64,000 nucleotides of DNA, taken from IMG/VR virus record IMGVR_UViG_3300045971_000895, positions 64,001 through 128,000 of that record, one strand, 5' to 3'. Positions 1-64,000 of this stretch are shown one piece after another. The stretch's first letter is position 1. The number at the start of each line of letters is the position of its first letter. The DNA comes from a virus. The notes below the pieces were generated by a model. It was not told the origin of the DNA and made no database searches. It saw only the letters and a list, made by a program, of their open reading frames with translations. The translations under genes and the position numbers were made by a program.

Positions 1-40
1 TCCAGACGGTGCCCCCGATGCTCACGAAGAGGTCCCTCTA

Positions 41-946
41 ATGTCGACCGTGAACATCCTGGTGACCTCGGACGGAACCTCTCCAACCCCCATCGCCGGC
101 GCCGTCGTTTCCATCGTGGACCCTGCCACGGGCCTGGCACTTGTCGCGCGAGCAACAACCAACTCCGCCGGCATCGCAGGCTTCGACATTCCGGACGGCG
201 TCTACGAGCTGCGCCTCTACAAGAGGGAAGTCATCTTCGGTGGGCCCGTGGCCATCACCGTTCTCGGCAACGGGGCCTACACGGTCACGGGGACCTTGCT
301 GACGCTTCCGGTGGCGACAGACCCACTGCTCTGTCGCTGCACGGGACGGCTCGTCGGCTTCTCCGGCCAGCCACTCTCCGGGGTCACTCTCGTCTTCACG
401 CAGCGGGGCGACACCGAGAACGCCCTTCCTCGAGTGTTCGCTTCCCAGCTCGTTGCGCAGTCCGACCTCATCGCGCACTCCAACGATGAGGGCTTCGTTA
501 CTCTCGACCTCATCCGGGGAGGGGAGTTCAAGGTTTCCTTCTCCGGAGAAGAGCTTATCTGGAACTTCACGGTTCCCACCCGCTCTTCCGCAAACCTCAT
601 CGATCTACTTCACCCTCAACCGGCGTCTCTGACGTGGGATCCTACTCTGGCACCGGCGAACGCCATCACGGTGCAGGTGGGGCAAACCATCACGGTCCCG
701 GTGTCCCTCGTACTCTCAAACTACGAGGTCCTCACCAACGGAGCGACCGAGCTATGGCTGGCGTACCTCAACTCAGACTCGACCATCGCCCCCGCGGTAA
801 TCGGGAGCGCAGGAGTGGAAGTGACCGGAGGGGCCGTCGGAACGGCGCAGATCTCCGCGTCTGCACGCCAGGGGTTCTACCCGCGAAGAGTGCCCGACCC
901 GCCGGCGCTGATCACGACTCCGCTGACCATCACCGTTACACCCTGA
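41..946 (+). CDS. virion structural protein, beta-sandwich (carboxypeptidase-regulatory/Ig-like) repeats
   Basis: 301-aa ORF with high GC3 and a weak AGAGG RBS. Repeated 'GxVxxAxVxIVDxxTG/SGVTLVF' beta-sandwich-like segments. Sits at the head of the + strand structural block. Confidence 0.45.
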   Translation: MSTVNILVTSDGTSPTPIAGAVVSIVDPATGLALVARATTNSAGIAGFDIPDGVYELRLYKREVIFGGPVAITVLGNGAYTVTGTLLTLPVATDPLLCRCTGRLVGFSGQPLSGVTLVFTQRGDTENALPRVFASQLVAQSDLIAHSNDEGFVTLDLIRGGEFKVSFSGEELIWNFTVPTRSSANLIDLLHPQPASLTWDPTLAPANAITVQVGQTITVPVSLVLSNYEVLTNGATELWLAYLNSDSTIAPAVIGSAGVEVTGGAVGTAQISASARQGFYPRRVPDPPALITTPLTITVTP

Positions 947-1026
947 CCAACTTCGTCTTCGGCCTCATCGAGCGGGGGAAGCTGTATCCCTCGACGGAGC
1001 GGCACGCCGGCATTCGGACCCTCTGG

Positions 1027-1332
1027 GTGAAGGTCGTCATCCGGGCGGTCTTCGATTGGGTCTCCTACCGAGACTCCTCGAAGCTCATGCAGCTCAAGCT
1101 GGCCGAGAGCGCCCAAGCCTGGCTCTTCAAGGAGAGCGAGGTCTTCAACAGCTTCGAGAACGTGTGCTTCTACCTCGACATGTCTCCCTCGAACATCCGC
1201 AACTGGGCCAAGGCGCTCTCTCGGGACCAGGTGCTGAAGATCGAGTTGGCTGACCGCGCGCCCTCCCCGAAGCAGATCTACGAAGCGCTCAACCTGAAGT
1301 ACCTCGCCGACGAAGAAGACCTCGACCTCTGA
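1027..1332 (+). CDS. small acidic protein, or C-terminal extension of 41..946 reached by a -1 frame change
   Basis: GC3 shows frame-1 coding from about 940. The first in-frame ATG/GTG/TTG is GTG at 1027. The acidic C-terminus reads ...ADEEDLDL. See the finding on the frame switch. Confidence 0.3.
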   Translation: MKVVIRAVFDWVSYRDSSKLMQLKLAESAQAWLFKESEVFNSFENVCFYLDMSPSNIRNWAKALSRDQVLKIELADRAPSPKQIYEALNLKYLADEEDLDL

Positions 1333-3482
1333 TGGCCCTCTTGACGGTACAGGAGCAGATCTCCACCCTCCTCCAACGGAATCTCGTTGAGGACAAGACT
1401 CGAGGCACGCCCTCGGTCCAGGTGGAGGCTGCCGCCGTCATGGATTCGGTGGCGCTGAACTTCGTGTTCAACCCGCGCACCGTCCTCTACTTTGCCCACC
1501 TCGCCAGGAACGCGCTGTTCAGGCTCGTCGACGTTGAGCGCCTTACGGCGCTGGCGCTGATGCAGACCGTCCGCGACCTCGGCAACCAGAGCTTCGCACT
1601 CCGGGAACTGAAGGCACTTGAGCGAGCCAAGACCTCCCTCCTCCAGATCGAGACGCAAGGACAGATCCTTTCCACTGAGGGCGCCTTCCAGGGCTTCGAC
1701 TCTGCTGCGAAAGAGTTCCTCGACAAGCAACTCTCGAAGAACGTTCGTCGTCAGGGGACGTCAAGCCTCGTACGCCCAAGCGTAGAAGCTGCCGCAACGC
1801 TCCCCTCAGAGTATGCGACGGTGACGGCGCTGCATTCTCAGGTAGCTGCGAGGCTCAAATACCTGATGCGTGGAGTGAGAGAGTTCTCGATCTCAAGCCT
1901 TGCCGGGACACTGGGCATCAACGCGGCCTTCAGAGTGCGGAAGGACGTCGAGAGCATCATCACTGACCTCGAGGCAGACCCTACGGCGGCCGGCTCCAGA
2001 GAATACGCTGTTCGGTTGAGCGCGGCGCGGACGGCTCTTCGATTGCTGGGAACGCCTCCAGGGATCTTCGACCCCAAGGTCAGCACCACGAAGAGCTTGC
2101 CTTATGGTTACTCTTTGTCGGGAGCTTCTGCTGCTTCGTCGTTTGAGCAGATCTCTTCCACGCCTGAGCCGTGGTCTGTCCCGTTCGGTACGGTGTTCCA
2201 GTATACGGTAGGCCCAGTGGCTGGGGTGTTCCCCATCTACTCCCTGACCTACGCGTTGGACTCTACGCCGTCGATGCGGAGCCCCGCCTCGCCGGGCTAT
2301 AACATCCCACCTCAGGGAGGGCTCTTCTTCGATATGGGGGGAGGTACGACCTTCCGAGTCGTTATCAACGACACAAGTTCTTGGTTCTTTAAGACTCCTG
2401 GAGATGTCGTAGCGGCAATCAACGCGCAAGCGTCCGCGTATGTGGTCGCTCGAGTGGTACCGCAGAACATTCCAGGTGCCATCATTCTCCTGGACAGTGT
2501 TGGAATCAGCTCCCTTACGATGTCCCCTTTCCGGTTGACCGATACCATCTCGGTGCCGCACTCCGGGTCTACGAGCGGTAGCCCTACTGTATGGACGAAC
2601 TCGGCCCGGACGCTCTTGGGGCTGCCAGAAGGATCCGACGATGGGGTCCGAACTGCGTCGGACATGGCGGCCTACTTGAATGGCTGTTTTGGTGTCTCCT
2701 TCTTCTCTTCGGAGAACGCGCACCTCGTGGCTCGCGTCCCGTTGGCGCCGGGCCAGACCGCGAGCATCGTTGCTCCCGGCATCTTCGCCAGCGTGCCACC
2801 GGCGCCGGCATACTCTGCGGAAGTCTCTCTCGTCGGAACCTACCTCGGTAAAGCGATAGCTCCGCCGGCACCTTCTTTGGTGAGTCGCGGGGATGTACTC
2901 ACAGCTTCTACTGGAACGTCGAAGGTCTCTTCTGCCACAGGAAGCACCGTGCTTCTCGAGGATGTCCTGCCCGTCTTCGAGGGCCCCATCGCCGTCGAGA
3001 GCGGGCTCGTCAAGATGTGGCAGTCCCTTCAGCTCGCGCTCGATGCCTTCTCCGGCGCATGGGCCAAGGGGGGAAGCGTGGATCGGATGGATTCAACCAT
3101 CGCGTCCCTCTACAGCTCCCCAACACCGGCGCGGCGGAACGACGCGATCAAGGCACTACAAGTTCTTGTAGATACTCTCGAGTCCTTGCAGACTGTCCTC
3201 TCAAGCAGCCCCCTCTCCTCGGATGTCTCGGCGGAGAGGGCAATCGCAGAGGGGATCATGTCCACGCTGACGGAGAGGAAGTTCGACAGAGCTCAGTCCT
3301 TCCTTCTCCAGGGAAGGTTCGTGGAGGTCTTCTCTCTCGATTGGCAGACTGCTTCCTTCTCTGGGGAGCTCTTGTCTTCCGCTACTGAGGTGGCTCAGAA
3401 CGACCTCACTTGGCCCCAAGGCAACAGTGAAGAGCAGTCGAATGTCCCCTACGCCACCGACGACTCTCTCGAGGTCCAGTGA
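1332..3482 (+). CDS. hypothetical virion structural protein (716 aa)
   Basis: Long ORF with GC3 bias. Its start overlaps the upstream stop (TGATG). Ser/Thr/Ala-rich, typical of structural proteins. Confidence 0.5.
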   Translation: MALLTVQEQISTLLQRNLVEDKTRGTPSVQVEAAAVMDSVALNFVFNPRTVLYFAHLARNALFRLVDVERLTALALMQTVRDLGNQSFALRELKALERAKTSLLQIETQGQILSTEGAFQGFDSAAKEFLDKQLSKNVRRQGTSSLVRPSVEAAATLPSEYATVTALHSQVAARLKYLMRGVREFSISSLAGTLGINAAFRVRKDVESIITDLEADPTAAGSREYAVRLSAARTALRLLGTPPGIFDPKVSTTKSLPYGYSLSGASAASSFEQISSTPEPWSVPFGTVFQYTVGPVAGVFPIYSLTYALDSTPSMRSPASPGYNIPPQGGLFFDMGGGTTFRVVINDTSSWFFKTPGDVVAAINAQASAYVVARVVPQNIPGAIILLDSVGISSLTMSPFRLTDTISVPHSGSTSGSPTVWTNSARTLLGLPEGSDDGVRTASDMAAYLNGCFGVSFFSSENAHLVARVPLAPGQTASIVAPGIFASVPPAPAYSAEVSLVGTYLGKAIAPPAPSLVSRGDVLTASTGTSKVSSATGSTVLLEDVLPVFEGPIAVESGLVKMWQSLQLALDAFSGAWAKGGSVDRMDSTIASLYSSPTPARRNDAIKALQVLVDTLESLQTVLSSSPLSSDVSAERAIAEGIMSTLTERKFDRAQSFLLQGRFVEVFSLDWQTASFSGELLSSATEVAQNDLTWPQGNSEEQSNVPYATDDSLEVQ

Positions 3483-3763
3483 GCAGCGCTACTGACAGAG
3501 ACGTCAGGGAGATTCTCCACTCGGCGTTTGCCTTCGTGCGCTCCGTAGAAGCCAATCGCGCCTCTGCCGCCATCACTCTCGACCACGTCATCCAGCAGCA
3601 GGTGAAGTTCTTGAAGTCCGGAGAGGCTCGTCCCATCGTCGACCCTATGGGGGCGCAGGGCGTTCGCATCTCTCGCTACGATGAGCTCAAGCAGCTCAAG
3701 GACCAGGTCGACAAGCTCGTCTCTGTGGCCAAGGAGTACTTCGGATCGGAGACCGCAGTATGA
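3479..3763 (+). CDS. hypothetical protein (94 aa)
   Basis: GTG start overlapping the upstream stop (GTGA), with GAGGT upstream. GC3 bias. Confidence 0.45.
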   Translation: MSSATDRDVREILHSAFAFVRSVEANRASAAITLDHVIQQQVKFLKSGEARPIVDPMGAQGVRISRYDELKQLKDQVDKLVSVAKEYFGSETAV

Positions 3764-4407
3764 AGGACCTCCGCGTCGTCACAGCCAGGGCGGTACTGCC
3801 CATCCAGTCCGTCGCTCCGGTGCGCGGGTTCTACCCGCCTTCCCTTCTCGTACAGGGCAAGAATCTCGCACAGACCACCGAGGTCGAGGTCAACGGAATC
3901 TTGGCGAAAGAGTTCATCATCCAGTCTGCCACCAATCTCATCGTGCGTATTCCTGAGACCCAGGTAGGGCAGGTGCTGACCTCGATCAAGGCTTACGCCC
4001 AGATCTCGCCGTCGGTCGACAAGGCAGCCTTGAACCTTGGTGTGATTCGTCCCATCAAGTTCATCTCCGGCATCGACCGGCTGGTTCAGGCGTGGCTGCT
4101 TCTCTTCTTCTCCTCTCCGGGGACCGACATCTTCTCGCCCAACAGTGGGGGCGGAGCCCGCAGCCTCATTGGCAAGACCACCGATGCGGGGCACCAGAGC
4201 GTTGCGGCTGATCTGGCGCTCTGCATCGACCGCACGAAGATGGAGCTGATGAAGCTCCAGGCCAACGCCCCCTACTTGCCGATGGAGGAGAGGCTCATGA
4301 GCAGCAGCCTCGTCGGCGTCAACTTCAACAGGGAGTCCTCGACTCTCTTCGCGGACGTCTCGCTCATCAGCATGGCCGGAACGGCCGCACAGCTCTCCTT
4401 GGGGTAA
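3760..4407 (+). CDS. hypothetical virion protein (215 aa)
   Basis: ATGA overlap with the upstream stop. GC3 bias. Confidence 0.45.
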   Translation: MKDLRVVTARAVLPIQSVAPVRGFYPPSLLVQGKNLAQTTEVEVNGILAKEFIIQSATNLIVRIPETQVGQVLTSIKAYAQISPSVDKAALNLGVIRPIKFISGIDRLVQAWLLLFFSSPGTDIFSPNSGGGARSLIGKTTDAGHQSVAADLALCIDRTKMELMKLQANAPYLPMEERLMSSSLVGVNFNRESSTLFADVSLISMAGTAAQLSLG

Positions 4408-4410
4408 CGC

Positions 4411-7400
4411 ATGGCACAGGCCGAACTGAAGACCTTCGTAGAGGACCGCCTTCAGGCGCTGATCCCCGGCATCGACGTCTCGGCCGGATCTCCGGCGCAG
4501 ACGACCTTCGTCGATCCCCTGATGAGGTACTTGGGGACGGACCCCTTCGAGACGGACATCGACAAGTTCCTCTCGGACCGCTTCCGTCAGGAGTACCCCG
4601 ACATCTACGCCGGCGACCCGAGCGCCATTCGCGATCTCTTCGTGAAGCCGCTCATCACTTTCCTCGAGCCGCTCAAGCGGGAGATCCTGACCGTTCGCAG
4701 GAACCAGTCTCTGAAGGATCCAACGGTGCTCTCGGACGATGACGCCGATGCATTGGTGGCCAACTTCTACGACCAGCGTGCCCAAGGAGCCCTCGCCGGC
4801 GGGACCGTTCGAGCCTACTACTCCAACCCCGCCAACGTTCCCATCGAAGTCACCGTCCGCTTCGCCACGGCCGGCGGCCTCGGGTTCTTCCCGACTGCCT
4901 CCACATCCATCACCGCAGAAGAGATGGTGTTCAACCGGGACGGCGCTCTCTACTACGCTGACATCCCGGTGAAGGCCGAGAAGGAGGGCACGGCGTACAA
5001 CGTCGCCGCAGGATCCATCGTCAACGTCGATGGGCTCTTCGGGGTCGTGAAGGTTACGAACCTTCAAGTCTTCCAGAGCGGGGCCGACAAGATCTCTACG
5101 GACGCCTTCGTCTCTCAGTCCCGTGAGGCGCTGAACGAGAGGTCGCTGCTCAACCGCCGAGGCGCCGTTCCTCGCCTGCGTGACGCCTTCCCGGGCCAGC
5201 TTCGCGCCGTCCAGGTCATCGGCGCGCAAGACGCAGAGATGCAGCGGGACATCTTGGTGGGGCACACCAAGGGCCACACCTGGCTCACGGGAAGAGTCAC
5301 GCTCTACGAGAACATGGCCCTGGTGCAGGCGCGCACCGTGGACGACGGAGCAGAGTCAGCTCCGGTCGCGGGCGACACGCTCTACGTCTACCTCAACAAG
5401 ACTTCCTGGCCCTCTGGGATCTTGCAGAAGGACAGGTTCGTGGAGCTCACCATCGAGGAGACGGTACTCGATGGCATCGGCGGCTCTGGGGCATACCAGT
5501 GCAGCTTCTTGGTGAGGTGGTCTGGTTCCCTCCCGACGGGAATCACTACGCCCCTCTCTGCTGAGGGAGGTTGCGCAAGGAAGGGCACGATCTCCATCAC
5601 TTCGATCCCCGGCATCGGAGCGATCACCGTCGAGGCCCCGGACCGGACGGTGCACGTCTACGGGCACACCGACATCTATGTGCGGCCCTCCGCCGACGTA
5701 GTGGCGAAGTCGGTACTGTCTCCAGTCGTCGATGCCTCTCCGATCATGGAGTACACGACGCTGTCCACCGCGAACTCGGTGCCCACCAACTGGGTGATGG
5801 ATGCGGGGGAGGACGGGAACACCTTCAAGGACTTCGCGGTGGCGGGCGTCTTGCCTGGGGATGTTCTCTACATCGAGTCGGGTGACGCTGCTGGCACCTA
5901 CACCATCGCCGACATCACTGGATCCGGCCCCAGCTCGAGGCTCCTCCTCACCACCAACGTCGAGCGGACGGCAGACAAGGCGCGGTATCGAATCTCCCGC
6001 ACCGTAAAGGTCGATCTCTTCAGCCCCAAGATCCCGAAGCTCCCCTTCTCCGACTTGCCGGCCAACGATCTCACCACGCAGATCGGATCGCTGCTCTTCT
6101 CCTTCGCCACGAACACCGTCAACTACGGTGTTCGCGTTGGTGACACCGTTCGCATCACTTCTGGCCCGGATGTGGGGGACTTCAAGATCACCGGCTTCGA
6201 CAGCGTCCTCGGTGGTCGTGGTGTTCTGGTGGACCGTCGAGCTACCGCAACTGTCGCAGGACTCAAGTACGAGATCTTCACGCCGCTCGAGCCGGTGCAG
6301 AAGCCTCTCATCCGCATCAAGGAGGTCATGCTCCTCGACTCCTCGAAGAAGGCTACCGGAGTCACGGTGCCTCCTGCGCTTCCTGTGGCGGTTCGGTCTG
6401 TAAGCGACTTCACCTCGGCCAGCACCAAGGGGCGCAGTTACCAGAGTGGCGGGATCGTTCTCCCCAAGCTCGACACGATCTTCACCACGACGAATGTGGC
6501 CCTGGCCCCTTCTTCCATAGGTGACCGCAGGTACTCCACGGGAAGCGAGCCGCTCAACGGCGGGCACTACAAGACCTTCTGCACGGACAACACCGCATTC
6601 ACGATGACGGAGATGCTCATCCCCGCCTCCGCCTATGACTCGTGCTCGTGGTTCCTTGCCTTGGTCGAGGACATCGACGCCACGGAAGCCAAGCCCCCAG
6701 TGACCTTCGAGGTCGGTGGGGTACTCAACCTTCTGAGCGGGCCGAACAAGGGCGGGTACTTGATCAAGGAGGTCGTGAAGTTCCGTTACTACCCTCCGGC
6801 GCCTAACTACGTCCCGCACTGGCTCACCTTCGTTCGCATCCACGGGGAGTTCCCTTCGGACACCTTCCGTACCGTCATCGACTTCTTGGCGGCCAACCCG
6901 GTGAGCTTCCCCGGCATCCCGTTCCTGCGCGGTCTGGTCGATGGCAGCGCGGTGTTCGAGTTCCTGTTCCGAGACGTCTTCTGGAACCAGCTCCCAGACT
7001 GGATGAACGAGTCCATCGGCTTGCTGGGCGGTTCGCCTCCAGGCACGACAGCGGCTGCACTCGACACCCTCCTCACCACGGACTACGAGGTGGGCACCCC
7101 TGCCAAGGGAGTCCTTCGCTCCTACTTCCAGCAGCCAACCCTCTTCGAGCAAAGCACCGCAGAGTCCCCTACTCCTACGACCTACGACTTCAAGGCCGTC
7201 ACGGGAGACATCCTCTCCTACCGTCCCGACCCCTTCCGCTACGAAGAGCAGAACATCCTCCCGGCCCGGGAAGCCGCAGATGTCGATGTGTTCAGCTTCC
7301 CCAGAGACGTGCTGCCAGGCAACCCCTTGGCGGACAGCGGGACGACGGCGGCCTTCTCCCTCACGGACAAGCCCAGCGTCTTCTCTATGGGGGTTCGTCC

Positions 7401-8910
7401 GGGTGACCTGCTGGAGTTGTATGAAGAGAAGCCCTTCTTCGCCGTCAACGATTACTCCGACCTGGTGGGCGTCATCACGGAGGTCGACAGCCCGAAGGTG
7501 ACTCGTCCTGCATCGGCTCCGGCGTTTGATCCCTCGCTGGGCGGCTTGCTGTTCTCCATTGTGGACGGTCCGGATGCTGGCCTCTACCGCATCATCGACG
7601 TGCCGGATTCGTACACGTTGGTGCTCGACCGGCCGCTGACTACTTCGACTCCGGAGATTCTCGCCCACGCTTCGAGCGTCTCCTTCGGGTATGGGTTCGG
7701 GCCCGGCATGGGGGGCATGGAGGACCGTATCGGCGCGCCCGGGATCGATTTCTCCCAGCACATCAATCGCTACGTCTCTCTCTACTGCACACACGCGAGT
7801 ACGCATCGCGTGTACCTCGCAGGATCGTTCCGAATCAAGAGTGTCGTTTCCGGTAACGTCAACATGGCTGTGGTTGAACGTACCGCTTTCTTCCCGAGTC
7901 CCTTCGGAGCCGACTCCAGGGCCTGTGTTGTCGTCACTGACGCACCTGCGTCGGCCCCAGAGGCCCGGAGCGGTGCCCAGAGTGGGACGGGTACAGAGGT
8001 TGTTGGCGTCCGGCTGGCACGCTTCTACCAGGACCTGCCCACGCTTCGGACCATCGTCTCGATCGGGTCCGACATTCTCACTTCCACCGTCACCGTCGAT
8101 ACGGCCTTCGGAGCCGGCATCAACAACCCCTACCGCGTCTACCGGAAGGATGTTCGGCGGGTGGGTGCGATGGAGATGTCGGAGAAGAAGGAGAGTTCTC
8201 TCTACTACTTCGACACCGAGGTGATCTCCCTCTCCCCAAGCCTGGCGGCGAACATTCCTGCCAACTCCTACCTCGTGCCGAGGGAGGGGACCTTCGTCTC
8301 CAACGGCTACAAGCACATCGTCGACGACCGGACTCTGACCTATTCGACCAAGGAAGAAGGGAAGCTCGAGCTGCCGCTCCGCATCATCCCTCCCTTCAGC
8401 GCAGACAGGTTGGACAACGCGCTCTCGGTCCCAGGAGCTTCGCTCCAGATCACCTACGACATGTCGACAGTCGTGGAGAGCGTCCAAACCTTCATCGGCT
8501 CCGTCGAGGATCGAGTCACCGCGGCGAACATGCTCGCCAGGCACTTCCTCCCGTCCTACGCCTCTTACGATGCGACGTACCTCGGAGGATCATCTCCGGA
8601 CGTCATCGCGAAGGACATCATCTCCTACATCGAGAGCCTCCCTGTGGAGACTCCCCTCGACGTCTCGGTGGTGCAGGACCTCATCGCCAATCGGGGAGGG
8701 AACCTCCTGACCCCCTCGGCGGTCGTGACCATCATGCACGACTGGAGTCGGAGGATGTGGATGGAGATGTCGCAAAACGAGATTGGAGGAACGAGATCGG
8801 CGGTCCCTTACGATGGGTCCTCTCGAGTCACGTTCTTCGTCCCGGGAGCGGACATCTCACTGAAGACGACGGAGCCCTACGGGGAGCGCATCAAGCTCGT
8901 GAGGAAGTGA
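4411..8910 (+). CDS. giant virion/tail protein (1499 aa) with repeated ~45-aa GD-x-V-x-I...G-x-Y-x-I modules
   Basis: Long ORF with RBS GGGGTAA. Internal repeats, e.g. VLPGDVLYIESGDAAGTYTIADI, VRVGDTVRITSGPDVGDFKITGF, VRPGDLLELY, IVDGPDAGLYRIIDV. Confidence 0.55.
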   Translation: MAQAELKTFVEDRLQALIPGIDVSAGSPAQTTFVDPLMRYLGTDPFETDIDKFLSDRFRQEYPDIYAGDPSAIRDLFVKPLITFLEPLKREILTVRRNQSLKDPTVLSDDDADALVANFYDQRAQGALAGGTVRAYYSNPANVPIEVTVRFATAGGLGFFPTASTSITAEEMVFNRDGALYYADIPVKAEKEGTAYNVAAGSIVNVDGLFGVVKVTNLQVFQSGADKISTDAFVSQSREALNERSLLNRRGAVPRLRDAFPGQLRAVQVIGAQDAEMQRDILVGHTKGHTWLTGRVTLYENMALVQARTVDDGAESAPVAGDTLYVYLNKTSWPSGILQKDRFVELTIEETVLDGIGGSGAYQCSFLVRWSGSLPTGITTPLSAEGGCARKGTISITSIPGIGAITVEAPDRTVHVYGHTDIYVRPSADVVAKSVLSPVVDASPIMEYTTLSTANSVPTNWVMDAGEDGNTFKDFAVAGVLPGDVLYIESGDAAGTYTIADITGSGPSSRLLLTTNVERTADKARYRISRTVKVDLFSPKIPKLPFSDLPANDLTTQIGSLLFSFATNTVNYGVRVGDTVRITSGPDVGDFKITGFDSVLGGRGVLVDRRATATVAGLKYEIFTPLEPVQKPLIRIKEVMLLDSSKKATGVTVPPALPVAVRSVSDFTSASTKGRSYQSGGIVLPKLDTIFTTTNVALAPSSIGDRRYSTGSEPLNGGHYKTFCTDNTAFTMTEMLIPASAYDSCSWFLALVEDIDATEAKPPVTFEVGGVLNLLSGPNKGGYLIKEVVKFRYYPPAPNYVPHWLTFVRIHGEFPSDTFRTVIDFLAANPVSFPGIPFLRGLVDGSAVFEFLFRDVFWNQLPDWMNESIGLLGGSPPGTTAAALDTLLTTDYEVGTPAKGVLRSYFQQPTLFEQSTAESPTPTTYDFKAVTGDILSYRPDPFRYEEQNILPAREAADVDVFSFPRDVLPGNPLADSGTTAAFSLTDKPSVFSMGVRPGDLLELYEEKPFFAVNDYSDLVGVITEVDSPKVTRPASAPAFDPSLGGLLFSIVDGPDAGLYRIIDVPDSYTLVLDRPLTTSTPEILAHASSVSFGYGFGPGMGGMEDRIGAPGIDFSQHINRYVSLYCTHASTHRVYLAGSFRIKSVVSGNVNMAVVERTAFFPSPFGADSRACVVVTDAPASAPEARSGAQSGTGTEVVGVRLARFYQDLPTLRTIVSIGSDILTSTVTVDTAFGAGINNPYRVYRKDVRRVGAMEMSEKKESSLYYFDTEVISLSPSLAANIPANSYLVPREGTFVSNGYKHIVDDRTLTYSTKEEGKLELPLRIIPPFSADRLDNALSVPGASLQITYDMSTVVESVQTFIGSVEDRVTAANMLARHFLPSYASYDATYLGGSSPDVIAKDIISYIESLPVETPLDVSVVQDLIANRGGNLLTPSAVVTIMHDWSRRMWMEMSQNEIGGTRSAVPYDGSSRVTFFVPGADISLKTTEPYGERIKLVRK

Positions 8911-9190
8911 CCCGGGTGGCCATCCCCGTGTAGGCGTCGTACTCCGTCTTGCACTCTACGCAGCGCAGGAGACGGTGGGGGAGGGCGGAGCCGGCGATGA
9001 AGGGGCGAGAGGGATCGACAAAGGCCTCGTGAGAGGGGCCTCTACAGTTCGGGCAGGAGGCACGCTGGAAGACAGCCTCCTCCTTCGCGATGAGAGGAGT
9101 GAGGATGTCTTGGTGGACCTTGGCACCTGACGCGTCCGTCTCCTCGAGGATTCGCCGGATCTCTTCTGGGTCCATCGGCTTGAAGTTCAT
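8891..9190 (-). CDS. zinc-ribbon protein (99 aa), antisense to the late operon
   Basis: Strong GC3 bias on the minus strand. Two CxxC pairs (CPNC...CVEC). Embedded between + strand structural genes. Confidence 0.45.
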   Translation of the reverse strand: MNFKPMDPEEIRRILEETDASGAKVHQDILTPLIAKEEAVFQRASCPNCRGPSHEAFVDPSRPFIAGSALPHRLLRCVECKTEYDAYTGMATRVTSSRA

Positions 9191-9205
9191 GTTCCTTCCC
9201 CCGCT

Positions 9206-11524
9206 GTGTCCCGAAGTCTATACTCATTCCACCTTGAACTTCAGGGACTTCTAGTGCCCCTTCGTCTCGTGAACACAGTGCCAGGGAAGAGCCAGGATGC
9301 CGTGTGGCCTGGTGGCCCTTACCATTTCGGCCTTCGTTCCGTGCCTCCGGCTGCTCGCGTAGCCATCGGGGGTACGCTCCTACACGTTGGCACCTCCGAT
9401 GTTCGGCGCCACCCTACCGACCTTCCAGAGACGGATGAAGCCCTCATCTCCTACGGGACCGAGGTCTCCTTTCGTTCCATGGAGGGGCTCTCGCCAGAGG
9501 TCCCCGGCGTCTGCGTCGTGACCGAGACCTCGAGCGCTCTCACGATGGCCCGAACTAGCGGGAACCCTTTCGGTCAGAGCGTATACGAAGTCAAGCAGGC
9601 GACACCGGCCGACGCCAGCGTCATGGGCCACGTTCGTCTCCGTAAGACGGCGTGGCCTCTCTCGCAGCCTGACTGGTTCTACAAGCCCAACATCGCCAGC
9701 CCCTACGTCGGGCTTCGACACAACCAGTACATCTCCGGAGTCGATGTCTTCTTCCAGGGCGGTGGGTCGCCTGGCATCTGGCTCGTCGGTCCACTGCAAG
9801 CGTTCCAGCAGGCCCGGTACTACGAGCACTTCATCGCGTTCGACTGGGTGAGCATCCCTGACGGGACGCCAATTGATATCTGGATCGTGGTGGCGCCCAC
9901 AGGATTCATTCCCCCGGAGTCGCCGGCGCATGCACCGACAATCGAAGTGTGGTTGAGCGCCGGTAGCTACTTCCCCATGAGTCGTGCACTGCGCCTTCCT
10001 GTCGGCAACTTCGGGTCGGTGTACGCCGGGGTGGCCGAGGATTCCGTCTCCCTCTTCATTGGGAATGGGGCCGCAGTTGCGAGCACGCTCTACGTTGAGG
10101 ACTGGGGAGTCTACCCGGACTTCCGCGTGGCCATCGACAACGGGGACCCGCGCACTGCACACGAAGTCGCTTACGCGGTGTCGAGCCCTACCTCCTACAG
10201 AGCCTCCTCCAAGAAGGAGCCGGAAGGGTGGGACTTCGTATCGTCGGGAGTCACCACATCGAGGGCGTTCGGGTACCAGCCAGGCAACCGTGCCGCCTCC
10301 CAGTCGTTGAGGGTGACGAAAGAGGGCTTGGGGTACGCGCGCTACGAGAGAGACGAGCCGCTTCTCGCCAGTGCCGCGGAGTCCTCTCTCGAGGTGTTCT
10401 GCGCCGGCCTTCCCTCCACCTACGACGGCAACGTCTTCGGCGCCGGCATAGAGCTCGATGACGGCACACACATCTTCCGTGTGGCTATGCTGCGAGAAGG
10501 TACCGGAGTCTACAGCCTCGGTATTGCGATCGACGGTGGTCAGAGCTCCGACTCTTCCTACATCGGCCGGTACGTCATCGACTTCCAATCTCTTCGAGTC
10601 ATCCGCCTCACGGTGGACAAGGCACGGGATAGGGTCCGTCTGTACGTGGACGGCAGCTTGGCTCTCAGCATCCCCATCAGCACGACGACGTGGCCCGCCT
10701 CCGCAGGGACCGCTGCCGCAAGGATGGGGCACATCCTCACCGTCAGCTCGTCGGGAAGGTTCGACCTGGTCTTCTCGAACCTCTACACGACGGCGTCGTC
10801 CTTCGATGCTGCCTCGGACGCCGGGCTTCCCCCGTCTCCCTTCGTCCTCGGCGCCACCGCGGGCAACACCGCAGAGGCAGGGCTCGTTCTCCACAAGACG
10901 AACTTCGGTGTTCCCTTCAGTGGGGTGCACTACTCCGCCCCCATCGACATGGACCCTTACTGCGGCGCATGGGCCGAGTTCTCTGTGAAGGTCGAGCACT
11001 ACTCCGACAGCCATGGGACGGACCTGGCGACGATGTCGTCCACTGGCATCGGTGTGACGATGCACTTCGGACAGAGCCTCTTGACGTTCGTCTTCGTCGA
11101 CAGCGGTGCTGCGGGGCGGTACGTCGGAGTCATCCCGGGAAGCGGCTCGATTGACGACCTCGTGAATCAGACGCGGTTGGGGAGGAAGTTCTCAACTCCA
11201 TTCGACTGGATGGAAAAGCAGACCTACCGCATCCACTACAAGCCCTACGACACGATCGAGGTCTGGGTGGGGAGCGTGGTCTCTTCGCCTCAGATCGTGA
11301 TTCCTTGGAGCGAGGGGTTCGACCTTCCTACCGTCTCCGGAACTTCTGGCATTACCTTCGGCCACATCTCCTCGGACGAGTCTGGCCAGAGCCGGTGGGA
11401 CTTCTTCCGCTTCGGCGGCCCAACCGGCTACGACGTCAAGGTCGAGCAGCTCTTTCCGACAGACCCCGCCCCGTATCACTACGGTGGACGGTCTGCCTAC
11501 CTCTTGCAGTTCATCGACGGGTAA
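9206..11524 (+). CDS. virion structural protein (772 aa)
   Basis: Long ORF. GTG start at 9206 with no clear RBS; alternative in-frame GTGs at 9254, 9269 and 9278. AT-richer stretch at 9200-9260 upstream. Confidence 0.5.
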   Translation: MSRSLYSFHLELQGLLVPLRLVNTVPGKSQDAVWPGGPYHFGLRSVPPAARVAIGGTLLHVGTSDVRRHPTDLPETDEALISYGTEVSFRSMEGLSPEVPGVCVVTETSSALTMARTSGNPFGQSVYEVKQATPADASVMGHVRLRKTAWPLSQPDWFYKPNIASPYVGLRHNQYISGVDVFFQGGGSPGIWLVGPLQAFQQARYYEHFIAFDWVSIPDGTPIDIWIVVAPTGFIPPESPAHAPTIEVWLSAGSYFPMSRALRLPVGNFGSVYAGVAEDSVSLFIGNGAAVASTLYVEDWGVYPDFRVAIDNGDPRTAHEVAYAVSSPTSYRASSKKEPEGWDFVSSGVTTSRAFGYQPGNRAASQSLRVTKEGLGYARYERDEPLLASAAESSLEVFCAGLPSTYDGNVFGAGIELDDGTHIFRVAMLREGTGVYSLGIAIDGGQSSDSSYIGRYVIDFQSLRVIRLTVDKARDRVRLYVDGSLALSIPISTTTWPASAGTAAARMGHILTVSSSGRFDLVFSNLYTTASSFDAASDAGLPPSPFVLGATAGNTAEAGLVLHKTNFGVPFSGVHYSAPIDMDPYCGAWAEFSVKVEHYSDSHGTDLATMSSTGIGVTMHFGQSLLTFVFVDSGAAGRYVGVIPGSGSIDDLVNQTRLGRKFSTPFDWMEKQTYRIHYKPYDTIEVWVGSVVSSPQIVIPWSEGFDLPTVSGTSGITFGHISSDESGQSRWDFFRFGGPTGYDVKVEQLFPTDPAPYHYGGRSAYLLQFIDG

Positions 11525-11527
11525 CCG

Positions 11528-14500
11528 ATGGCGACCTTCAACTCAGGAGGATTCGGAACCATCTCGCCCTTGGTGGAGAGGCCGACAGCTGTCGTAGTCG
11601 GTACGCCTTCCGTGGCTGTGCTGGGAGGGACGGTGCGCCTTGATGGCTCGGGCAGCATCAACCCCACAGCCTCCGACCTTACCTACTCCTGGGCCATCGT
11701 TGCGTCCCCGATCGGCTCAAAGACTCCCTACGAGCCCTTCAGACAGATCACGGAAGATTGGGCCTCCGTCTGGTTCTCTCCGGACCTCGTGGGCGAGTAC
11801 ATCATCGAGCTCACCGTCACCTCTGGCAACTTCGAGAGCAAGGCGCAGGCGCGAGTCTCGGTGCGCGCCATCCTCGTCCCGGACGGCCGAGCCATCGTCC
11901 CGGACGGCAAGTTCATCTGGAGCTACCTGCGCGACGTGTGGCAGCAGGTGGAAGACCGGCAGATCTTCGAAACGCTCTGGTCGGCCCTCATTCAGATCTG
12001 CGGTGCCGAGCTCCTGAAGCTCTACCAGTTCGACTTCAACAAGAGCATCAGGGACATCCAGGAGAAGATGCAGCGTCGGTGGCTGGCCTATGAGCCGCGC
12101 CTCGAGCTCGACCCGGCCGGCATGACTGTCTTCCTTGGGAACGAAGAGGCGGGGCAGGGCGGCTCGACGCAGCTGCTGGGCAGGGAGGCAAAGGCCGTCA
12201 TCTTCTCTTCCAACGAGCTCATCGTCGTCGAGGGGTCTGTTCTCGCAGATGTCCCTCCCTTCCTCGACATCCTCTACAGCCGCTCCTCCTCGAACGTTGG
12301 GGAGTACCGAACCATGGGGACGAACGCCGGGGCGACCGGCTACCGGATCAACGGGAGCATCCCCTCCGCAGTCGCTGACCGCGTCCCAACGACCTCTTCG
12401 GTGTTCTCCCCGCAGTTCCCGTTCCAGTCGAGGACATGGGCGCTACAAGCTCCGCCCGATTCCCAGTACGCGCTGAAGATGTCGATCTACCCGCCAACGG
12501 TGGACCAGCTTTCCGACATCTACAGCATCGCCGGGGCCATCGGGGACGTTCGCGTTGGGGACGTGGCGTACATCGCGACAGGCGTCAACGTCGGCTTCTA
12601 CCGCATCACCGCCTCCACCGGCATCTTCATCGAAGTGGACCGCGCTCCTCCGAGCTCTTCCCAGCCCACAGACCAGGTGATCATCTTCCGGCCGGTGGGC
12701 ATCAAGTTCGCCCCTCTCCCAAGCGCCTTGTCGGCAAGCTTTACCGTACCGCAGCTCGTAGGTTCTTCAGCCATCGCCAGCCTCGCCAAGGGCCGGCTCG
12801 TCACGATCGGCGGTCGGGCCTACCCTGTCCTGCGGTCGATGCTCGACATCCGACAGCCCGTTCCAACGTTCATCGTCACGACGGACGATGCCGAGGTCGT
12901 TACTGGAAGGTCGAACCTGAACTGGAGAGTGCCACACACTCTCGTGTCTCCTTCTGTCGACTTCGAGGCGGAGGGGGTGACCTCTGGTGACCTTCTTCTC
13001 TTCGACGTCAGGTTGGGGGGTAGGGGCGGCGTCGCTCAGTTCTCTGCGCAAGTCATCGGTGTGCATGGGCGCCGACTCGCCTTCGTACTGACGACCGAGG
13101 TGCTGGCCGCAGGAGAGGGCTACACCGTCCCAGACTCCGTCATCGCAGACACGCTCAACGCCATGGGCGTCGGCACCGTTAAGGTCTCTCCCGTCGGGGC
13201 GGTGAGCTTCACTGGGGATGCGGCGAACCTGTATTCCTTCGTGAAGAGCGGCCTCTTCGCGCAGCAGTTCTGGAACACCGAGATCGACCTGTCGACGGGG
13301 TTTGTCACTCCGGTAGGCCGCGTCTTTGTCTCCCCGAGAGCCGTCATCAGGAACAGCAAGATCCCTGTGGACGATACCGTCCTTTCCATTCCCGTTCTCC
13401 AGGAGTGGGTGGCGCAGCCGACGCTCGTCGAGAAGAACGGCAAGGTCTACCAGAAGAAGGGTAACGCCGAGTTCGAACTTCCACGGCGTCCCGTGATGCT
13501 GGTGGAAGGGAACGACTACCTCACCGACGGCACCACAGCCTTCGATGACACCGTCCCGTTCCGTACAGGAACTTCGACGCTAGAGGTGGAGGGCGCCGGC
13601 TTCCTCTCTCGGCAGGTGGCGCCTGGGGATAGGGTGTCTATCCCCACCGCCATCAGCCTGAACTTGCCCTACATCGTCGTGGAGGTCGTGTCCGAGGACA
13701 AGCTCCTGCTCTCGACACCGATTCCGGAGCTGCTTGTTCCAGTGACTACGGAGAGAGTCGTCGTTACGCGCAGGTCTGGCGGCAAGTACCTTCGACTCCT
13801 CCCCGGCGGGTTCACCGCGGCGAAGCCGGCGCCGGACCGCTTCTGGGCCGAGGTCAGCTACTTCGACAACTCGGATGCCATCGAATCGAACTTCGGCATC
13901 ATGGTGGGGCTTCGGAAGGAGGACCTCGACAAGATCACGACTCGAGTCTCCTACCGTCAGGCAGTGGCCGGACTGATGTTCGCCTACACCCGAGGCTCCA
14001 CCATCGAGAAGGTACGGCTCGGCGCCCAGATCCTTCTCGGCCTTCCCTTCGCAGAGCACCGCGGTGTTGTCCGGTCGATGGAGAGCAACTACCGTACGGA
14101 CGCGTCTGGTGTGTCCGTCCTCGGGAGACTCCTCATCGAAGACGTGGACGATGCCGGCGTCCCTTCCGGCATTCAGCGCGTCTACACCTACCCCATCGAC
14201 CACCAGTCCTCAGACCTCTCAGGGGTCGAGGTCAATCCTGCGACTGGGGTCACCTATGCTGTCGACGATGTCGTCGAAGCCTTCGCCCCGCTCGCGAAGG
14301 GCGTTGGGGTCAGCGACTACTTGACCGACCCGCTCAAGGGTCAGGCTTCCGGTATCTCGCAGCTTCAGAAGTTCCACTCATTCAGGCTGCGAGCCAACGA
14401 CAACCTCTTCAACATCGAAGAGATCACTCTCGTCTCTTCCTTCCTCCGCCGCATCACTCCCTCCTACGTGGCCTTTGTCCTTTTGGAGGTGACGCAGCTC

Positions 14501-15805
14501 GGAGACGACGTTTCTATCTCGGACTCCATTGGAATGGTGCTCCGTCGTGGCGGCATCGCCGGACTTGTCGACGACGTTGGAACAGGTCTCGGCACTCCCT
14601 TCATGTTCGACCAGAGAGACTTCTCGGGCCACAGTCTGGTTCGTTGGGACGATGGTGTATTCAAGCTGCGACGCTCTGGGAAGGACGCCATCGTTGTAGA
14701 CGTCGACCAGGTGACTGGTACCGTCAACTTCTCGGGAGACATCGTCTCCACGGTCATGCCGGGCGAGCTCATCAAGGTCGGCGACTACGTCATCTTCTCC
14801 GGTGGCCCAAATGCTGGGACCTACCCCATTACGGTAGTGACTGAGGGCGTGGGGGTGACGATCGATACGACGGGGAAGGCGCTTACGCCGGGCATCGACC
14901 AACCCTTCATCGTCGCCAGGAAGGTGAGCGAGGTCATCCGTTCTGGCTTCTGCTGGCGCCTCCGGAACGTAGATGCCAGCGGAGTCATGGGGACGACGCG
15001 GTACGGGGCAATCACCGCAGACCCCCACGGCTTCGTCATCGACGCGGGAGATGTCATCACCGACATCTCGAGCTCCCCTACACGAACCGCATCGTTCTCC
15101 GAGACAGGAAACATCCTGGACGGGGTCATGCCGGGGGATTGGCTCTTCACTTGCGGGGGCCGGCTCCTCATCACAGACGTGCAGAACATGGTCGTGACCG
15201 TCATCGGAGAGACAGGATTCAGCCCAGAAGGGAACGTCCCCTACACCATCATTCGCCCCAGCCTGCTCCCCTCCCCCTCGGAGAGCTCGTGGTCCATTAT
15301 CTCGGACGGCTCCTCGTACTCTTGCAATGACGACCTTCGGTTGATGGCCGACCCGGGGGACTACCTCGAGATCGTGTCTCCTGCCGGCTTCGCGGAGATC
15401 TTCGTCGCCGACGCGGGGTGGAACAATTACCTTCCAGTCCTTCCGGCGAATACCTACACCGTCCGGCTGAAGAAGAAGAACCGTCCTCAGGGACCCCTTG
15501 GCTTCGACTTCATCCTGAACGGCAACATCAACGACCAAGTGGACATCTACCTTCGGTCCCCCAACCTCATTGACTCCGACGCTACTGGGACGATCACCAT
15601 CCCGGCACATGAAGCGCTCAGCATGGGCGCGCAGATCGGGGACTTCATTCGCCTCTACGACATCACCCAGATCGACAACGGTTACGGCCTCGGGGTCTAC
15701 CCAATCGCCTCTATCACTGCCAGCGGAGGGGATGATGTTGTTGTACTCTCTGGTGGGATGGTCGACGGTGGGACGACCGCTTGGTCCCTTCTCAGGAGAC
15801 GATGA
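11528..15805 (+). CDS. giant virion/tail protein (1425 aa) with the same GD-x-V-x-I...G-x-Y-x-I modules
   Basis: Long ORF. Motif instances: VRVGDVAYIATGVNVGFYRITAS, MPGELIKVGDYVIFSGGPNAGTYPITVV, ADPGDYLEIVSPAGFAEIFV, IGDFIRLYDITQIDNGYGLGVYPIASI. Confidence 0.55.
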   Translation: MATFNSGGFGTISPLVERPTAVVVGTPSVAVLGGTVRLDGSGSINPTASDLTYSWAIVASPIGSKTPYEPFRQITEDWASVWFSPDLVGEYIIELTVTSGNFESKAQARVSVRAILVPDGRAIVPDGKFIWSYLRDVWQQVEDRQIFETLWSALIQICGAELLKLYQFDFNKSIRDIQEKMQRRWLAYEPRLELDPAGMTVFLGNEEAGQGGSTQLLGREAKAVIFSSNELIVVEGSVLADVPPFLDILYSRSSSNVGEYRTMGTNAGATGYRINGSIPSAVADRVPTTSSVFSPQFPFQSRTWALQAPPDSQYALKMSIYPPTVDQLSDIYSIAGAIGDVRVGDVAYIATGVNVGFYRITASTGIFIEVDRAPPSSSQPTDQVIIFRPVGIKFAPLPSALSASFTVPQLVGSSAIASLAKGRLVTIGGRAYPVLRSMLDIRQPVPTFIVTTDDAEVVTGRSNLNWRVPHTLVSPSVDFEAEGVTSGDLLLFDVRLGGRGGVAQFSAQVIGVHGRRLAFVLTTEVLAAGEGYTVPDSVIADTLNAMGVGTVKVSPVGAVSFTGDAANLYSFVKSGLFAQQFWNTEIDLSTGFVTPVGRVFVSPRAVIRNSKIPVDDTVLSIPVLQEWVAQPTLVEKNGKVYQKKGNAEFELPRRPVMLVEGNDYLTDGTTAFDDTVPFRTGTSTLEVEGAGFLSRQVAPGDRVSIPTAISLNLPYIVVEVVSEDKLLLSTPIPELLVPVTTERVVVTRRSGGKYLRLLPGGFTAAKPAPDRFWAEVSYFDNSDAIESNFGIMVGLRKEDLDKITTRVSYRQAVAGLMFAYTRGSTIEKVRLGAQILLGLPFAEHRGVVRSMESNYRTDASGVSVLGRLLIEDVDDAGVPSGIQRVYTYPIDHQSSDLSGVEVNPATGVTYAVDDVVEAFAPLAKGVGVSDYLTDPLKGQASGISQLQKFHSFRLRANDNLFNIEEITLVSSFLRRITPSYVAFVLLEVTQLGDDVSISDSIGMVLRRGGIAGLVDDVGTGLGTPFMFDQRDFSGHSLVRWDDGVFKLRRSGKDAIVVDVDQVTGTVNFSGDIVSTVMPGELIKVGDYVIFSGGPNAGTYPITVVTEGVGVTIDTTGKALTPGIDQPFIVARKVSEVIRSGFCWRLRNVDASGVMGTTRYGAITADPHGFVIDAGDVITDISSSPTRTASFSETGNILDGVMPGDWLFTCGGRLLITDVQNMVVTVIGETGFSPEGNVPYTIIRPSLLPSPSESSWSIISDGSSYSCNDDLRLMADPGDYLEIVSPAGFAEIFVADAGWNNYLPVLPANTYTVRLKKKNRPQGPLGFDFILNGNINDQVDIYLRSPNLIDSDATGTITIPAHEALSMGAQIGDFIRLYDITQIDNGYGLGVYPIASITASGGDDVVVLSGGMVDGGTTAWSLLRRR

Positions 15806-15807
15806 GC

Positions 15808-16446
15808 ATGAAGATCAGCGACGCAGTTCGAGTCAGCGACGCCGGTATTGTCCGGGCCGGCACCACTGAGCGCAGCTGGGGCTCGGAGAAGAGCGTTGTC
15901 GAGGTGAAGGGCTGGGTGAAGCTGGTCCTGCGTGAACGGGGCAAGAAGATCACCGAGCGCGAAGGGCACAACGTCTGGACCAACACCGGGCGCGAGTTCC
16001 TGACCCAGCGAATCAGCCTCGACCTCGCGTCTCCCTCGAGTACCATTCGGACGGATGCCGTCGCCTTCATCGGAGTCGGCATCGGGGCGAAGACAGAGGA
16101 GCCGGGCGTTCTCTCCTTGCAGACCCCCATCGCATACGACACCTCCCTCTTCCTGGCGGAGATCACCGGGGTGTCCTTCCCAGCCTATCCAGTTCGTACC
16201 ACTGTCGAGTACCAGCGGACCTTCGCCGAGACCGAGATCACCATCATTCCCGGAACTGTTCTTGTCTCAGAGCTTGGGCTCTTTACGAACGGCGACCCCG
16301 CCGGCACCCCCGCCAATGGTTTCGGGACCAGGCTCCGAGGGACTACCGACATGGGCGCCGTCGCTCCCGTGGCTTACAAGAGCTTTGAGCCAGTGGCCAA
16401 GACCGAGAACATGCAGCTCGAAATCTTCTGGCAGATCCGTTTCTAG
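15808..16446 (+). CDS. virion structural protein (about 212 aa)
   Basis: AGGAGA RBS. ATG at 15802 gives an ATGA overlap with the upstream stop; ATG at 15808 has better RBS spacing. GC3 bias. Confidence 0.45.
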   Translation: MKISDAVRVSDAGIVRAGTTERSWGSEKSVVEVKGWVKLVLRERGKKITEREGHNVWTNTGREFLTQRISLDLASPSSTIRTDAVAFIGVGIGAKTEEPGVLSLQTPIAYDTSLFLAEITGVSFPAYPVRTTVEYQRTFAETEITIIPGTVLVSELGLFTNGDPAGTPANGFGTRLRGTTDMGAVAPVAYKSFEPVAKTENMQLEIFWQIRF

Positions 16447-16455
16447 GAGTGAACC

Positions 16456-19400
16456 ATGTCGATGGACTTCTACAGGCGGCCGCAGCTTGCCGGTACCGCT
16501 CTCCGATTCCCTGACTACCCGATGCTGCGGGGGTCTGTGCATCGCCACGACCCAGACGGTGTGTCGTCTGCGCCATACTTCCCTCTCGCGACGGGTGGGG
16601 ACCTCACGCTCCTGGTTGACGGCACGCCCTTCACTGTCACGCTGACGGCGAATCCCTCGGCGCAGACGGTCGTCACGGCCATCAATGCCGTGATCTCCAG
16701 CAAGGGCTACGCTTACGACGAAGGGGGCGTGGTGCACGTCCGAACCCTGTCGAGGGTCGGCAGCGTCGAGGTGACGGGCACCCCGAGCGTGGCTCTTGCC
16801 CTCGGATTCGACCTGAGGCTGGGAGCACTGCGTACCTACGCTGGTGATGTGGCAGGCGCTGGAGAGGGCAGGATCAACAACCTCTTCGGCGCAGTGATGC
16901 CCGTCCCCGGCGAGAGTCTCAACTCTGAGAGCTTCGTTCGCGCACTGGCTCGCCTCTCAGCGAACCTGGACGTCCTGCTGTCGGACGGGAACAGGACGAC
17001 CCCGCAGTTCGTGGAGTGGGGGACGGTCACCTCCATCGATGACACCTCCGGCAACTACTCTCTCGTTTCGATCACACCGAACGCTCCATACGTCGGGCTC
17101 GGCGTCTCCAATGGCCTGGGCTCCTTGCGTGCAGGGGTCACTCTCGTCAAGGCCGCGATCGCTCCCTTCTTCTACCTGACCGCCGCTTCGGGCTATTACC
17201 CGTCCCCACACCAGGCGGTCGGTGTGGTGAAGGCCGCGTTCTTGTCCGAGCTCACTGGGGCCGCTCCCTACGCCAATGCCACCTCCGCAGCCGGTCCCGG
17301 GAATGTCTTCGGGCTCAGCTTGGTGAAGGCAGGCCCCTACCAGATCGATGAGATCCTCGGTGGTCGAGTCGTCTACCGCTCCGGCGGTTTCGGCGCCGCG
17401 CGAGTGGGCGACTACGTAGAGATCCGTCCCGACGCCAACACCACGAAGCTCCCGTGGGCCAACAACGGCATTCGCTGGAAGGTGGAGGCCGTCATCGGGA
17501 ACGGGCTGAGCCTGGCTCCGCTGTCGAAGGCAGAGCTCACCGATGCGGGACTTTCCGGGGCCAATGAGGTCCAACCGATCGTCAGCCTCAACGGCACGCG
17601 AGGCAACACCGAGAACTTCGGCGGGCTCTACCTCTGGACGGGCCCCACCATCGACGCTCCAAAGCTCGTAGTCTCACCCCCGATGGCTCCCTCCGCCATT
17701 GGCACTGTGGTGTGGGCAGCCGTTCCCTCCTCCCCACGTTCCCGAGCGCACGGCGAGGGGATGAACAACCCTGCCTTGAACATCCTCGCGCAAGGGTTCC
17801 CCCACAACGATGTCATCGTCACCAAGGGGACGATGTCGCTCACCGTGGGCACTCTTACGGTCTCCGGGATGGTGATCCGGAAGAACGGGTTCCGTAACGA
17901 CGTGAGTTCGACGCTCACAGGGCTGGGCAGCTACACCGGCTACATCATCCTCACAACCTCTGGTGCCGCGACTCTTGCGACATCCGCCGGCACTTTGCTG
18001 CCCGGCACCGGCATCCCTATCGCCAAGGTGGTCAGCGGCGCCATCACGCACGACCTACGCATCGCCGGAGAAGTCACGGAGCATGTGACCGTGGGCGGGG
18101 CCTACGCGATGCTCCCCGACATCCAGACGGCGATCTACTACTGCGCGCTGCGCGCTGTCGACGTGACGGAGATCGTCGTCACCTACGACCAAGCGAGCCC
18201 AGTCGGTGGATGGGTTACCGCGGGGTATCCCATCATGATTCGGGGGGAGAACCCTTCAATCTCTCTGGCGAGGAACGGGAGCAGTCCGCTCCTCACCTCG
18301 TCCGACTCCCAGAAGGTCATCCTCAAGAACCTCACCCTCCCGGTCTCCGACCCCAAGGTTGGGGAGCTCTTCGTCTCTCCCAGCAGCACCATCTTCGCCG
18401 TCGACTGCTTCGACTCGATCACGGGTGATCTCGTCTCGATGGCAAACCTCTCCACCGGAGTCGGTGGAGAGGTGGCCATCTACGGCGGACAGGGGACGCT
18501 CAGCCTCTTCGGAGCGACCAGCACTCGCGTCGGAGATGGGTCCATCACCGTGTACCTCGGCACCAACGCCACTACGGTGAGCCTCGGAGGCGCGAGTACC
18601 TCGACGGTGGTCCTCGGCACCCTGGCGGTGACGTTGTCGATCTCCGGAGCAAGCATCACGGTCACGGGAAGCGCCCAAGCGTCGACGCTCATCGGCACCA
18701 CCAAGGTCTCCACTCCGGTGGTCGAGGGCTATGCGGGAACGCTTAGCCTCTTCGGGACAACCTCCACGACCGTGGGCACCGGGTCCGCCAACACGTACGT
18801 GGGAGTCTCCAACGTTGGTGTCTACCTTGGGACCAACGCCACCTTGGTGGCCATTGGCGCGGTGTCTACGACGGTTTCCGGAACCTTGGCAGTGACCCAG
18901 TCGATCTCTTCTTCCTCGGCCACGGTCACCAACGCCAACGGCACCGTGAGTCTCGTGGACGGAAGCGCAATCCTCACTAGGGGGTTGCGCGTCGGAGCCG
19001 CGGGAGCGGCCCCAGCTACAGGAGAGGCGATCCTCTCTGCGAAGCTCACGGTCCCCGTGATCGAGAGCGGCTACGTGCCGGCGCAGAGCGTGAGCGGAGT
19101 GGTCATCGCGTTCACTGTCGAGTCTTTCCAGATGAGCCTGACCGATGTCGCCAAGTTCCGGACGGGGGACACTGTCACTGACACCCTTAACGCAGATGAC
19201 CATGGCGTGATCACCGGTATCAACTACTCCACCGGCTGGGTGACGACCGATCCTGGAGGGCTGTGGACGTCTTGGGAGACGGGGCACACCCTCACGGCCA
19301 ACCAAGCCACGATTGGGGTCTCCCCGCTGACTCTCCGGGCCAACACGGTGGGGGACGGGCCCGTCCGCGTGGCACCAAAGGATGGTCCGAAGACTGACAC

Positions 19401-20826
19401 CTCTCCGCTCTTCCGTGTCGCCAATGATGTGGCCGCGAGCGTGCCCGTCATGGACGTCACCAAGGACGGATTCACCCTCTACGAAAACGGCTCCCAGTAC
19501 ACGTCCATGGAGCTCATCGAACGGATCTGGAGAAGGATCGCCAGGTACGGGACGGTTGGGTCGGCCGGCGTCCAGTACTTCTGGCGCGGCAACATCTCGG
19601 CTCAGGTCATGGGGGGCTGCCCCAACATCACCAAGCTGACGGCCACGAAGCAGGTCTGGGACACCACCCTCAAGGCGGGTGCTCTCCTGCTCACGTTGCA
19701 GCCTTCCTCGAACTCGGACAACCTCGAGGCGATGCGGCACGCCACGGTCGAGTGGTACACGATGGACCGGGCCTGGGACCGCAGCACGTACCCGACCCAG
19801 TACAAGGACACCGGAGGGACGAACGGCACGGTCAGTGCGGTGCTTCTCAAGTCCTTCCACTCGATCTCAGATCGGCTCTTCGCGTCGCTCACCTCATCGG
19901 ATGCGGTGAACGCAACCGGCATCACGGCAACCATGTGCCTCCCCACCATGGGAGCGGGCACCGTACCGGCTGCCCGCATCACCATCTACAACGCCTTCGG
20001 GGGCTCCAGCACCTACTGGTTCGTCACCACCACGACGGACTCGACGCTCTACATGATCCCGGGCGGCGCCGGCTTGCCGACGCCACTCCCTGACGTCTAC
20101 CTGACTCCTGCTGCGCAGACCGTCTGGCAGAACGACGGAGAGACCGCGTTCCTCTCCATCGTGGGAGGGACTGGTCCATTCACTCTCTCCACCCCCACAG
20201 GTGGTGCGAATGGCCACTGGATCACGTCCAGCCCGACGGCGAGCAGGTCGGTATCGTGGCAGCCGACTGCGGCGTCCTTCCCCTCCGGCGCTACCGTCCA
20301 GGTGACCGACGCCAACGGCAAGACGGCGACCGCGACCATCACCGTCAATGACACCGCCGCAGGCGCGGACCCAGTAACGGACTGCTGCCTCTGTGTGGTG
20401 CCAGGCACTCCAATCCTCCTGCCCGACAATCGGGTGGTGGCGGTCGAGACCCTCAAGGTGGGAGACCAGGTCTGGACCAAGCCAGACTCCGGAGTCGACG
20501 TCTGGGGATCCTTCCCGATCAAGGCTGTGAACATCAACAAGCTTCCCATCGTTCGAGTGGAGCTCGAGGACGGGCGCATCCTTCGCGTCACCCCGAGCCA
20601 TCGCTTCTTCTCGGGTGGTGGTTGGCTCATGGCCTACGACCTCGAGCCCGGAGAGATCCTCGATGGCTCGCAGCCTGGGGTGGTGAAGCAGATCGTGGAT
20701 GAGAAGGTCACCGCCGTGACCGTGTCCATCACCGTGGCGGGGGCCAGGACCTACGTGTCCGATGGGCTCCTCTCGCACAACATCTCGAACCCGCACTGCC
20801 CCGGCGGCCTCAACGCGGGCTGCTAA
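16456..20826 (+). CDS. tail fibre/receptor-binding-like giant protein (1456 aa) with C-terminal Hint (intein-like) autoprocessing domain
   Basis: RBS GGAGTGA. Ser/Thr/Gly/Val-rich beta-structure and an internal 81-aa tandem repeat. The C-terminus begins with Cys (DCCLCVVPGTPILLPDN..), has a TxxH block (RVTPSH), and ends ...VSDGLLSHN-ISNPHCPGGLNAGC. Confidence 0.6.
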   Translation: MSMDFYRRPQLAGTALRFPDYPMLRGSVHRHDPDGVSSAPYFPLATGGDLTLLVDGTPFTVTLTANPSAQTVVTAINAVISSKGYAYDEGGVVHVRTLSRVGSVEVTGTPSVALALGFDLRLGALRTYAGDVAGAGEGRINNLFGAVMPVPGESLNSESFVRALARLSANLDVLLSDGNRTTPQFVEWGTVTSIDDTSGNYSLVSITPNAPYVGLGVSNGLGSLRAGVTLVKAAIAPFFYLTAASGYYPSPHQAVGVVKAAFLSELTGAAPYANATSAAGPGNVFGLSLVKAGPYQIDEILGGRVVYRSGGFGAARVGDYVEIRPDANTTKLPWANNGIRWKVEAVIGNGLSLAPLSKAELTDAGLSGANEVQPIVSLNGTRGNTENFGGLYLWTGPTIDAPKLVVSPPMAPSAIGTVVWAAVPSSPRSRAHGEGMNNPALNILAQGFPHNDVIVTKGTMSLTVGTLTVSGMVIRKNGFRNDVSSTLTGLGSYTGYIILTTSGAATLATSAGTLLPGTGIPIAKVVSGAITHDLRIAGEVTEHVTVGGAYAMLPDIQTAIYYCALRAVDVTEIVVTYDQASPVGGWVTAGYPIMIRGENPSISLARNGSSPLLTSSDSQKVILKNLTLPVSDPKVGELFVSPSSTIFAVDCFDSITGDLVSMANLSTGVGGEVAIYGGQGTLSLFGATSTRVGDGSITVYLGTNATTVSLGGASTSTVVLGTLAVTLSISGASITVTGSAQASTLIGTTKVSTPVVEGYAGTLSLFGTTSTTVGTGSANTYVGVSNVGVYLGTNATLVAIGAVSTTVSGTLAVTQSISSSSATVTNANGTVSLVDGSAILTRGLRVGAAGAAPATGEAILSAKLTVPVIESGYVPAQSVSGVVIAFTVESFQMSLTDVAKFRTGDTVTDTLNADDHGVITGINYSTGWVTTDPGGLWTSWETGHTLTANQATIGVSPLTLRANTVGDGPVRVAPKDGPKTDTSPLFRVANDVAASVPVMDVTKDGFTLYENGSQYTSMELIERIWRRIARYGTVGSAGVQYFWRGNISAQVMGGCPNITKLTATKQVWDTTLKAGALLLTLQPSSNSDNLEAMRHATVEWYTMDRAWDRSTYPTQYKDTGGTNGTVSAVLLKSFHSISDRLFASLTSSDAVNATGITATMCLPTMGAGTVPAARITIYNAFGGSSTYWFVTTTTDSTLYMIPGGAGLPTPLPDVYLTPAAQTVWQNDGETAFLSIVGGTGPFTLSTPTGGANGHWITSSPTASRSVSWQPTAASFPSGATVQVTDANGKTATATITVNDTAAGADPVTDCCLCVVPGTPILLPDNRVVAVETLKVGDQVWTKPDSGVDVWGSFPIKAVNINKLPIVRVELEDGRILRVTPSHRFFSGGGWLMAYDLEPGEILDGSQPGVVKQIVDEKVTAVTVSITVAGARTYVSDGLLSHNISNPHCPGGLNAGC
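18493..18960 (+). repeat. in-frame tandem repeat (two ~81-aa units: GTLSLFG[AT]TST.VG.GS...YLGTNAT.V..G..ST.V.GTLAVT.SIS) within the fibre gene
   Basis: Unit 1 spans 18493-18735 and unit 2 starts at 18736 (offset 243 nt). Unit 2 carries a short insertion. Confidence 0.5.
20383..20826 (+). other. Hint/intein-like domain at the C-terminus of the fibre protein
   Basis: N-terminal Cys block, TxxH block, and a terminal HN followed by a short 14-aa tail. Confidence 0.5.
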
Positions 20827-20838
20827 TAAGGAGGAAGT

Positions 20839-21180
20839 ATGAAGGCCAAGGCGACGTACAAGCAGTTCCAGAAGGGCATCAAGCCCTACAAGCAGAGCAT
20901 TCGTGCCTTCTTGGGCTGGCTCTCCGGTCTGCTGCTCCAGATCATCCCGCAGGGCGGCTACGACGCGGCCATCACCTGGCCCTGGAAGAAGTGGGCCTTC
21001 ACCCTCGGGGTCGCCGCCATTCCCGGCTTCATGGGTCTCATGAAGGGTGGGGACACCAACCCCACCGACGAGGAGATGTTCGAGAAGGTGCGTGCCGTGA
21101 AGCTGGCCAAGAAGGCGGCCGCCGGCGTGGAGACCACCGGAGAGCTTCCTCTTCCTGCCCCCGTCTTGCCCAAGGACTGA
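20839..21180 (+). CDS. small membrane protein, holin-like (2 predicted TM helices)
   Basis: Strong RBS AAGGAGGA. Hydrophobic segments AFLGWLSGLLLQIIP and WAFTLGVAAIPGFMGLM. Charged C-terminus. Confidence 0.4.
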   Translation: MKAKATYKQFQKGIKPYKQSIRAFLGWLSGLLLQIIPQGGYDAAITWPWKKWAFTLGVAAIPGFMGLMKGGDTNPTDEEMFEKVRAVKLAKKAAAGVETTGELPLPAPVLPKD

Positions 21181-21181
21181 C

Positions 21182-21544
21182 ATGGCAGACCTTCCGCGCA
21201 TCCTCTGGGGAATGACCTACACCCAAGCGACCTGGGTGTTCCTCGGCGTCGCTCTGCTCATCGTCGAGGTCATCGCGCTCGTCCGGGGCGACCCGCCGCT
21301 CACCGACGCGATGAGGAGTGGTGCAGAGAGGTGGATGCTGTGGCCCGCGCTCTGGGGCACCCTCTGCGGCCACTTCTTCGGCAGCAAGGGCGGCCCCGCC
21401 TGGGGGCCCTTCATCCTCATCGGCCTCGCCCTCCTCGTCATCTACCGAGACTTCTTCCTCCGTGACCGCGTGCCCTCCGCCACGCACCTCGAGGTCTGCC
21501 TCATCTTCATGGGCCTCGGGGCCTGGCTCTGGGGGAGCCGGTGA
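21182..21544 (+). CDS. polytopic membrane protein (3-4 TM), second holin/antiholin candidate
   Basis: Several hydrophobic helices, e.g. WVFLGVALLIVEVIALV, FILIGLALLVIY and LIFMGLGAWLWG. Confidence 0.4.
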   Translation: MADLPRILWGMTYTQATWVFLGVALLIVEVIALVRGDPPLTDAMRSGAERWMLWPALWGTLCGHFFGSKGGPAWGPFILIGLALLVIYRDFFLRDRVPSATHLEVCLIFMGLGAWLWGSR

Positions 21545-22305
21545 TCTCCTTCGAGAAGGTCAAGCCCTTCATCCCGTGGGTGCCGGTGATACTGCTGGCG
21601 GTGGCCATCTTCCTTTTCGTCTCCGCGCTCAACCGGGCCCGTTCCGCAGAGGACGCGTTGGGCAAGGCGGAGGAGAGGGAGAAGCTGCTCAAGGCCAACC
21701 TCACCGTGGAGGCTGAGAGGTCGAAGAAGGACCTCACCGCGGCCGAGAAGCTCATCGCCAGCAAGGATGCCGACTTCACCGCGGAGCGGGCGAAGCTCTG
21801 GAAGGCGCTGGGCGAGAAGCCCAAGGTCATCACGGTGGTGGAGTGGCGGACCATCCCAAGCCCCACCCTCCCCGCGGCGCCAGGCACGCCGGCTCGGGAG
21901 TGTCCCGTGGCGGGCCCGGATGGGAAGAAGCCGGACATCTTGGTGGTGGAGGGCGACACGGGGCACGTCGAGATCTCCGAGGTCACCTACGAGACCAAGA
22001 ACAACAACCACGTCTTCATCGGTACGGGCTCCTGCTGGCGCGACACACCGACCGGCCGGAAGCTCTGGGCAAGTGCTGTGCAGGGACAGGCGCCTGTGGC
22101 ATTGAGAGAGAAGGAGCCCACACCGTTCCGCTGGGGAGTTGGCGGCACCGTGGTGGCTACGTCAGACAAGCTGGGGGCGGGACCGGTTCTACTCTTCCCT
22201 CCATTCGAGACGTGGGGGCTCCAGTGGGATGGTTCAGCTGGCGCCGCCTTCAGCGCCAAAGGATTCGTTGCCGCACAGGGCCAGCTCGGGGTGCGGTGGA
22301 GATAG
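21541..22305 (+). CDS. N-terminal TM plus coiled-coil protein (spanin-like?)
   Basis: GTGA overlap with the upstream gene. N-terminal TM (FIPWVPVILLAVAIFLFVSAL) followed by a K/E/A-rich helical region. Confidence 0.3.
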   Translation: MISFEKVKPFIPWVPVILLAVAIFLFVSALNRARSAEDALGKAEEREKLLKANLTVEAERSKKDLTAAEKLIASKDADFTAERAKLWKALGEKPKVITVVEWRTIPSPTLPAAPGTPARECPVAGPDGKKPDILVVEGDTGHVEISEVTYETKNNNHVFIGTGSCWRDTPTGRKLWASAVQGQAPVALREKEPTPFRWGVGGTVVATSDKLGAGPVLLFPPFETWGLQWDGSAGAAFSAKGFVAAQGQLGVRWR

Positions 22306-22350
22306 CGGCCTCCCGCAGGATTGGCCTGCGGGGTAACAAGGAGGTCGCAG

Positions 22351-22656
22351 ATGGACAGGAAGCTCGAGGTTGGCAGCAGCATCATCTTCGTGGATGCGAA
22401 GGCGGTTCGTCACAACGCGCTGGTCACCATCGTGTGGGATCAGGTGGCCGAGTACGCGGGTCGCTGGGAGAAGGACGCCGAGGGCAAGGATGTCTGGAAG
22501 CAGGTCTCGGCATGGCCCGGTTGCAACCTGGTCTTCATCAGTGGGGACCCGGAGCGCAAGGACTCGTGTGGTCGGCAGATGGAGCGCCAGACCAGCGTGA
22601 TTCACAAGACGATGCAGCCCGCCCACGGGATGTACTGGTGCTGGCCGGATGAGTAG
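22351..22656 (+). CDS. hypothetical protein (101 aa)
   Basis: Strong RBS AAGGAGG 6 nt before ATG 22351. The track ORF begins at 22321, but this ATG fits the RBS better. Confidence 0.35.
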   Translation: MDRKLEVGSSIIFVDAKAVRHNALVTIVWDQVAEYAGRWEKDAEGKDVWKQVSAWPGCNLVFISGDPERKDSCGRQMERQTSVIHKTMQPAHGMYWCWPDE

Positions 22657-22721
22657 CCACTAGGGGCGAACGGGAACCTTCCAATGGGACCTGGGACCTC
22701 CACTATCTGCGACCACCAATC

Positions 22722-23198
22722 ATGTTGAAACTCGCCAAGGTCAGACCTCACCAACAGGAGACGCAGCGGACCTGCTCTGCGGCCTGCCTTCGCGCCGTGC
22801 TGCTGCACCATGGTAAGGATGTCCCAGAGGCCTTGCTGGCGAAGGCCATCGGAGTAGCGCACTACGGGGCCGAGCTCTACCAGATCGTGGGGGCGGCGCG
22901 GGCGTTGGGGTTCACAGCGAAGCAAGTCGAGTTCAAGAGCTTGTCGGACGCCTTCAAGCTCCTCGAGCAGGACGTCCCCCTCATCTGCGATGTGCAGAGC
23001 TGGACGAAGAAGGGGAGCGGGCACTACGTCGTTCTCGTGAACGAGAGCGGCGGCCGGGTCAACATCATGGACCCGAACGTCTCAGGCAACTGGCGCACCT
23101 TGTCCGTGAAGGACTTCGATGAGCGCTGGTGGGACGGAGACAACGTCTACAGGGGTCGTGTACTTCGTCGGCCTGCTGTCATCGTTCGACCGAGGTAA
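22722..23198 (+). CDS. papain-like cysteine peptidase, C39-like domain (possible lysis or processing peptidase)
   Basis: Q-x6-C-S-A-A-C-L motif (QQETQRTCSAACLRAVL), a downstream GHYVVL His block and an Asp. Confidence 0.5.
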   Translation: MLKLAKVRPHQQETQRTCSAACLRAVLLHHGKDVPEALLAKAIGVAHYGAELYQIVGAARALGFTAKQVEFKSLSDAFKLLEQDVPLICDVQSWTKKGSGHYVVLVNESGGRVNIMDPNVSGNWRTLSVKDFDERWWDGDNVYRGRVLRRPAVIVRPR

Positions 23199-23201
23199 CA
23201 C

Positions 23202-23378
23202 ATGGCAGGAACAGACAAGCGCAAGCAGTCGCTGTACTTCCCCGAAGACATGCTCGACGAGATGCAGGCGGAGGCCAACCGGCAGGACCGGTCTCTTTCC
23301 TGGATCGTCCAGCAGGCCTGGCGGGTGGCGAAAGAGAAGATCTACGAGTACCCGGGCATCAACGACCTGACCAAGTAG
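23202..23378 (+). CDS. ribbon-helix-helix (CopG/Arc-like) DNA-binding protein, 58 aa
   Basis: Not in the ORF track (under 60 aa). RBS GAGG upstream. Predicted N-terminal beta-strand KRKQSLYFPEDM followed by two helices. Confidence 0.55.
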   Translation: MAGTDKRKQSLYFPEDMLDEMQAEANRQDRSLSWIVQQAWRVAKEKIYEYPGINDLTK

Positions 23379-23386
23379 GAGAACAC

Positions 23387-23692
23387 ATGGCTCTGCAACT
23401 CAACCTCACCGCTGATAGGACCGCCGTGGGTCTCGCGGCCCCAGAGGCGTACGCTCGAATCGTGCACCTCGCCTTCGACACCAAGACGGGGCAGGTCACT
23501 CTGGCCGTCGACGTGCACGCGGACGCGGCCGCACGGGAGGCAGAGAAGTCCCCGGTGACAGGGGGCATCTACCGCGGCGTCACGGGCGTCGACATGCCCA
23601 ACATCGACGACGCACTCGCTGCCGGGGTGCGCTCTTCGCTCTACACCTGGCTGAAGAGCTTGCCGGACTTCGCTGGAGCGGTCGACGTCTGA
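23387..23692 (+). CDS. hypothetical protein (101 aa)
   Basis: Internal ATG with an AGGA RBS, inside the longer track ORF 23129..23692. GC3 bias from this ATG onward. Confidence 0.4.
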   Translation: MALQLNLTADRTAVGLAAPEAYARIVHLAFDTKTGQVTLAVDVHADAAAREAEKSPVTGGIYRGVTGVDMPNIDDALAAGVRSSLYTWLKSLPDFAGAVDV

Positions 23693-23705
23693 GGGCTAAG
23701 AAAGA

Positions 23706-23735
23706 GGGGAGGCACTCAGGACCGAGTGCCTCCCC
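23706..23735. terminator. bidirectional stem-loop terminator at the convergent + / - boundary
   Basis: Perfect 12-bp stem GGGGAGGCACTC / GAGTGCCTCCCC with loop AGGACC. Lies between the last + gene and the first - gene. Confidence 0.45.
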
Positions 23736-23897
23736 GTTCTGCCTCTTAGGTGTGTCGTGCCGGCGAGCGGAGGTTTAGGTAGTTGCAGCCTCTCCGGTTG
23801 ACCCTCGCTGCACAGTCCCTACGGCTCCTGAACAAAGCGGTTCCACATCAGCTGAGCCACCTAAGCCGAAGGGTCCGCAACTGCTTACCCGCAGATC

Positions 23898-24782
23898 CTA
23901 CACCTGCGGCTGCTTCTTATTGTGGGCCTTGTGGAAGTACTTGAACGTCTCGTTGATGGCCACCTCGCCGGTCATGGCCTCCTGCTTGATGACGAGGAGG
24001 GTCTGCTTCTTCAGGTGAGCCATGAGGGCGCGCAGGACCACCACGACGATGCCGTTCCGCTCCCGGTTGTTGGCGGCCTCCGTACGGATGAGCCACTCGC
24101 GCAGCGTGTACGCCGGGCTCCCCTTGTGCCACCCATCCCCCGTGCCGTCGCGCAGGAGGATTGCGAAGTTGTTCACTTCCTCTGGGGCAGTGGGGTAGGC
24201 GTAGGCCATGGCGCCGATGATGGGGGCACGCGCCAGGGGCTCACGGGTGAGGACACCGATGGCCCACTCGAGACCGCTCTTGTGCCTCGAGATGATGTCG
24301 CGAGCCATGTCGACGGTCAGCTTGCCGCCGTACTCCCTCTTCTCGATGAAGCGGATGACCCGGCAGCCGGCCTCGTAGCGCCGGCCGTTCTCCAGGCCGT
24401 CGAAGAGGTGGAGCTGGTCCCCGATCTTCCGGACCAGCATGCCATCGATGACGACCATGGCTTCCCTGCGGACGCCCCAGGTCACCATCATGGGGATGCT
24501 GATCTTCTTCTCCTCGCCGGCCACCTCCTGGGCGAGGACGACCGCCATGAGCCGGTGCTGCCCATCCATCAGCACTCCCGCGTTGTCGAAGGCGAGGCCC
24601 TGGTGGGTGAGGTGCCACTTGTCGGCCAGCATGTCGGTGGCGTAGGTGTCCACCCGGTTCTGGCTGAAGTTGCGGTTGTGTGAGTTCGTCGCCAACCACT
24701 TCTTGGCGATGGTCATGGTGATGTTGACGACCTCCTGTCGGAGGACGCCGGACTTCAAGGCAATCACGTTCGTGGAGGACAT
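23898..24782 (-). CDS. ParB/sulfiredoxin-like nuclease-domain protein with DGQHR motif (DndB/DpdB-like)
   Basis: LMDGQHRLMAV motif in the N-terminal domain. 294 aa, with a GGAAGG RBS. Confidence 0.55.
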   Translation of the reverse strand: MSSTNVIALKSGVLRQEVVNITMTIAKKWLATNSHNRNFSQNRVDTYATDMLADKWHLTHQGLAFDNAGVLMDGQHRLMAVVLAQEVAGEEKKISIPMMVTWGVRREAMVVIDGMLVRKIGDQLHLFDGLENGRRYEAGCRVIRFIEKREYGGKLTVDMARDIISRHKSGLEWAIGVLTREPLARAPIIGAMAYAYPTAPEEVNNFAILLRDGTGDGWHKGSPAYTLREWLIRTEAANNRERNGIVVVVLRALMAHLKKQTLLVIKQEAMTGEVAINETFKYFHKAHNKKQPQV

Positions 24783-24811
24783 CGTTACCTTCCATCCCGA
24801 GAAGAAAGAAA

Positions 24812-24840
24812 GAGGCCCGCCTCAGACTAGCGCGGGCCTC
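24812..24840. terminator. stem-loop downstream of the basic-protein gene
   Basis: GAGGCCCGC-ctcagactag-GCGGGCCTC, a 9-bp stem. Confidence 0.4.
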
Positions 24841-24863
24841 CGGGTGATTCCGCTACTTCTCGG

Positions 24864-25046
24864 CTAGGCCGTGGGGGCGACCTTGGCCTGGAGCTTCGCC
24901 AGCTTCTCGCCGACCTTCACGGCCTTGGCGGAGAGGCGGTCGGTCGTCTTGCTGCTCTTCTCGACGGCCTTGGTGAGCGCCTTCAGGTCCTTCGAGGCGG
25001 CGCGGATCTTCTGGTTCAGCGAGGGCTTCGTGGTGTTCTTTGCCAT
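24864..25046 (-). CDS. small Lys/Ala-rich basic protein (H1/Hc1-like nucleoid protein?)
   Basis: 60 aa, about 30% Lys, AKAVK-type composition. GC3 bias. Confidence 0.4.
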   Translation of the reverse strand: MAKNTTKPSLNQKIRAASKDLKALTKAVEKSSKTTDRLSAKAVKVGEKLAKLQAKVAPTA

Positions 25047-25095
25047 GGTGTAGTTCTCCTTCGGGGTAGTGAACGGCCATCCGGGCCGTGCGGTT

Positions 25096-25536
25096 CTACG
25101 TTGCTACTGGGGCTTCTTCCTCGTCCTGCAAGAAGAGCTCATGAGCGAGCAGCATCTTCCTAGCATCTTCCAAGTCCTTTGCGTGATGAACTGAGTGCAA
25201 ATGATAGAAGATGTTCTTCGGCTTCTCGGGATGCTTACCGTCGAGAACGACGATGAACTTCCCTGCGGCCAGGGCCATTCCGAACTCCGTGAAGCCCCCA
25301 GCCATTCCGGCGTAGTTCAACAGCACGAAGGCGTCGCAGGAGAGAACCCCATCGACGTCCTTCTCGGCGCAGCCTTCGAGATAGGCCTCGAGGAACTTGC
25401 CGTGGAGACCTTCTGCGTTCTCTTCGGTCCAGTCGTGGGTGATGGTGTGCCCGTCCTCCCTGAGGGCGAGGTACACTTCGTGGACCGCCTTGGTGTTCTC
25501 GAACTTGGTACCACAGTAAACTCTCACGTCTTGCAT
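25096..25536 (-). CDS. nucleoside 2-deoxyribosyltransferase-like (Rcl/DNPH1-like) protein
   Basis: Internal ATG at 25536 with a GAAGGG RBS. Rossmann-like VYCG..., DGHTITHDW, VLLNYAGMAGGFTEFGMALAAGKFIVVL. The longer track ORF upstream of this ATG has junk-like composition. Confidence 0.5.
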   Translation of the reverse strand: MQDVRVYCGTKFENTKAVHEVYLALREDGHTITHDWTEENAEGLHGKFLEAYLEGCAEKDVDGVLSCDAFVLLNYAGMAGGFTEFGMALAAGKFIVVLDGKHPEKPKNIFYHLHSVHHAKDLEDARKMLLAHELFLQDEEEAPVAT

Positions 25537-25742
25537 CCCTTCGGAATGGCGGCGAGGCAGGCTTTGCACTGCTGCTCTGCCTCTGGCGGGTAGGGCTTCG
25601 GTCTTCCTTCTTGGATGGTGCTGATCCACTCGCGCCAACAGAGCGATGAGAAGACCATACCCAGGTTGCTGTTCTTGGCGGTGCGAGTGAAGAGGTGGTA
25701 GTTGCGGTCCTCTCCTCCACCTCTTCTCCAGAAGGCCTTCAT
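25524..25742 (-). CDS. small Cys-containing protein (72 aa)
   Basis: Its 13-nt overlap with the downstream start suggests translational coupling. Contains a CKAC motif. Confidence 0.35.
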   Translation of the reverse strand: MKAFWRRGGGEDRNYHLFTRTAKNSNLGMVFSSLCWREWISTIQEGRPKPYPPEAEQQCKACLAAIPKGCKT

Positions 25743-25748
25743 GCTCCC

Positions 25749-26246
25749 TCAGTCGATGAGGCCATACAGGCTGACCTCGTCGTGCTTGGGTGCCCTGGTG
25801 TTGAGGATGGAGCGCAACTCCTTCTCGTTCTCCACCAGGTACTTCTCGACCGTGGTCCCTACCGGCCCCACGAAGACGATGAAGCGAGGCTTCCTCTCTC
25901 CGATCCTCATGCCTTGCAGCGCAGGGAACAGGTCCCCCAGCTGAATGCCCAACCCCACCTTCCCTTCCGAGACTTCCTTCTCGAAGAGAACTCCGATGAC
26001 GGCCATCTCGGCTTCGTAGTCGGTGGTGTTGGGCCCGATGGAAAGGAAGAGAACTGTCTCGCCTGACTTGAAGGGAACCACCCGCCTGTTGGCAACCAGG
26101 GGGTGGTCCTTCACGACTCCAAGACGGAGTCCATCCTCGACGATCTTGCGGACCTGTCGACGGATGGACTCCTCTTGGAACCCCTTCGCCCCTTCGACCC
26201 TCTCTCGGAAGCGGTCGACGGCGTGCTTCGTGACTGCGATTCTCAT
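25749..26246 (-). CDS. hypothetical protein (165 aa)
   Basis: GC3 bias. N-terminal MRIAVTKHAVDRFRER. Confidence 0.45.
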   Translation of the reverse strand: MRIAVTKHAVDRFRERVEGAKGFQEESIRRQVRKIVEDGLRLGVVKDHPLVANRRVVPFKSGETVLFLSIGPNTTDYEAEMAVIGVLFEKEVSEGKVGLGIQLGDLFPALQGMRIGERKPRFIVFVGPVGTTVEKYLVENEKELRSILNTRAPKHDEVSLYGLID

Positions 26247-26470
26247 CTGCCATCCCTGACGGTCACCGAGGAGTTGATGATCCTCGTGATGATGGTCGAC
26301 TTCTTCGTGCCCAGCGGGATGACGATGCCGAGGATCCTGTCTGCGAACTCAACGAGCTGTGGCTCCGTCATCGCGAGGAGGTCAGCGTCGGTGAGGGACA
26401 GGTACGTGGTTGGGGCGACGGTGTTGGGGCGCCGACCCATGGGAGGAAGTGGGACCTCTTCGGCCTTCAC
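26243..26470 (-). CDS. hypothetical protein (75 aa)
   Basis: Overlaps the downstream start by 4 nt. Confidence 0.4.
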   Translation of the reverse strand: MKAEEVPLPPMGRRPNTVAPTTYLSLTDADLLAMTEPQLVEFADRILGIVIPLGTKKSTIITRIINSSVTVRDGR

Positions 26471-26502
26471 TTCCTCCCGGGGGCTGATGGCTGCCGACGC
26501 CC

Positions 26503-27462
26503 CTACTGGGGGTTTCCGGCGTACCTGTCGAGGTGGCGGGTGAACTCGGTGATGTTGGTCACCTTCGCCTCGGACAGGACCGGTCCCAGGCTCGGGACCG
26601 AGCCGTACATGTGGTGGAGCGCCGCGAGCAGCCGGCCGGCGGTGATGGCCTCGTTCCGCTCCATGGTCACGACGCGCTGCGACAGCTTCTCGAGGTCAGC
26701 CGAGATGACGGTCAGCCCGCGACCCAGCTCGACCACGAGGGCCTCCAGCCGCTGGAGGGCGGCCGGGTCCACGCTCGACACGCCGCCCGTGGGGGCGTAC
26801 TGCGGCGCCGGGGCGGGCGCCTGGATGGCCGGAGCCGCCTGGGGGACGTACGCCCCGGGGGCGGTCATCAGCGGCGCCTGGACGGGCGCTGGCGCGGCCG
26901 CAGGGGTCATCTGCTGCTGCGGCGCGGCCAGAGGCTGCCCGGCCGGTGCGGGGGCCCCGCCCGCGGCGCCGCGGCGCTTGCGGCCGGTCGTGGTGGCTGC
27001 CGGGGCCTCCTGCTGCTGCGGGGTGCCCATCTGGGCCACCTGCTGGGCCGACGGGGGCGCCGGCGGCGTCATCTGCGGCGCGGCGTAGGCGGCGGCGGGT
27101 GCCATCTGCGGCGGCCCGGCCTGGGGGGCGAACTGCGGCGGCGCGGCCTGCGGCACGCCGTTGCCCTGGACACCCCCCATCTGGGGCGTGGGGGCGCCCA
27201 TCATCTGCGCCGCGGCCGGGGCAGCCCCGCGGTCATCGACGATGAGGCCCTTGGCGATCTCGTGGGCGATGATGGTGGTCTTCACCAGCTCGCGGTCCTC
27301 GAGGGTCTGCTGGTACGTCATCAGCGGCTGGTCGTTCGGCCCCTTGTAGACCATGTAGGCCAGGTTGCGGACGGCCACGAAGCGGGCGTTGTCGAGCTGC
27401 GACTTGCGCAGGCTCGCGGTCATACCCGGGGTGGGCGACAGTTCGGTGTTGGCTTCAGACAT
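26503..27462 (-). CDS. protein with folded N- and C-terminal domains and a long Pro/Gln/Ala-rich low-complexity core
   Basis: Strong RBS AAGGAGA. Roughly 170 aa of PQ/AP repeats in the middle. Confidence 0.5.
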   Translation of the reverse strand: MSEANTELSPTPGMTASLRKSQLDNARFVAVRNLAYMVYKGPNDQPLMTYQQTLEDRELVKTTIIAHEIAKGLIVDDRGAAPAAAQMMGAPTPQMGGVQGNGVPQAAPPQFAPQAGPPQMAPAAAYAAPQMTPPAPPSAQQVAQMGTPQQQEAPAATTTGRKRRGAAGGAPAPAGQPLAAPQQQMTPAAAPAPVQAPLMTAPGAYVPQAAPAIQAPAPAPQYAPTGGVSSVDPAALQRLEALVVELGRGLTVISADLEKLSQRVVTMERNEAITAGRLLAALHHMYGSVPSLGPVLSEAKVTNITEFTRHLDRYAGNPQ

Positions 27463-27682
27463 CGTCTTCTCCTTCGAGTGGTGTGGAGTTGTCGAGCATG
27501 CCGCGAATCGCAGCGCGCTCTCCGTGCTTCGACATCATGAATGCCCTGGCGCGGTCGACCGCCTCAGGGACTGCTTTGAACAGGATGCAGGTGTAGCCGC
27601 TGAGGACTCGCTCGAGGTTTGTCTCTCGGCAGGTCCCCAGCTTGGTGCAGGCGAGGCACTCCCCAACAGCGGCTCTCACAGG
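27455..27682 (-). CDS. small Cys-containing protein (~75 aa)
   Basis: GTG start overlapping the upstream TGA (GTGA), with GAGGA 5 nt upstream. ECLAC...C motif. Confidence 0.3.
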   Translation of the reverse strand, partial: PVRAAVGECLACTKLGTCRETNLERVLSGYTCILFKAVPEAVDRARAFMMSKHGERAAIRGMLDNSTPLEGEDDV

Positions 27683-28020
27683 AGGTCCTCGTTCACGCCG
27701 AAGCAGGCGGCGTGCTGTCCTTCGGTGCAGGGCCAGGTGGTGCAGTGCCCGTCGCATCCGGGCAGCTGGCTCCTGGCTCGGGCCCAGTTCTCCTCGATGT
27801 GCTTCTGGAGTCTGAACCTCGTCTCGGTGGTCTGGGAGATGTGGTCCGCAGTGACGGCAACCCTCCCAGCGAGGATGCCCTCAAGGACGTCACGGGGGAG
27901 CCCTCTTCGGACCCTCCCGATGCCGCACTTCTTGATCATCTCGAGCAGCTCGGTCTCGTTGAAGGCCCGCATCCTCGCGGTGTCTTCTACAGTGAGCCGG
28001 TCAGTCGTCGACATCTTCAT
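27676..28020 (-). CDS. Cys-rich protein (115 aa)
   Basis: RBS AGAGAGG. C-terminal CDGHCTTWPCTEGQHAAC cluster. Confidence 0.4.
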   Translation of the reverse strand: MKMSTTDRLTVEDTARMRAFNETELLEMIKKCGIGRVRRGLPRDVLEGILAGRVAVTADHISQTTETRFRLQKHIEENWARARSQLPGCDGHCTTWPCTEGQHAACFGVNEDLL

Positions 28021-28471
28021 CCTCTCTTGTCGTGAAGCGACGCCACCGTCCATACCATCCAGCACTGACCTTGTTGGCGCCGATGTCGATGAGGACTTCG
28101 GAGGAGGGGCAGCTGGGGCAGAACGTGTAGGGCTTCGTGGAACAGAGGGCTCTCTCCACCGGCATGTAGTACTCGGGAGGGTACCCTCTCATTCGGTCTG
28201 TCTCTGCCCGCCAGCGCGGGCAAGCTAGCTGTTCGTAGGGATCCAGAGGCTGCGACTTGAAGACTAAGGTGAACGTCGAATGCAGGCAGGTAGGGCAGGC
28301 CGGGTACGGTCTCGTGAGGCAGACTGCCCGGTGCTGCACCTGCGTGATCGTGGGGTCGTAGGGGTTGGGGCGGCACGAAACGTTGATGCCGTTCCCCAGG
28401 ATCCCAGTGCCTCTCTGACGCTCCCTCGTCTCCTCGTCACTCTCTGGCAGCAGAGTGAAGGGGTTGATCAC
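28001..28471 (-). CDS. Cys-rich protein (156 aa)
   Basis: GTG start with AGGAGA 9 nt upstream. Multiple CP..C pairs. Confidence 0.45.
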   Translation of the reverse strand: MINPFTLLPESDEETRERQRGTGILGNGINVSCRPNPYDPTITQVQHRAVCLTRPYPACPTCLHSTFTLVFKSQPLDPYEQLACPRWRAETDRMRGYPPEYYMPVERALCSTKPYTFCPSCPSSEVLIDIGANKVSAGWYGRWRRFTTREDEDVDD

Positions 28472-28483
28472 ATGAGGGCTCTC

Positions 28484-28924
28484 CTAGATGCCGAAGTCGG
28501 TAGGGTCGACTTCTTGAACGTAGACTTCCACCCGTGCGTTCTCGGGGATGGGGTCATGGTGCTTCTCTTGGCTGCCTGCGAAGAAGCGTGAGTCGTCGAT
28601 GTCGATGGCGTCACGCACGCAGTCGGTCAAGAGCTTGATTCGGTTGTCCAGGTCGATTCTCTTATACCGATCTTTCGCCCTTCTTGATGGGGCGACATCG
28701 GGGTTGTTCCAGGACAGGTTCACGAGCTCCATGAAGAAGCGCAGGTGGACGGCGTAGAGGCCGTCTCGGTTCAGCCTGCTGATCTCGTGGAGGTGGTTCT
28801 GGGCCGAGTACTTGGCGAAGCTCTCGGCGAACTCACGGGCCTTCGCGGTGAGCTGCGTTCCGCGGAAGTAGATATGATTTGAGGTCGGCGGCAGGCCCGG
28901 GTAGACGATCTTCAGGGTGGGCAC
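28484..28924 (-). CDS. rusA: RusA-family Holliday junction resolvase
   Basis: LPPTSNHIYF, a lysine and the D-x-D-N motif (RIDLDNRIK). GTG start at 28924 with a GGGGG RBS. The N-terminal extension in the track ORF is junk-like. Confidence 0.6.
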   Translation of the reverse strand: MPTLKIVYPGLPPTSNHIYFRGTQLTAKAREFAESFAKYSAQNHLHEISRLNRDGLYAVHLRFFMELVNLSWNNPDVAPSRRAKDRYKRIDLDNRIKLLTDCVRDAIDIDDSRFFAGSQEKHHDPIPENARVEVYVQEVDPTDFGI

Positions 28925-29103
28925 TTGGCCCCCATGATCACCGGCTTCTCCTTCTTCAGGATGGGGCCGGCGCACTCAGCACAGACGTTGAGTGTCTTGG
29001 ATATCTTGATACCAGCGGGGTCCTCCACGACTCCGCTCACTTGAATGACCGCTGGCTTCTTGTCGCGGCACGTAGCCGCTTCGCATCTCACAGGCTCAGG
29101 CAT
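28912..29103 (-). CDS. zinc-ribbon mini-protein (63 aa)
   Basis: CEAATC...CAEC motifs. Confidence 0.4.
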   Translation of the reverse strand: MPEPVRCEAATCRDKKPAVIQVSGVVEDPAGIKISKTLNVCAECAGPILKKEKPVIMGAKCPP

Positions 29104-29338
29104 CGAGAGTAGCGAGCTCCTGGCGCAGGCGTTCGAGGTCCTTGTATCCGGGGATGCCTTCGAAGGCCACTTTGGTGGGGGTGACCCCGTGCTGCCCGCT
29201 CATCTGGACGAAGACGTAGGTGATCCCCGCCACCGAGGTCAGACGAACGAGCGCGTGCTTCCGCCCTTCCTGCACGAGCGAGGGGCGGAGCACGGGCACA
29301 TACTGCGGGCCGTAGTACTTCTTCAGCCAATCCTTCAT
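29096..29338 (-). CDS. hypothetical protein (80 aa)
   Basis: GC3 bias. Overlaps the next gene. Confidence 0.4.
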   Translation of the reverse strand: MKDWLKKYYGPQYVPVLRPSLVQEGRKHALVRLTSVAGITYVFVQMSGQHGVTPTKVAFEGIPGYKDLERLRQELATLDA

Positions 29339-29550
29339 CTCTTGATCCCCAATCCGAGGGTTTCGGCAGCCGCTCTTACGGCTCCCTTGTCAGGCCAGTT
29401 GGCTTCAACGTACCGCAAGGCGTCCTCTTCCGTCATCGGCTCTTTGCTCTGGAGCGTGATGAGCTCTTGAGCGTGCCGGGTCAGGGAGTCGACCTCGTAG
29501 AGCCTGAGTTCTTTGCCATCGGAGGCGAGGGTCCAAACGGTCTGCTTCAT
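29335..29550 (-). CDS. hypothetical protein (71 aa)
   Basis: ATGA overlap with the dNMP kinase stop. The upstream part of track ORF 29335..29958 is junk. Confidence 0.4.
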   Translation of the reverse strand: MKQTVWTLASDGKELRLYEVDSLTRHAQELITLQSKEPMTEEDALRYVEANWPDKGAVRAAAETLGLGIKR

Positions 29551-30269
29551 CCCGCAGACTCTACCTTCTCCCATGGCCATTGGGGACGGATCTTGCGCAT
29601 CAAGCTGTCGATGGCCGGGTAGTAGTAGAGGAGGCCGGCAGGGTTCTCGATGACATGATCGAAGTAGGAGTCGGGGACCTCCTTCTGCTCCGCCTCCGAG
29701 GCGTGGCCGGAGATGCCCACTGCTCCCTCGTAGCCCTCGCGCTTGATGCGGATGAGGATGCCTCCAGCCTTCCTCACCGCCTCGAACTCGTTCTTGAAGC
29801 GCAGGTCGGAGAAGACGGCGCCGCCGATCTCGCCGACGTCCTTCTCCGTGAACTTGAGGCCGTCCTTCTCGCTGTAGGTCGAGTAGCCCTTGATGAGCTC
29901 CTGGGCGATGCGAACCCCGTACTCGATCCAGACGCTCTGGTAGCAGTCCCGTCCCCACTCGGTGCCCAGCGTCTGGAGGGCGTAGCGGGGCGTGAGGTGC
30001 GTCTCACCGATGTAGTGGTCGCAGCGGAACTCGCAGGTCTGGCAGCCGTGGCACCTCTCGAGCCTTGGGTAACGAGGATCTGGGGCGTCCCGGCTGCTGC
30101 CGTAGAGCTGCTCGTCGGAGAAGAAGAAGATCTCCTTGCAGAACCGCTTCATCGGATCGGCCAAACCGACTCGAGTGAAGCGGTAGTTCTTCACGATGTA
30201 GTCGGCGAAGGTGTCTTTCCCGACTCGAGCCTGTCCTGCCAGCCCGATGATGAGACCCTTGTTGCTCAA
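29547..30269 (-). CDS. T4 gp1-like deoxynucleoside monophosphate kinase
   Basis: TTG start with AAGGA 7 nt upstream, overlapping the upstream stop. P-loop GQARVGKDTFADYIV, LADPMK, QTLGTEWGR and ISGHASE blocks resemble T4 Dnk. Confidence 0.6.
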   Translation of the reverse strand: MSNKGLIIGLAGQARVGKDTFADYIVKNYRFTRVGLADPMKRFCKEIFFFSDEQLYGSSRDAPDPRYPRLERCHGCQTCEFRCDHYIGETHLTPRYALQTLGTEWGRDCYQSVWIEYGVRIAQELIKGYSTYSEKDGLKFTEKDVGEIGGAVFSDLRFKNEFEAVRKAGGILIRIKREGYEGAVGISGHASEAEQKEVPDSYFDHVIENPAGLLYYYPAIDSLMRKIRPQWPWEKVESAG

Positions 30270-30601
30270 GCTGTCATCCTTTGTGGGCCTGACTTGGCCC
30301 ACGCGGTGGTCTGGTTGTTGGGGGAGTAGGAGAGCCTGACGCGGCTCCCCTCCTGAATGCAGTTCCAGTCTCCGTGCATGAGGCCCTGGCGGTAGATCTT
30401 CTCGAGCTCCACCACCTGGTAGGAGACGAACTTCTTCGTGTCTGGAGGGGCGCCTTGGAGGTTGTCCCAGGCGCTCTCCAGATCGGAGTCGGAGAGGTCC
30501 CGCATGATGCGGTGGGGGTCGATGGGCGCATCCGACCCGACCAGCTCCCACTCGATGATCTTCGACAACTGGTCCTGCCCACGGTTGCTGACCACGCCCA
30601 T
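30266..30601 (-). CDS. hypothetical protein (111 aa)
   Basis: GC3 bias. Confidence 0.45.
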   Translation of the reverse strand: MGVVSNRGQDQLSKIIEWELVGSDAPIDPHRIMRDLSDSDLESAWDNLQGAPPDTKKFVSYQVVELEKIYRQGLMHGDWNCIQEGSRVRLSYSPNNQTTAWAKSGPQRMTA

Positions 30602-30609
30602 GATTCCCC

Positions 30610-31203
30610 CTACTGCGGCCGGCGCACGAACGCCCGCCCGTGTACCGGAGTGTTGGAGACGTTGATGTCACGTCGGTTGCGGTTCACTTCCTGACCTCGC
30701 TGCGTGATGCGCCGAGAGATGGTGTCCCAGTCCTTCTGGGCCTTGTCCCTCTCGCCCCTCACCACGGACCAGACGGTGAAGTGGTAGAGCTCCTGGTAGC
30801 TGGCTTCGACGACACGGGGGTCGACTTCGACCTGATCGTTCTTGTCGGAGTCGGTCAGCTTCTTCCCGTCGCTGTCGACCCTGAGGGTCAGCCGCACACG
30901 GGCCATCGTCTTGGCGAGATGCACCTCAGCCTGCTTCTTGTAGGCCGCGGCCAAGGTGAGCTCGGTGTCGAGGTAGCCGCACCACCGAGACAGGCTGTTC
31001 AGCAGGTCGCCGAGAGCGGTGTCGTCCAGCGACGACAGATCGGCGGGCAGCTCCCCAGTCACGCCCTGGGGCCTTCCAGCGTGGATGATCCCCTTCTTCG
31101 ATACAGCCTCGAGACCATCCTTCACGGCGAGGGTCATGCTCTCGTCGATGGTCTCGAAGGATTCAGGAGGAAGGAGATCGAGTCTTCCAAGGATGCCGGG
31201 CAT
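30610..31203 (-). CDS. hypothetical protein (197 aa)
   Basis: ATG at 31203 with RBS GGAGGTGA. The upstream Arg-rich stretch of the track ORF is junk-like. Confidence 0.4.
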   Translation of the reverse strand: MPGILGRLDLLPPESFETIDESMTLAVKDGLEAVSKKGIIHAGRPQGVTGELPADLSSLDDTALGDLLNSLSRWCGYLDTELTLAAAYKKQAEVHLAKTMARVRLTLRVDSDGKKLTDSDKNDQVEVDPRVVEASYQELYHFTVWSVVRGERDKAQKDWDTISRRITQRGQEVNRNRRDINVSNTPVHGRAFVRRPQ

Positions 31204-31204
31204 G

Positions 31205-32074
31205 TCACCTCCGCTTGGTGCGTTGAGCCTGGAAGGCTTTGTAGGCCTCACAGGAGAATGCGAACCCACACTCTTCGCAGCCGTAGCCCGTCGTCGCCGG
31301 CGGCTCCTGCTGCCGGTTGTAGTGGTCGACGAGTACCCGGGCCTTGGATTCCATGCCACCCCAGATCGCGGGGTCGAACTCGACAGGGAAGTCGGCGAGG
31401 TTGGAGTCGTTCTTCGAGAGGTAGAGGAAGACGACGACGGGCCTGTTGAGGACCGCCGAGTAGACAGTCGCCTGCTGCTTGTGCTCTGGCTTGGGCCTGG
31501 TGAGCTTGGCGAAGTTGTTGCTGTTCATCGTCTTGTACTCGTGAACGACCCCCACCTCGTAGATGGGTGCGTTGGGGATGTCGTCGACGATCATGATGCA
31601 CTCGGCGTCGGCGGATCCCTCGATCATGAGCTCAGTTGCGAGCGGGTGGGAACCTTCCGTCATCCGGACTTCTGGGACGTACTGCGCGCCCCAGGCCCCA
31701 TCCAAGCCGTAGTTCTGGAACATGCCGTGGACGGCGTGGCCCAGGTCGAAGATGAGGAGCAGGCGGTTGTTGTGCTTCTCGTGCTCCTCCTTGCCCTCCA
31801 TCTGCCAGTAGATCTTGAGGAGGCAGGAGTTGATGATCTGCGAGGGGTGGAGCCCGGCGTGGCGTGGCGTCTTGAGGAGCCAGCCCTTCTTGTCGCACTT
31901 GTTGCAGGGCACCCACTTCCCCTCGTCAGGGATGGGCGGCCTGTTCTTCTTGCCCTGGAGGTAGCGGTAGAGCCGGTCCTTCACCTTCAAGCTCTGGAGG
32001 ATGAGGGACCGGATCTCTGGGCTGATCTGCACCCACTGCTCGATGGTGTGGAGCTGCACGACGGGGCGGCTCAT
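31205..32074 (-). CDS. PD-(D/E)XK exonuclease, Cas4/RecB-like, with an N-terminal Cys and a C-terminal CxxC...C cluster
   Basis: ATGA overlap start. Motifs IFDLGHAVHG, IVDDIP and YEVGVVHEYK. Cys at VPCNKCDKKGW and GYGCEECGFAFSC. Confidence 0.55.
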   Translation of the reverse strand: MSRPVVQLHTIEQWVQISPEIRSLILQSLKVKDRLYRYLQGKKNRPPIPDEGKWVPCNKCDKKGWLLKTPRHAGLHPSQIINSCLLKIYWQMEGKEEHEKHNNRLLLIFDLGHAVHGMFQNYGLDGAWGAQYVPEVRMTEGSHPLATELMIEGSADAECIMIVDDIPNAPIYEVGVVHEYKTMNSNNFAKLTRPKPEHKQQATVYSAVLNRPVVVFLYLSKNDSNLADFPVEFDPAIWGGMESKARVLVDHYNRQQEPPATTGYGCEECGFAFSCEAYKAFQAQRTKRR

Positions 32075-32415
32075 GACTTGCTCCCGCTCTGCATGTTGCG
32101 CAGCGAGAGGTAGTCGTACCAGCCGAGGACGGCCAGCTTGGTGTGCATGCCGGCGGCGCCCTGGAACTCGATCTGCATGACGGGAGACTCCCCGCCCTGG
32201 TGTGCCTCCTCCTGGATCTTCCGCCACTCGGCGAGCTTCAAGGAGTACGACTTGGCCGAGGTGGTCTTGCACTCGGCTCGGACATCGAGCGCGGCACGGA
32301 CGTCGCCCTTGGCGAACCCCGTTGCCCCGCTGCCCTTCTGTACGCGGCCGCCGAGATCCTTGGCGGTGCGACGCTCCTGGTTCTGGCTGCGTCGCTGATG
32401 GATAGTGCGGGCCAT
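32071..32415 (-). CDS. Hjc/restriction-endonuclease-fold (PD-(D/E)XK) nuclease, possible second junction resolvase
   Basis: Pattern ERRTAKDLGGRVQKGSG...KGDV...DVRAECKTTS resembles the archaeal Hjc-like core. Confidence 0.35.
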   Translation of the reverse strand: MARTIHQRRSQNQERRTAKDLGGRVQKGSGATGFAKGDVRAALDVRAECKTTSAKSYSLKLAEWRKIQEEAHQGGESPVMQIEFQGAAGMHTKLAVLGWYDYLSLRNMQSGSKS

Positions 32416-32422
32416 GGTGAAA

Positions 32423-32495
32423 GGGAAGAGCTGGGCCGTGTGTCTCTGGAGGGTTAGTCCGACTCGGGTAGCGGTACGCTCACCCAGCTCTTCCC
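32423..32495. promoter_or_regulatory. long-range hairpin (13-bp perfect arms, ~47-nt loop) in an intergenic region
   Basis: GGGAAGAGCTGGG (32423-32435) pairs with CCCAGCTCTTCCC (32483-32495). Lies between the histone gene and the nuclease gene. Confidence 0.3.
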
Positions 32496-32502
32496 AATCT
32501 CT

Positions 32503-32688
32503 CTAGAGGTCCGACGGCCTGACCGTCTTGCGGTCGTTGCCCTTGGCGCGCGTGATGGCGTCCTCGAGCAGGCACTCGACTTCGGCGTTGATGGCGTCCA
32601 TGAGGGACCCGTCGCAGCGCATGTCGTCGCCGCCCTTCGCTCTGATGAACTCCTTGACCCGCGTCTCGATGACGATGTTGACAGGCAT
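32503..32688 (-). CDS. singlet histone-fold protein, DUF1931/HBb-like bacterial histone
   Basis: 61 aa. IVIETRVKEFIRAKGG...LMDAINAEVECLLEDAITRAKGNDRKTVRPSDL. The C-terminal AKxxxRKTV motif and its spacing match bacterial and archaeal histone folds. Confidence 0.55.
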   Translation of the reverse strand: MPVNIVIETRVKEFIRAKGGDDMRCDGSLMDAINAEVECLLEDAITRAKGNDRKTVRPSDL

Positions 32689-32692
32689 GGTG

Positions 32693-34048
32693 TTAGTCCT
32701 CTCCTTCGAACATGGTTGCGTAGTTGACGTTGATGTCTGCCCTCTGAAGGCAGACGGTGCGGATGTAGTTCATGTAGCTGTTCGGGTCGCCAGCCTCCGC
32801 TCTGGCGAGAACGTCCTCCTCCAACATCATGGCGAACTTGCCCTTGCTGTTCGCCTTCAGCAGCTCCTCGCCGTTCGGGCCGACGAGCGTGTGCCACGAG
32901 CCACTCACCTGCACGATGCCGTACGTCGCTCCCACCGTGGCGTAGTCGAGGTAGAAGTTGGCGTTGTTGACGGGGATGATGGGCTCGGAGGGGTGAGAGC
33001 GCTCCTTGAAGAACTGGTAGATGTACCGGCCCCTCTCCCCTTCGTGGATGCCGGCCTTACCCTTCTTGATCTCCCAGTTGACGTCCTTGCCCCAGACGTC
33101 CTTCGCCTGCTGCTGGCCGATGGCGCTGGGGAACATCATCTCCTTGCCGTGGGCGGCGCCGGAGGTGATGAACAGGTCCACGAACTTCGCGTGCTCGAGC
33201 GCGTTGCCGCCCGAGGACTTGTAGGCCTTGTTGGGGTTCTTGATGTCGTCCCGGATCTGGTTGATGCCGAGAACGCAGGTGTCTCGGGACTCTCCCTCCT
33301 CGGTCCGCATGGTGAGGAGGGCGTTCAGCTTGTGGAGGAACTGAGTGTTGGGCCCAGCCGTGCCGGCGTAGGTCTTCTCCCGCAGCGACTCCGACTCCGC
33401 CTCGGCGCCCGACATGATGGAGCCGAAGGAGTTGATGACGACCAGGTGGTACACCCTGCTCTCGATGCCGCGGAGGATGATGTCGTAGAGGTCCTCGACC
33501 GCGTAGCCGTGAGCCTCGTGGATCTCGCCGATGGAGTGCTTGAGCTGGGCCCGGTGCTCCTTCGTGAACGGAGGACGTCCGTTGGCGACGTTGGCACGGT
33601 CGAGCGTCTCGATGTCTCTATCGGAGAGCGCCACGGCGCAGCCCACCTTCTGAGCCTGCGTGCGGTCGGCCCTCATCTCGGTCTGGGCGAGGAGGACGTG
33701 GAGCTTCTTCCCCAGGATTCCCTGCAACTGGCGGATGGTCTGCCAGATGAGGTAGTCCTTGCCGGCGTTCTTGGGGCCGATGATCTGGGAGATGGCCCCA
33801 GCGGGCCACCCTCCTCCCAGCTTGATGTCGAGTGAGAGGATGCCGGTCGGCAGTCTCTTCGTGTAGTACGGCAGCGTGTAGTCGCTGGCGAGGCAGAGCT
33901 CGGCGCGACCGTCCATCTTGTCGCCCACGTACTGGAGCAGGTCCGCGGCACGGCTGGCCCTGCTTGCGGTTGGCTCCTTCTGCTTCGGTGCCTTGCCCTT
34001 TGCCTTGGGCGCAGCCTTCTCCTCAGCCGTCTTCTTCTTGGGAGGCAT
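32693..34048 (-). CDS. RecA/UvsX-family recombinase with Lys-rich N-terminal tail
   Basis: LPTGILSLDIKLGGGWPAGAISQIIGPKNAGKDYL matches the RecA core and Walker A. 451 aa. Confidence 0.7.
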   Translation of the reverse strand: MPPKKKTAEEKAAPKAKGKAPKQKEPTASRASRAADLLQYVGDKMDGRAELCLASDYTLPYYTKRLPTGILSLDIKLGGGWPAGAISQIIGPKNAGKDYLIWQTIRQLQGILGKKLHVLLAQTEMRADRTQAQKVGCAVALSDRDIETLDRANVANGRPPFTKEHRAQLKHSIGEIHEAHGYAVEDLYDIILRGIESRVYHLVVINSFGSIMSGAEAESESLREKTYAGTAGPNTQFLHKLNALLTMRTEEGESRDTCVLGINQIRDDIKNPNKAYKSSGGNALEHAKFVDLFITSGAAHGKEMMFPSAIGQQQAKDVWGKDVNWEIKKGKAGIHEGERGRYIYQFFKERSHPSEPIIPVNNANFYLDYATVGATYGIVQVSGSWHTLVGPNGEELLKANSKGKFAMMLEEDVLARAEAGDPNSYMNYIRTVCLQRADINVNYATMFEGED

Positions 34049-34071
34049 CTACTCTCCTGTGGTGGGGTTGG

Positions 34072-34233
34072 TTACGGCTGCTTCGGGACCTTCTCCCATG
34101 GCTCGGTGCCACAGACCCGACACTTCGGGATCTCCTGTCTGGGGTCCAGCGCCCTTCCACACTTGGGGCACTGCTGGTCCTTGCCCGCTGTCTTGGTCTT
34201 CTCTTCATCCAGCTCAACGCCTAGCTTCTCCAT
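34072..34233 (-). CDS. zinc-ribbon mini-protein (53 aa), not in the ORF track
   Basis: MEKLGVELDEEKTKTAGKDQQCPKCGRALDPRQEIPKCRVCGTEPWEKVPKQP. RBS GAGGTGA. The ATG follows the HU stop. Confidence 0.4.
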   Translation of the reverse strand: MEKLGVELDEEKTKTAGKDQQCPKCGRALDPRQEIPKCRVCGTEPWEKVPKQP

Positions 34234-34236
34234 GTG

Positions 34237-34485
34237 TCACCTCAGGCTGCGGCTCTGTCGAAAGCGAATCTTACGACGGAGGGCTGACTTCTTGCCTTCC
34301 CCGAACAGCTCCTTCGGCTTCAGGTCGACCGGGTAGAAGGCACCAAAGCCAGGGAGCGTAACAGACTCCCCAGCCCTGATGGCCTCGATGATGCTGACGG
34401 GAAGCACCTCGATGACGGCAGCGACAATCCGCCTCGGGAGCTTCGTCCTCTTCCCGATGTCTGCGACCAGCTCTGAGCGAGTCAT
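34237..34485 (-). CDS. HU/IHF-family DNA-binding protein
   Basis: MTRSELVADIGKRTKLPRRIVAAVIEVL...VTLPGFGAFYPV matches the HU fold. Confidence 0.65.
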   Translation of the reverse strand: MTRSELVADIGKRTKLPRRIVAAVIEVLPVSIIEAIRAGESVTLPGFGAFYPVDLKPKELFGEGKKSALRRKIRFRQSRSLR

Positions 34486-34501
34486 GTGTACACTCGTTCG
34501 T

Positions 34502-36475
34502 TTACTTCGCTTCGGCCCACGAGTAGCCGCAGTGCGCGGACACCGGAAGGCCGACCGACAGTGGGGTGCCGAAGGGGTCCGACATGATCTCGTTGACCCT
34601 CTTGAGTGCGCGCCTCTCGATCTCCGGGTCGTCAGGGACCTCGAAGATGAGCTCGTCGTGGATCTGGAGGAGCATCTGGCAGTCGAGCTCCTTCAGCTCC
34701 CGGTCGTTCTCCGCCACGATCATGGAGTACTTGCAGGCCTCGGCAGCGGTGCCTTGAATCTCCGAGTTGACGCCCTGACGTTCAGCAGCAGCTCGGTCGC
34801 GCCGGCTCATGTTGTTGAGGTCACCGAAGCGGCGAGGACGACCCGTGATGGTGATGACTTGGCCGAACCTGGCCATGTCGTTCTTCACGTCCGCGATGTG
34901 GGTCTCCACGTCGGGATAGACGGCCAGCCACTTCTTGATGAGACCCCAGCCCTCTTCTTCAGTCACGAGCTTCTTGGTCTCTCTCGTGAGCTTGCGTGCC
35001 AGCTTGGGACCGCCGATGCCGTAGACGATGCCGAAGCCTGTGGACTTGTTGTTCTGGCGCTTGAGGAGCAGCTCGATGATCTCCTGCGTGTACTGGTCCT
35101 TCGGAGCCTTCTTGGCACGCACCACATCATCGTACGGGATGCCCTCGATCTCGGCCGTCGTGAGGCTGTGGATGTCCATGCCGCTGTTGATGGCGTCCTG
35201 CATCTTCTTCGACTTGCTGAAGTGCGCCAGCAGGCGCATCTCGAGCTGTTCGTAGTCGGCCACCAGGAGCTTCTTGTTGGCGCCGGGGATGAACGCCTCA
35301 CGGATCTTGAACTCATCCTCGTCGGGGCGAGGGATGTTCTGGAGGTTCGGCTCAGAAGAAGAGAGGCGACCGGTGACGGTGCCCGTCTGGTTCAGGGTGG
35401 TGTGGATGCGGCAGTACGGGTCGAGCCAGTTGGAGAGGCCCTCGACGTAGGTGCCGTAGATCTTGGCGATGCTCCGGTAGATGAGGAGCTTCTCTGCCCA
35501 CTCGCTCCCCTGGCCAGCCCACTCCTCGAGCGCCTCGGCGTCCGTGGAGGGCTGCTTGTTCCCGCTCTTCCCGCCCTTGGTGTACGAGACGATCGGAAGC
35601 TTGAGGGTATCGAAGAAGAGCTTCTGGAGCTGCTTCGGAGACTTCGGGTTGAAGACGCCGCCCACGAGATGGTTGAAGTCCCTCTCGATGGCGGTCATCC
35701 GCGTTTCCATCGGGCCCTTCAGGGACAGCAGGTAGCCCTTGTCCACCGTGATGCCGCGACGCTCCATCTTGTAGAGCACCTTCGCGAAGGGGACCTCGAC
35801 GCGGTAGTAGTAGTCCTTCAGCGAGCCCCACTGGAGGCTGGTGCGGTCCAGCAGCTCGTCGAAGTGGTGGCGCAGGATGGTGGAGTCGTAAGCATCAAGA
35901 CTCGCGTAGTCGATGGCTCGGTCGAAGGCATCCATGCCCTTGTGTCCCTCGACGACCTCCCGGATGATCTGCCCAATGGTCTTGCGGATCTCGCCCTTCT
36001 TCGCCTTGGGGATCTCGCCGAAGGTCTCCTCGAAGGTGGGGACGTGCCGGTTGAAGTGGTCGAACATGCACTCCTTGAGGCCGTGCCGTCCGACGTTGTT
36101 CTCGTTGTAGAGCCAGCTCTGGGTGAGGGTGCAGCGAAGATCCCCGGCGTTGACGATGTCGATGCCCGAGTTGGCGAGCATGTGCATGTCGAACTTCACG
36201 TTGGTGAGGTCGAAGTTGACCTCAGGGTTCTCGAGGATCGGCGCCTTGAAGAGGCCCAAGAACTTCCGGTCCAAGCAGATGCGAGTCTTGCCGTCCGAGA
36301 GCGACCAGATGATGACGTAGTCGCGGAGGCGGTCGAGGCCAGAGGTCTCGGTGTCGAGGCCCAGTCCCCCGTTCTCGCGGTGGGAGATGAGGTAGCGGTC
36401 GATCCACCGGCGCGCCTCATACTCGGTGTCGACGAAGTGAGGCTCAGGAATGGTGAGGTCGAAGGCGTGAGGCAT
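34502..36475 (-). CDS. family A DNA polymerase (3'-5' exo plus polymerase domains)
   Basis: Motif A VADYEQLEMRLLAHFS, motif B RAKKAPK..NNKSTGFGIVYGIG, motif C QIHDELIFEV. 657 aa. Confidence 0.8.
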   Translation of the reverse strand: MPHAFDLTIPEPHFVDTEYEARRWIDRYLISHRENGGLGLDTETSGLDRLRDYVIIWSLSDGKTRICLDRKFLGLFKAPILENPEVNFDLTNVKFDMHMLANSGIDIVNAGDLRCTLTQSWLYNENNVGRHGLKECMFDHFNRHVPTFEETFGEIPKAKKGEIRKTIGQIIREVVEGHKGMDAFDRAIDYASLDAYDSTILRHHFDELLDRTSLQWGSLKDYYYRVEVPFAKVLYKMERRGITVDKGYLLSLKGPMETRMTAIERDFNHLVGGVFNPKSPKQLQKLFFDTLKLPIVSYTKGGKSGNKQPSTDAEALEEWAGQGSEWAEKLLIYRSIAKIYGTYVEGLSNWLDPYCRIHTTLNQTGTVTGRLSSSEPNLQNIPRPDEDEFKIREAFIPGANKKLLVADYEQLEMRLLAHFSKSKKMQDAINSGMDIHSLTTAEIEGIPYDDVVRAKKAPKDQYTQEIIELLLKRQNNKSTGFGIVYGIGGPKLARKLTRETKKLVTEEEGWGLIKKWLAVYPDVETHIADVKNDMARFGQVITITGRPRRFGDLNNMSRRDRAAAERQGVNSEIQGTAAEACKYSMIVAENDRELKELDCQMLLQIHDELIFEVPDDPEIERRALKRVNEIMSDPFGTPLSVGLPVSAHCGYSWAEAK

Positions 36476-36540
36476 GTGTCCTCGGAAGAGAAGAAGGGAC
36501 GGCCCTTGCGGACCGTCCCTTCGGGTTCACTGCATCGGTG

Positions 36541-37923
36541 CTACGTCCCCGGCGGCCGCCCGAAGTTGGGCTGCATCATCGGCTGCGGCGCCGCGGGGCC
36601 GGGCGCCGAAGGCGGACCGACCGGCGGGTACGGCTGCTGTGAGGGAGCCTGCTGGTACGCCCCGGGCTGCGCGTAGCCCTGGCCCGGGGGCGGGCCCATC
36701 TGCTGCATCGGAGCCTGCTGGTACCCACCCGGAGCCTGCTGGTAGCCCTGCGCCGGCGCAGGACCGTTGCCCTGGAGGTCCAGCTCCTTCATCTGCTCGG
36801 AGAGGGTCTTCGGGGCGAAGAGCGCGGCGAAGTCGTACGGCTTCGCGAGCTCGGCGAGGAGAGCGTCCGGGGTCTTGCCCGCGAGCAGCTGCGGCGGGAC
36901 CCGAGAGAAGAACTCCTGGATGGCCTCGTGGCGGTGGAGGACCATCGTGCTGGCGGTCTGCTCGCCCTGACGCATCCCCCACAGCACTCGGCTGAACATC
37001 GTGTGCTGCGCCGGCTGCCGGTTGGCCGCCTCGCACACCTCGCAGGCCACGACCTCCTCGAGGAAGACGGGGCGGTTGCAGCGGAGGCACGGGTAGGGCC
37101 GGCTGACGGCCTCCTTGATCTGCTCGTCGGTCCGGGTGTCCTGGATCATGTCGATGACCATGGACTGGCAGCTCGGGCACTTGAAGCCGTCCGTGATGAG
37201 CTGCGACCCGTCGTTGCCGCACAGCGAGGAGATGGTGGCATCCCAGCCGATGAGCGCCTGGAGGTGGTTCTTCCCCATCTTCAGGTACCGACGCTTCCCG
37301 AAGAACGTCTGGATGTCCTGCGGCCGGTAGTTGGGCCACGGGTTCTGCGGGTCGTTGATGGGCGGCTCGCCCCTCTGCACGCGGCAGAAGTTGCAGGTGC
37401 GCCCCTCGCACTCGTTGTCGACCATCATGGGCTCGGCCGGGCGGTTGCCGTAGGCCTGCTTCATGACGATGCCACCAGTGCGGCGGTCGAGCAGCGGGTG
37501 CTTGTGGTACAGCGCGAGGTGCACGATCCCCATGACCGTCTGGTAGGACGCCGGCGAGACGGACCGGTCACCCTGGTCGATGGCGGCGCACCCGGCGCAG
37601 GGCTGCGGGGAGTGAGGGTTGGTGCCCGCGGAGCAGATGCTCTTGGGGAACCGCTCCGTCCCGTTCTTCATGACCTGCCGGGTGTGCTCGAGGAAGCGGT
37701 AGTACTCCTTCTTGACCTCCTTCGGCCGCCCGGTGGCGGGGTCGATCTCGATCTCCTCGGGGGCCGGGTTCGAGTCGACGTACTCGGACTTGATGAGGAT
37801 GAACGGGGTCGGGGAGGTGGTCGGGAGCTTCAGCTGCTCGTAGAAGTTCCCCTTGCGGCCCTTGCCTCCGGACCTCTTGGTGTCGTTCTGGAGCGAACGG
37901 CGGAACGGCGTTGTCATCGGCAT
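36541..37923 (-). CDS. multi-Cys (zinc-finger) protein with Gln/Pro/Gly/Tyr-rich prion-like C-terminal tail
   Basis: CAGC, CxxC (CNFC) and CPSC...CLRC...CEVC clusters. C-terminal QGYQQAPGGYQQAP... Sits between the polymerase and the primase. Confidence 0.4.
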   Translation of the reverse strand: MPMTTPFRRSLQNDTKRSGGKGRKGNFYEQLKLPTTSPTPFILIKSEYVDSNPAPEEIEIDPATGRPKEVKKEYYRFLEHTRQVMKNGTERFPKSICSAGTNPHSPQPCAGCAAIDQGDRSVSPASYQTVMGIVHLALYHKHPLLDRRTGGIVMKQAYGNRPAEPMMVDNECEGRTCNFCRVQRGEPPINDPQNPWPNYRPQDIQTFFGKRRYLKMGKNHLQALIGWDATISSLCGNDGSQLITDGFKCPSCQSMVIDMIQDTRTDEQIKEAVSRPYPCLRCNRPVFLEEVVACEVCEAANRQPAQHTMFSRVLWGMRQGEQTASTMVLHRHEAIQEFFSRVPPQLLAGKTPDALLAELAKPYDFAALFAPKTLSEQMKELDLQGNGPAPAQGYQQAPGGYQQAPMQQMGPPPGQGYAQPGAYQQAPSQQPYPPVGPPSAPGPAAPQPMMQPNFGRPPGT

Positions 37924-39008
37924 TGCGTGGATCTCCTCGTCTGGTGGAAGTGTTCTGAATACGAAATGGTGTTCTCCGCGAGAGTGCGGAGAGCGTCCAG
38001 CTCGTAGTCGTCTGGCTGCGTCTTCTGGGTCTCGTCTTGCACCGCTGCAAGGACGTCGGCCTCTGGGTACCGCATCACTTGTACCTTGCTGCGCATCGGG
38101 AGCCAGAGACGCTCGCCGACGTTGAGGGTGGCCTCTCTGCCTGGCTGGTCATTGTCCAGGAAGAGAACGATCGGACACCCGAAGCGGTGGATCATGCGCT
38201 GCTGAATCTCTGAGATGTAAGAGCCCATGAGCGCCACCGTGTTCCAGAATCCTGCCATCTGCATCCACAGGCAGGCCTTGAAGCCTTCGACGATGAACAC
38301 CCTAGCCTTCGGGTCTGACGCCGACACGACGCGTGGGTAGACGTTGTCGAAGTTCCACAGGAAGTTGTGGTTCTCGCAAACGTAGTTCGGATGCATCTCG
38401 TCGAAGCCCTCCCCGAAGTCCCCGACGAGGAACCTGCCGTTCACCGTCTTGCCTCCTTGGTAGACCTTGTACTTTGGCTGCACGCCCTTGCTGATGGCGC
38501 CGCCAGAGATGCCCGCAAGGTTCCCGTAGAGGTCACGCAGTGGGTACGTGACTCTCTGCGCCCTCGAGTCGAAGCCGATGTCCATCTCCTTGAGCAGCCT
38601 CGGGTCGAAGCCGTCTTGGATGAGGGTGGTCGGTTCGTTGTCGAAGATGCCAAGGATGGACTCTTCGAGGATCGGTTTGGCCTCGAAGGGGTCGCTGATG
38701 GAGAAGAGGTTCTTCTTCTTCCGTTCTGCTTGCTCGACGTTCCTCTGGAGGATGTCGGCGACTCCCTGCGTCGCGGAGTCGATCTGCTCCCTCGTGAGGC
38801 CAACCTTCTTCAGCAGCTTCTTCAACGAGCCTGCTTCGTGGCAGGTGAAGCAGTGGAAGACCCCCTTCTCCACGTTCACCGAGAACGAGGGGGTCTTCTC
38901 CTCCCCTCCTTTGTGGAAGGGGCAGGTCGTTGTGTAGTTGTCCCTCCCTGATGGCTTGAGCTTGTTGGGAAGGTGGCGCTGGAAGATCGCTAGGATCCTG
39001 TCGCGCAT
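37914..39008 (-). CDS. DnaG-like DNA primase (CHC2 zinc finger plus TOPRIM)
   Basis: CPFHKGGEEKTPSFSV..HCFTCH zinc finger. TOPRIM VFIVEGFKA...LFLDNDQPG. Confidence 0.7.
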   Translation of the reverse strand: MRDRILAIFQRHLPNKLKPSGRDNYTTTCPFHKGGEEKTPSFSVNVEKGVFHCFTCHEAGSLKKLLKKVGLTREQIDSATQGVADILQRNVEQAERKKKNLFSISDPFEAKPILEESILGIFDNEPTTLIQDGFDPRLLKEMDIGFDSRAQRVTYPLRDLYGNLAGISGGAISKGVQPKYKVYQGGKTVNGRFLVGDFGEGFDEMHPNYVCENHNFLWNFDNVYPRVVSASDPKARVFIVEGFKACLWMQMAGFWNTVALMGSYISEIQQRMIHRFGCPIVLFLDNDQPGREATLNVGERLWLPMRSKVQVMRYPEADVLAAVQDETQKTQPDDYELDALRTLAENTISYSEHFHQTRRSTQCR

Positions 39009-39015
39009 TGCTTGC

Positions 39016-40449
39016 TCACAACGGAACCTTGGGGTCCTTCAGGGTTCCATCGTTGCGGAAGGAGCTCGACCTGAAGCGGGCAACTGGCCGCGGGGTCGAA
39101 GATCCTCCAGTGGGTGCCTCTCCGTAGTTCGACCTCTCGTCGGCATCGAGCCCAGTGAGGACCTTGCGCAACTCGAAGGTGTGGCCGGGGTCTGCCCGGA
39201 TGACCATGCCTTCGAAGACTCCTGACTCTCGAACGCCAGGAGCGGTGATGAGGAGGTCGACCACCTTCTTCTTCAGCACCGGGTCGACGTGGAACTTCTT
39301 CGAGACCCGGAAGACGCAGTCAGCGTCCATGCCGATGGAGTCGGCAAAGGCGAGCTCTGTGAGGTCCTCGCCGTGCGACTGCTCTGCGGACCGCTTCGCC
39401 TGAGTGATGCCCACGACAGGGATGTCGAAGCGGCGGGCGGTGAGCTTCAAGTCCTGCGAGATGTGGGAGATGTTCTTCCAGTCGATGCTGCGGGACTTGG
39501 TCCGGTCATCCTTCATCAGGTACATGCCGTCGACGAAGGCGATGTCGGGCTCGGTCTCTTCGATCTTCGCCTGGAGCCACGAGACGCCACCGCCATCTTC
39601 TGCATCGCGGTCGGTGGTGACGATGAAGAACGGATTGCGACCACCGTTGTTGGCACCGGCGTACTTCTCGTCCTCGACGAGGTCTGCAAGAACCCCGAAG
39701 AGGTGGTCCCGAACCTGGGGCTGGAGCCGGCCGTTGAGGTACTCGTGGTAGTCGACCTCGGCCAGGATGCATGCAGCGCGGCCCAGGATCTCATCATGTG
39801 ACATCTCTCTGGAGTAGAAGAGCACCCTGCGCCGGGACTCGACGTAGGCCGACACCGCGATCTTGAGGGCCCACCAGGTCTTCATCGACTTGGGGCGGCC
39901 GTAGACCACGATGAAGTTCTGCCTCTTCATTCCCTGCGTGGCTTCGTTCAGCGGCTGCCAAGGGTAAGGGATACCGATGACACCCTTCGAGCCTTGCACC
40001 ATCTCGTAGCGGGCCTTCAGCATGTTGTAGGCGGCCGCCATCGAGAAGTCCTCGCTCTGATCCGCCAGCGCGGATAGGCCAGGAGTTGCTGCTCGGAGAT
40101 CTGCAAGAGCTTCCAGCGGGTTCGTGCCGACCGTCATCATCAGACGTTCGGCGAGCATCTGAACCTCTACAGCGATCTTCCCCTTGCGCAGGATCTCGGT
40201 GAGGACAGCGACGTCGTCATTCGAGTTGAAGAAGGGGAAGGAACGGAACTGCTGCTGAACCAGCTCTCGGCTTGGAACACTGCCAGCGGTTGCGGTCGCG
40301 TGGTAGATGTCTCTGATGAAGCGGTAGACCTCCTGCCCTTCTGGCGTGAAGAAGTACGACTCGTCGATCTTCGCCTTCTCGAGGATGCGGAACTCTCGCG
40401 TCTCGATGACCTTGGAAAGCAATGCGTGTTCGATGTTGTTGTCGTGCAC
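39016..40449 (-). CDS. DnaB-family replicative helicase
   Basis: GTG start. RecA-like core with a Walker A-like VVYGRPKSMKT block, and DnaB-like blocks (FVDGMYLM, GITQAKR). Confidence 0.7.
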   Translation of the reverse strand: MHDNNIEHALLSKVIETREFRILEKAKIDESYFFTPEGQEVYRFIRDIYHATATAGSVPSRELVQQQFRSFPFFNSNDDVAVLTEILRKGKIAVEVQMLAERLMMTVGTNPLEALADLRAATPGLSALADQSEDFSMAAAYNMLKARYEMVQGSKGVIGIPYPWQPLNEATQGMKRQNFIVVYGRPKSMKTWWALKIAVSAYVESRRRVLFYSREMSHDEILGRAACILAEVDYHEYLNGRLQPQVRDHLFGVLADLVEDEKYAGANNGGRNPFFIVTTDRDAEDGGGVSWLQAKIEETEPDIAFVDGMYLMKDDRTKSRSIDWKNISHISQDLKLTARRFDIPVVGITQAKRSAEQSHGEDLTELAFADSIGMDADCVFRVSKKFHVDPVLKKKVVDLLITAPGVRESGVFEGMVIRADPGHTFELRKVLTGLDADERSNYGEAPTGGSSTPRPVARFRSSSFRNDGTLKDPKVPL

Positions 40450-40478
40450 GGTCCCTCCTAAGGACCCATCAAAGCATT

Positions 40479-40509
40479 GGGGGCTGACCTCGTGTGGAAG
40501 TCAGCCCCC
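40479..40509. terminator. stem-loop (10-bp stem) between the hypothetical gene and the helicase gene
   Basis: GGGGGCTGAC-ctcgtgtggaa-GTCAGCCCCC. Confidence 0.35.
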
Positions 40510-40537
40510 TTATGCCACCTTCGAATGTGGATTCGAA

Positions 40538-40855
40538 CTACAGACTGGTCACCCCTTCGGCTGGTGGCTCGATGACCGTGTCGGTACTGCCCGTGGTGGG
40601 CACCCCGGCGAAGACCGTCTGGGCGATGTCGAGCTCTGCGCTCTTCAGGAGCTCGCCCAGAAGGCGCAGAGTTCTCTCACTCCAGTCGCTGTTCATGTGG
40701 CCTGCACCGAAGCGCAGGCCGTCTGCCGCACTCGCCAGGGCGTACTTCACCGTCATCATCGGCCCGGAGGCCTCCGACGGTGCTGAGATGGCGTTGACCT
40801 GCAACTCCCCGACTTGGATGGAGTCGATGCGGCACTTCTCGGCAACCGTGATCAC
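40538..40855 (-). CDS. hypothetical protein (105 aa)
   Basis: Moderate GC3 bias. Confidence 0.35.
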   Translation of the reverse strand: MITVAEKCRIDSIQVGELQVNAISAPSEASGPMMTVKYALASAADGLRFGAGHMNSDWSERTLRLLGELLKSAELDIAQTVFAGVPTTGSTDTVIEPPAEGVTSL

Positions 40856-41070
40856 CCAATGACCTCCCTGTAGTTGGCGATGACTGCCTTGCGGATCAGG
40901 GGCGTGATGTGGTGCGTGCGCTCGAGCGAATCCTTCATGCCGGCGAGCAGGTGCTTGCGCCCGTCTGGCAGCTGGCTCGGGTCGAGATCGAGCATGCGGC
41001 CCAGGAGGTACAGGGCCGCGTCCACATCGCGCTTCTCAATGAACCTCTCGATGATGATGGTCTTGGACAC
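40852..41070 (-). CDS. hypothetical protein (72 aa)
   Basis: RBS GGAGGTGA. GC3 bias. Confidence 0.4.
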   Translation of the reverse strand: MSKTIIIERFIEKRDVDAALYLLGRMLDLDPSQLPDGRKHLLAGMKDSLERTHHITPLIRKAVIANYREVIG

Positions 41071-41151
41071 GAGTCACCTCCATTGGTTGGTGACACAGTG
41101 TATGTACACTAGTTCCTGTACTCGGCTCCACCCAATTGGGTAGTTTCTTTT
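41071..41151. promoter_or_regulatory. AT-richer intergenic region with two perfect palindromes (candidate promoter/operator)
   Basis: AGTGTA-TG-TACACT at 41097-41110 and CCCAATTGGG at 41131-41140, immediately upstream of the minus-strand gene starting at 41070. Confidence 0.35.
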
Positions 41152-41535
41152 CTACCGGTACGTTCCCTGAGCCTTCTGCTCGAGAAGTTGCTTGAACGAC
41201 ACTTCCGCCTGGGCGCGCTGCTCGAGGGCGTAACTACGGGCCAAATCCCCAGCGATGCCAATGGCCCGGTCGATGCTGACCTCGTCCTGGTTGCAGGTGA
41301 GGGACACGCTGCACATGGCAGAGGTGCCGTTGCCGTACTCCTTGATGCCGAAGTCGGAGCTCACCGTCACCCGCGCCTTGCCGTCTCCTGCAATCTTCGC
41401 GATCTCGTCCATGATGCTCCTTGGGATCTCGCTCGGCTCGACCTGGAAGGCCTCGCCCGAGCTGATGTTGTGGTCCTTGTTGACTGCCTCTCGGGAGCCA
41501 ACGATCTTGACGTCCTGTCTGAAGACCTCGCTCAT
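41152..41535 (-). CDS. hypothetical protein (127 aa)
   Basis: GC3 bias. Confidence 0.4.
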   Translation of the reverse strand: MSEVFRQDVKIVGSREAVNKDHNISSGEAFQVEPSEIPRSIMDEIAKIAGDGKARVTVSSDFGIKEYGNGTSAMCSVSLTCNQDEVSIDRAIGIAGDLARSYALEQRAQAEVSFKQLLEQKAQGTYR

Positions 41536-41681
41536 GTCTTCTTCCTGTCGAGTTGGGGCTCATGTGCGTGCACCTTCAACTTGGCCTTCCGGACTGGCTC
41601 CGTCGCCTCGCACTTCTCAGCGATGTGCTTCAACAGATTCGGGGCCGGCTCTTTGCAGTAGGGGCACGGGTACGTCTTCAT
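41532..41681 (-). CDS. zinc-finger mini-protein (49 aa)
   Basis: MKTYPCPYCKEPAPNLLKHIAEKC... C-x2-C...H-x3-?-C arrangement, with an AGGAGA RBS. Under the 60-aa track cutoff as a standalone gene. Confidence 0.3.
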   Translation of the reverse strand: MKTYPCPYCKEPAPNLLKHIAEKCEATEPVRKAKLKVHAHEPQLDRKKT

Positions 41682-41683
41682 GA

Positions 41684-41896
41684 CTAATCTATGTCTCCTG
41701 CTTCGACGCTGGTCAGGGTGTAGTTGTCGTACCAGTGCCTCCCGCACGAGACGCACGAGACGCGCTGGTTGGCGTGGGAGCCGTCTACCTCGACGCTCTG
41801 ACCTTCGATGTCCGGAGAGTGACAGAAGGGACACCTCGAAGGATTCTTCAAGTGTCCCTTCTTCTGCTCGTCGGTGAGGTCGACCTTCTTGGCCAT
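41684..41896 (-). CDS. zinc-ribbon mini-protein (70 aa)
   Basis: CPFC...CVSC motifs. Confidence 0.4.
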   Translation of the reverse strand: MAKKVDLTDEQKKGHLKNPSRCPFCHSPDIEGQSVEVDGSHANQRVSCVSCGRHWYDNYTLTSVEAGDID

Positions 41897-42496
41897 CTAC
41901 TTCTCCGCCTTCTTGTCTCCGAGGAAGGCGAGGACCTTGGGCCCCTTCACCTGGGGAGTCCCCTCCTTCTCGTCGTAGGCCACGTCGATGATCTTCTGGA
42001 AGCCGTTGCCCTTGAGCCAGGCGTAGACGCCGGGGTAGTCGACCTCCATCACCTGCTGGACGAGCTTCTCCTCCTTCCCGTCCTTCCCGAGCTGCTTCAG
42101 GTCGAGGAGCCGCTCGTAGATGCCGTTCTCCTTGCACAGGCGAACGAGGTCGTCCGTGTTGAAGGCTCGGAAGGTAACGGAGGTGGTCTTGAAGGGGCCC
42201 GCGGTCAGCACCGTGCCTGCCCCCTCCGGCCCGCGCTGCTTGGTGATGTTCAGCGTCACCTTCTGGCGGAGCTCGTCCTGCGCCGTCTTCAGCGCCACGT
42301 TGCGCTCCTCGAGGGCCTTCTTCACCATTCCCACGAGGACAGCGTACTGGGTCTTCTGCTCCTCCACGGGAAGCCCCGCGAGGTCTTCGAAGAACGTTCC
42401 CAGCAGCCAGCTCTCTTCGAGCTCCGTGTACTTCGCGTCCGCCGCGTTGAAGGCCGCGAGGGCCAGGTCGTGCGGAGTCTTCACTGCTTCTGTCAT
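41897..42496 (-). CDS. hypothetical protein (199 aa), coiled-coil N-terminus
   Basis: GC3 bias. The longer track ORF 41532..42503 in another frame is junk. Confidence 0.45.
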   Translation of the reverse strand: MTEAVKTPHDLALAAFNAADAKYTELEESWLLGTFFEDLAGLPVEEQKTQYAVLVGMVKKALEERNVALKTAQDELRQKVTLNITKQRGPEGAGTVLTAGPFKTTSVTFRAFNTDDLVRLCKENGIYERLLDLKQLGKDGKEEKLVQQVMEVDYPGVYAWLKGNGFQKIIDVAYDEKEGTPQVKGPKVLAFLGDKKAEK

Positions 42497-43401
42497 CGTC
42501 CACCTCTGCGCTTGGGGATGGGGGTGCCGTAGTATTGGAGTCTCAGGAAGTCAACCATTCGCATCGCCGTGCGAAGATCTCTCCTCGTCTTCTGGTACAG
42601 GCCATCGGGGTTGCTGAAGTCGGCGATCCGGCCCAGGTAGCTTGGGTGCAGGATGGGCATGACCGGGTAGTGGATCTCGGCCGACTTGCCGTAGTACGTG
42701 GTGCTGAAGACCTGCCCGCGCGCCTTGGTGATCTGGGCAGAGAGCTTCCGCGTCACGGCCATGAGCGCCGTGTTCCCGCAGGCGATGATGAGGAGCGGGT
42801 CCACGATGTAGATGATGTTCAGCAGGCGCTCCCAGCAGGCCTTCATCTCCGGGAGGTTCGGCTGCCGGTTCTCGGGAGGCTGGCAGGAGATGACGTTCGT
42901 GATGGCGAACTCCTTCTCTCTCCACGCCAGGATCTGCGCGTTGAACTTCTCCGTGGTGTCCCGGCTCCTCTTACCATCGTGGTAGTCCTCCCAGAGCTTC
43001 TGGGTCTCCGGGTCATCCGAGACGGAGGCGAGCAGCATGTTGAGGAGCTGCCCGGACTTCCCGATGAAGGGGATGGCTGCTTGCATCTCCTCTTCGCCAG
43101 GAGCTTCCCCCACGATGAGAACGTGGGCGTCTGGATTCCCGGAGAAGAAGACGATGTCCTCGTGGCCGAGGGCGTGCTTGTTCTGCCCCAGCGGGCAGCG
43201 CTGGCAGTCGTGCCACATCGAGAAGAGCTGCTCGAGCTTCTCCTCGTTGGTCTGGCCGGGGAAGTTGTAGAGCTTGAGCGGGTTCTCCTTGATGAGGTCT
43301 TCCTCCATCGGGGAGTTGGCCTCGAAGGTCTTCGCAGGACGGCCGCGTCCCTTCTTCCCTCGCGGTGGCGCGTAGGGGATGACGAACGGGAAGTCTCCCA
43401 T
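42493..43401 (-). CDS. uracil-DNA glycosylase superfamily, family 4-like
   Basis: Motif A GEAPGEEE and motif B HPSYL. CQRC near the N-terminus. Confidence 0.6.
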   Translation of the reverse strand: MGDFPFVIPYAPPRGKKGRGRPAKTFEANSPMEEDLIKENPLKLYNFPGQTNEEKLEQLFSMWHDCQRCPLGQNKHALGHEDIVFFSGNPDAHVLIVGEAPGEEEMQAAIPFIGKSGQLLNMLLASVSDDPETQKLWEDYHDGKRSRDTTEKFNAQILAWREKEFAITNVISCQPPENRQPNLPEMKACWERLLNIIYIVDPLLIIACGNTALMAVTRKLSAQITKARGQVFSTTYYGKSAEIHYPVMPILHPSYLGRIADFSNPDGLYQKTRRDLRTAMRMVDFLRLQYYGTPIPKRRGGR

Positions 43402-43407
43402 GGTCCC

Positions 43408-43839
43408 CTACACCCTCTGCCCGATACCCGGAGGCGTCTGCGGCTCGGGCAGGATGATGCCTGCCGCGGCGGCCCTCTTCTGCTCCTGCTCCTTGAAGTA
43501 GCGAGCGTAGAGCGCCATCATCCGGAGCCTCGAGTCCTCGCAGACGTCCGAGAGCTTGTAGAAGACCACCGGCCAGAAGGTGATCACTCCCGAGCTGACG
43601 AGGTCGATGTCCAGCAGGAGGATGTCGATGCGCAGGTTCCCGGGCTCCACCTTCTGGAGACGGAGGATCCGGCGGGGGTCCTTCAGCTTCACCCGGACCG
43701 GGGCCACCCCGTCGTCCACGTACTCGACGAGCTCCCCGAAGTACTGCTCGGTGGCGCAGGTCAGGACGCAGAGCTTCTCGGGGTCGACCCCATTCTTGGT
43801 CAGGTCGTCGAGGATGTTCTGCATCATCGCGTCATTCAT
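43408..43839 (-). CDS. hypothetical protein (143 aa)
   Basis: GC3 bias. Confidence 0.4.
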   Translation of the reverse strand: MNDAMMQNILDDLTKNGVDPEKLCVLTCATEQYFGELVEYVDDGVAPVRVKLKDPRRILRLQKVEPGNLRIDILLLDIDLVSSGVITFWPVVFYKLSDVCEDSRLRMMALYARYFKEQEQKRAAAAGIILPEPQTPPGIGQRV

Positions 43840-45295
43840 CTGTGTCGTCCTCTTCCTTGGCTAGTGCCATCATGGTGTTGCGGTAGACCTCAACCAACTC
43901 AGGCGGCAGCTGGCGAGGCGCGTCGTTGGGCTTAACCGTGCTGAAGGGGTAGTTCCAAGTCTTCAGCTCGTGCTTCAGGGACTGGCAGAGCTTCTTCAGT
44001 GGGGGCGCAAGCCAGTCCTCGAAGATGACCACCACCGGCTTCTTCTTGCCCGGGAGCGGCCTCTGGATGCGGCCGAAGGATTGCTGAAGCGCGTTCTTCG
44101 ACTTGTACGGCGTGAGCTGCATGAGGGTGTCGAGCCGCGCGTCGTCGATGCCCTCGTTCCCCAGCTTGGCGATGGCGAAGACGAGCTGGTTGTCCCGTAG
44201 AACGTCCATCCGGTTCTTGGTCTCGGAGACGATGAGGCCCGACCCGGGGAAGAGCGCGTGAAGGATCCTGAGCTGCACCTTCGAGTGAGACAGCGCGATG
44301 ATCTTCCTGCCGGCATCGAGTGCCGTCTTGATGTGCCAGTACCTGAAGGTGTTGGCCGTCAGGTCCTTCGCCAGCAGGGTACGCAGGACGGAGATGTTGA
44401 TCGTGTTGCTCGCCGACCGCGCCTTCTCGTAGTCGATGGTGGAAGGCGTCTGCTGGAAGTAGATGTCCGGGATGATGCGCTGGGTGAGGTCGGAGTAGAA
44501 GGGCTCCCCGATGTTGTAGCGGTAGATCGGGTCGAGCCCATCCTCTCGCTCCGCAGTGGCGGTGAGGCCGATGCGGTCTCCGTAGAAGGGCTTGGCCGTG
44601 ATGGAGAACTTCGGCGCCCCGATGCGATGCACCTCGTCGTAGATGACGAGACCGAAGTAGCGGAAGAACTCCTCTGGCAGCGTTCCATCTTCGATGCGCC
44701 GGTAGAGGGTGGTGACGAGAGCTAAGGTGATCGGGTGTGCCCACTTGCAGACCACACCCTGTACCAGCCCCATCTCGCCATCGAACTTCAGCCCCGGCTT
44801 CAACCCCTTCTCCTCGTTGCCGTAGATGGACTCTACCCACTGCTCGAGGATGCCTGTGTCGGGAACGACTACGAGGGTGGGCACGCCGCGCTGAGCAACC
44901 TTCTTCAGCGACAGCTTGGTCTTCCCCTTACCACAGGCGAGGTTGAGGATTCCGTTGTCGTGCAGCTTGAAGGCTTCCCAGGCCCTTACTTGCTCCTCAT
45001 CCCGAGGGACGACGAGGTCTTCGAACTCGACCCGCTGGAAGCTGGGGCGCAGGTCGACGAACGGGAAGTCGTAGAGAGCGTACTGCGCCGCCGGGAGGAA
45101 CTCTCTCGGACAGATGATGTGGGTCGAAGACTCTTCCCACAGACGGAGCAGGATGTTGGCCTGCTCCGCCTCACTGTAGATGGTGAACTCCAGCGCCCGT
45201 TGAACCGGCCCCTCCCTGATGCCGCTCTTCGGGAGCCAGAGGCTGTTCGACAGGTACGCCTTGCCAGGCTCTTTTGGTACGAAGGAAAGTTCCAT
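43832..45295 (-). CDS. SF2 (DEAD/DEAH-like) helicase
   Basis: Walker A LACGKGKTK, Walker B VIYDEVHRIG, and the later helicase C-domain motif FGRIQRP. Confidence 0.65.
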   Translation of the reverse strand: MELSFVPKEPGKAYLSNSLWLPKSGIREGPVQRALEFTIYSEAEQANILLRLWEESSTHIICPREFLPAAQYALYDFPFVDLRPSFQRVEFEDLVVPRDEEQVRAWEAFKLHDNGILNLACGKGKTKLSLKKVAQRGVPTLVVVPDTGILEQWVESIYGNEEKGLKPGLKFDGEMGLVQGVVCKWAHPITLALVTTLYRRIEDGTLPEEFFRYFGLVIYDEVHRIGAPKFSITAKPFYGDRIGLTATAEREDGLDPIYRYNIGEPFYSDLTQRIIPDIYFQQTPSTIDYEKARSASNTINISVLRTLLAKDLTANTFRYWHIKTALDAGRKIIALSHSKVQLRILHALFPGSGLIVSETKNRMDVLRDNQLVFAIAKLGNEGIDDARLDTLMQLTPYKSKNALQQSFGRIQRPLPGKKKPVVVIFEDWLAPPLKKLCQSLKHELKTWNYPFSTVKPNDAPRQLPPELVEVYRNTMMALAKEEDDTDE

Positions 45296-45338
45296 GGTGG
45301 CGGACTCTAGCAGAGAGGGAGGACATCGTCTGTACAGA

Positions 45339-45902
45339 CTACTTGGGCGGCGTCACTGGAGACATCGGCGTGACGTCCATCGGTTCTCCGGCACCGGGAG
45401 AAGGCTCTGGCCAGATCCACTGGCGAGTGGCCAGGTGGAGCTGCCAGGTGAGGCTACGCATGGCGTCGATGGCGATGTTCTTCCCGAGCCTCTCGATGAA
45501 GGACTCTTCACCGAGCTGCGGGATCATCGGCGGAGGGGAGGCCGCCATGGCGTAGTACATCGGGTCGGTCAGCCAGCCGTAGCCGTACTGTGGCGGCGCC
45601 GGGAAGATCCCGGTCTGCTGCGGCTGCTGCCTGACCTGCACCTGCTGGGGCGGCTGCTGGTACGGCTGGACTTGCAGGGGAGCCTGGACCGCCGGCGGCG
45701 GGACCTGGTACCCGGCCGGCTGCTGATAGCCCACCGGTTGCGGCGGAGCGACGGCCTGATAGTTCCTGGCCCGGACGATGGTGTCCCGGCAGGACGACAT
45801 GACCGTGCAGCCTCGGCACTCTCTGGTGCTGGGGTTGTGGAACCTCTCGTCCCCGAAGCACCTCGGCTGCTGGGCGGGCTGCCCACCAAACTGATACGAC
45901 AT
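45339..45902 (-). CDS. protein with N-terminal Cys cluster and Gln/Pro-rich low-complexity region
   Basis: CFGDERFHNPSTRECRGCTVMSSC, then QP-rich repeats. Confidence 0.4.
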   Translation of the reverse strand: MSYQFGGQPAQQPRCFGDERFHNPSTRECRGCTVMSSCRDTIVRARNYQAVAPPQPVGYQQPAGYQVPPPAVQAPLQVQPYQQPPQQVQVRQQPQQTGIFPAPPQYGYGWLTDPMYYAMAASPPPMIPQLGEESFIERLGKNIAIDAMRSLTWQLHLATRQWIWPEPSPGAGEPMDVTPMSPVTPPK

Positions 45903-46048
45903 GACACCTCCTGGTTTTGGGGTAACTACGCAACGTCAGACGCCTTATCCCACCGACTCAAAGAGAGTTTCCTTGTCATAGAAGGGCCCCAACGCCTACA
46001 CTCGGACCACGGACGAGTCCCTCTCCGCGTGCCTTAAGGAGCCCGACG
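45903..46048. promoter_or_regulatory. divergent intergenic region (lower GC) between the - and + blocks
   Basis: 146 nt without ORFs. Candidate TTGTCA-N18-TACACT element on the + strand. Confidence 0.35.
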
Positions 46049-47632
46049 ATGAAGACCGCAGGGGTGATGTTCGACTTCTACGACGACCCGACAGGTTCGG
46101 TCTTGAAGTCCGTGTTCCCGGATGCTGAAGAGCTTCCGGAGGTCGTGAAGACCGCTCACATCCTCAACGCCGAGGAGCGTGACGTCCTTCGCGACGAGGC
46201 CTACGCCCTCGTGATGCACAACGACGGGCAGGTCTTCCGCAAGTTCGCATGCGTGGACCCCGGCAACACGCTCCTCTCCCTCGTCTACTTCGAGAAGACG
46301 GCGGGCATCCTTCCGCAGGAAGCGCGGGACGCGGCCTACGCGAACATCATGGCCCGCGCCGCGGAGTTCGACCTTCTCGACAAGGAGGCCGAGTCCTCGA
46401 CCCAGAAGACGCTCAACGAGACGCACGGCCTCGGTGCCATGGCGGGGGCTGGTGCGCTGTACGCGCACTTGCACGGGCGGCATCTCGGCCGCGGTGCGGC
46501 CTTCGGTGGGACTGCATGGCTCGCGGCCAAGGGACTGAAGGCGGCCGTGAAGGACAAGAAGGCCTCCCTCGAGAAGTCTGCCGTCAAGAAGGAGGACGAG
46601 GAGGAGGCTCCCAAGAAGGACGAGCCCCGCGGCACTGGCAAGCACCCCCAGCGCAAGCGCGACCCGATGGAGCAGCCCTTCGCCGGCGACGAGGCAGACT
46701 GGGCACAGCGCACCAACCTCCGGTCCATCCAGGCCGGCGGGCCGTCCTCAGGCCGGGTGGGCGAGGCTCTCTCCAACCTCAACACCAAGACGGCTGCTGC
46801 CCCAGGCGTGATGCAGCAGATCGCGGCTCACGGCAAGAAGGCCGTCGACTGGGCCAAGCCGCACGCGGCCAAGGCCGTGGAGGCCGTGAAGGCCAACCCC
46901 GGGCTCGCCGCGGGCGCCGCGGGCGCCGGCATCGTGGCCGGTCGCATGTCGAAGAACGCTTCGGTGGACGTCTCCGGCCAGACGCCGGAGATCCGCTTCG
47001 TGAAGCAAGCCGCCGAGCACCACGCTCTCGGCCACAAGTTCCCCCTCGACAGCTACTCGGACATCCGGGCCGCCGTCGACTACTTCAAGCAGAGCTGGCC
47101 GGACTTCCAGCCTCCCGAGCGGCACGAGTTCGCCGTGAAGGTGGCTGCCCGGGCCGAGGCCATCGGCCTCGAGGTGCCGGAGCTGATGGCCCGCTACGGC
47201 TCCACCAGCTACGCCCCCGACGTCGAGGCCCACCTCGCCAACCGGAAGGCCAACTGCGGCGCCGAGTTCCACGAGGTCTACGACGCCCTGAAGGAGAAGC
47301 GGGCCGAGATCGAGCCGGAGCACTTCGCCGCGCTGCTCTCCAAGGCCGACGTCACCACCGGCCTGAACTGGCACTGGGGCGGGGCGGTCTCCGACCCCTG
47401 GCTGGCCACCTTCGGCGGCACGACTGCTTCCGAGAAGACGGCCTTCGGCTGGGAGGGCGGCGGCTACACGGTCGACGCCGAGAAGCTCCAGGAGGCGGCC
47501 GCCAGCGGCGTCCTCAAGGGCAACTTCACCGACGACATCGTGACGGCCTTCGAGAAGGACCCGGTCACCATCTTCTCCTCGATGCCCGACGACACCAAGC
47601 TCATCATGGCCCGTCTGGCCTCGGAGGCTTAG
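46049..47632 (+). CDS. hypothetical protein (527 aa), possible virion/internal protein
   Basis: GC3 bias. Ala/Lys-rich central region. Confidence 0.45.
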   Translation: MKTAGVMFDFYDDPTGSVLKSVFPDAEELPEVVKTAHILNAEERDVLRDEAYALVMHNDGQVFRKFACVDPGNTLLSLVYFEKTAGILPQEARDAAYANIMARAAEFDLLDKEAESSTQKTLNETHGLGAMAGAGALYAHLHGRHLGRGAAFGGTAWLAAKGLKAAVKDKKASLEKSAVKKEDEEEAPKKDEPRGTGKHPQRKRDPMEQPFAGDEADWAQRTNLRSIQAGGPSSGRVGEALSNLNTKTAAAPGVMQQIAAHGKKAVDWAKPHAAKAVEAVKANPGLAAGAAGAGIVAGRMSKNASVDVSGQTPEIRFVKQAAEHHALGHKFPLDSYSDIRAAVDYFKQSWPDFQPPERHEFAVKVAARAEAIGLEVPELMARYGSTSYAPDVEAHLANRKANCGAEFHEVYDALKEKRAEIEPEHFAALLSKADVTTGLNWHWGGAVSDPWLATFGGTTASEKTAFGWEGGGYTVDAEKLQEAAASGVLKGNFTDDIVTAFEKDPVTIFSSMPDDTKLIMARLASEA

Positions 47633-48061
47633 ATGGCATTCGATTGGAGGTTCGCCGCCAAGGCGGGGCTCGCAGGAAGTGCGGGTGTCGCGGCCACCCT
47701 CGGTGGTGCCTACCTCGCGGACAAGCTGATCCGCAAGGTGGAGAAGCGGCACGGGAAGACCAAGAAGGCCATGTACTCGGCCTTCGCGGACGAGCTCGAG
47801 AAGATCGCTTTCATCTCCCCGGCGGCTGACCTCGCCGGCCTCGGCATCCTCGCCGTTCCTGGCGTGCGGCACCTGATGAAGAAGCCGAAGGGCACCGAGC
47901 AGGACAAGAAGGAGCGCAACACGGCGAAGTACGAGACCGCCGGCCTCGCCACACTGGGCGGCTCCGTCCTCGCCAAGGACCACAAAGAGCTGGGTGCCGG
48001 GATCAAGAAGGGCTTCGGCGCTGTGAAGAACTTCGCAGGCAAGGCTCTTCGGCACGCATGA
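47633..48061 (+). CDS. small protein with FADELEKI motif (paralogue A)
   Basis: KAMYSAFADELEKIAF, similar to KAQYAGFADELEKISAGF in the 49537 gene. Confidence 0.4.
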   Translation: MAFDWRFAAKAGLAGSAGVAATLGGAYLADKLIRKVEKRHGKTKKAMYSAFADELEKIAFISPAADLAGLGILAVPGVRHLMKKPKGTEQDKKERNTAKYETAGLATLGGSVLAKDHKELGAGIKKGFGAVKNFAGKALRHA

Positions 48062-48972
48062 CCCCTGAGGAGCGACTCACGGACCTGCTGGCTGGCGCCA
48101 AGCCGACGGCGCCGGTGGAAGGGCCCGCGCGGAGTGCGGAGCCAGAGGCCTCGAGCCCGGTCACCATCCGCACGCTCTTCTTCCACCAGGACGTCCACCC
48201 GGTGGTCCTCGACTTTGCCCTGCTCCGCACCTTCGGGGTGGCGTGGCACGGCTGGGAAGCCGAGACCATCTGGGCGGAGATCCACCGGGCCTTCAAGTCC
48301 CAGATCTCAGAGATCGTCCGGGCCAAGGTGATGGCGGTGAAGACCTGCCACGTCTCCACCGGTCCTTGGGAGAGCTGGCAAGTCTTCGAGAAGGTCATCC
48401 AGGTCCTCAACAACAACCTGCCTCGCTGGGACTTGATGCAGGCTCCGGGCCTCGAGCAGCTGTATGCCGGAATCGACATCATGGACACGCTGGACAAGCG
48501 GGGCTTCTCCGACGAGGTGAAGCTCTACATCGCCGCGGCGTGCCACAACGAGGACGTCCTCTTCGCTCCTGCCCCTCTCGACTTCGTGCAGGTCGAGGTG
48601 AGTCAGCCCCACTACGTCTGCCAGGACTGTGGCAACGAGGACTCGGCGCTCTTCCACGACGGCATCTGCGACACCTGCACGGAGAAGTGGACCGGAGGGA
48701 CGATGGGTGGCCGTCCCGACACGCAGTTGCTGGCCCAGGGCAAGGGCCACAACCTGAAGACCGTGCTGCGCTTCGACCCCGACTCGACTCAGAAGCTCTG
48801 GGATACGGTGAAGGGCAAGAAGACGGCGGACGTGGCTGACTCGCTCGACGAGACTCCAGAGGGTACTCAGGTCGCCAAGCTTCTCATGGCCCGTGACTAC
48901 CTCAATGTCAGGAGAAGGCAACTCGCCGATCAACTGACTTCCTTGAAGACATGGCTCGGGAGCAACGGATGA
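48058..48972 (+). CDS. hypothetical protein (304 aa) whose last ~20 codons are atypically coded and duplicated downstream
   Basis: C-terminal ...ARDYLNVRRRQLADQLTSLKTWLGSNG uses rare codons (AGG AGA CAA TTG ACA ACT). Confidence 0.45.
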   Translation: MTPEERLTDLLAGAKPTAPVEGPARSAEPEASSPVTIRTLFFHQDVHPVVLDFALLRTFGVAWHGWEAETIWAEIHRAFKSQISEIVRAKVMAVKTCHVSTGPWESWQVFEKVIQVLNNNLPRWDLMQAPGLEQLYAGIDIMDTLDKRGFSDEVKLYIAAACHNEDVLFAPAPLDFVQVEVSQPHYVCQDCGNEDSALFHDGICDTCTEKWTGGTMGGRPDTQLLAQGKGHNLKTVLRFDPDSTQKLWDTVKGKKTADVADSLDETPEGTQVAKLLMARDYLNVRRRQLADQLTSLKTWLGSNG

Positions 48973-49463
48973 CCGAGCGCACATGCACAAGGAAGGGGTG
49001 TCTTGGAAAGCACCGGGCCAAGGGCCTGTGTGCCAAGCACTACTTGAAGGTCTACAACCGGAAGAACAAGGCGAAGATCTCGAAGCAGGTCAGGGCCTAC
49101 TACGAAAGCAACGTCACCGACATCAAGGCGTACTCGAAGAGGTGGCAGGGCGAGACCTTGGATGGGCGCTGGAGCCACTTCAAGGCCCAGGCGAAGGCAC
49201 GCAAGCAGAAGATGCTGCTCACCAAGGAAGAGTTCGCAGACATCACCACCAAGCGGTGTTCCTACTGCGGCGACTTCTCCAAGGACAAGATCTGCGTTGG
49301 GGTCGATCGCATCGACAGTGCTCAGGGCTACCACGCTGGCAACGTCGTTCCGTGCTGCGAGATGTGCAACCTCATGAAGCGCCACTACGATGTGGACGCA
49401 TGGGTTGCCCACCTCAAGAAGGTCATCTCCTTCATCCACAGCGGCGGGAAGGTGACGGCATGA
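48951..49463 (+). CDS. HNH homing endonuclease
   Basis: CSYCGDFSKDKICVGVDRIDSAQGYHAGNVVPCCEMCNLMK matches the HNH motif. Estimated lower GC than neighbours. Its start overlaps the end of the upstream gene. Confidence 0.7.
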   Translation: MAREQRMTERTCTRKGCLGKHRAKGLCAKHYLKVYNRKNKAKISKQVRAYYESNVTDIKAYSKRWQGETLDGRWSHFKAQAKARKQKMLLTKEEFADITTKRCSYCGDFSKDKICVGVDRIDSAQGYHAGNVVPCCEMCNLMKRHYDVDAWVAHLKKVISFIHSGGKVTA

Positions 49464-49540
49464 CGCGCTACATGAACCTTCGTCGTCGCCAGCTGGCTGA
49501 CCAGCTCACCTCGCTCAAGTCCTGGCTCGGTGCTGCATGA
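49462..49540 (+). pseudogene. relic of the original 3' end of the interrupted gene (26 codons, MTRYMNLRRRQLADQLTSLKSWLGAA)
   Basis: Same peptide as the C-terminus of the 48058 gene in native codon usage. Starts with ATGA overlapping the HNH stop. Confidence 0.35.
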
Positions 49541-50070
49541 AGATCGCCTCCATGGTGAAGTACACGGAGAAGGGCAAGCTGGTGAAGAAGGCCCAGTACG
49601 CCGGCTTCGCCGATGAGTTGGAGAAGATCTCTGCCGGCTTCCTGGCCAATGTCGGGACCAAGATCGTCCAGACTGGGCGCAACGCTGCTCAGTGGGCCAA
49701 GGCCCAGCCGGCTGCAACAGGTGCCGCATTCAAGGACCATCTCCAACCCATGGCGATGATGAAGGACAGTTGGAACAAGTCCAAGTGGTGGGGCATGAAG
49801 GGGCTGACGGTTGCTGGTGCAGGGATGGAAGGGGCCTCCGCGCTCAAGAAGAAGGACCCCGAGGGGCGCGGGCGCGGTAGAGGTCAGCGCCTCGGCAGCG
49901 CCATCGCTGGCACGGCCTCTGGCCTCATCACCATGAAGCATGGGATCATTCCAGCTCTGGCTACCGGGCTCGCCGCAAGCTACGCTGGCGGGAAGGTCGG
50001 GAAGCGGTTCGACAAGATGAAGAGCCACGCGCCGGGCGCTGTGCAGGCCCCACCGCCTGAAAGCACTTGA
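49537..50070 (+). CDS. small protein with FADELEKI motif (paralogue B)
   Basis: 177 aa. Shares the motif with the 47633 gene. Gly/Ala-rich. Confidence 0.4.
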   Translation: MKIASMVKYTEKGKLVKKAQYAGFADELEKISAGFLANVGTKIVQTGRNAAQWAKAQPAATGAAFKDHLQPMAMMKDSWNKSKWWGMKGLTVAGAGMEGASALKKKDPEGRGRGRGQRLGSAIAGTASGLITMKHGIIPALATGLAASYAGGKVGKRFDKMKSHAPGAVQAPPPEST

Positions 50071-52130
50071 TGGCCTACGACAACCTCAGCCTCGGCTTCG
50101 GTGGAACCTCCCGCTTCAGCGGGCAGCGCGGCCGCACGGCCGATGGCATGGGGCGCAGCGGCGTCCGCTACCCGTCGCCCTTCTTCGACCTCGGCCAGAC
50201 CTACCTGCCGCCGGACCAGAAGAAGCTGCTGCACTGGTGCCGCTTCTACTACCTGACGAACCCGCTCATCAACTCGGTCGTGCACAAGATGGCGGAGTAC
50301 CCCATCACCGAGATCATCATCGACGAGAAGGACCAGCAGGTGAAGGAGAAGTGGGAGGAGATGCTGGGCAGCCACCTGCGCTACCGGCCCTTCCAGATCG
50401 AAGTGGGGATCGACTACTTCGCCTACGGCATCTGCATCACCACCATCCACTTCCCCTTCACGAAGTGGCTCCAGTGCCGCCACTGCAAGCACAAGGTGCA
50501 GGCCAAGAAGACCGTCTACAAGTGGCGCAACCTGGACTACATCATCCAGTGCGACAAGTGCGGGACGACGGCGCCGGCGAAGGTGCAGGACTTCTACGAG
50601 AAGGACCTGCGCCGCATCCGCCTCATGCGGTGGAATCCGGAGTACGTCCACGTCGACCCTGGCTTCGCTGGCACGGACCCCATCTACACCTTCGAGCTCC
50701 CGCTCCAGGTCCGCAACGACCTGCTGCTCGGCAAGAAGACCCTGCTCGACACCATCCCCGACGTCTTCGTCGAGGCGCTCCGGCGCAACAAGTTCGTCCG
50801 CTTCGCCGACGAGAACATCTTCGTCTTCAAGCGCCCCATCATCAGCCAGAAGGACAACGGCTGGGGGATGCCGCTCATCTTCCCCGTCCTCAAGGACACC
50901 TTCTACCTCCAGGTGCTGCGCAAGGCGCAGGAGGCCATCGCGCAGGAGCACATCGTCCCGCTGCGCATCCTCTTCCCGCAGGCCGGGTCCAACACCTCCG
51001 ACCCCTACACCACGATCAACCTCGACTCCTGGAAGAGCCGGGTCGAGGGCGAGATCGCGAAGTGGAAGTACGACAACAACTACATCCCCATCCTGCCCCT
51101 GCCCATTGGCAACGAGACCATCGGCGGCGACGGGAAGGCGCTCATGCTGCACCAGGAGATGCAGGCCTGGTCCGACCAGATCGTGGCCGGTATGGGCGTG
51201 CCGCGGGAGTTCGTCTTCGGCGGCCTCCAGTACAGCGGCTCCAACGTCTCCATGCGGATGCTGGAGAACTCCTTCATCGGCTACCGCGTCGACCACGAGA
51301 ACATGCTCAACAACTTCGTGATCCGGCGCATCGCCAACTACATGGGCTGGAAGCCCGTGCGCGCCCACATGAAGCGCTTCAAGATGGCGGACGACCTCCA
51401 GCGCACCGCCTTCCTCTTCCAGCTCAACCAGGCCCAGAAGATCTCCGACGTCACCCTGCTCCAGGAGGCTGACCAGGATCCAGCGGTCGAGGAGCAGAGG
51501 AAGAACATCGAGATGGACCGCCAGCTCGAGTACCAGCGCAAGATGACAATCGCGCAGGCTCAGGTGCAGGCAGAGGCTCAGGCCATCCAGATGAAGGCCC
51601 AGGCCGAGGTGCAGCAGGAGATGATGGCCAAGGGGATGGCGATGCCCGGTGCAGAGGGTGCAGCCGGCGGGCAGCCTGGCGCTCCTGGGGGCCAGCCCGG
51701 GGCACAGCCGGGTGCCGAGGGTGGGCAGCCTGGCCAGCAGGGCGAGATGATGGGCGGGGAGCAGGCGGCTCCCGGGATGCCGGAGAACGCCACAGTCTCC
51801 CCCGAAAACGCCCAGCAGGCCCCGACCGAGGGCGTCCCGCAGGAGATGCAGAGCCCCATCACGCAGGGCCAGACGGGTGGCGGGATGAACCTCCTCTACC
51901 TCGCTCGCCGTGCCGTGATCGCGATCCAGGAGACGGAGAAGCAGGACCCCTCCGGCGCGAAGAAGAGCCTCGCGCTCCAGACGATGAAGATGTCCAACCC
52001 CCAGCTCTACTCGCTCGTCATCCGGATGCTCCAGAGCGAACAGGGTTCCCAGGCCAAGCCGCTCGATCCCGTGCAGAGCCCGCTGCCGCAGCAGAAGCCC
52101 GAGAGGCGGCAGTCTCCGGTCGGCGTCTAG
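50067..52130 (+). CDS. portal-like protein (687 aa) with embedded zinc ribbon and Gly/Gln/Pro-rich C-terminal region
   Basis: Size and position suggest a portal. CRHCKHK...CDKCG ribbon. QPGAPGGQPGAQPG repeats at 51650-51800. The assignment is tentative. Confidence 0.35.
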   Translation: MMAYDNLSLGFGGTSRFSGQRGRTADGMGRSGVRYPSPFFDLGQTYLPPDQKKLLHWCRFYYLTNPLINSVVHKMAEYPITEIIIDEKDQQVKEKWEEMLGSHLRYRPFQIEVGIDYFAYGICITTIHFPFTKWLQCRHCKHKVQAKKTVYKWRNLDYIIQCDKCGTTAPAKVQDFYEKDLRRIRLMRWNPEYVHVDPGFAGTDPIYTFELPLQVRNDLLLGKKTLLDTIPDVFVEALRRNKFVRFADENIFVFKRPIISQKDNGWGMPLIFPVLKDTFYLQVLRKAQEAIAQEHIVPLRILFPQAGSNTSDPYTTINLDSWKSRVEGEIAKWKYDNNYIPILPLPIGNETIGGDGKALMLHQEMQAWSDQIVAGMGVPREFVFGGLQYSGSNVSMRMLENSFIGYRVDHENMLNNFVIRRIANYMGWKPVRAHMKRFKMADDLQRTAFLFQLNQAQKISDVTLLQEADQDPAVEEQRKNIEMDRQLEYQRKMTIAQAQVQAEAQAIQMKAQAEVQQEMMAKGMAMPGAEGAAGGQPGAPGGQPGAQPGAEGGQPGQQGEMMGGEQAAPGMPENATVSPENAQQAPTEGVPQEMQSPITQGQTGGGMNLLYLARRAVIAIQETEKQDPSGAKKSLALQTMKMSNPQLYSLVIRMLQSEQGSQAKPLDPVQSPLPQQKPERRQSPVGV

Positions 52131-52139
52131 AGGTAGGGC

Positions 52140-52619
52140 GTGTCCAAGGCCGAAGTGTTCTACGCCAGGGAGAGGTCCCTGTCAGAAGGGGACCTCCCTG
52201 TCTGGGACTACGTCGTCGAGCAGGGGGACGGGTTGGTCGTACTGGCCGGCTACTGTGCGGGCTGGGACGAGTACACCCTCGACGAGCTCAACAAGAAGCA
52301 CGGGAAGTACTACGGCAAGAGCCTCTTCGATCAGCAGGAGTCGCGTCGGAAGTGGCAGCAGAAGTACCACCTCGATGGGCACTCGACGAGGGAGTACGCG
52401 CAGCTCTGCCACCGAGAGTACCGCCTTGACCAGGAGCTCTCGATCACTCCACTCAAGGCCTCCCGGCCTTGTGAGGTGTGCTTGGAGCCGGCCACCTTCT
52501 TGGTCGAGTTCGTGGGAGGGCAGCCTCAGTTCCATCTCTGCGCTGACCACGCGACTCGTGAGTGCGTCGATCTGCTCCTCCCCTCGGAGGTTGCCCCGCA
52601 GCGCATTGTCTTCTACTGA
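52140..52619 (+). CDS. hypothetical Cys/His-containing protein (159 aa)
   Basis: GTG start with RBS GAGGTAGGG. Confidence 0.4.
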   Translation: MSKAEVFYARERSLSEGDLPVWDYVVEQGDGLVVLAGYCAGWDEYTLDELNKKHGKYYGKSLFDQQESRRKWQQKYHLDGHSTREYAQLCHREYRLDQELSITPLKASRPCEVCLEPATFLVEFVGGQPQFHLCADHATRECVDLLLPSEVAPQRIVFY

Positions 52620-52649
52620 AGGCTAAGAGAAGAGCCTCCGACTCCTCTC

Positions 52650-52868
52650 TCACTTCGGTTCCTGCGGGAAGCAGGGGAGCAGATCCATCAAGTCGTCGTA
52701 GAGGCTTGCTGACTGGTCGCGAAGGCGGGTGAGTCGAGCTACCAAGGCCGGAGGCGCTCCTTGGTAGCTCGCTCGTTGGACGAGGTCGTTGAGGACCTTC
52801 ACTTGGTCCTTCATGTAGTCGCCCTGGTCGATGATGTCTTCCTTCCAGATCTGGTCGCCGAGGCTCAT
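52650..52868 (-). CDS. hypothetical protein (72 aa)
   Basis: GC3 bias. Confidence 0.35.
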   Translation of the reverse strand: MSLGDQIWKEDIIDQGDYMKDQVKVLNDLVQRASYQGAPPALVARLTRLRDQSASLYDDLMDLLPCFPQEPK

Positions 52869-53353
52869 GCGCTAGGATCCTCTAGTCGCTGCTTGAGCCT
52901 GGCCTCCTCCTGTTTCTCTTCCTCCATCTCTTCCAGGGACTCCTGGGCCATCTCCATCGCCAGCTGGCTGATGGTCTCGTACCACTCGTCGGGGCAGTAG
53001 GTCTCCGCGTACCACTCGACCATGCAGCGCCCTTCATGGAAGCGGAAGGTGTTCATCTCATCGGCGCACCGAGGATCATCGACGACGGCGGCTAGCCCCG
53101 TCTGCTGGTTGATTCCGCTCATCCCGATGTAGAGCTCGACCGCCTGCTCTTCCGGCATGATGACTCCGCCGCAGTGGTCACACTCCAGCTGCTCGACAGC
53201 AGGCTGGCGGGACAGCTCGGGCCGTGGGGGAGGGTGGCACGGCGCCGGCGGTGGCGGAAGGTAAGCAGAAGGCGGGTAGTACGGTGCTGGGGCAGAAGGC
53301 AGGGGTGCTGGTTGTCCTGCTGCCCTTGGGTAGAACGGCGGAGGGTTAGCCAT
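52865..53353 (-). CDS. protein with Pro-rich N-terminus and acidic C-terminus (162 aa)
   Basis: PPFYPRAAGQPAPLPSAPAPYYPP... then a CDHCGG motif. Confidence 0.4.
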   Translation of the reverse strand: MANPPPFYPRAAGQPAPLPSAPAPYYPPSAYLPPPPAPCHPPPRPELSRQPAVEQLECDHCGGVIMPEEQAVELYIGMSGINQQTGLAAVVDDPRCADEMNTFRFHEGRCMVEWYAETYCPDEWYETISQLAMEMAQESLEEMEEEKQEEARLKQRLEDPSA

Positions 53354-53404
53354 GTGCCTCCGCGAGTAGGGCAGGGAACCAGACCCTGCGACTCGGCTTG
53401 CTCA

Positions 53405-53890
53405 TCAGCGTGCTCTCCGTAGAACGAGTTGAAGGAGTGAGGAGCCTCGACCACAAGACATGCAGCCAGGGAGCAGGCGCTTGTCTGGGTCGTAGTCCTC
53501 GTCACCTGGGTCCAGAGACGGGTCTCGGCCAGCGTGGTAGAAGCCTGCGATGTTGCGCTCCACTTTGGGGTTGTCCTTCTCGTGCCTCCAGGACTCATTG
53601 AGGCAGATGAAGCACTCCCAGCTGGGGGTCCAACCTTTGCTTTCCTCTCCAGCGATCCACTGCTGAAGGAGCTCACAGCTCAAGCAATCGAAGGCCTGTC
53701 CGCACAGCATTTCTTGGAAGACTCGATGCTCTTCGAGGTACAGCGGGTTGCCTTCTGCATCCACCTCCACCTGTTCGTTCTCCTGGAGGAGTGCACGACC
53801 TCCCACGATAGGAAGACCGAGCGCTGTGAACTGCCCTCCATTGGAACGGAAGTAGAGAGGGCAGGCCGCTGTCTTGGTGGGGTGGTCCAT
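53405..53890 (-). CDS. Cys-rich protein (161 aa)
   Basis: Multiple C..C pairs (CGQAFDCLSC, CFIC, CMSC). Confidence 0.4.
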   Translation of the reverse strand: MDHPTKTAACPLYFRSNGGQFTALGLPIVGGRALLQENEQVEVDAEGNPLYLEEHRVFQEMLCGQAFDCLSCELLQQWIAGEESKGWTPSWECFICLNESWRHEKDNPKVERNIAGFYHAGRDPSLDPGDEDYDPDKRLLPGCMSCGRGSSLLQLVLRRAR

Positions 53891-53891
53891 A

Positions 53892-54002
53892 CTAGGCCGG
53901 GATGCCCAGCCTCGAGGCGATGAGGTTCAGGATCGCCTGCGTGACGCGCTGGATGAGCATGCTGAAGATTCGGCCGAAGAACGTAAACACGAAGAGACGC
54001 AT
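53892..54002 (-). CDS. 36-aa hydrophobic peptide (MRLFVFTFFGRIFSMLIQRVTQAILNLIASRLGIPA)
   Basis: RBS AAGAGGA 9 nt upstream. Not in the ORF track. Confidence 0.3.
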   Translation of the reverse strand: MRLFVFTFFGRIFSMLIQRVTQAILNLIASRLGIPA

Positions 54003-54312
54003 GAGGAAGAATCCTCTTCAGATACGGGGTTGGGTGTGGGTTGCTTGGGGGGAAACATCTTGCCGAGAAGTGCGTCCTGCTTCTCGTCTTCCCACAACGA
54101 CGACTGCGTCGGAAGCATCGCACCTCCTTTCGGGCGTGAGAGACTAACATCTACTCCGACAACTCCTTATCCCTAGAGTTCTGGGCATTTCGTTTGACGT
54201 ATCGAACGCTTGGCCGCTATCCTCGAAGCAACTAGAGGCCGCGAAGACCTCGCATGCGTCGAGGTAGCGTACTCTGGAGCTACGTCAGCTCCCTTTCGCG
54301 AAGGGCAGACCC
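54003..54312. promoter_or_regulatory. ~300-nt ORF-poor leader/divergent promoter region upstream of the RNAP gene
   Basis: Lower GC. Short hairpins (ACCTCG-catgcgt-CGAGGT, GGAGCT-acgtc-AGCTCC). Candidate TTGACG-N17-CTATCC element. Confidence 0.3.
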
Positions 54313-57300
54313 TTGGACGAGAACATCCAGCCTGAGCAGGCCTTCGAGTCGCTCAAGAAGAACACGCTCGAAGCCATCAAGTCCTACTTCCCAGACGGCA
54401 AGTACGCTGGCAGGAAGCAAAGCATCCACCTCACCAACCTGCGCGTCGAGGACAACCTCAAGTCCGACGACGTCTCTTCGCAGACCGAGGTGAAGGACAA
54501 GGACGGAACCTGGGGCGTCCCCATCAAGGCCGACATGAAGCTCGTGGACAACACCACGGGCAAGGTGATCGACGAGACGAAGGGCTCCATCCTCGCCCGG
54601 CTCCCCAAGCTGACCAACCGCTACAGCTACATCGTCAACGGCAGCGAGTACCAGGTCGACCACCTGTTCCGCCTGAAGAGCGGCATCTACGCCCGGGTGC
54701 AGGACAACGGTGAGCTCGAGTCGGAGTTCAACCTGGCGAAGGGTGGTCGCCCCTTCTCGGTCCACCTCGACCCCGTGAAGCGCAAGCTGTCGATGAAGTA
54801 CGGCAACTCCCACATCCCGCTCTACCCGATCATGAAGAGCCTCGGGGTGGCGGACGACGACATCGAGAAGAGCTGGGGCAAGGCACTCTTCGAGGCCAAC
54901 AAGCCGAAGACCGACGAGAAGTTCAATGGCTCTCTCGCCAAGCTCGTGAAGCTGGTCTCCGAGGAGCCTGTACCTGCTGACCTCTCCCCCGACGACCTGC
55001 ACAAGCACGTCAACTCCTTCTTCAACCAGCTCTCCGTCCGCCCCGACACCACGAAGCTCACGCTCGGGGAAGCGCACGAGGCGGTGACCGGGAAGACCCT
55101 GCTCCAGGCGGCGCACAAGCTGCTCGGTGTCTCTCGCGGCACGCACCAGCCCGACGACCGCGACAGCCTCGCCTTCAAGGAGACTGCCAGCATCGAGGAC
55201 TTCATCCCCGAGAAGATCCTCCGCGCCGGCGCGCGTACCATCCGGCCCAGGCTTCGCCAGACCATCGACCAGAAGCAGTCGGTCCGAGACATCGTCGCCT
55301 CCAACCTCTTCGGCCGCCCGGTGGGCGAGTTCTTCACGAAGGGCGGCTCGGTGGCGGAACGGTCCGAGCAGACCAACCCCATCCAGATGCTCTCAGCCCA
55401 CCGCAAGACCACGCTCATGTCGCGGGACTTCGGCGGCATCAAGAGCGAGAACTCCCTCACCGAGGGGATGCAGACCATCAACCAGAGCCACTTCGGCTTC
55501 CTGGACCCGATGCACACGCCGGAAGGCGAGAAGATCGGCATCACCCTCCACCTCGCTTCCCACGTCCGGAAGAACGGGAAGGACCTCGAGATCCCCGTCT
55601 TCGACACTCACACAGGGAAGTCCACCTGGGTGAACGCCGTCGACTTCCACGGGGCAGATGCCGTGCTCCCGGACCAGGTGACCTGGGTCGACGGCAAGCC
55701 CAAGCCCATCTCCGCCACGGTCCGCACCAAGACCTCTGGCGGCGACATCGTCAACAAGCCCTTCAAGGACTCGCGCTACGTCATGCCCTCCACCAAGGGC
55801 ATGTGGAACTACGCCTCCAACCTCGTCCCCTTCCTGTCGGCCGACAACGGCAACCGCATCATGATGGCCGACAAGCAGATGGAGCAGGCCATCGGCCTGA
55901 AGCACCGAGAGGTGCCGCTGGTTCAGTCGAAGACGGACCATGGCGATCCCGAGCACACCTTCGAGAAGCTCTTGGGGCACTTCATCGCCTCCCGTGCGCC
56001 CGCCGCGGGGAAGGTCTCGTCCATCAAGGGAGACGTCGTTCACATCGCTGGAGACGACGGCAAGAAGCATGAGGTCCACCTCTACAACAACTTCCCCCTG
56101 AACGATGCGAAGGGGATGCTGCACTCGGACCTGACCGTGAAGGTCGGCGACAAGGTTCGCAAGGGCCAGGTGGTAGCCGACAACAACTTCACCAAGGACG
56201 GCAGCCTCGCCATCGGTACCAACCTGCGGGTCGGCTACATCCCGTACAAGGGCTACAACTTCGAGGACGGCATCGTCATCTCGGAGAGCGCGGCGAAGAA
56301 ACTGACCTCCGAGCACCTGCACAAGAAGATCGTCGAGATCGACCCCGACAACGACCACATCGGCAAGGCGAAGTACCAGGCGTGGGCCATCTCGGAGTCG
56401 CAGGCCATGCCCAAGGCGTACCTCGACGCCCTCGAGGACAACGGCGTCGTGAAGGTCGGCACCAAGGTGAAGCCAGGCCAGGTGCTCGTCGCCGCCATCG
56501 GGAAGAACGACACCAAGAAGGCGTCGCTCATGTCGGCCTACGGCAACAAGCGCGCCTTCAAGCCGGTGAAGAACAAGTCGATGGTCTGGGACGAGGACCA
56601 CGAGGGAACCGTCACCAAGGTGGTGCACGACCCGCAGGGCCGCGGCGTGCGCGTCTACGTCCGCACCGACGAGCCCGTCGTCATCGGCGACAAGCTCACC
56701 GGCCGGCACGGCAACAAGGGCATCGTCTCGCTGATCCTGCCTGACCACGAGATGCCCTTCACGAAGAACGCCAAGGGGGAGCGGGAGTCGCTGCACGTCC
56801 TCCTCAATCCGTCAGGCATCCCCTCCCGCATCAACCCCGGCCAGATGCTGGAGACTGCCGCAGGGAAGATCGCCGAGAAGACGGGCAAGCCCTACATCGT
56901 CGACAACTTCGGTGACGCCCACTCCGACCACCGCACCAAGCTGGAGAAGGAGCTGAAGGCTCACGGGATCACGGACGAGGAGACTGTCTACGACCCGAGC
57001 GATACTCGCCGCGCCCTCGGCTCCGTGCTGGTCGGTCCTCAGTACGTCCTGAAGCTGAAGCACCAGGTGGAGAAGAAGGTCTCGGCTCGAGGCGGAGGGA
57101 CGGACGTCAACGGGCGGAAGCTCGCCGTCGACACCGACCAGCAGCCGGTGAAGGGCGGCGAGCACGGCGGTCAGGGCTTCGGCGCTCTCGAGATGTACTC
57201 GCTGCTCGGCCACAACGCCCGGCACAACATCCGGGAGATGTCGACCTACAAGAGCGACAACCAGGACATGCTCTTCTGGAACATGATCCAGAACGGGCAC

Positions 57301-60300
57301 GAGCCGCCGCCCCCCACTGTCCCCTTCAGCTACCGGAAGTTCGAGGGCCTGCTCCGTGGGCTTGGCGTCAACGTGACGAAGGACGGGACCTCCGTCCGCA
57401 TCCATCCCATCACCAACAAGGAAGTCCTGCGCCTCACCGGGAACCGGGAACTGAAGGACGCAGCGAAGACCCTCCGCTCCAAGGACCTGAAGCCTGTCCC
57501 GGGCGGCCTCTTCGATGAGCAGCTCACCGGTGGCCTCGACGGCGACAAGTGGTCCCACATCAAGCTCGACGAGCCGGTACCCAACCCCATCTTCTGTGGC
57601 GGCGGCAACCAGCCCGGACCTGTGCCTGTTCTCCTCGGCCTCAAGATGAAGGAGTTCGAGGACGTCATGGCGGGGAAGCACTCGATCGGAGGGCTGACCG
57701 GTGGCGCAGCCGTCGAGGCGGCCCTCAAGAAGGTCGACGTCCACAAGGAAGTCGACGCCTTGAAGAGAGCCCTGCCAGGGCTGCGCGCCGACGAGCTGGA
57801 CCGGGCCAACAAGAAGCTCAAGTACCTGCTCGCGCTGAAGGACTTGGACCTCAAGCCCCACGACGCCTACATGATGCACTACGTTCCGGTGGTGCCTCCG
57901 AAGTTCCGTCCGGCCTCGGCCACCCCCTCGGGCGACGTGAACTACTCCCCGCTCAACGGGCACTACAAGAACATCAGCCTCATCAACGAGCACCTCCGCA
58001 ACTTCGACTCGGCCCACTTCGACGACAAGCACAAGCAGCCGCTCCGCACCCAGCTCTGGGACGCCATGAAGGCGCTCCAGGCGGTGGGCACTCATCGAGA
58101 GGTCTACGACACGGACCAGAGCGGCGACCGAGCCCTGAAGGGCATCCTCGACATCATCGGCGGCAAGCCAGGAGTGGAGCAGCCGAAGGAGGGCTACTTC
58201 CAGTCGAAGCTGGTGAAGCGCCGGCAGAACCTCTCTGTCCGCTCGACCATCGTCCCTGAACCGAAGTTGGGCATCGACGAGGTCGGTCTCCCCAAGGGCG
58301 CGGCGATGGAGATGTACAAGCCCTACGTCGTGGCCCAGCTCCAGAAGTGGAACTTCCACCCGCTGGCGGCGCAGGACGAGATCAAGAAGATGACCCCCAT
58401 CGCCTTCCGCGCGCTGGAGAAGGTCGTGGTGGATCGTCCTCTGCTCTTGAAGCGTGATCCGGTGCTGCACAAGTTCGGAGTCATGGCCTTCAAGCCGAAG
58501 CTGGTGGAGGGCAAGGCCATCCAGATCCACCCGCTGGTCTGCGGTGGCTTCAACGCCGACTTCGACGGAGACACGATGGCCGGCACCATCCCCATGTCCA
58601 GAGAGGCCGTGGAGGAAGCGAAGAAGCTCTTCCCTTCCAACAACCTCTTCAGCCCCACCAACTACGGGGCGATGTACCTGCCGGCCAACGAGGCCCTGCT
58701 GGGGCTCCACCTCCTCTCGAAGTGGGGCAAGAAGACAGGCAAGACGTTCGCCAACACGACCGAACTCAACAAGGCCGTGGACGAAGGCCATGCAGATGTC
58801 ACGGACGTCGTCCACCTGAAGGGCATGAAGGAGCCCACCACGCTGGGCCGGCTACTCCTCGAGTCGCGCCTCCCTCGTGGCTACTCCCAGAACTCGAAGG
58901 TCCTCCACAACAGCGAGTTCGAGTTCTCGAAGAGAGAGCTGAAGAAGATGGCCCCGGAGATCGCCAACAAGCACCGGGACCACTACGCCAACACCGTCGA
59001 CTCCCTGAAGAACCTCGGCAACGAGTGGTCCTACAAGCTGGGCTTCTCCATCGGCCTCAAGGATCTGAAGACCATCCCCCAGCGTGACGCCATCATCGGC
59101 AGGGCCGAGAAGAAGGTGCATGAGCTGTCGAGCAAGGGAGAGGCCCACGACGCCGACGTCATCCGCATCTACCAGGGAGCCACGGGAGAGATCGAGGAAG
59201 CCCAGAAACTCCTACACGGCGGGCCGACGCAGGGAGACCACCGCCTTGCCCAGATGGTCTTCTCCGGTGCTCGAGGTGATGCTTCCCAGCTTCGCCAGAT
59301 GATCGCAGCCCCCATGCTGGTGGAGAGTTCCTCCGGCAAGGTGGTGCCCTACCCGCTCAAGCGCTCCTTCGCAGAGGGTCTCGACATCGGGGACTTCTGG
59401 ATGTACCAGCACGGCGCCCGCAAGGGCATGATCCAGAAGGGCCGCGGCACAGCAGACCCTGGCGCCATCACCAAGGACATCATCAACGCCTCCATGTCGA
59501 CCCTCATCGTCTCTCCGGACTGCGGGACGAAGGAAGGTGTTCACATGAAGGTCAACGACGAGGACATCCACGACCGCTACTTGGCGGCTCCCTACAAGCT
59601 GAAGGACGGCACCCACATCAAGGCTGGAGAACTTCTCACGCCTGCCGTGCTCTCTCGGCTCAAGAACTCGAAGATCGAGACGGTCTCCGTCCGCAGCGCG
59701 TTGAAGTGCGCTCACGGAGATGGGATGTGCGCGAAGTGCTTCGGCCTGAATGAGTCCGGAGTTCTCCACAGCAACGGGACCAACATCGGCATCCTGGCCA
59801 GCCAGGCCATGGGAGAGCCGTCGACCCAGCTCTCGATGCGGGCCTTCCACACGGGCGGCGTCGCCGGGTCAGCGGCCGGCAAGTCGATGGACGCCATCAC
59901 CCGTCTCCGCAACCTCCTCGAGATGCCGAAGCGGATCCGGGATGAGGCCACGGTGTCGATGGCGACCGGCAAGGTCAGCGCGGTCCGCAAGGACCCAGCC
60001 GGCGGCGCCGACATCATCGTCACCAGCTACCACAACGACCAGCCGGTGGAGACGAAGCACTACATCCCCCGGCACCTCATCAACGAGGACATCAAGGTGG
60101 GGTCGCAGGTGAAGAGGGGCGACAAGCTCTCTGGTGGGTTCGTCAACCCGCACCGGCTCCTCGAGTCGACGAAGAGCATCCACGCCGTGCAGAACTACCT
60201 GACCGATGAACTCCACGATGGGCTGTTCAAGGGGCTCGGGGTGCGACGCAGGAACATCGAGGTGGCGGTTCGCAACATCACCAACCTGACCAAGGTGAAG

Positions 60301-60624
60301 GACCCGGGCCACTCGGAGTGGCTGCCAGGGGACATCCTTCCTCGCTCCGTGGTCGAGGAGCACAACAGGACGAAGGGGGAGAAGGAAGCCCCCGTCATCC
60401 ACGAGCCGGTGCTCAAGGGCGTCGGAGAGATCCCTCGCAACATCACCACCGACTGGATGGCCAGGCTCAACTACCAGAACCTCCACTCGACGGTTCGTGG
60501 TGCGGCCGCCATGGCCCAGAAGTCCAACATTCACGGGAGCCATCCCATCCCCGGGCTGGCGTATGGTGCGGAGTTTGGTAGGCCACCCGCTGACCTGAAG
60601 TCCAAGAAGCCGCACGTGTACTAG
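54313..60624 (+). CDS. single-polypeptide multisubunit-type RNA polymerase, fused beta and beta-prime (2103 aa)
   Basis: Beta blocks: PMHTPEGEKIGITLHLA, LTGRHGNKGIVS, GGEHGGQGFGALEMYSL. Beta-prime blocks: catalytic NADFDGD, bridge-helix-like GARKGMIQKGRGTADPGAITKD, trigger-loop-like AMGEPSTQLSMRAFHTGGVAG. TTG start at 54313. Confidence 0.8.
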   Translation: MDENIQPEQAFESLKKNTLEAIKSYFPDGKYAGRKQSIHLTNLRVEDNLKSDDVSSQTEVKDKDGTWGVPIKADMKLVDNTTGKVIDETKGSILARLPKLTNRYSYIVNGSEYQVDHLFRLKSGIYARVQDNGELESEFNLAKGGRPFSVHLDPVKRKLSMKYGNSHIPLYPIMKSLGVADDDIEKSWGKALFEANKPKTDEKFNGSLAKLVKLVSEEPVPADLSPDDLHKHVNSFFNQLSVRPDTTKLTLGEAHEAVTGKTLLQAAHKLLGVSRGTHQPDDRDSLAFKETASIEDFIPEKILRAGARTIRPRLRQTIDQKQSVRDIVASNLFGRPVGEFFTKGGSVAERSEQTNPIQMLSAHRKTTLMSRDFGGIKSENSLTEGMQTINQSHFGFLDPMHTPEGEKIGITLHLASHVRKNGKDLEIPVFDTHTGKSTWVNAVDFHGADAVLPDQVTWVDGKPKPISATVRTKTSGGDIVNKPFKDSRYVMPSTKGMWNYASNLVPFLSADNGNRIMMADKQMEQAIGLKHREVPLVQSKTDHGDPEHTFEKLLGHFIASRAPAAGKVSSIKGDVVHIAGDDGKKHEVHLYNNFPLNDAKGMLHSDLTVKVGDKVRKGQVVADNNFTKDGSLAIGTNLRVGYIPYKGYNFEDGIVISESAAKKLTSEHLHKKIVEIDPDNDHIGKAKYQAWAISESQAMPKAYLDALEDNGVVKVGTKVKPGQVLVAAIGKNDTKKASLMSAYGNKRAFKPVKNKSMVWDEDHEGTVTKVVHDPQGRGVRVYVRTDEPVVIGDKLTGRHGNKGIVSLILPDHEMPFTKNAKGERESLHVLLNPSGIPSRINPGQMLETAAGKIAEKTGKPYIVDNFGDAHSDHRTKLEKELKAHGITDEETVYDPSDTRRALGSVLVGPQYVLKLKHQVEKKVSARGGGTDVNGRKLAVDTDQQPVKGGEHGGQGFGALEMYSLLGHNARHNIREMSTYKSDNQDMLFWNMIQNGHEPPPPTVPFSYRKFEGLLRGLGVNVTKDGTSVRIHPITNKEVLRLTGNRELKDAAKTLRSKDLKPVPGGLFDEQLTGGLDGDKWSHIKLDEPVPNPIFCGGGNQPGPVPVLLGLKMKEFEDVMAGKHSIGGLTGGAAVEAALKKVDVHKEVDALKRALPGLRADELDRANKKLKYLLALKDLDLKPHDAYMMHYVPVVPPKFRPASATPSGDVNYSPLNGHYKNISLINEHLRNFDSAHFDDKHKQPLRTQLWDAMKALQAVGTHREVYDTDQSGDRALKGILDIIGGKPGVEQPKEGYFQSKLVKRRQNLSVRSTIVPEPKLGIDEVGLPKGAAMEMYKPYVVAQLQKWNFHPLAAQDEIKKMTPIAFRALEKVVVDRPLLLKRDPVLHKFGVMAFKPKLVEGKAIQIHPLVCGGFNADFDGDTMAGTIPMSREAVEEAKKLFPSNNLFSPTNYGAMYLPANEALLGLHLLSKWGKKTGKTFANTTELNKAVDEGHADVTDVVHLKGMKEPTTLGRLLLESRLPRGYSQNSKVLHNSEFEFSKRELKKMAPEIANKHRDHYANTVDSLKNLGNEWSYKLGFSIGLKDLKTIPQRDAIIGRAEKKVHELSSKGEAHDADVIRIYQGATGEIEEAQKLLHGGPTQGDHRLAQMVFSGARGDASQLRQMIAAPMLVESSSGKVVPYPLKRSFAEGLDIGDFWMYQHGARKGMIQKGRGTADPGAITKDIINASMSTLIVSPDCGTKEGVHMKVNDEDIHDRYLAAPYKLKDGTHIKAGELLTPAVLSRLKNSKIETVSVRSALKCAHGDGMCAKCFGLNESGVLHSNGTNIGILASQAMGEPSTQLSMRAFHTGGVAGSAAGKSMDAITRLRNLLEMPKRIRDEATVSMATGKVSAVRKDPAGGADIIVTSYHNDQPVETKHYIPRHLINEDIKVGSQVKRGDKLSGGFVNPHRLLESTKSIHAVQNYLTDELHDGLFKGLGVRRRNIEVAVRNITNLTKVKDPGHSEWLPGDILPRSVVEEHNRTKGEKEAPVIHEPVLKGVGEIPRNITTDWMARLNYQNLHSTVRGAAAMAQKSNIHGSHPIPGLAYGAEFGRPPADLKSKKPHVY

Positions 60625-60626
60625 CC

Positions 60627-61712
60627 ATGTCACTCTTCCGCCGGCAGCTCGATGCAGCCACCGTACAGCGGGCGCGCGTGCTCGACGTGAACGTTACCAA
60701 CTACACCCTCGTGGTGCAGACGGAGCTGACGCAGAAGACGCTGGCTTGGGTCTCTTGGTCATCCCCCTACATGCACCCCCACAACGGCGAGGGGGTCTAC
60801 TGCATGCCCGAGGTGGGGTCCCTCTGCTGGCTCATGGAGCCGTCGGATGGTGGGATGCCTTTCGTGGTGGGCTGGACGTCCCTGCCTGGGAAGGACCGCA
60901 GCCACCGCAACCGACGACTCGACCTCAACCCGGGGGACATCTACCTCGGTACCCGAGACGAGAACCACATCCTCCTGCGCCGCGGCGGTGTGGTAGAGAT
61001 CGGGGCCACGCCTCTGGCCCAGCGTCTCTTCCTCCCGATCAACAACATGATCAAGGACCTCTGTGCCAACTACTCCCTCCAGACGTTGGGCGGAGAGCTG
61101 AAGTGGACGGTCGGCATCCCGGAGGACAACTCCTACGGGGACAAGCAGACGACCTTCACCATCAACGCCAAGGAGAAGGCCACGGATGCCGAACATGTGG
61201 CCACGGTCCAAATCGGTTCCCACAAGGGTGACGATGCCACTATCCTGAGTCTGGTTCTCCGTGCGTCAGGAGAGAAGGGCGCAGTCGCCAATCTCACGGT
61301 CACGGGGAAGAAGTCCGGAGACTTGGACCTGACATCCAAGGGCGCCATCACCTGGAAGGTGACGGGAGATGTGAAGGTGGATGCTCAGAACATCACGCTC
61401 ACCGCCAAGCAGAAGGCGTCTCTCGTCGGCACGCTGGTCGCCGAGATGACGGGCGGTCTCGTGAACATCATCTCCAAGACCGGGGCTGTGGCTGTTGCGG
61501 CCGCCGGCGGGATGGTGGTCTCAACGTCTGGGCCCGGCCCGGCTCTCGTTGTAGGGGCCGGTACTCCAGAGCCGGTGATGCTGGGGACCTCGGACCTCAT
61601 CAAGTGGCTCACGACGCATGTGCACATCCAGAATCCGCCCGGTAGCATCACCACCGGCACGCCGCCTGAGCCCCCGCCCGCCAAGGCAGCCAAGAACCTG
61701 AAGGCATCGTAG
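60627..61712 (+). CDS. baseplate central spike, gpV/VgrG/gp5-like (OB-fold plus beta-helix)
   Basis: N-terminal YCMPEVGSLCWLMEPSDGGMPFVVGW resembles the gpV OB domain. C-terminal repeats KVTGDVKVDAQNITLTAKQKASLVG. Confidence 0.45.
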   Translation: MSLFRRQLDAATVQRARVLDVNVTNYTLVVQTELTQKTLAWVSWSSPYMHPHNGEGVYCMPEVGSLCWLMEPSDGGMPFVVGWTSLPGKDRSHRNRRLDLNPGDIYLGTRDENHILLRRGGVVEIGATPLAQRLFLPINNMIKDLCANYSLQTLGGELKWTVGIPEDNSYGDKQTTFTINAKEKATDAEHVATVQIGSHKGDDATILSLVLRASGEKGAVANLTVTGKKSGDLDLTSKGAITWKVTGDVKVDAQNITLTAKQKASLVGTLVAEMTGGLVNIISKTGAVAVAAAGGMVVSTSGPGPALVVGAGTPEPVMLGTSDLIKWLTTHVHIQNPPGSITTGTPPEPPPAKAAKNLKAS

Positions 61713-61723
61713 GAGAGGACAAC

Positions 61724-63892
61724 ATGGACCTGTATCTCGACCAGACCCCGGAGAAGAAGGAAGAGGGCCACGAGAAGACGTCGGCCTTCGCCGCACGCCT
61801 CTCGGAGTCCGCGGAGAACTGGCCGCAGGAGTTGACGAGCGAGCTCTTCAAGCAGCTCCCGTACCTCTCCGACTACGACCTGAACGTGAACCTCGACCGC
61901 GCCGATCCTACGCGCGGCTTCGCCTTCGGATACGCTGACGTGTCGAGCCGCACCGAGCGCCCTGACATCGAGCACGGCGACATGGGCATCCCACACCTCC
62001 GCATCCCGGTCATCGGGATCGAGCGCCAGGTGAAGCCCTTCTCGGTCTTCCTCGACGGCGACAGCGTCTTCCCGCTGACCGAGGAGCGGGTCCGCGAGAC
62101 CCTCTTCAATCCCTCGACCTTCGACCTCTCGGCGACGGTGCCCCGCGATCCCAGCCTCATCGAGCCGCTCATGCCCCCGCAGCGCTCCAGCATGGGCCAG
62201 GGCGGTGAGACGAAGATGGCGTCGGCGCGAAGCCTGCTGCACGCCATCGCCCCCACCATCTCCGAGCGGGATGCCACAGCCTTCATCGAGAAGGTCGCCA
62301 CCGACGCCACCATCCGTTCCGGCTTCAAGCGTTCCGGCGTGGTTGGGGACCTGGTCGAGATCTTCGACAAGACCAAGCGCGCCTCCGCCAACGACCGCTT
62401 CGCCTACATCGCCGAGCAGATCCAGCCGACGGTGGTCACCCTCCAGAAGCTCCCCGGTGGGGAGTTCCTGGTGAAGCACGCCAACGTCGGGGCGGTGAAT
62501 CCCGTCACCCTGCGCGGCGAAGCCGTGCCGGGCGAGGAGGCCGCCGAGGCCATCGGCCCAGATGCCGCGCAGGCCATGGTGCCTGGGCAGACGGCGACCA
62601 TGACGGCGGAGCCCATCGAGCTCGAGGAAGCCTTCGAGCAGGTGGCGAAGCCCGTCGAGTCCTTCGGCGAGTACAAGGTCATGGACACCATGGAGAACCA
62701 GCTCATGGGCTGGGTCTTCCCCTTCACCCTCGCCTGGGACGGCAACTTCACCAAGCAGCCGCTGGCCCTCTTCACCAACGGCTCCGCCTACGCGCTCCAG
62801 GACTCCATCGTGGGCGACATGGTGGGCAAGAGCACCAACCTGCCGGGCGAGTCCAAGCCGGTGGGTGAGGGCGTTCTCTTCACCACGCAGGGTGGCAACG
62901 CCATCTGCACCCAGCCCATCACCATCCGCTCGGCCATGTCCGGCCCCGACGGCTCCCCGACGCTGGTCGCCCTCGACATGATGGGCCAGCACCTCCAGAT
63001 CTCCTTCACGGACGGCCTCTCCCAACCGCAGCGCATCAGCGATGTGGAGTACGCCTTCCCGAAGACCTGGAACTTCATGCGCCTGAACAACCAGACCCAG
63101 CTCCAGGGCGGTGGCCAGGACATGGGCGAGGACCCGGCGATGCAGGAGGGCCAGGGTGGCCAGAGCGACGGCGCTCCCAAGCCTCCGGCCAAGAAGCCGG
63201 CTGCCGGCAAGCCCGGGGAGAAGAAGCCGGGTGGCGAGAAGAAGCCCGAGAAGAAGGAGGGCAAGCCGGCCGAGAAGAAGGAGAAGCCCACCGTGCAGGT
63301 GAACGTGGGCGAGGCGGCCAAGAAGGAGAAGACCTCTGCTACCCTCTTCTACAACGGCGCCTTCCAGCTGGTGGGCGGCTGCGGCCTCGACAAGCTGGCC
63401 ACGGAGTTCCGCCATGATCTTTCCCCGGTTGATGCTGAATGCATGCTTGGTCTTCTTGGAGTTGATGGCCTCGTCGCGAAGAAGAAGGTCGCGGAAGCAC
63501 GTCGTACTGGCTCTGTGAAGATGGCAGGGCTGAAGACCATCACCACCCTCGGCGAGCGGTACCAGGGCGCCACCAAGACCGCGGCCGCGCTGATGGCCGA
63601 CATCCCGAACCTTCGGGTCGACCTCATCAAGGAGGCGGCGGAGCTTCAGGACCAGAGCTCGGTCAACAACGTGCTGGCCCTGAACTTCATCAACCCGGAG
63701 AACCTGTCGACCTTCATCGACTACATCCCGGAGCTGGCGCAGACCAGCGAGAAGCTCTCCGAGATGCTACTCTTCTCCTACCTCGGCATGAACGAGCTGC
63801 CCGAAGGGCCGATGGAGCGCAGCATCAAGAACATCGAGAACGTCATCTCCGGCCTGAAGAGCGTGGCGGAGACGGGCCCCCGAGAGGACTGA
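61724..63892 (+). CDS. hypothetical virion protein (722 aa) with Lys/Pro/Glu-rich linker
   Basis: GC3 bias. KKPAAGKPGEKKPGGEKKPEKKEGKPAEKKEKP low-complexity segment. Confidence 0.45.
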   Translation: MDLYLDQTPEKKEEGHEKTSAFAARLSESAENWPQELTSELFKQLPYLSDYDLNVNLDRADPTRGFAFGYADVSSRTERPDIEHGDMGIPHLRIPVIGIERQVKPFSVFLDGDSVFPLTEERVRETLFNPSTFDLSATVPRDPSLIEPLMPPQRSSMGQGGETKMASARSLLHAIAPTISERDATAFIEKVATDATIRSGFKRSGVVGDLVEIFDKTKRASANDRFAYIAEQIQPTVVTLQKLPGGEFLVKHANVGAVNPVTLRGEAVPGEEAAEAIGPDAAQAMVPGQTATMTAEPIELEEAFEQVAKPVESFGEYKVMDTMENQLMGWVFPFTLAWDGNFTKQPLALFTNGSAYALQDSIVGDMVGKSTNLPGESKPVGEGVLFTTQGGNAICTQPITIRSAMSGPDGSPTLVALDMMGQHLQISFTDGLSQPQRISDVEYAFPKTWNFMRLNNQTQLQGGGQDMGEDPAMQEGQGGQSDGAPKPPAKKPAAGKPGEKKPGGEKKPEKKEGKPAEKKEKPTVQVNVGEAAKKEKTSATLFYNGAFQLVGGCGLDKLATEFRHDLSPVDAECMLGLLGVDGLVAKKKVAEARRTGSVKMAGLKTITTLGERYQGATKTAAALMADIPNLRVDLIKEAAELQDQSSVNNVLALNFINPENLSTFIDYIPELAQTSEKLSEMLLFSYLGMNELPEGPMERSIKNIENVISGLKSVAETGPRED

Positions 63893-63924
63893 GGACACAT
63901 GCCATCGAAGCACCCCGTGCACTA

Positions 63925-64000
63925 TGGGCGCCGTCACCGCTGAAGCCAGAGAGAACGCTCGGCAGTACACCAAGCGATGGGTGCGTCGGAACAAGCGACG
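63925..64000 (+). CDS. 5' fragment of a further + strand gene (truncated by the window edge)
   Basis: ATG at 63925; the reading frame stays open to the window end. Confidence 0.2.

Follow-up and report, generated by a model that had tools for sequence, protein, structure and literature searches.

A phage-encoded, bacterial-type RNA polymerase with the beta and beta-prime subunits fused in one chain

Bacterial-like RNA polymerases encoded by phages are already known, in the mReC group (multisubunit-RNAP-encoding Caudovirales; Weinheimer and Aylward 2020, PMC7481178) and in Salmonella phage Arash, and the fully fused, zinc-ribbon-less form presented here is apparently undescribed; a search for a published description of a fully fused phage beta/beta-prime form found none. 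A sequence-only reading of this DNA had set the enzyme against those of phiKZ and AR9, a comparison that proved too narrow, as the mReC phages, Arash and Vibrio phage D69 are closer published relatives. The mReC, compared here by their published description, are tailed metagenomic phages with several contigs of about 180 kb or more, and their beta and beta-prime were found with cellular profiles and carry NADxDGD, as here (PMC7481178). The mReC entries compared encode beta and beta-prime separately, each protein being 800 aa or longer and the entries falling into two size classes (PMC7481178), whereas here they form one ORF; the only fusion mentioned in the paper is that of crAssphage (PMC7481178). 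All mReC large terminases with a Pfam match belong to PF03237 and the mReC major capsid protein to PF07068 (PMC7481178), whereas the large terminase of the present phage, about 8 kb beyond the baseplate hub gene, matches PF05876 (GpA_ATPase), and none of 16 head-module proteins matches PF07068, with one of the 16 matching a PHROGs major head protein family.

The polymerases of phiKZ and AR9 are phage-encoded two-barrel enzymes without alpha or omega and occur as two paralogous sets, early transcription being served by the set that the virion carries; sigma-family factors are lacking, and polymerases of this type are accompanied by a Swi2/Snf2 helicase (PMC7598289, PMC7824862). They are highly divergent and made of four to five polypeptides, whereas the present enzyme is a single chain that matches a bacterial beta-prime with an E value of 1e-117. 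Against the fused protein, PHROGs families with an RNA polymerase beta subunit annotation scored only 30-92 bits. Very large single polypeptides, packaged and injected or thought to be so, are found in the crAss-like and N4 polymerases, but in the crAss enzyme no resemblance to beta or beta-prime can be detected by sequence and the N4 enzyme has a T7-like single-subunit fold, whereas both subunits are canonical here. Cellular rpoBC fusions exist in Helicobacter and Wolbachia, with the C-terminus of beta joined to the N-terminus of beta-prime in one ORF, which shows that these ends are adjacent and that their fusion is tolerated. These cellular RpoBC proteins are about 2890 aa long, are encoded in a ribosomal-protein/rpo operon, have alpha, omega and sigma partners and keep the zinc ribbon, whereas the protein studied here has 2103 aa, phage genes on both sides, less than 30% identity to them and a deleted zinc ribbon.

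Arash (gp206 + gp216) and Vibrio phages D69, D181 and D148 share with the fused protein the same beta/beta-prime junction and the loss of the N-terminal zinc ribbon of beta-prime. In Arash and D69 the polymerase gene follows the portal gene, as here, and the portal and large terminase share about 30% identity with their counterparts in this phage. The Arash/D69-type beta-prime is however interrupted at residue ~1505 and continues in a second gene, located 4.7 kb away in Arash, whereas the fused homologues are continuous, and the identity of these polymerases to the fused protein is only 29-32%. Arash/D69-type phages have genomes of 181-187 kb and gammaproteobacterial hosts, the present genome being about 198 kb with 62% GC, and they encode a sigma-70-family protein (gp10), of which none was found here in about 110 kb of the ~198-kb genome.

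The fused gene lies in the window, a stretch of 64,000 nt, and its product is confirmed as a phage-encoded, bacterial-type RNA polymerase with both catalytic subunits in one chain (Table 1). That beta and beta-prime share one polypeptide, as had been proposed from the letters, was borne out by Pfam, alignments to solved structures and motifs. A called gene on a JGI contig of 198,259 bp encodes the identical 2103-aa protein, an ATG stands in the alignment column of the TTG start in a 65%-identical relative, and the codon-position GC of 0.61/0.39/0.91 is typical of the genes in the window. We regard it as almost certain that the ORF is a real, functional fused polymerase. The initial estimate of a chain about 600 aa shorter than bacterial beta plus beta-prime is right for E. 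coli (1342 + 1407 aa), but the compact enzymes of B. subtilis (1193 + 1199 aa) and C. thermocellum (1250 + 1188 aa) exceed the chain by no more than about 290-335 aa. The chain lacks the lineage-specific insertions of cellular enzymes.

Table 1. Features of the fused polymerase gene and its surroundings (positions in the window).
Feature	Position	Strand	Description or basis
Portal protein gene, upstream neighbour	50067..52130	+	PHROGs portal match; 30% identity to Arash and D69 portals
Sigma-70-like promoter candidate TTGACG-N18-TATCCT	54194..54223	+	About 90 nt upstream of start codon
Structured leader	54228..54325	+	Fold energy -38.3 kcal/mol, z = -2.1
Fused beta/beta-prime RNA polymerase gene	54313..60624	+	2103 aa, TTG start, stop included (ORF listing)
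Beta-like module, aa 1-1025	54313..57387	+	Complete, N-terminal lobes to C-terminal clamp segment; 8syi_C alignment, Pfam Rpb2_2/3/6/7
Rifampicin-binding cluster I equivalent	55357..55437	+	HMMER alignment to T. thermophilus beta
DPMHTPEGEKIG, beta conserved region D, aa 398-409	55504..55539	+	Motif location, alignment
GYNFEDGIVIS, beta active-site acidic pair motif	56251..56283	+	Alignment; GYNFEDG = aa 647-653
Flap-tip helix region KAYLDALEDNGVVKVG	56413..56460	+	Aligned to T. thermophilus flap tip
GRHGNKG, beta catalytic lysines, aa 797-803	56701..56721	+	Alignment, motif location
GGQGFGALEMYSL, beta conserved region I	57166..57204	+	Alignment; GGQGFGALEM = aa 952-961
Fusion junction	57325..57429	+	Beta end FSYRKFEGLLRGLGVNVTKDG to first beta-prime strand TSVRIHPITNKEVL, without linker
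Beta-prime-like module, aa 1026-2103	57388..60621	+	Pfam, structure alignment, Foldseek
Site of deleted beta-prime N-terminal zinc ribbon	57502..57594	+	GGLFDEQLTGGLDGDKWSHIKLDEPVPNPIF, without cysteines; alignment with TM30
Clamp helices (coiled coil)	57700..57840	+	AlphaFold2 helices aa 1143-1177, pLDDT >90; alignment
NADFDGD, catalytic Mg-binding aspartates, aa 1414-1420	58552..58572	+	Alignment, motif location
Aa 1503-1506, beta-prime cut site in Arash/D69, continuous here	58819..58830	+	Alignment
Bridge helix, aa 1699-1729	59407..59499	+	Alignment, motif location
Second zinc site, retained	59512..59745	+	C1737, C1799, C1806, C1809 align with bacterial site
Trigger loop, uninterrupted, without SI3-type insertion	59812..59868	+	GEPSTQLSMRAFHTGG = aa 1834-1849
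Baseplate hub/spike-like gene	60627..61712	+	Pfam Phage_base_V E 1.4e-4, just under curated cut-off

The first 1000 residues are RpoB-like as anticipated, with Pfam matches to Rpb2_3, Rpb2_6 (E 3e-61) and Rpb2_7 at aa 250-990 and an end-to-end alignment of aa 14-1020 with residues 29-1053 of the cyanobacterial beta 8syi_C (E 1.7e-76), and the anticipated beta-side blocks DPMHTPEGEKIG, GRHGNKG and GGQGFGALEM were all located. Rifampicin cluster I is altered, with Ala and Met in the positions of His526 and Ser531 and with a 2-aa insertion; because the pocket is altered the enzyme is probably insensitive to rifampicin. The C-terminal ~1000 aa are likewise RpoC-like, Pfam Rpb1_1 to Rpb1_5 matching at aa 1170-2000 and aa 1110-2060 aligning with residues 173-1143 of beta-prime 8i23_D (E 1e-117), and the NADFDGD motif, bridge helix and trigger loop, all named earlier, were recovered by alignment and motif location. 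An AlphaFold2 model of aa 931-1460 had a mean pLDDT of 80, and its best Foldseek matches were the N-terminal halves of beta-prime (E 1e-30). The four-cysteine N-terminal zinc ribbon is absent across the fused family and also in Arash and D69; Rhizobium phage TM30 keeps CxC..CxxC in its beta-prime, and the deletion is visible by alignment. The whole protein has only six cysteines, and the N-terminal third of beta-prime contains just one of them, C1095. The fused chain retains the clamp helices and the flap tip, to which initiation factors attach in bacteria. The clamp helices are the main sigma-docking element of bacterial beta-prime and, judged by model and alignment, would have this role here, and the flap tip, which in bacteria docks sigma region 4, may do so in the fused protein.

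The sequence-only reading had also considered that an assembly chimera might have joined two genes, and one sequencing error could indeed merge neighbouring rpoB and rpoC, while the fusions of Helicobacter and Wolbachia are a precedent for a cellular gene on a misassigned contig. The junction was however conserved in all 99 retrieved homologues (2079-2130 aa), which have the same architecture, and no stand-alone subunit occurred among the 150 best 50%-identity representatives, the fused homologues being drawn from independent JGI, ENA, Logan and NCBI assemblies. FSYRKFEGLLRGLGVNVTKDG comprises the last helix and strand of beta, and the AlphaFold2 model renders the junction as a beta hairpin, with block-mean pLDDT of about 73-95. 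The dN/dS ratio was 0.09-0.13 over the whole gene and 0.06-0.08 at the junction, and on these comparisons the beta/beta-prime fusion is a conserved family trait under purifying selection. A cellular origin is also opposed by the identity of only 25-29% to any bacterial polymerase, by the portal, hub, large terminase, head protease and baseplate genes around the fused gene, and by a DNA search of the phage collection that gave no match. Given the conserved architecture, the selection at the junction and the phage gene surroundings, chimera and cellular origin were rejected, and an artefact or non-viral gene of either kind (frameshift, assembly join or cellular rpoBC fusion) is extremely improbable. 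The sequence-only reading had expected an unusual transcription machine; the fused chain stood, but the rarity did not, as fused proteins from metagenomes form at least 150 clusters at 50% identity. The compact single-chain design is common and carried by hundreds of metagenomic phages.

The context of the fused gene is that of a tailed phage. It stands within a block of structural genes on the same strand, and head protease, baseplate and major head protein genes are also among its surroundings. The hub/spike-like gene starts 3 nt past the polymerase stop codon and occupies the equivalent position in two other loci (L088 and L089), and the order portal-polymerase-hub is kept in 45%-identical relatives.

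That no alpha- or omega-like gene is visible nearby agrees with a Pfam search of 56 other ORFs in the window and its right-hand continuation (loci L006 and L012), about 110 kb of the ~198-kb genome, in which no alpha, omega or sigma was found. Sigma HMMs built from two and from 118 gp10-like proteins had no match in the window or in more than 80 loci, and no second polymerase gene was seen within the ~110 kb. Because the visible part is about 110 kb of about 198 kb, an alpha, omega, sigma or second polymerase gene may lie elsewhere in the genome. Neither subunit is needed by the enzymes of phiKZ and AR9, and it is reasonably probable that the fused enzyme likewise works without phage-encoded alpha and omega. 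The phage chain could instead assemble with the host alpha dimer, omega and sigma, redirecting the host machinery rather than replacing it. Such a hybrid would fit the lack of phage alpha, omega and sigma genes in the ~110 kb, the retained flap-tip and clamp helices, the resemblance of the promoter-like sites to sigma-70 promoters and the Helicobacter fusions, which still use alpha, omega and sigma. We consider it improbable, since a chain only 25-29% identical to any bacterial polymerase is unlikely to have kept host-specific interfaces across the many hosts of the clade, the nearest cultured relatives carry their own sigma-70-family protein, and the search for alpha, omega and sigma spanned about half of the genome.

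The reading preferred here, in which the fused chain is the phage's own transcriptase, free of alpha and omega, delivered in the virion, dependent on a separate initiation factor and probably insensitive to rifampicin, is taken as a whole to be marginally probable. The active core would fold without the alpha-dimer platform or omega, and promoter choice would be supplied by a separate initiation factor, which in the relatives is a sigma-70-family protein. The polymerase would be produced alongside the virion proteins, packaged in the capsid and brought into the cell with the DNA, where it would start phage transcription, and freshly made copies would then continue the transcription programme. 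A chain of this size should be deliverable, since the N4 virion RNA polymerase has 3500 aa.

Delivery in the virion, raised in the sequence-only reading, is given an even chance. It is supported by the place of the gene within the structural block and by Arash gp206, which has the same junction and is abundant in particles, yielding the most spectra in mass spectrometry (PMC10585845). Also detected in the Arash particles were gp216 (the C-terminal part of beta-prime), gp10 (the sigma factor) and gp217 (an SNF2-type helicase); it speaks against delivery that, as the authors noted, abundant enzymes could contaminate particle preparations (PMC10585845).

The promoter candidate bears on a different course, in which host polymerase with sigma-70 transcribes the gene and the phage enzyme, absent from the virion, serves middle and late transcription only, as in T7. 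There are three such sigma-70-like matches in the 64 kb, two of them intergenic, and the relative L003, 95% identical, keeps the hexamers of the candidate but has a different spacer; host polymerase may thus transcribe the gene, which weakens the need for an injected enzyme. This course also draws on the second polymerase gene not seen in the ~110 kb and on the structured leader, in which the AAGGG ribosome-binding site pairs in a hairpin with a CCCUU stretch that takes in the first two bases of the start codon UUG. By masking both the ribosome-binding site and the weak TTG start, the predicted fold suggests regulated expression. As to a promoter class of its own, which the sequence-only reading had suggested, a search for a shared intergenic motif or phage-specific promoter motif in this DNA found none, the sole promoter-like sites being sigma-70-like. 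A non-virion enzyme is nevertheless rather unlikely, as on the structural strand the gene has the portal gene to one side and the baseplate hub gene to the other, the only other sigma-70-like site also stands before a structural operon (46049) whereas the minus-strand replication genes in the 64-kb window have none, and the Arash homologue is the top protein by spectra in phage particles (PMC10585845).

Virion delivery draws further support from the Arash helicase: orthologues of gp217 were located 4-5 kb from the fused gene in L088 and L089 of the fused clade and also on the fused-polymerase contig of L017, and an SNF2-type helicase partner is common to Arash and some members of the fused clade.

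The single open reading frame in question holds 2103 codons from a TTG start and encodes a chain of 233 kDa, in which every catalytic motif named in the sequence-only reading was located. Gene calls on a 198,259-bp JGI metagenome contig include the identical protein, ATG occupies the alignment column of the TTG start in a 65%-identical relative, and the codon-position GC of 0.61/0.39/0.91 follows the same pattern as in real genes of the window. Pfam places beta domains (Rpb2_3, Rpb2_6 with E 3e-61, and Rpb2_7) at aa 250-990 and those of beta-prime (Rpb1_1 to Rpb1_5) at aa 1170-2000. In comparisons with solved structures, aa 14-1020 match residues 29-1053 of cyanobacterial beta (8syi_C, E 1.7e-76) in one uninterrupted alignment spanning the whole subunit, and aa 1110-2060 align with residues 173-1143 of C. 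thermocellum beta-prime (8i23_D, E 1e-117). Both halves match in the RpoB and RpoC comparison proposed in that reading, and its central interpretation, a fused phage-encoded RNA polymerase, was right. The deficit of about 600 aa relative to bacterial beta plus beta-prime holds for E. coli (1342 + 1407 aa) but not for compact Firmicute enzymes, where the difference shrinks to about 290-335 aa. No insertion breaks the trigger loop, and alignment showed that the flap-tip helix is retained. The active centre is complete, conserved and under purifying selection, and is encoded in the virion-morphogenesis part of the phage genome. In the aligned equivalent of rifampicin cluster I, Ala and Met stand at the positions of His526 and Ser531, and two residues are inserted; the altered residues and the insertion therefore make rifampicin insensitivity of the fused polymerase likely.

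A search of 5.8 billion proteins gave 765 matches at E <= 1e-20, and 126 homologues were retrieved, being the best 120 of these matches plus six cluster members. Of the 126, 99 are 2079-2130 aa long at 45-100% identity and derive from JGI, ENA, Logan and NCBI assemblies with contigs of up to 195-220 kb. When the junction-spanning aa 780-1420 were searched exhaustively with HMMER against 1.84 billion 50%-identity representatives, the best 150 matches (down to 40% identity, E 1e-125) were full-length fused proteins, longer insert-bearing versions or junction-crossing fragments, with not one stand-alone beta or beta-prime among them. The junction region, aa 1001-1100, had zero length variation in a MAFFT alignment of the 99 homologues, at 55-60% identity to the window protein. 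Compared with relatives whose proteins are 95% and 86% identical, the whole gene has a dN/dS of 0.09 and 0.13, and the segment aa 1000-1110 one of 0.08 and 0.06. An assembly chimera or frameshift, the former a concern of the earlier reading, was rejected on the same-size homologues from independent assemblies, the constant junction with its dN/dS of 0.06-0.08, and the lack of a stand-alone subunit among the best 150 matches.

Insertions the size of inteins, 340-530 aa long and matching Pfam LAGLIDADG_3, Intein_splicing and Hom_end, interrupt many of the homologues numbered P0008-P0270. These occupy at least ten distinct sites, mostly within or beside conserved catalytic motifs (~402, 629-648, 788-805, 838-844, 971-993, 1076-1081, 1289, 1421-1425, 1808 and 1844-1860 in window residue numbering). 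The maximum was up to seven in one protein, P0176 (4739 aa), and the window copy has zero. The fused polymerase family is a striking intein hot spot.

At the junction, the terminal helix and strand of beta, FSYRKFEGLLRGLGVNVTKDG, pass directly into the first beta-prime strand, TSVRIHPITNKEVL, without any linker. In an AlphaFold2 model of aa 931-1460 (mean pLDDT 80) the two junction strands form a hairpin and aa 1143-1177 a confident two-helix coiled coil, the clamp helices; the top structural matches of this model were N-terminal halves of beta-prime, the cyanobacterial gamma subunit included (Foldseek E 1e-30). The N-terminal zinc ribbon of beta-prime has been lost. There are six cysteines in the entire fused polymerase, four of them ligands of the second zinc site (C1737, C1799, C1806 and C1809), and the deletion is directly visible against the beta-prime of Rhizobium phage RHph_TM30, which retains CxC...CxxC. 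The latter is a stand-alone protein of 1127 aa with an intact N-terminal ribbon and no adjoining beta gene, and represents a different lineage of phage bacterial-like polymerase. RHph_TM30 is a cultured 208-kb phage of the Kleczkowskaviridae.

The closest protein matches in the phage collection, at 29-32% identity, were from Vibrio phages D69, D181 and D148 and Salmonella phage Arash. Here a protein of 1525-1527 aa holds beta and the N-terminal part of beta-prime and ends at residue 1503-1506 of the window protein numbering, and a separate protein of ~608 aa holds the remaining beta-prime. In the alignment these phages share precisely the junction of the window protein and likewise lack the zinc ribbon, their portal and large terminase have about 30% identity to the window phage's, and the polymerase gene is again downstream of the portal gene. 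With junction and ribbon loss identical and portal and terminase homologous, fusion and ribbon deletion are thus shared derived characters of one large lineage, and the Arash/D69 arrangement differs by a single cut in beta-prime. No group I intron was found at the beta-prime split of D69 or Arash, and this split is real. What looks like an extra beta split in D181 and D148 is due to a group I intron (Rfam RF00028, 100.7 bits, E 4e-25) with a gene for a homing endonuclease behind it, and the D181 record annotates the exons as separate hypothetical proteins.

Cellular fusions of beta and beta-prime exist. The multisubunit-RNAP-encoding Caudovirales (mReC) carry bacterial-like beta and beta-prime, listed as two proteins in every supplementary-table entry examined, and fusion is mentioned in that paper for crAssphage only (PMC7481178). 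Their large terminase is of PF03237, whereas that of the window phage is of PF05876. Since phage-encoded bacterial-like polymerases and cellular fusions are already known, the finding is not unprecedented in kind, and Arash and the D69-like Vibrio phages already have the same junction in their genomes, though it has drawn no comment. The novelty lies in a complete single chain lacking the zinc ribbon, in how strongly it is conserved and in how large a clade has it; neither full-text searches nor jumbo-phage reviews turned up a bacterial-type phage beta/beta-prime described as fully fused.

The window is tailed-phage DNA of 62% GC, with its features collected in the table. To the right of the polymerase-hub block lie genes for Endonuclease VII, a cell-wall amidase, RNase HII and a GpA-type large terminase, and those for a head-maturation-protease-like protein, the major head protein and more large structural proteins. 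The 10 kb on the left (L008) and about 30 kb on the right (L006, L012 and L091) hold only structural, lysis and nucleotide-metabolism genes. The order of portal, small genes, polymerase, hub and a ~700-aa protein is retained in 45-46%-identical relatives. Between portal operon and polymerase gene the window has three small ORFs without family match, and in two 45%-identical relatives (L088 and L089) this slot has a class II-like ribonucleotide reductase and small minus-strand ORFs; its contents being different, the slot is therefore a variable insertion site. Rfam and tRNA scans of the window found neither Rfam families nor tRNAs, a scan of genome contigs found no relative, and a near-identity search found no DNA-level match in the phage collection.

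Coordinates of the features in the window, in flanking DNA of the same phage and in related loci
Feature	Position	Strand	Remark
Baseplate and tail genes, large	window 0-23 kb	+	Baseplate_J/wedge
Peptidase_C39 protein	window 22722-23198	+	
RusA resolvase	window 28484-28975	-	
Replication block	window 29-45 kb	-	PolA, primase, DnaB, UvsX-like recombinase, Cas4-like nuclease, dNMP kinase
HU-like protein	window 34237-34485	-	Bac_DNA_binding, E 2e-10
Helicase	window 43832-45295	-	487 aa
Third block	window from 46 kb	+	portal, polymerase, hub
Portal gene	window 50067-52130	+	
Three small ORFs	window 52650-53890	-	72, 162, 161 aa
Sigma-70-like promoter candidate	window 54194-54223		TTGACG-N18-TATCCT, about 90 nt before polymerase start codon
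Promoter candidate plus structured leader	window 54194-54325		
Fused polymerase	window 54313-60624	+	
Phage_base_V hub gene	starts 3 nt past polymerase stop codon	+	
Possible glycosylation or modification block	L008 1-9615	+	
Head-maturation-protease-like protein	L006 14749-15380; L012 4157-5875		572 aa
Peptidase_C39 protein, longer	L088 19994-21061		
gp217-type SNF2 ATPase	L088 21048-22544; L089 20518-21996; L017 18569-20044		L017 on fused-RNAP contig
gp217 gene of Arash	L090 2262-3680		
Group I intron, D181	L086 1617-1897		
Homing endonuclease, D181	L086 1911-2528		
Stand-alone beta-prime, RHph_TM30	L087 5995-9378		

Pfam and PHROGs searches of about 60 ORFs from the window and from L006 and L012 found no sigma, alpha or omega, nor did tblastn with Arash and D69 proteins, and the earlier remark that no alpha or omega gene is nearby was borne out (0 among 56 ORFs scanned with Pfam). 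Two HMMs from gp10-like sigmas had no match in roughly 110 kb of the phage or in 80 related loci, and a sigma-bearing contig of 201.5 kb (L084) has no protein in common with the window phage. Arash gp10 itself is a genuine sigma by its match to Pfam Sigma70_r3 (E 9e-9); it is conserved in the D69 group at 44% identity and its type has about 160 metagenomic homologues. Phage two-barrel polymerases can work without alpha or omega, as the enzymes of phiKZ and AR9 do. Because of this precedent, and because none is encoded in the 56 scanned ORFs, the fused chain would serve the phage as its own transcriptase with neither alpha nor omega encoded by the phage. Promoter choice would need a separate factor; clamp helices and flap tip are retained and Arash-type relatives have the gp10 sigma.

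In Arash particles the larger polymerase protein gp206 gave the most spectra of any protein by mass spectrometry, and its counterpart gp216, the sigma-70-family gp10 and the helicase gp217 were also abundant, contamination of the preparations by abundant enzymes being possible according to the authors (PMC10585845). gp217 is an SNF2-family ATPase (SNF2-rel_dom and Helicase_C) encoded directly after the gene for the C-terminal part of beta-prime, and its orthologues, at 35-38% identity, are encoded within 4-5 kb of the fused polymerase gene in L088 and L089 and on the fused-RNAP contig of L017. The ATPase may be a RapA- or NPH-I-like transcription partner. No orthologue was found in roughly 110 kb of the window phage; the helicase in the window was rejected as one. 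The Arash particle proteins and the gp217 orthologues near the fused gene support the suggestion that the fused polymerase may be packaged and injected. A bolder reading, which we consider rather unlikely, is a self-sufficient core without alpha or omega, the smallest canonical beta/beta-prime polymerase known, which would be packaged in the capsid alongside an initiation factor and an SNF2-type ATPase and co-injected with the DNA for a host-independent, poxvirus-like programme; fusion and ribbon loss could then be adaptations that let a single chain pass the tail and refold.

In the window's intergenic DNA, matches to a sigma-70-like promoter occurred only upstream of the two plus-strand operon starts, and the 95%-identical relative L003 keeps the hexamers of the polymerase promoter candidate with a different spacer. 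In intergenic regions, neither exact k-mers nor 8- and 10-mers allowing mismatches yielded a phage-specific promoter motif better than shuffles; GCGTCGAGGTAG, present both ahead of the polymerase gene and at 41785 (-), was judged chance. Two alternatives are kept because of the sigma-70-like sites at operon starts and the lack of a phage-specific motif, which counts against a purely virion-driven model. That the polymerase stays outside the virion and is expressed from a host-type promoter, as its upstream site with conserved hexamers would allow, we consider rather unlikely, and a hybrid enzyme, in which the fused phage chain works with host alpha, omega and sigma, is clearly improbable. The leader after the promoter candidate is structured (z = -2.1), with a hairpin in which the AAGGG ribosome-binding site is paired with CCCUU and the first two bases of the UUG start codon are covered, and may serve translational control of the polymerase gene.

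Bacterial-type RNA polymerases normally rely on an alpha dimer to join beta and beta-prime. The fused chain is a natural minimal version with all canonical catalytic elements, no insertions and no N-terminal zinc ribbon, and could reveal what the cellular enzyme can do without and whether a covalent link takes the place of the assembly platform. Its family is large, with at least 150 clusters at 50% identity and contigs of up to 195-220 kb, and connects two groups of cultured orphan phages, Arash and the D69-like Vibrio phages, through which a widespread transcription strategy that has so far gone undescribed can be approached experimentally. If the reading as a self-sufficient, injected polymerase is true, a very large uncultured clade of ~200-kb phages would be fully independent of the host polymerase. 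The compact, probably rifampicin-insensitive enzyme with its cognate factor could be an orthogonal transcription system.

The protein whose N-terminal domain resembles a head-maturation protease is conserved across 72 IMG/VR contigs, and 70 loci of the searched set also have an Arash-type large terminase; together the two mark a very large phage group that includes the fused-polymerase phages. A protein with a Peptidase_C39 domain, a bacteriocin-processing-type cysteine protease, closes the tail and baseplate block of the window, and a longer version of 332-355 aa lies between polymerase-hub block and SNF2 gene in the relatives. The replication block also encodes an HU-like DNA-binding protein and a RusA resolvase. 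Ahead of the baseplate genes, L008 has genes for a 1533-aa protein with collagen repeats, a fusion of glycosyltransferase and methyltransferase (1061 aa), another glycosyltransferase and a B12-binding radical SAM enzyme, which may form a virion-glycosylation or modification module.
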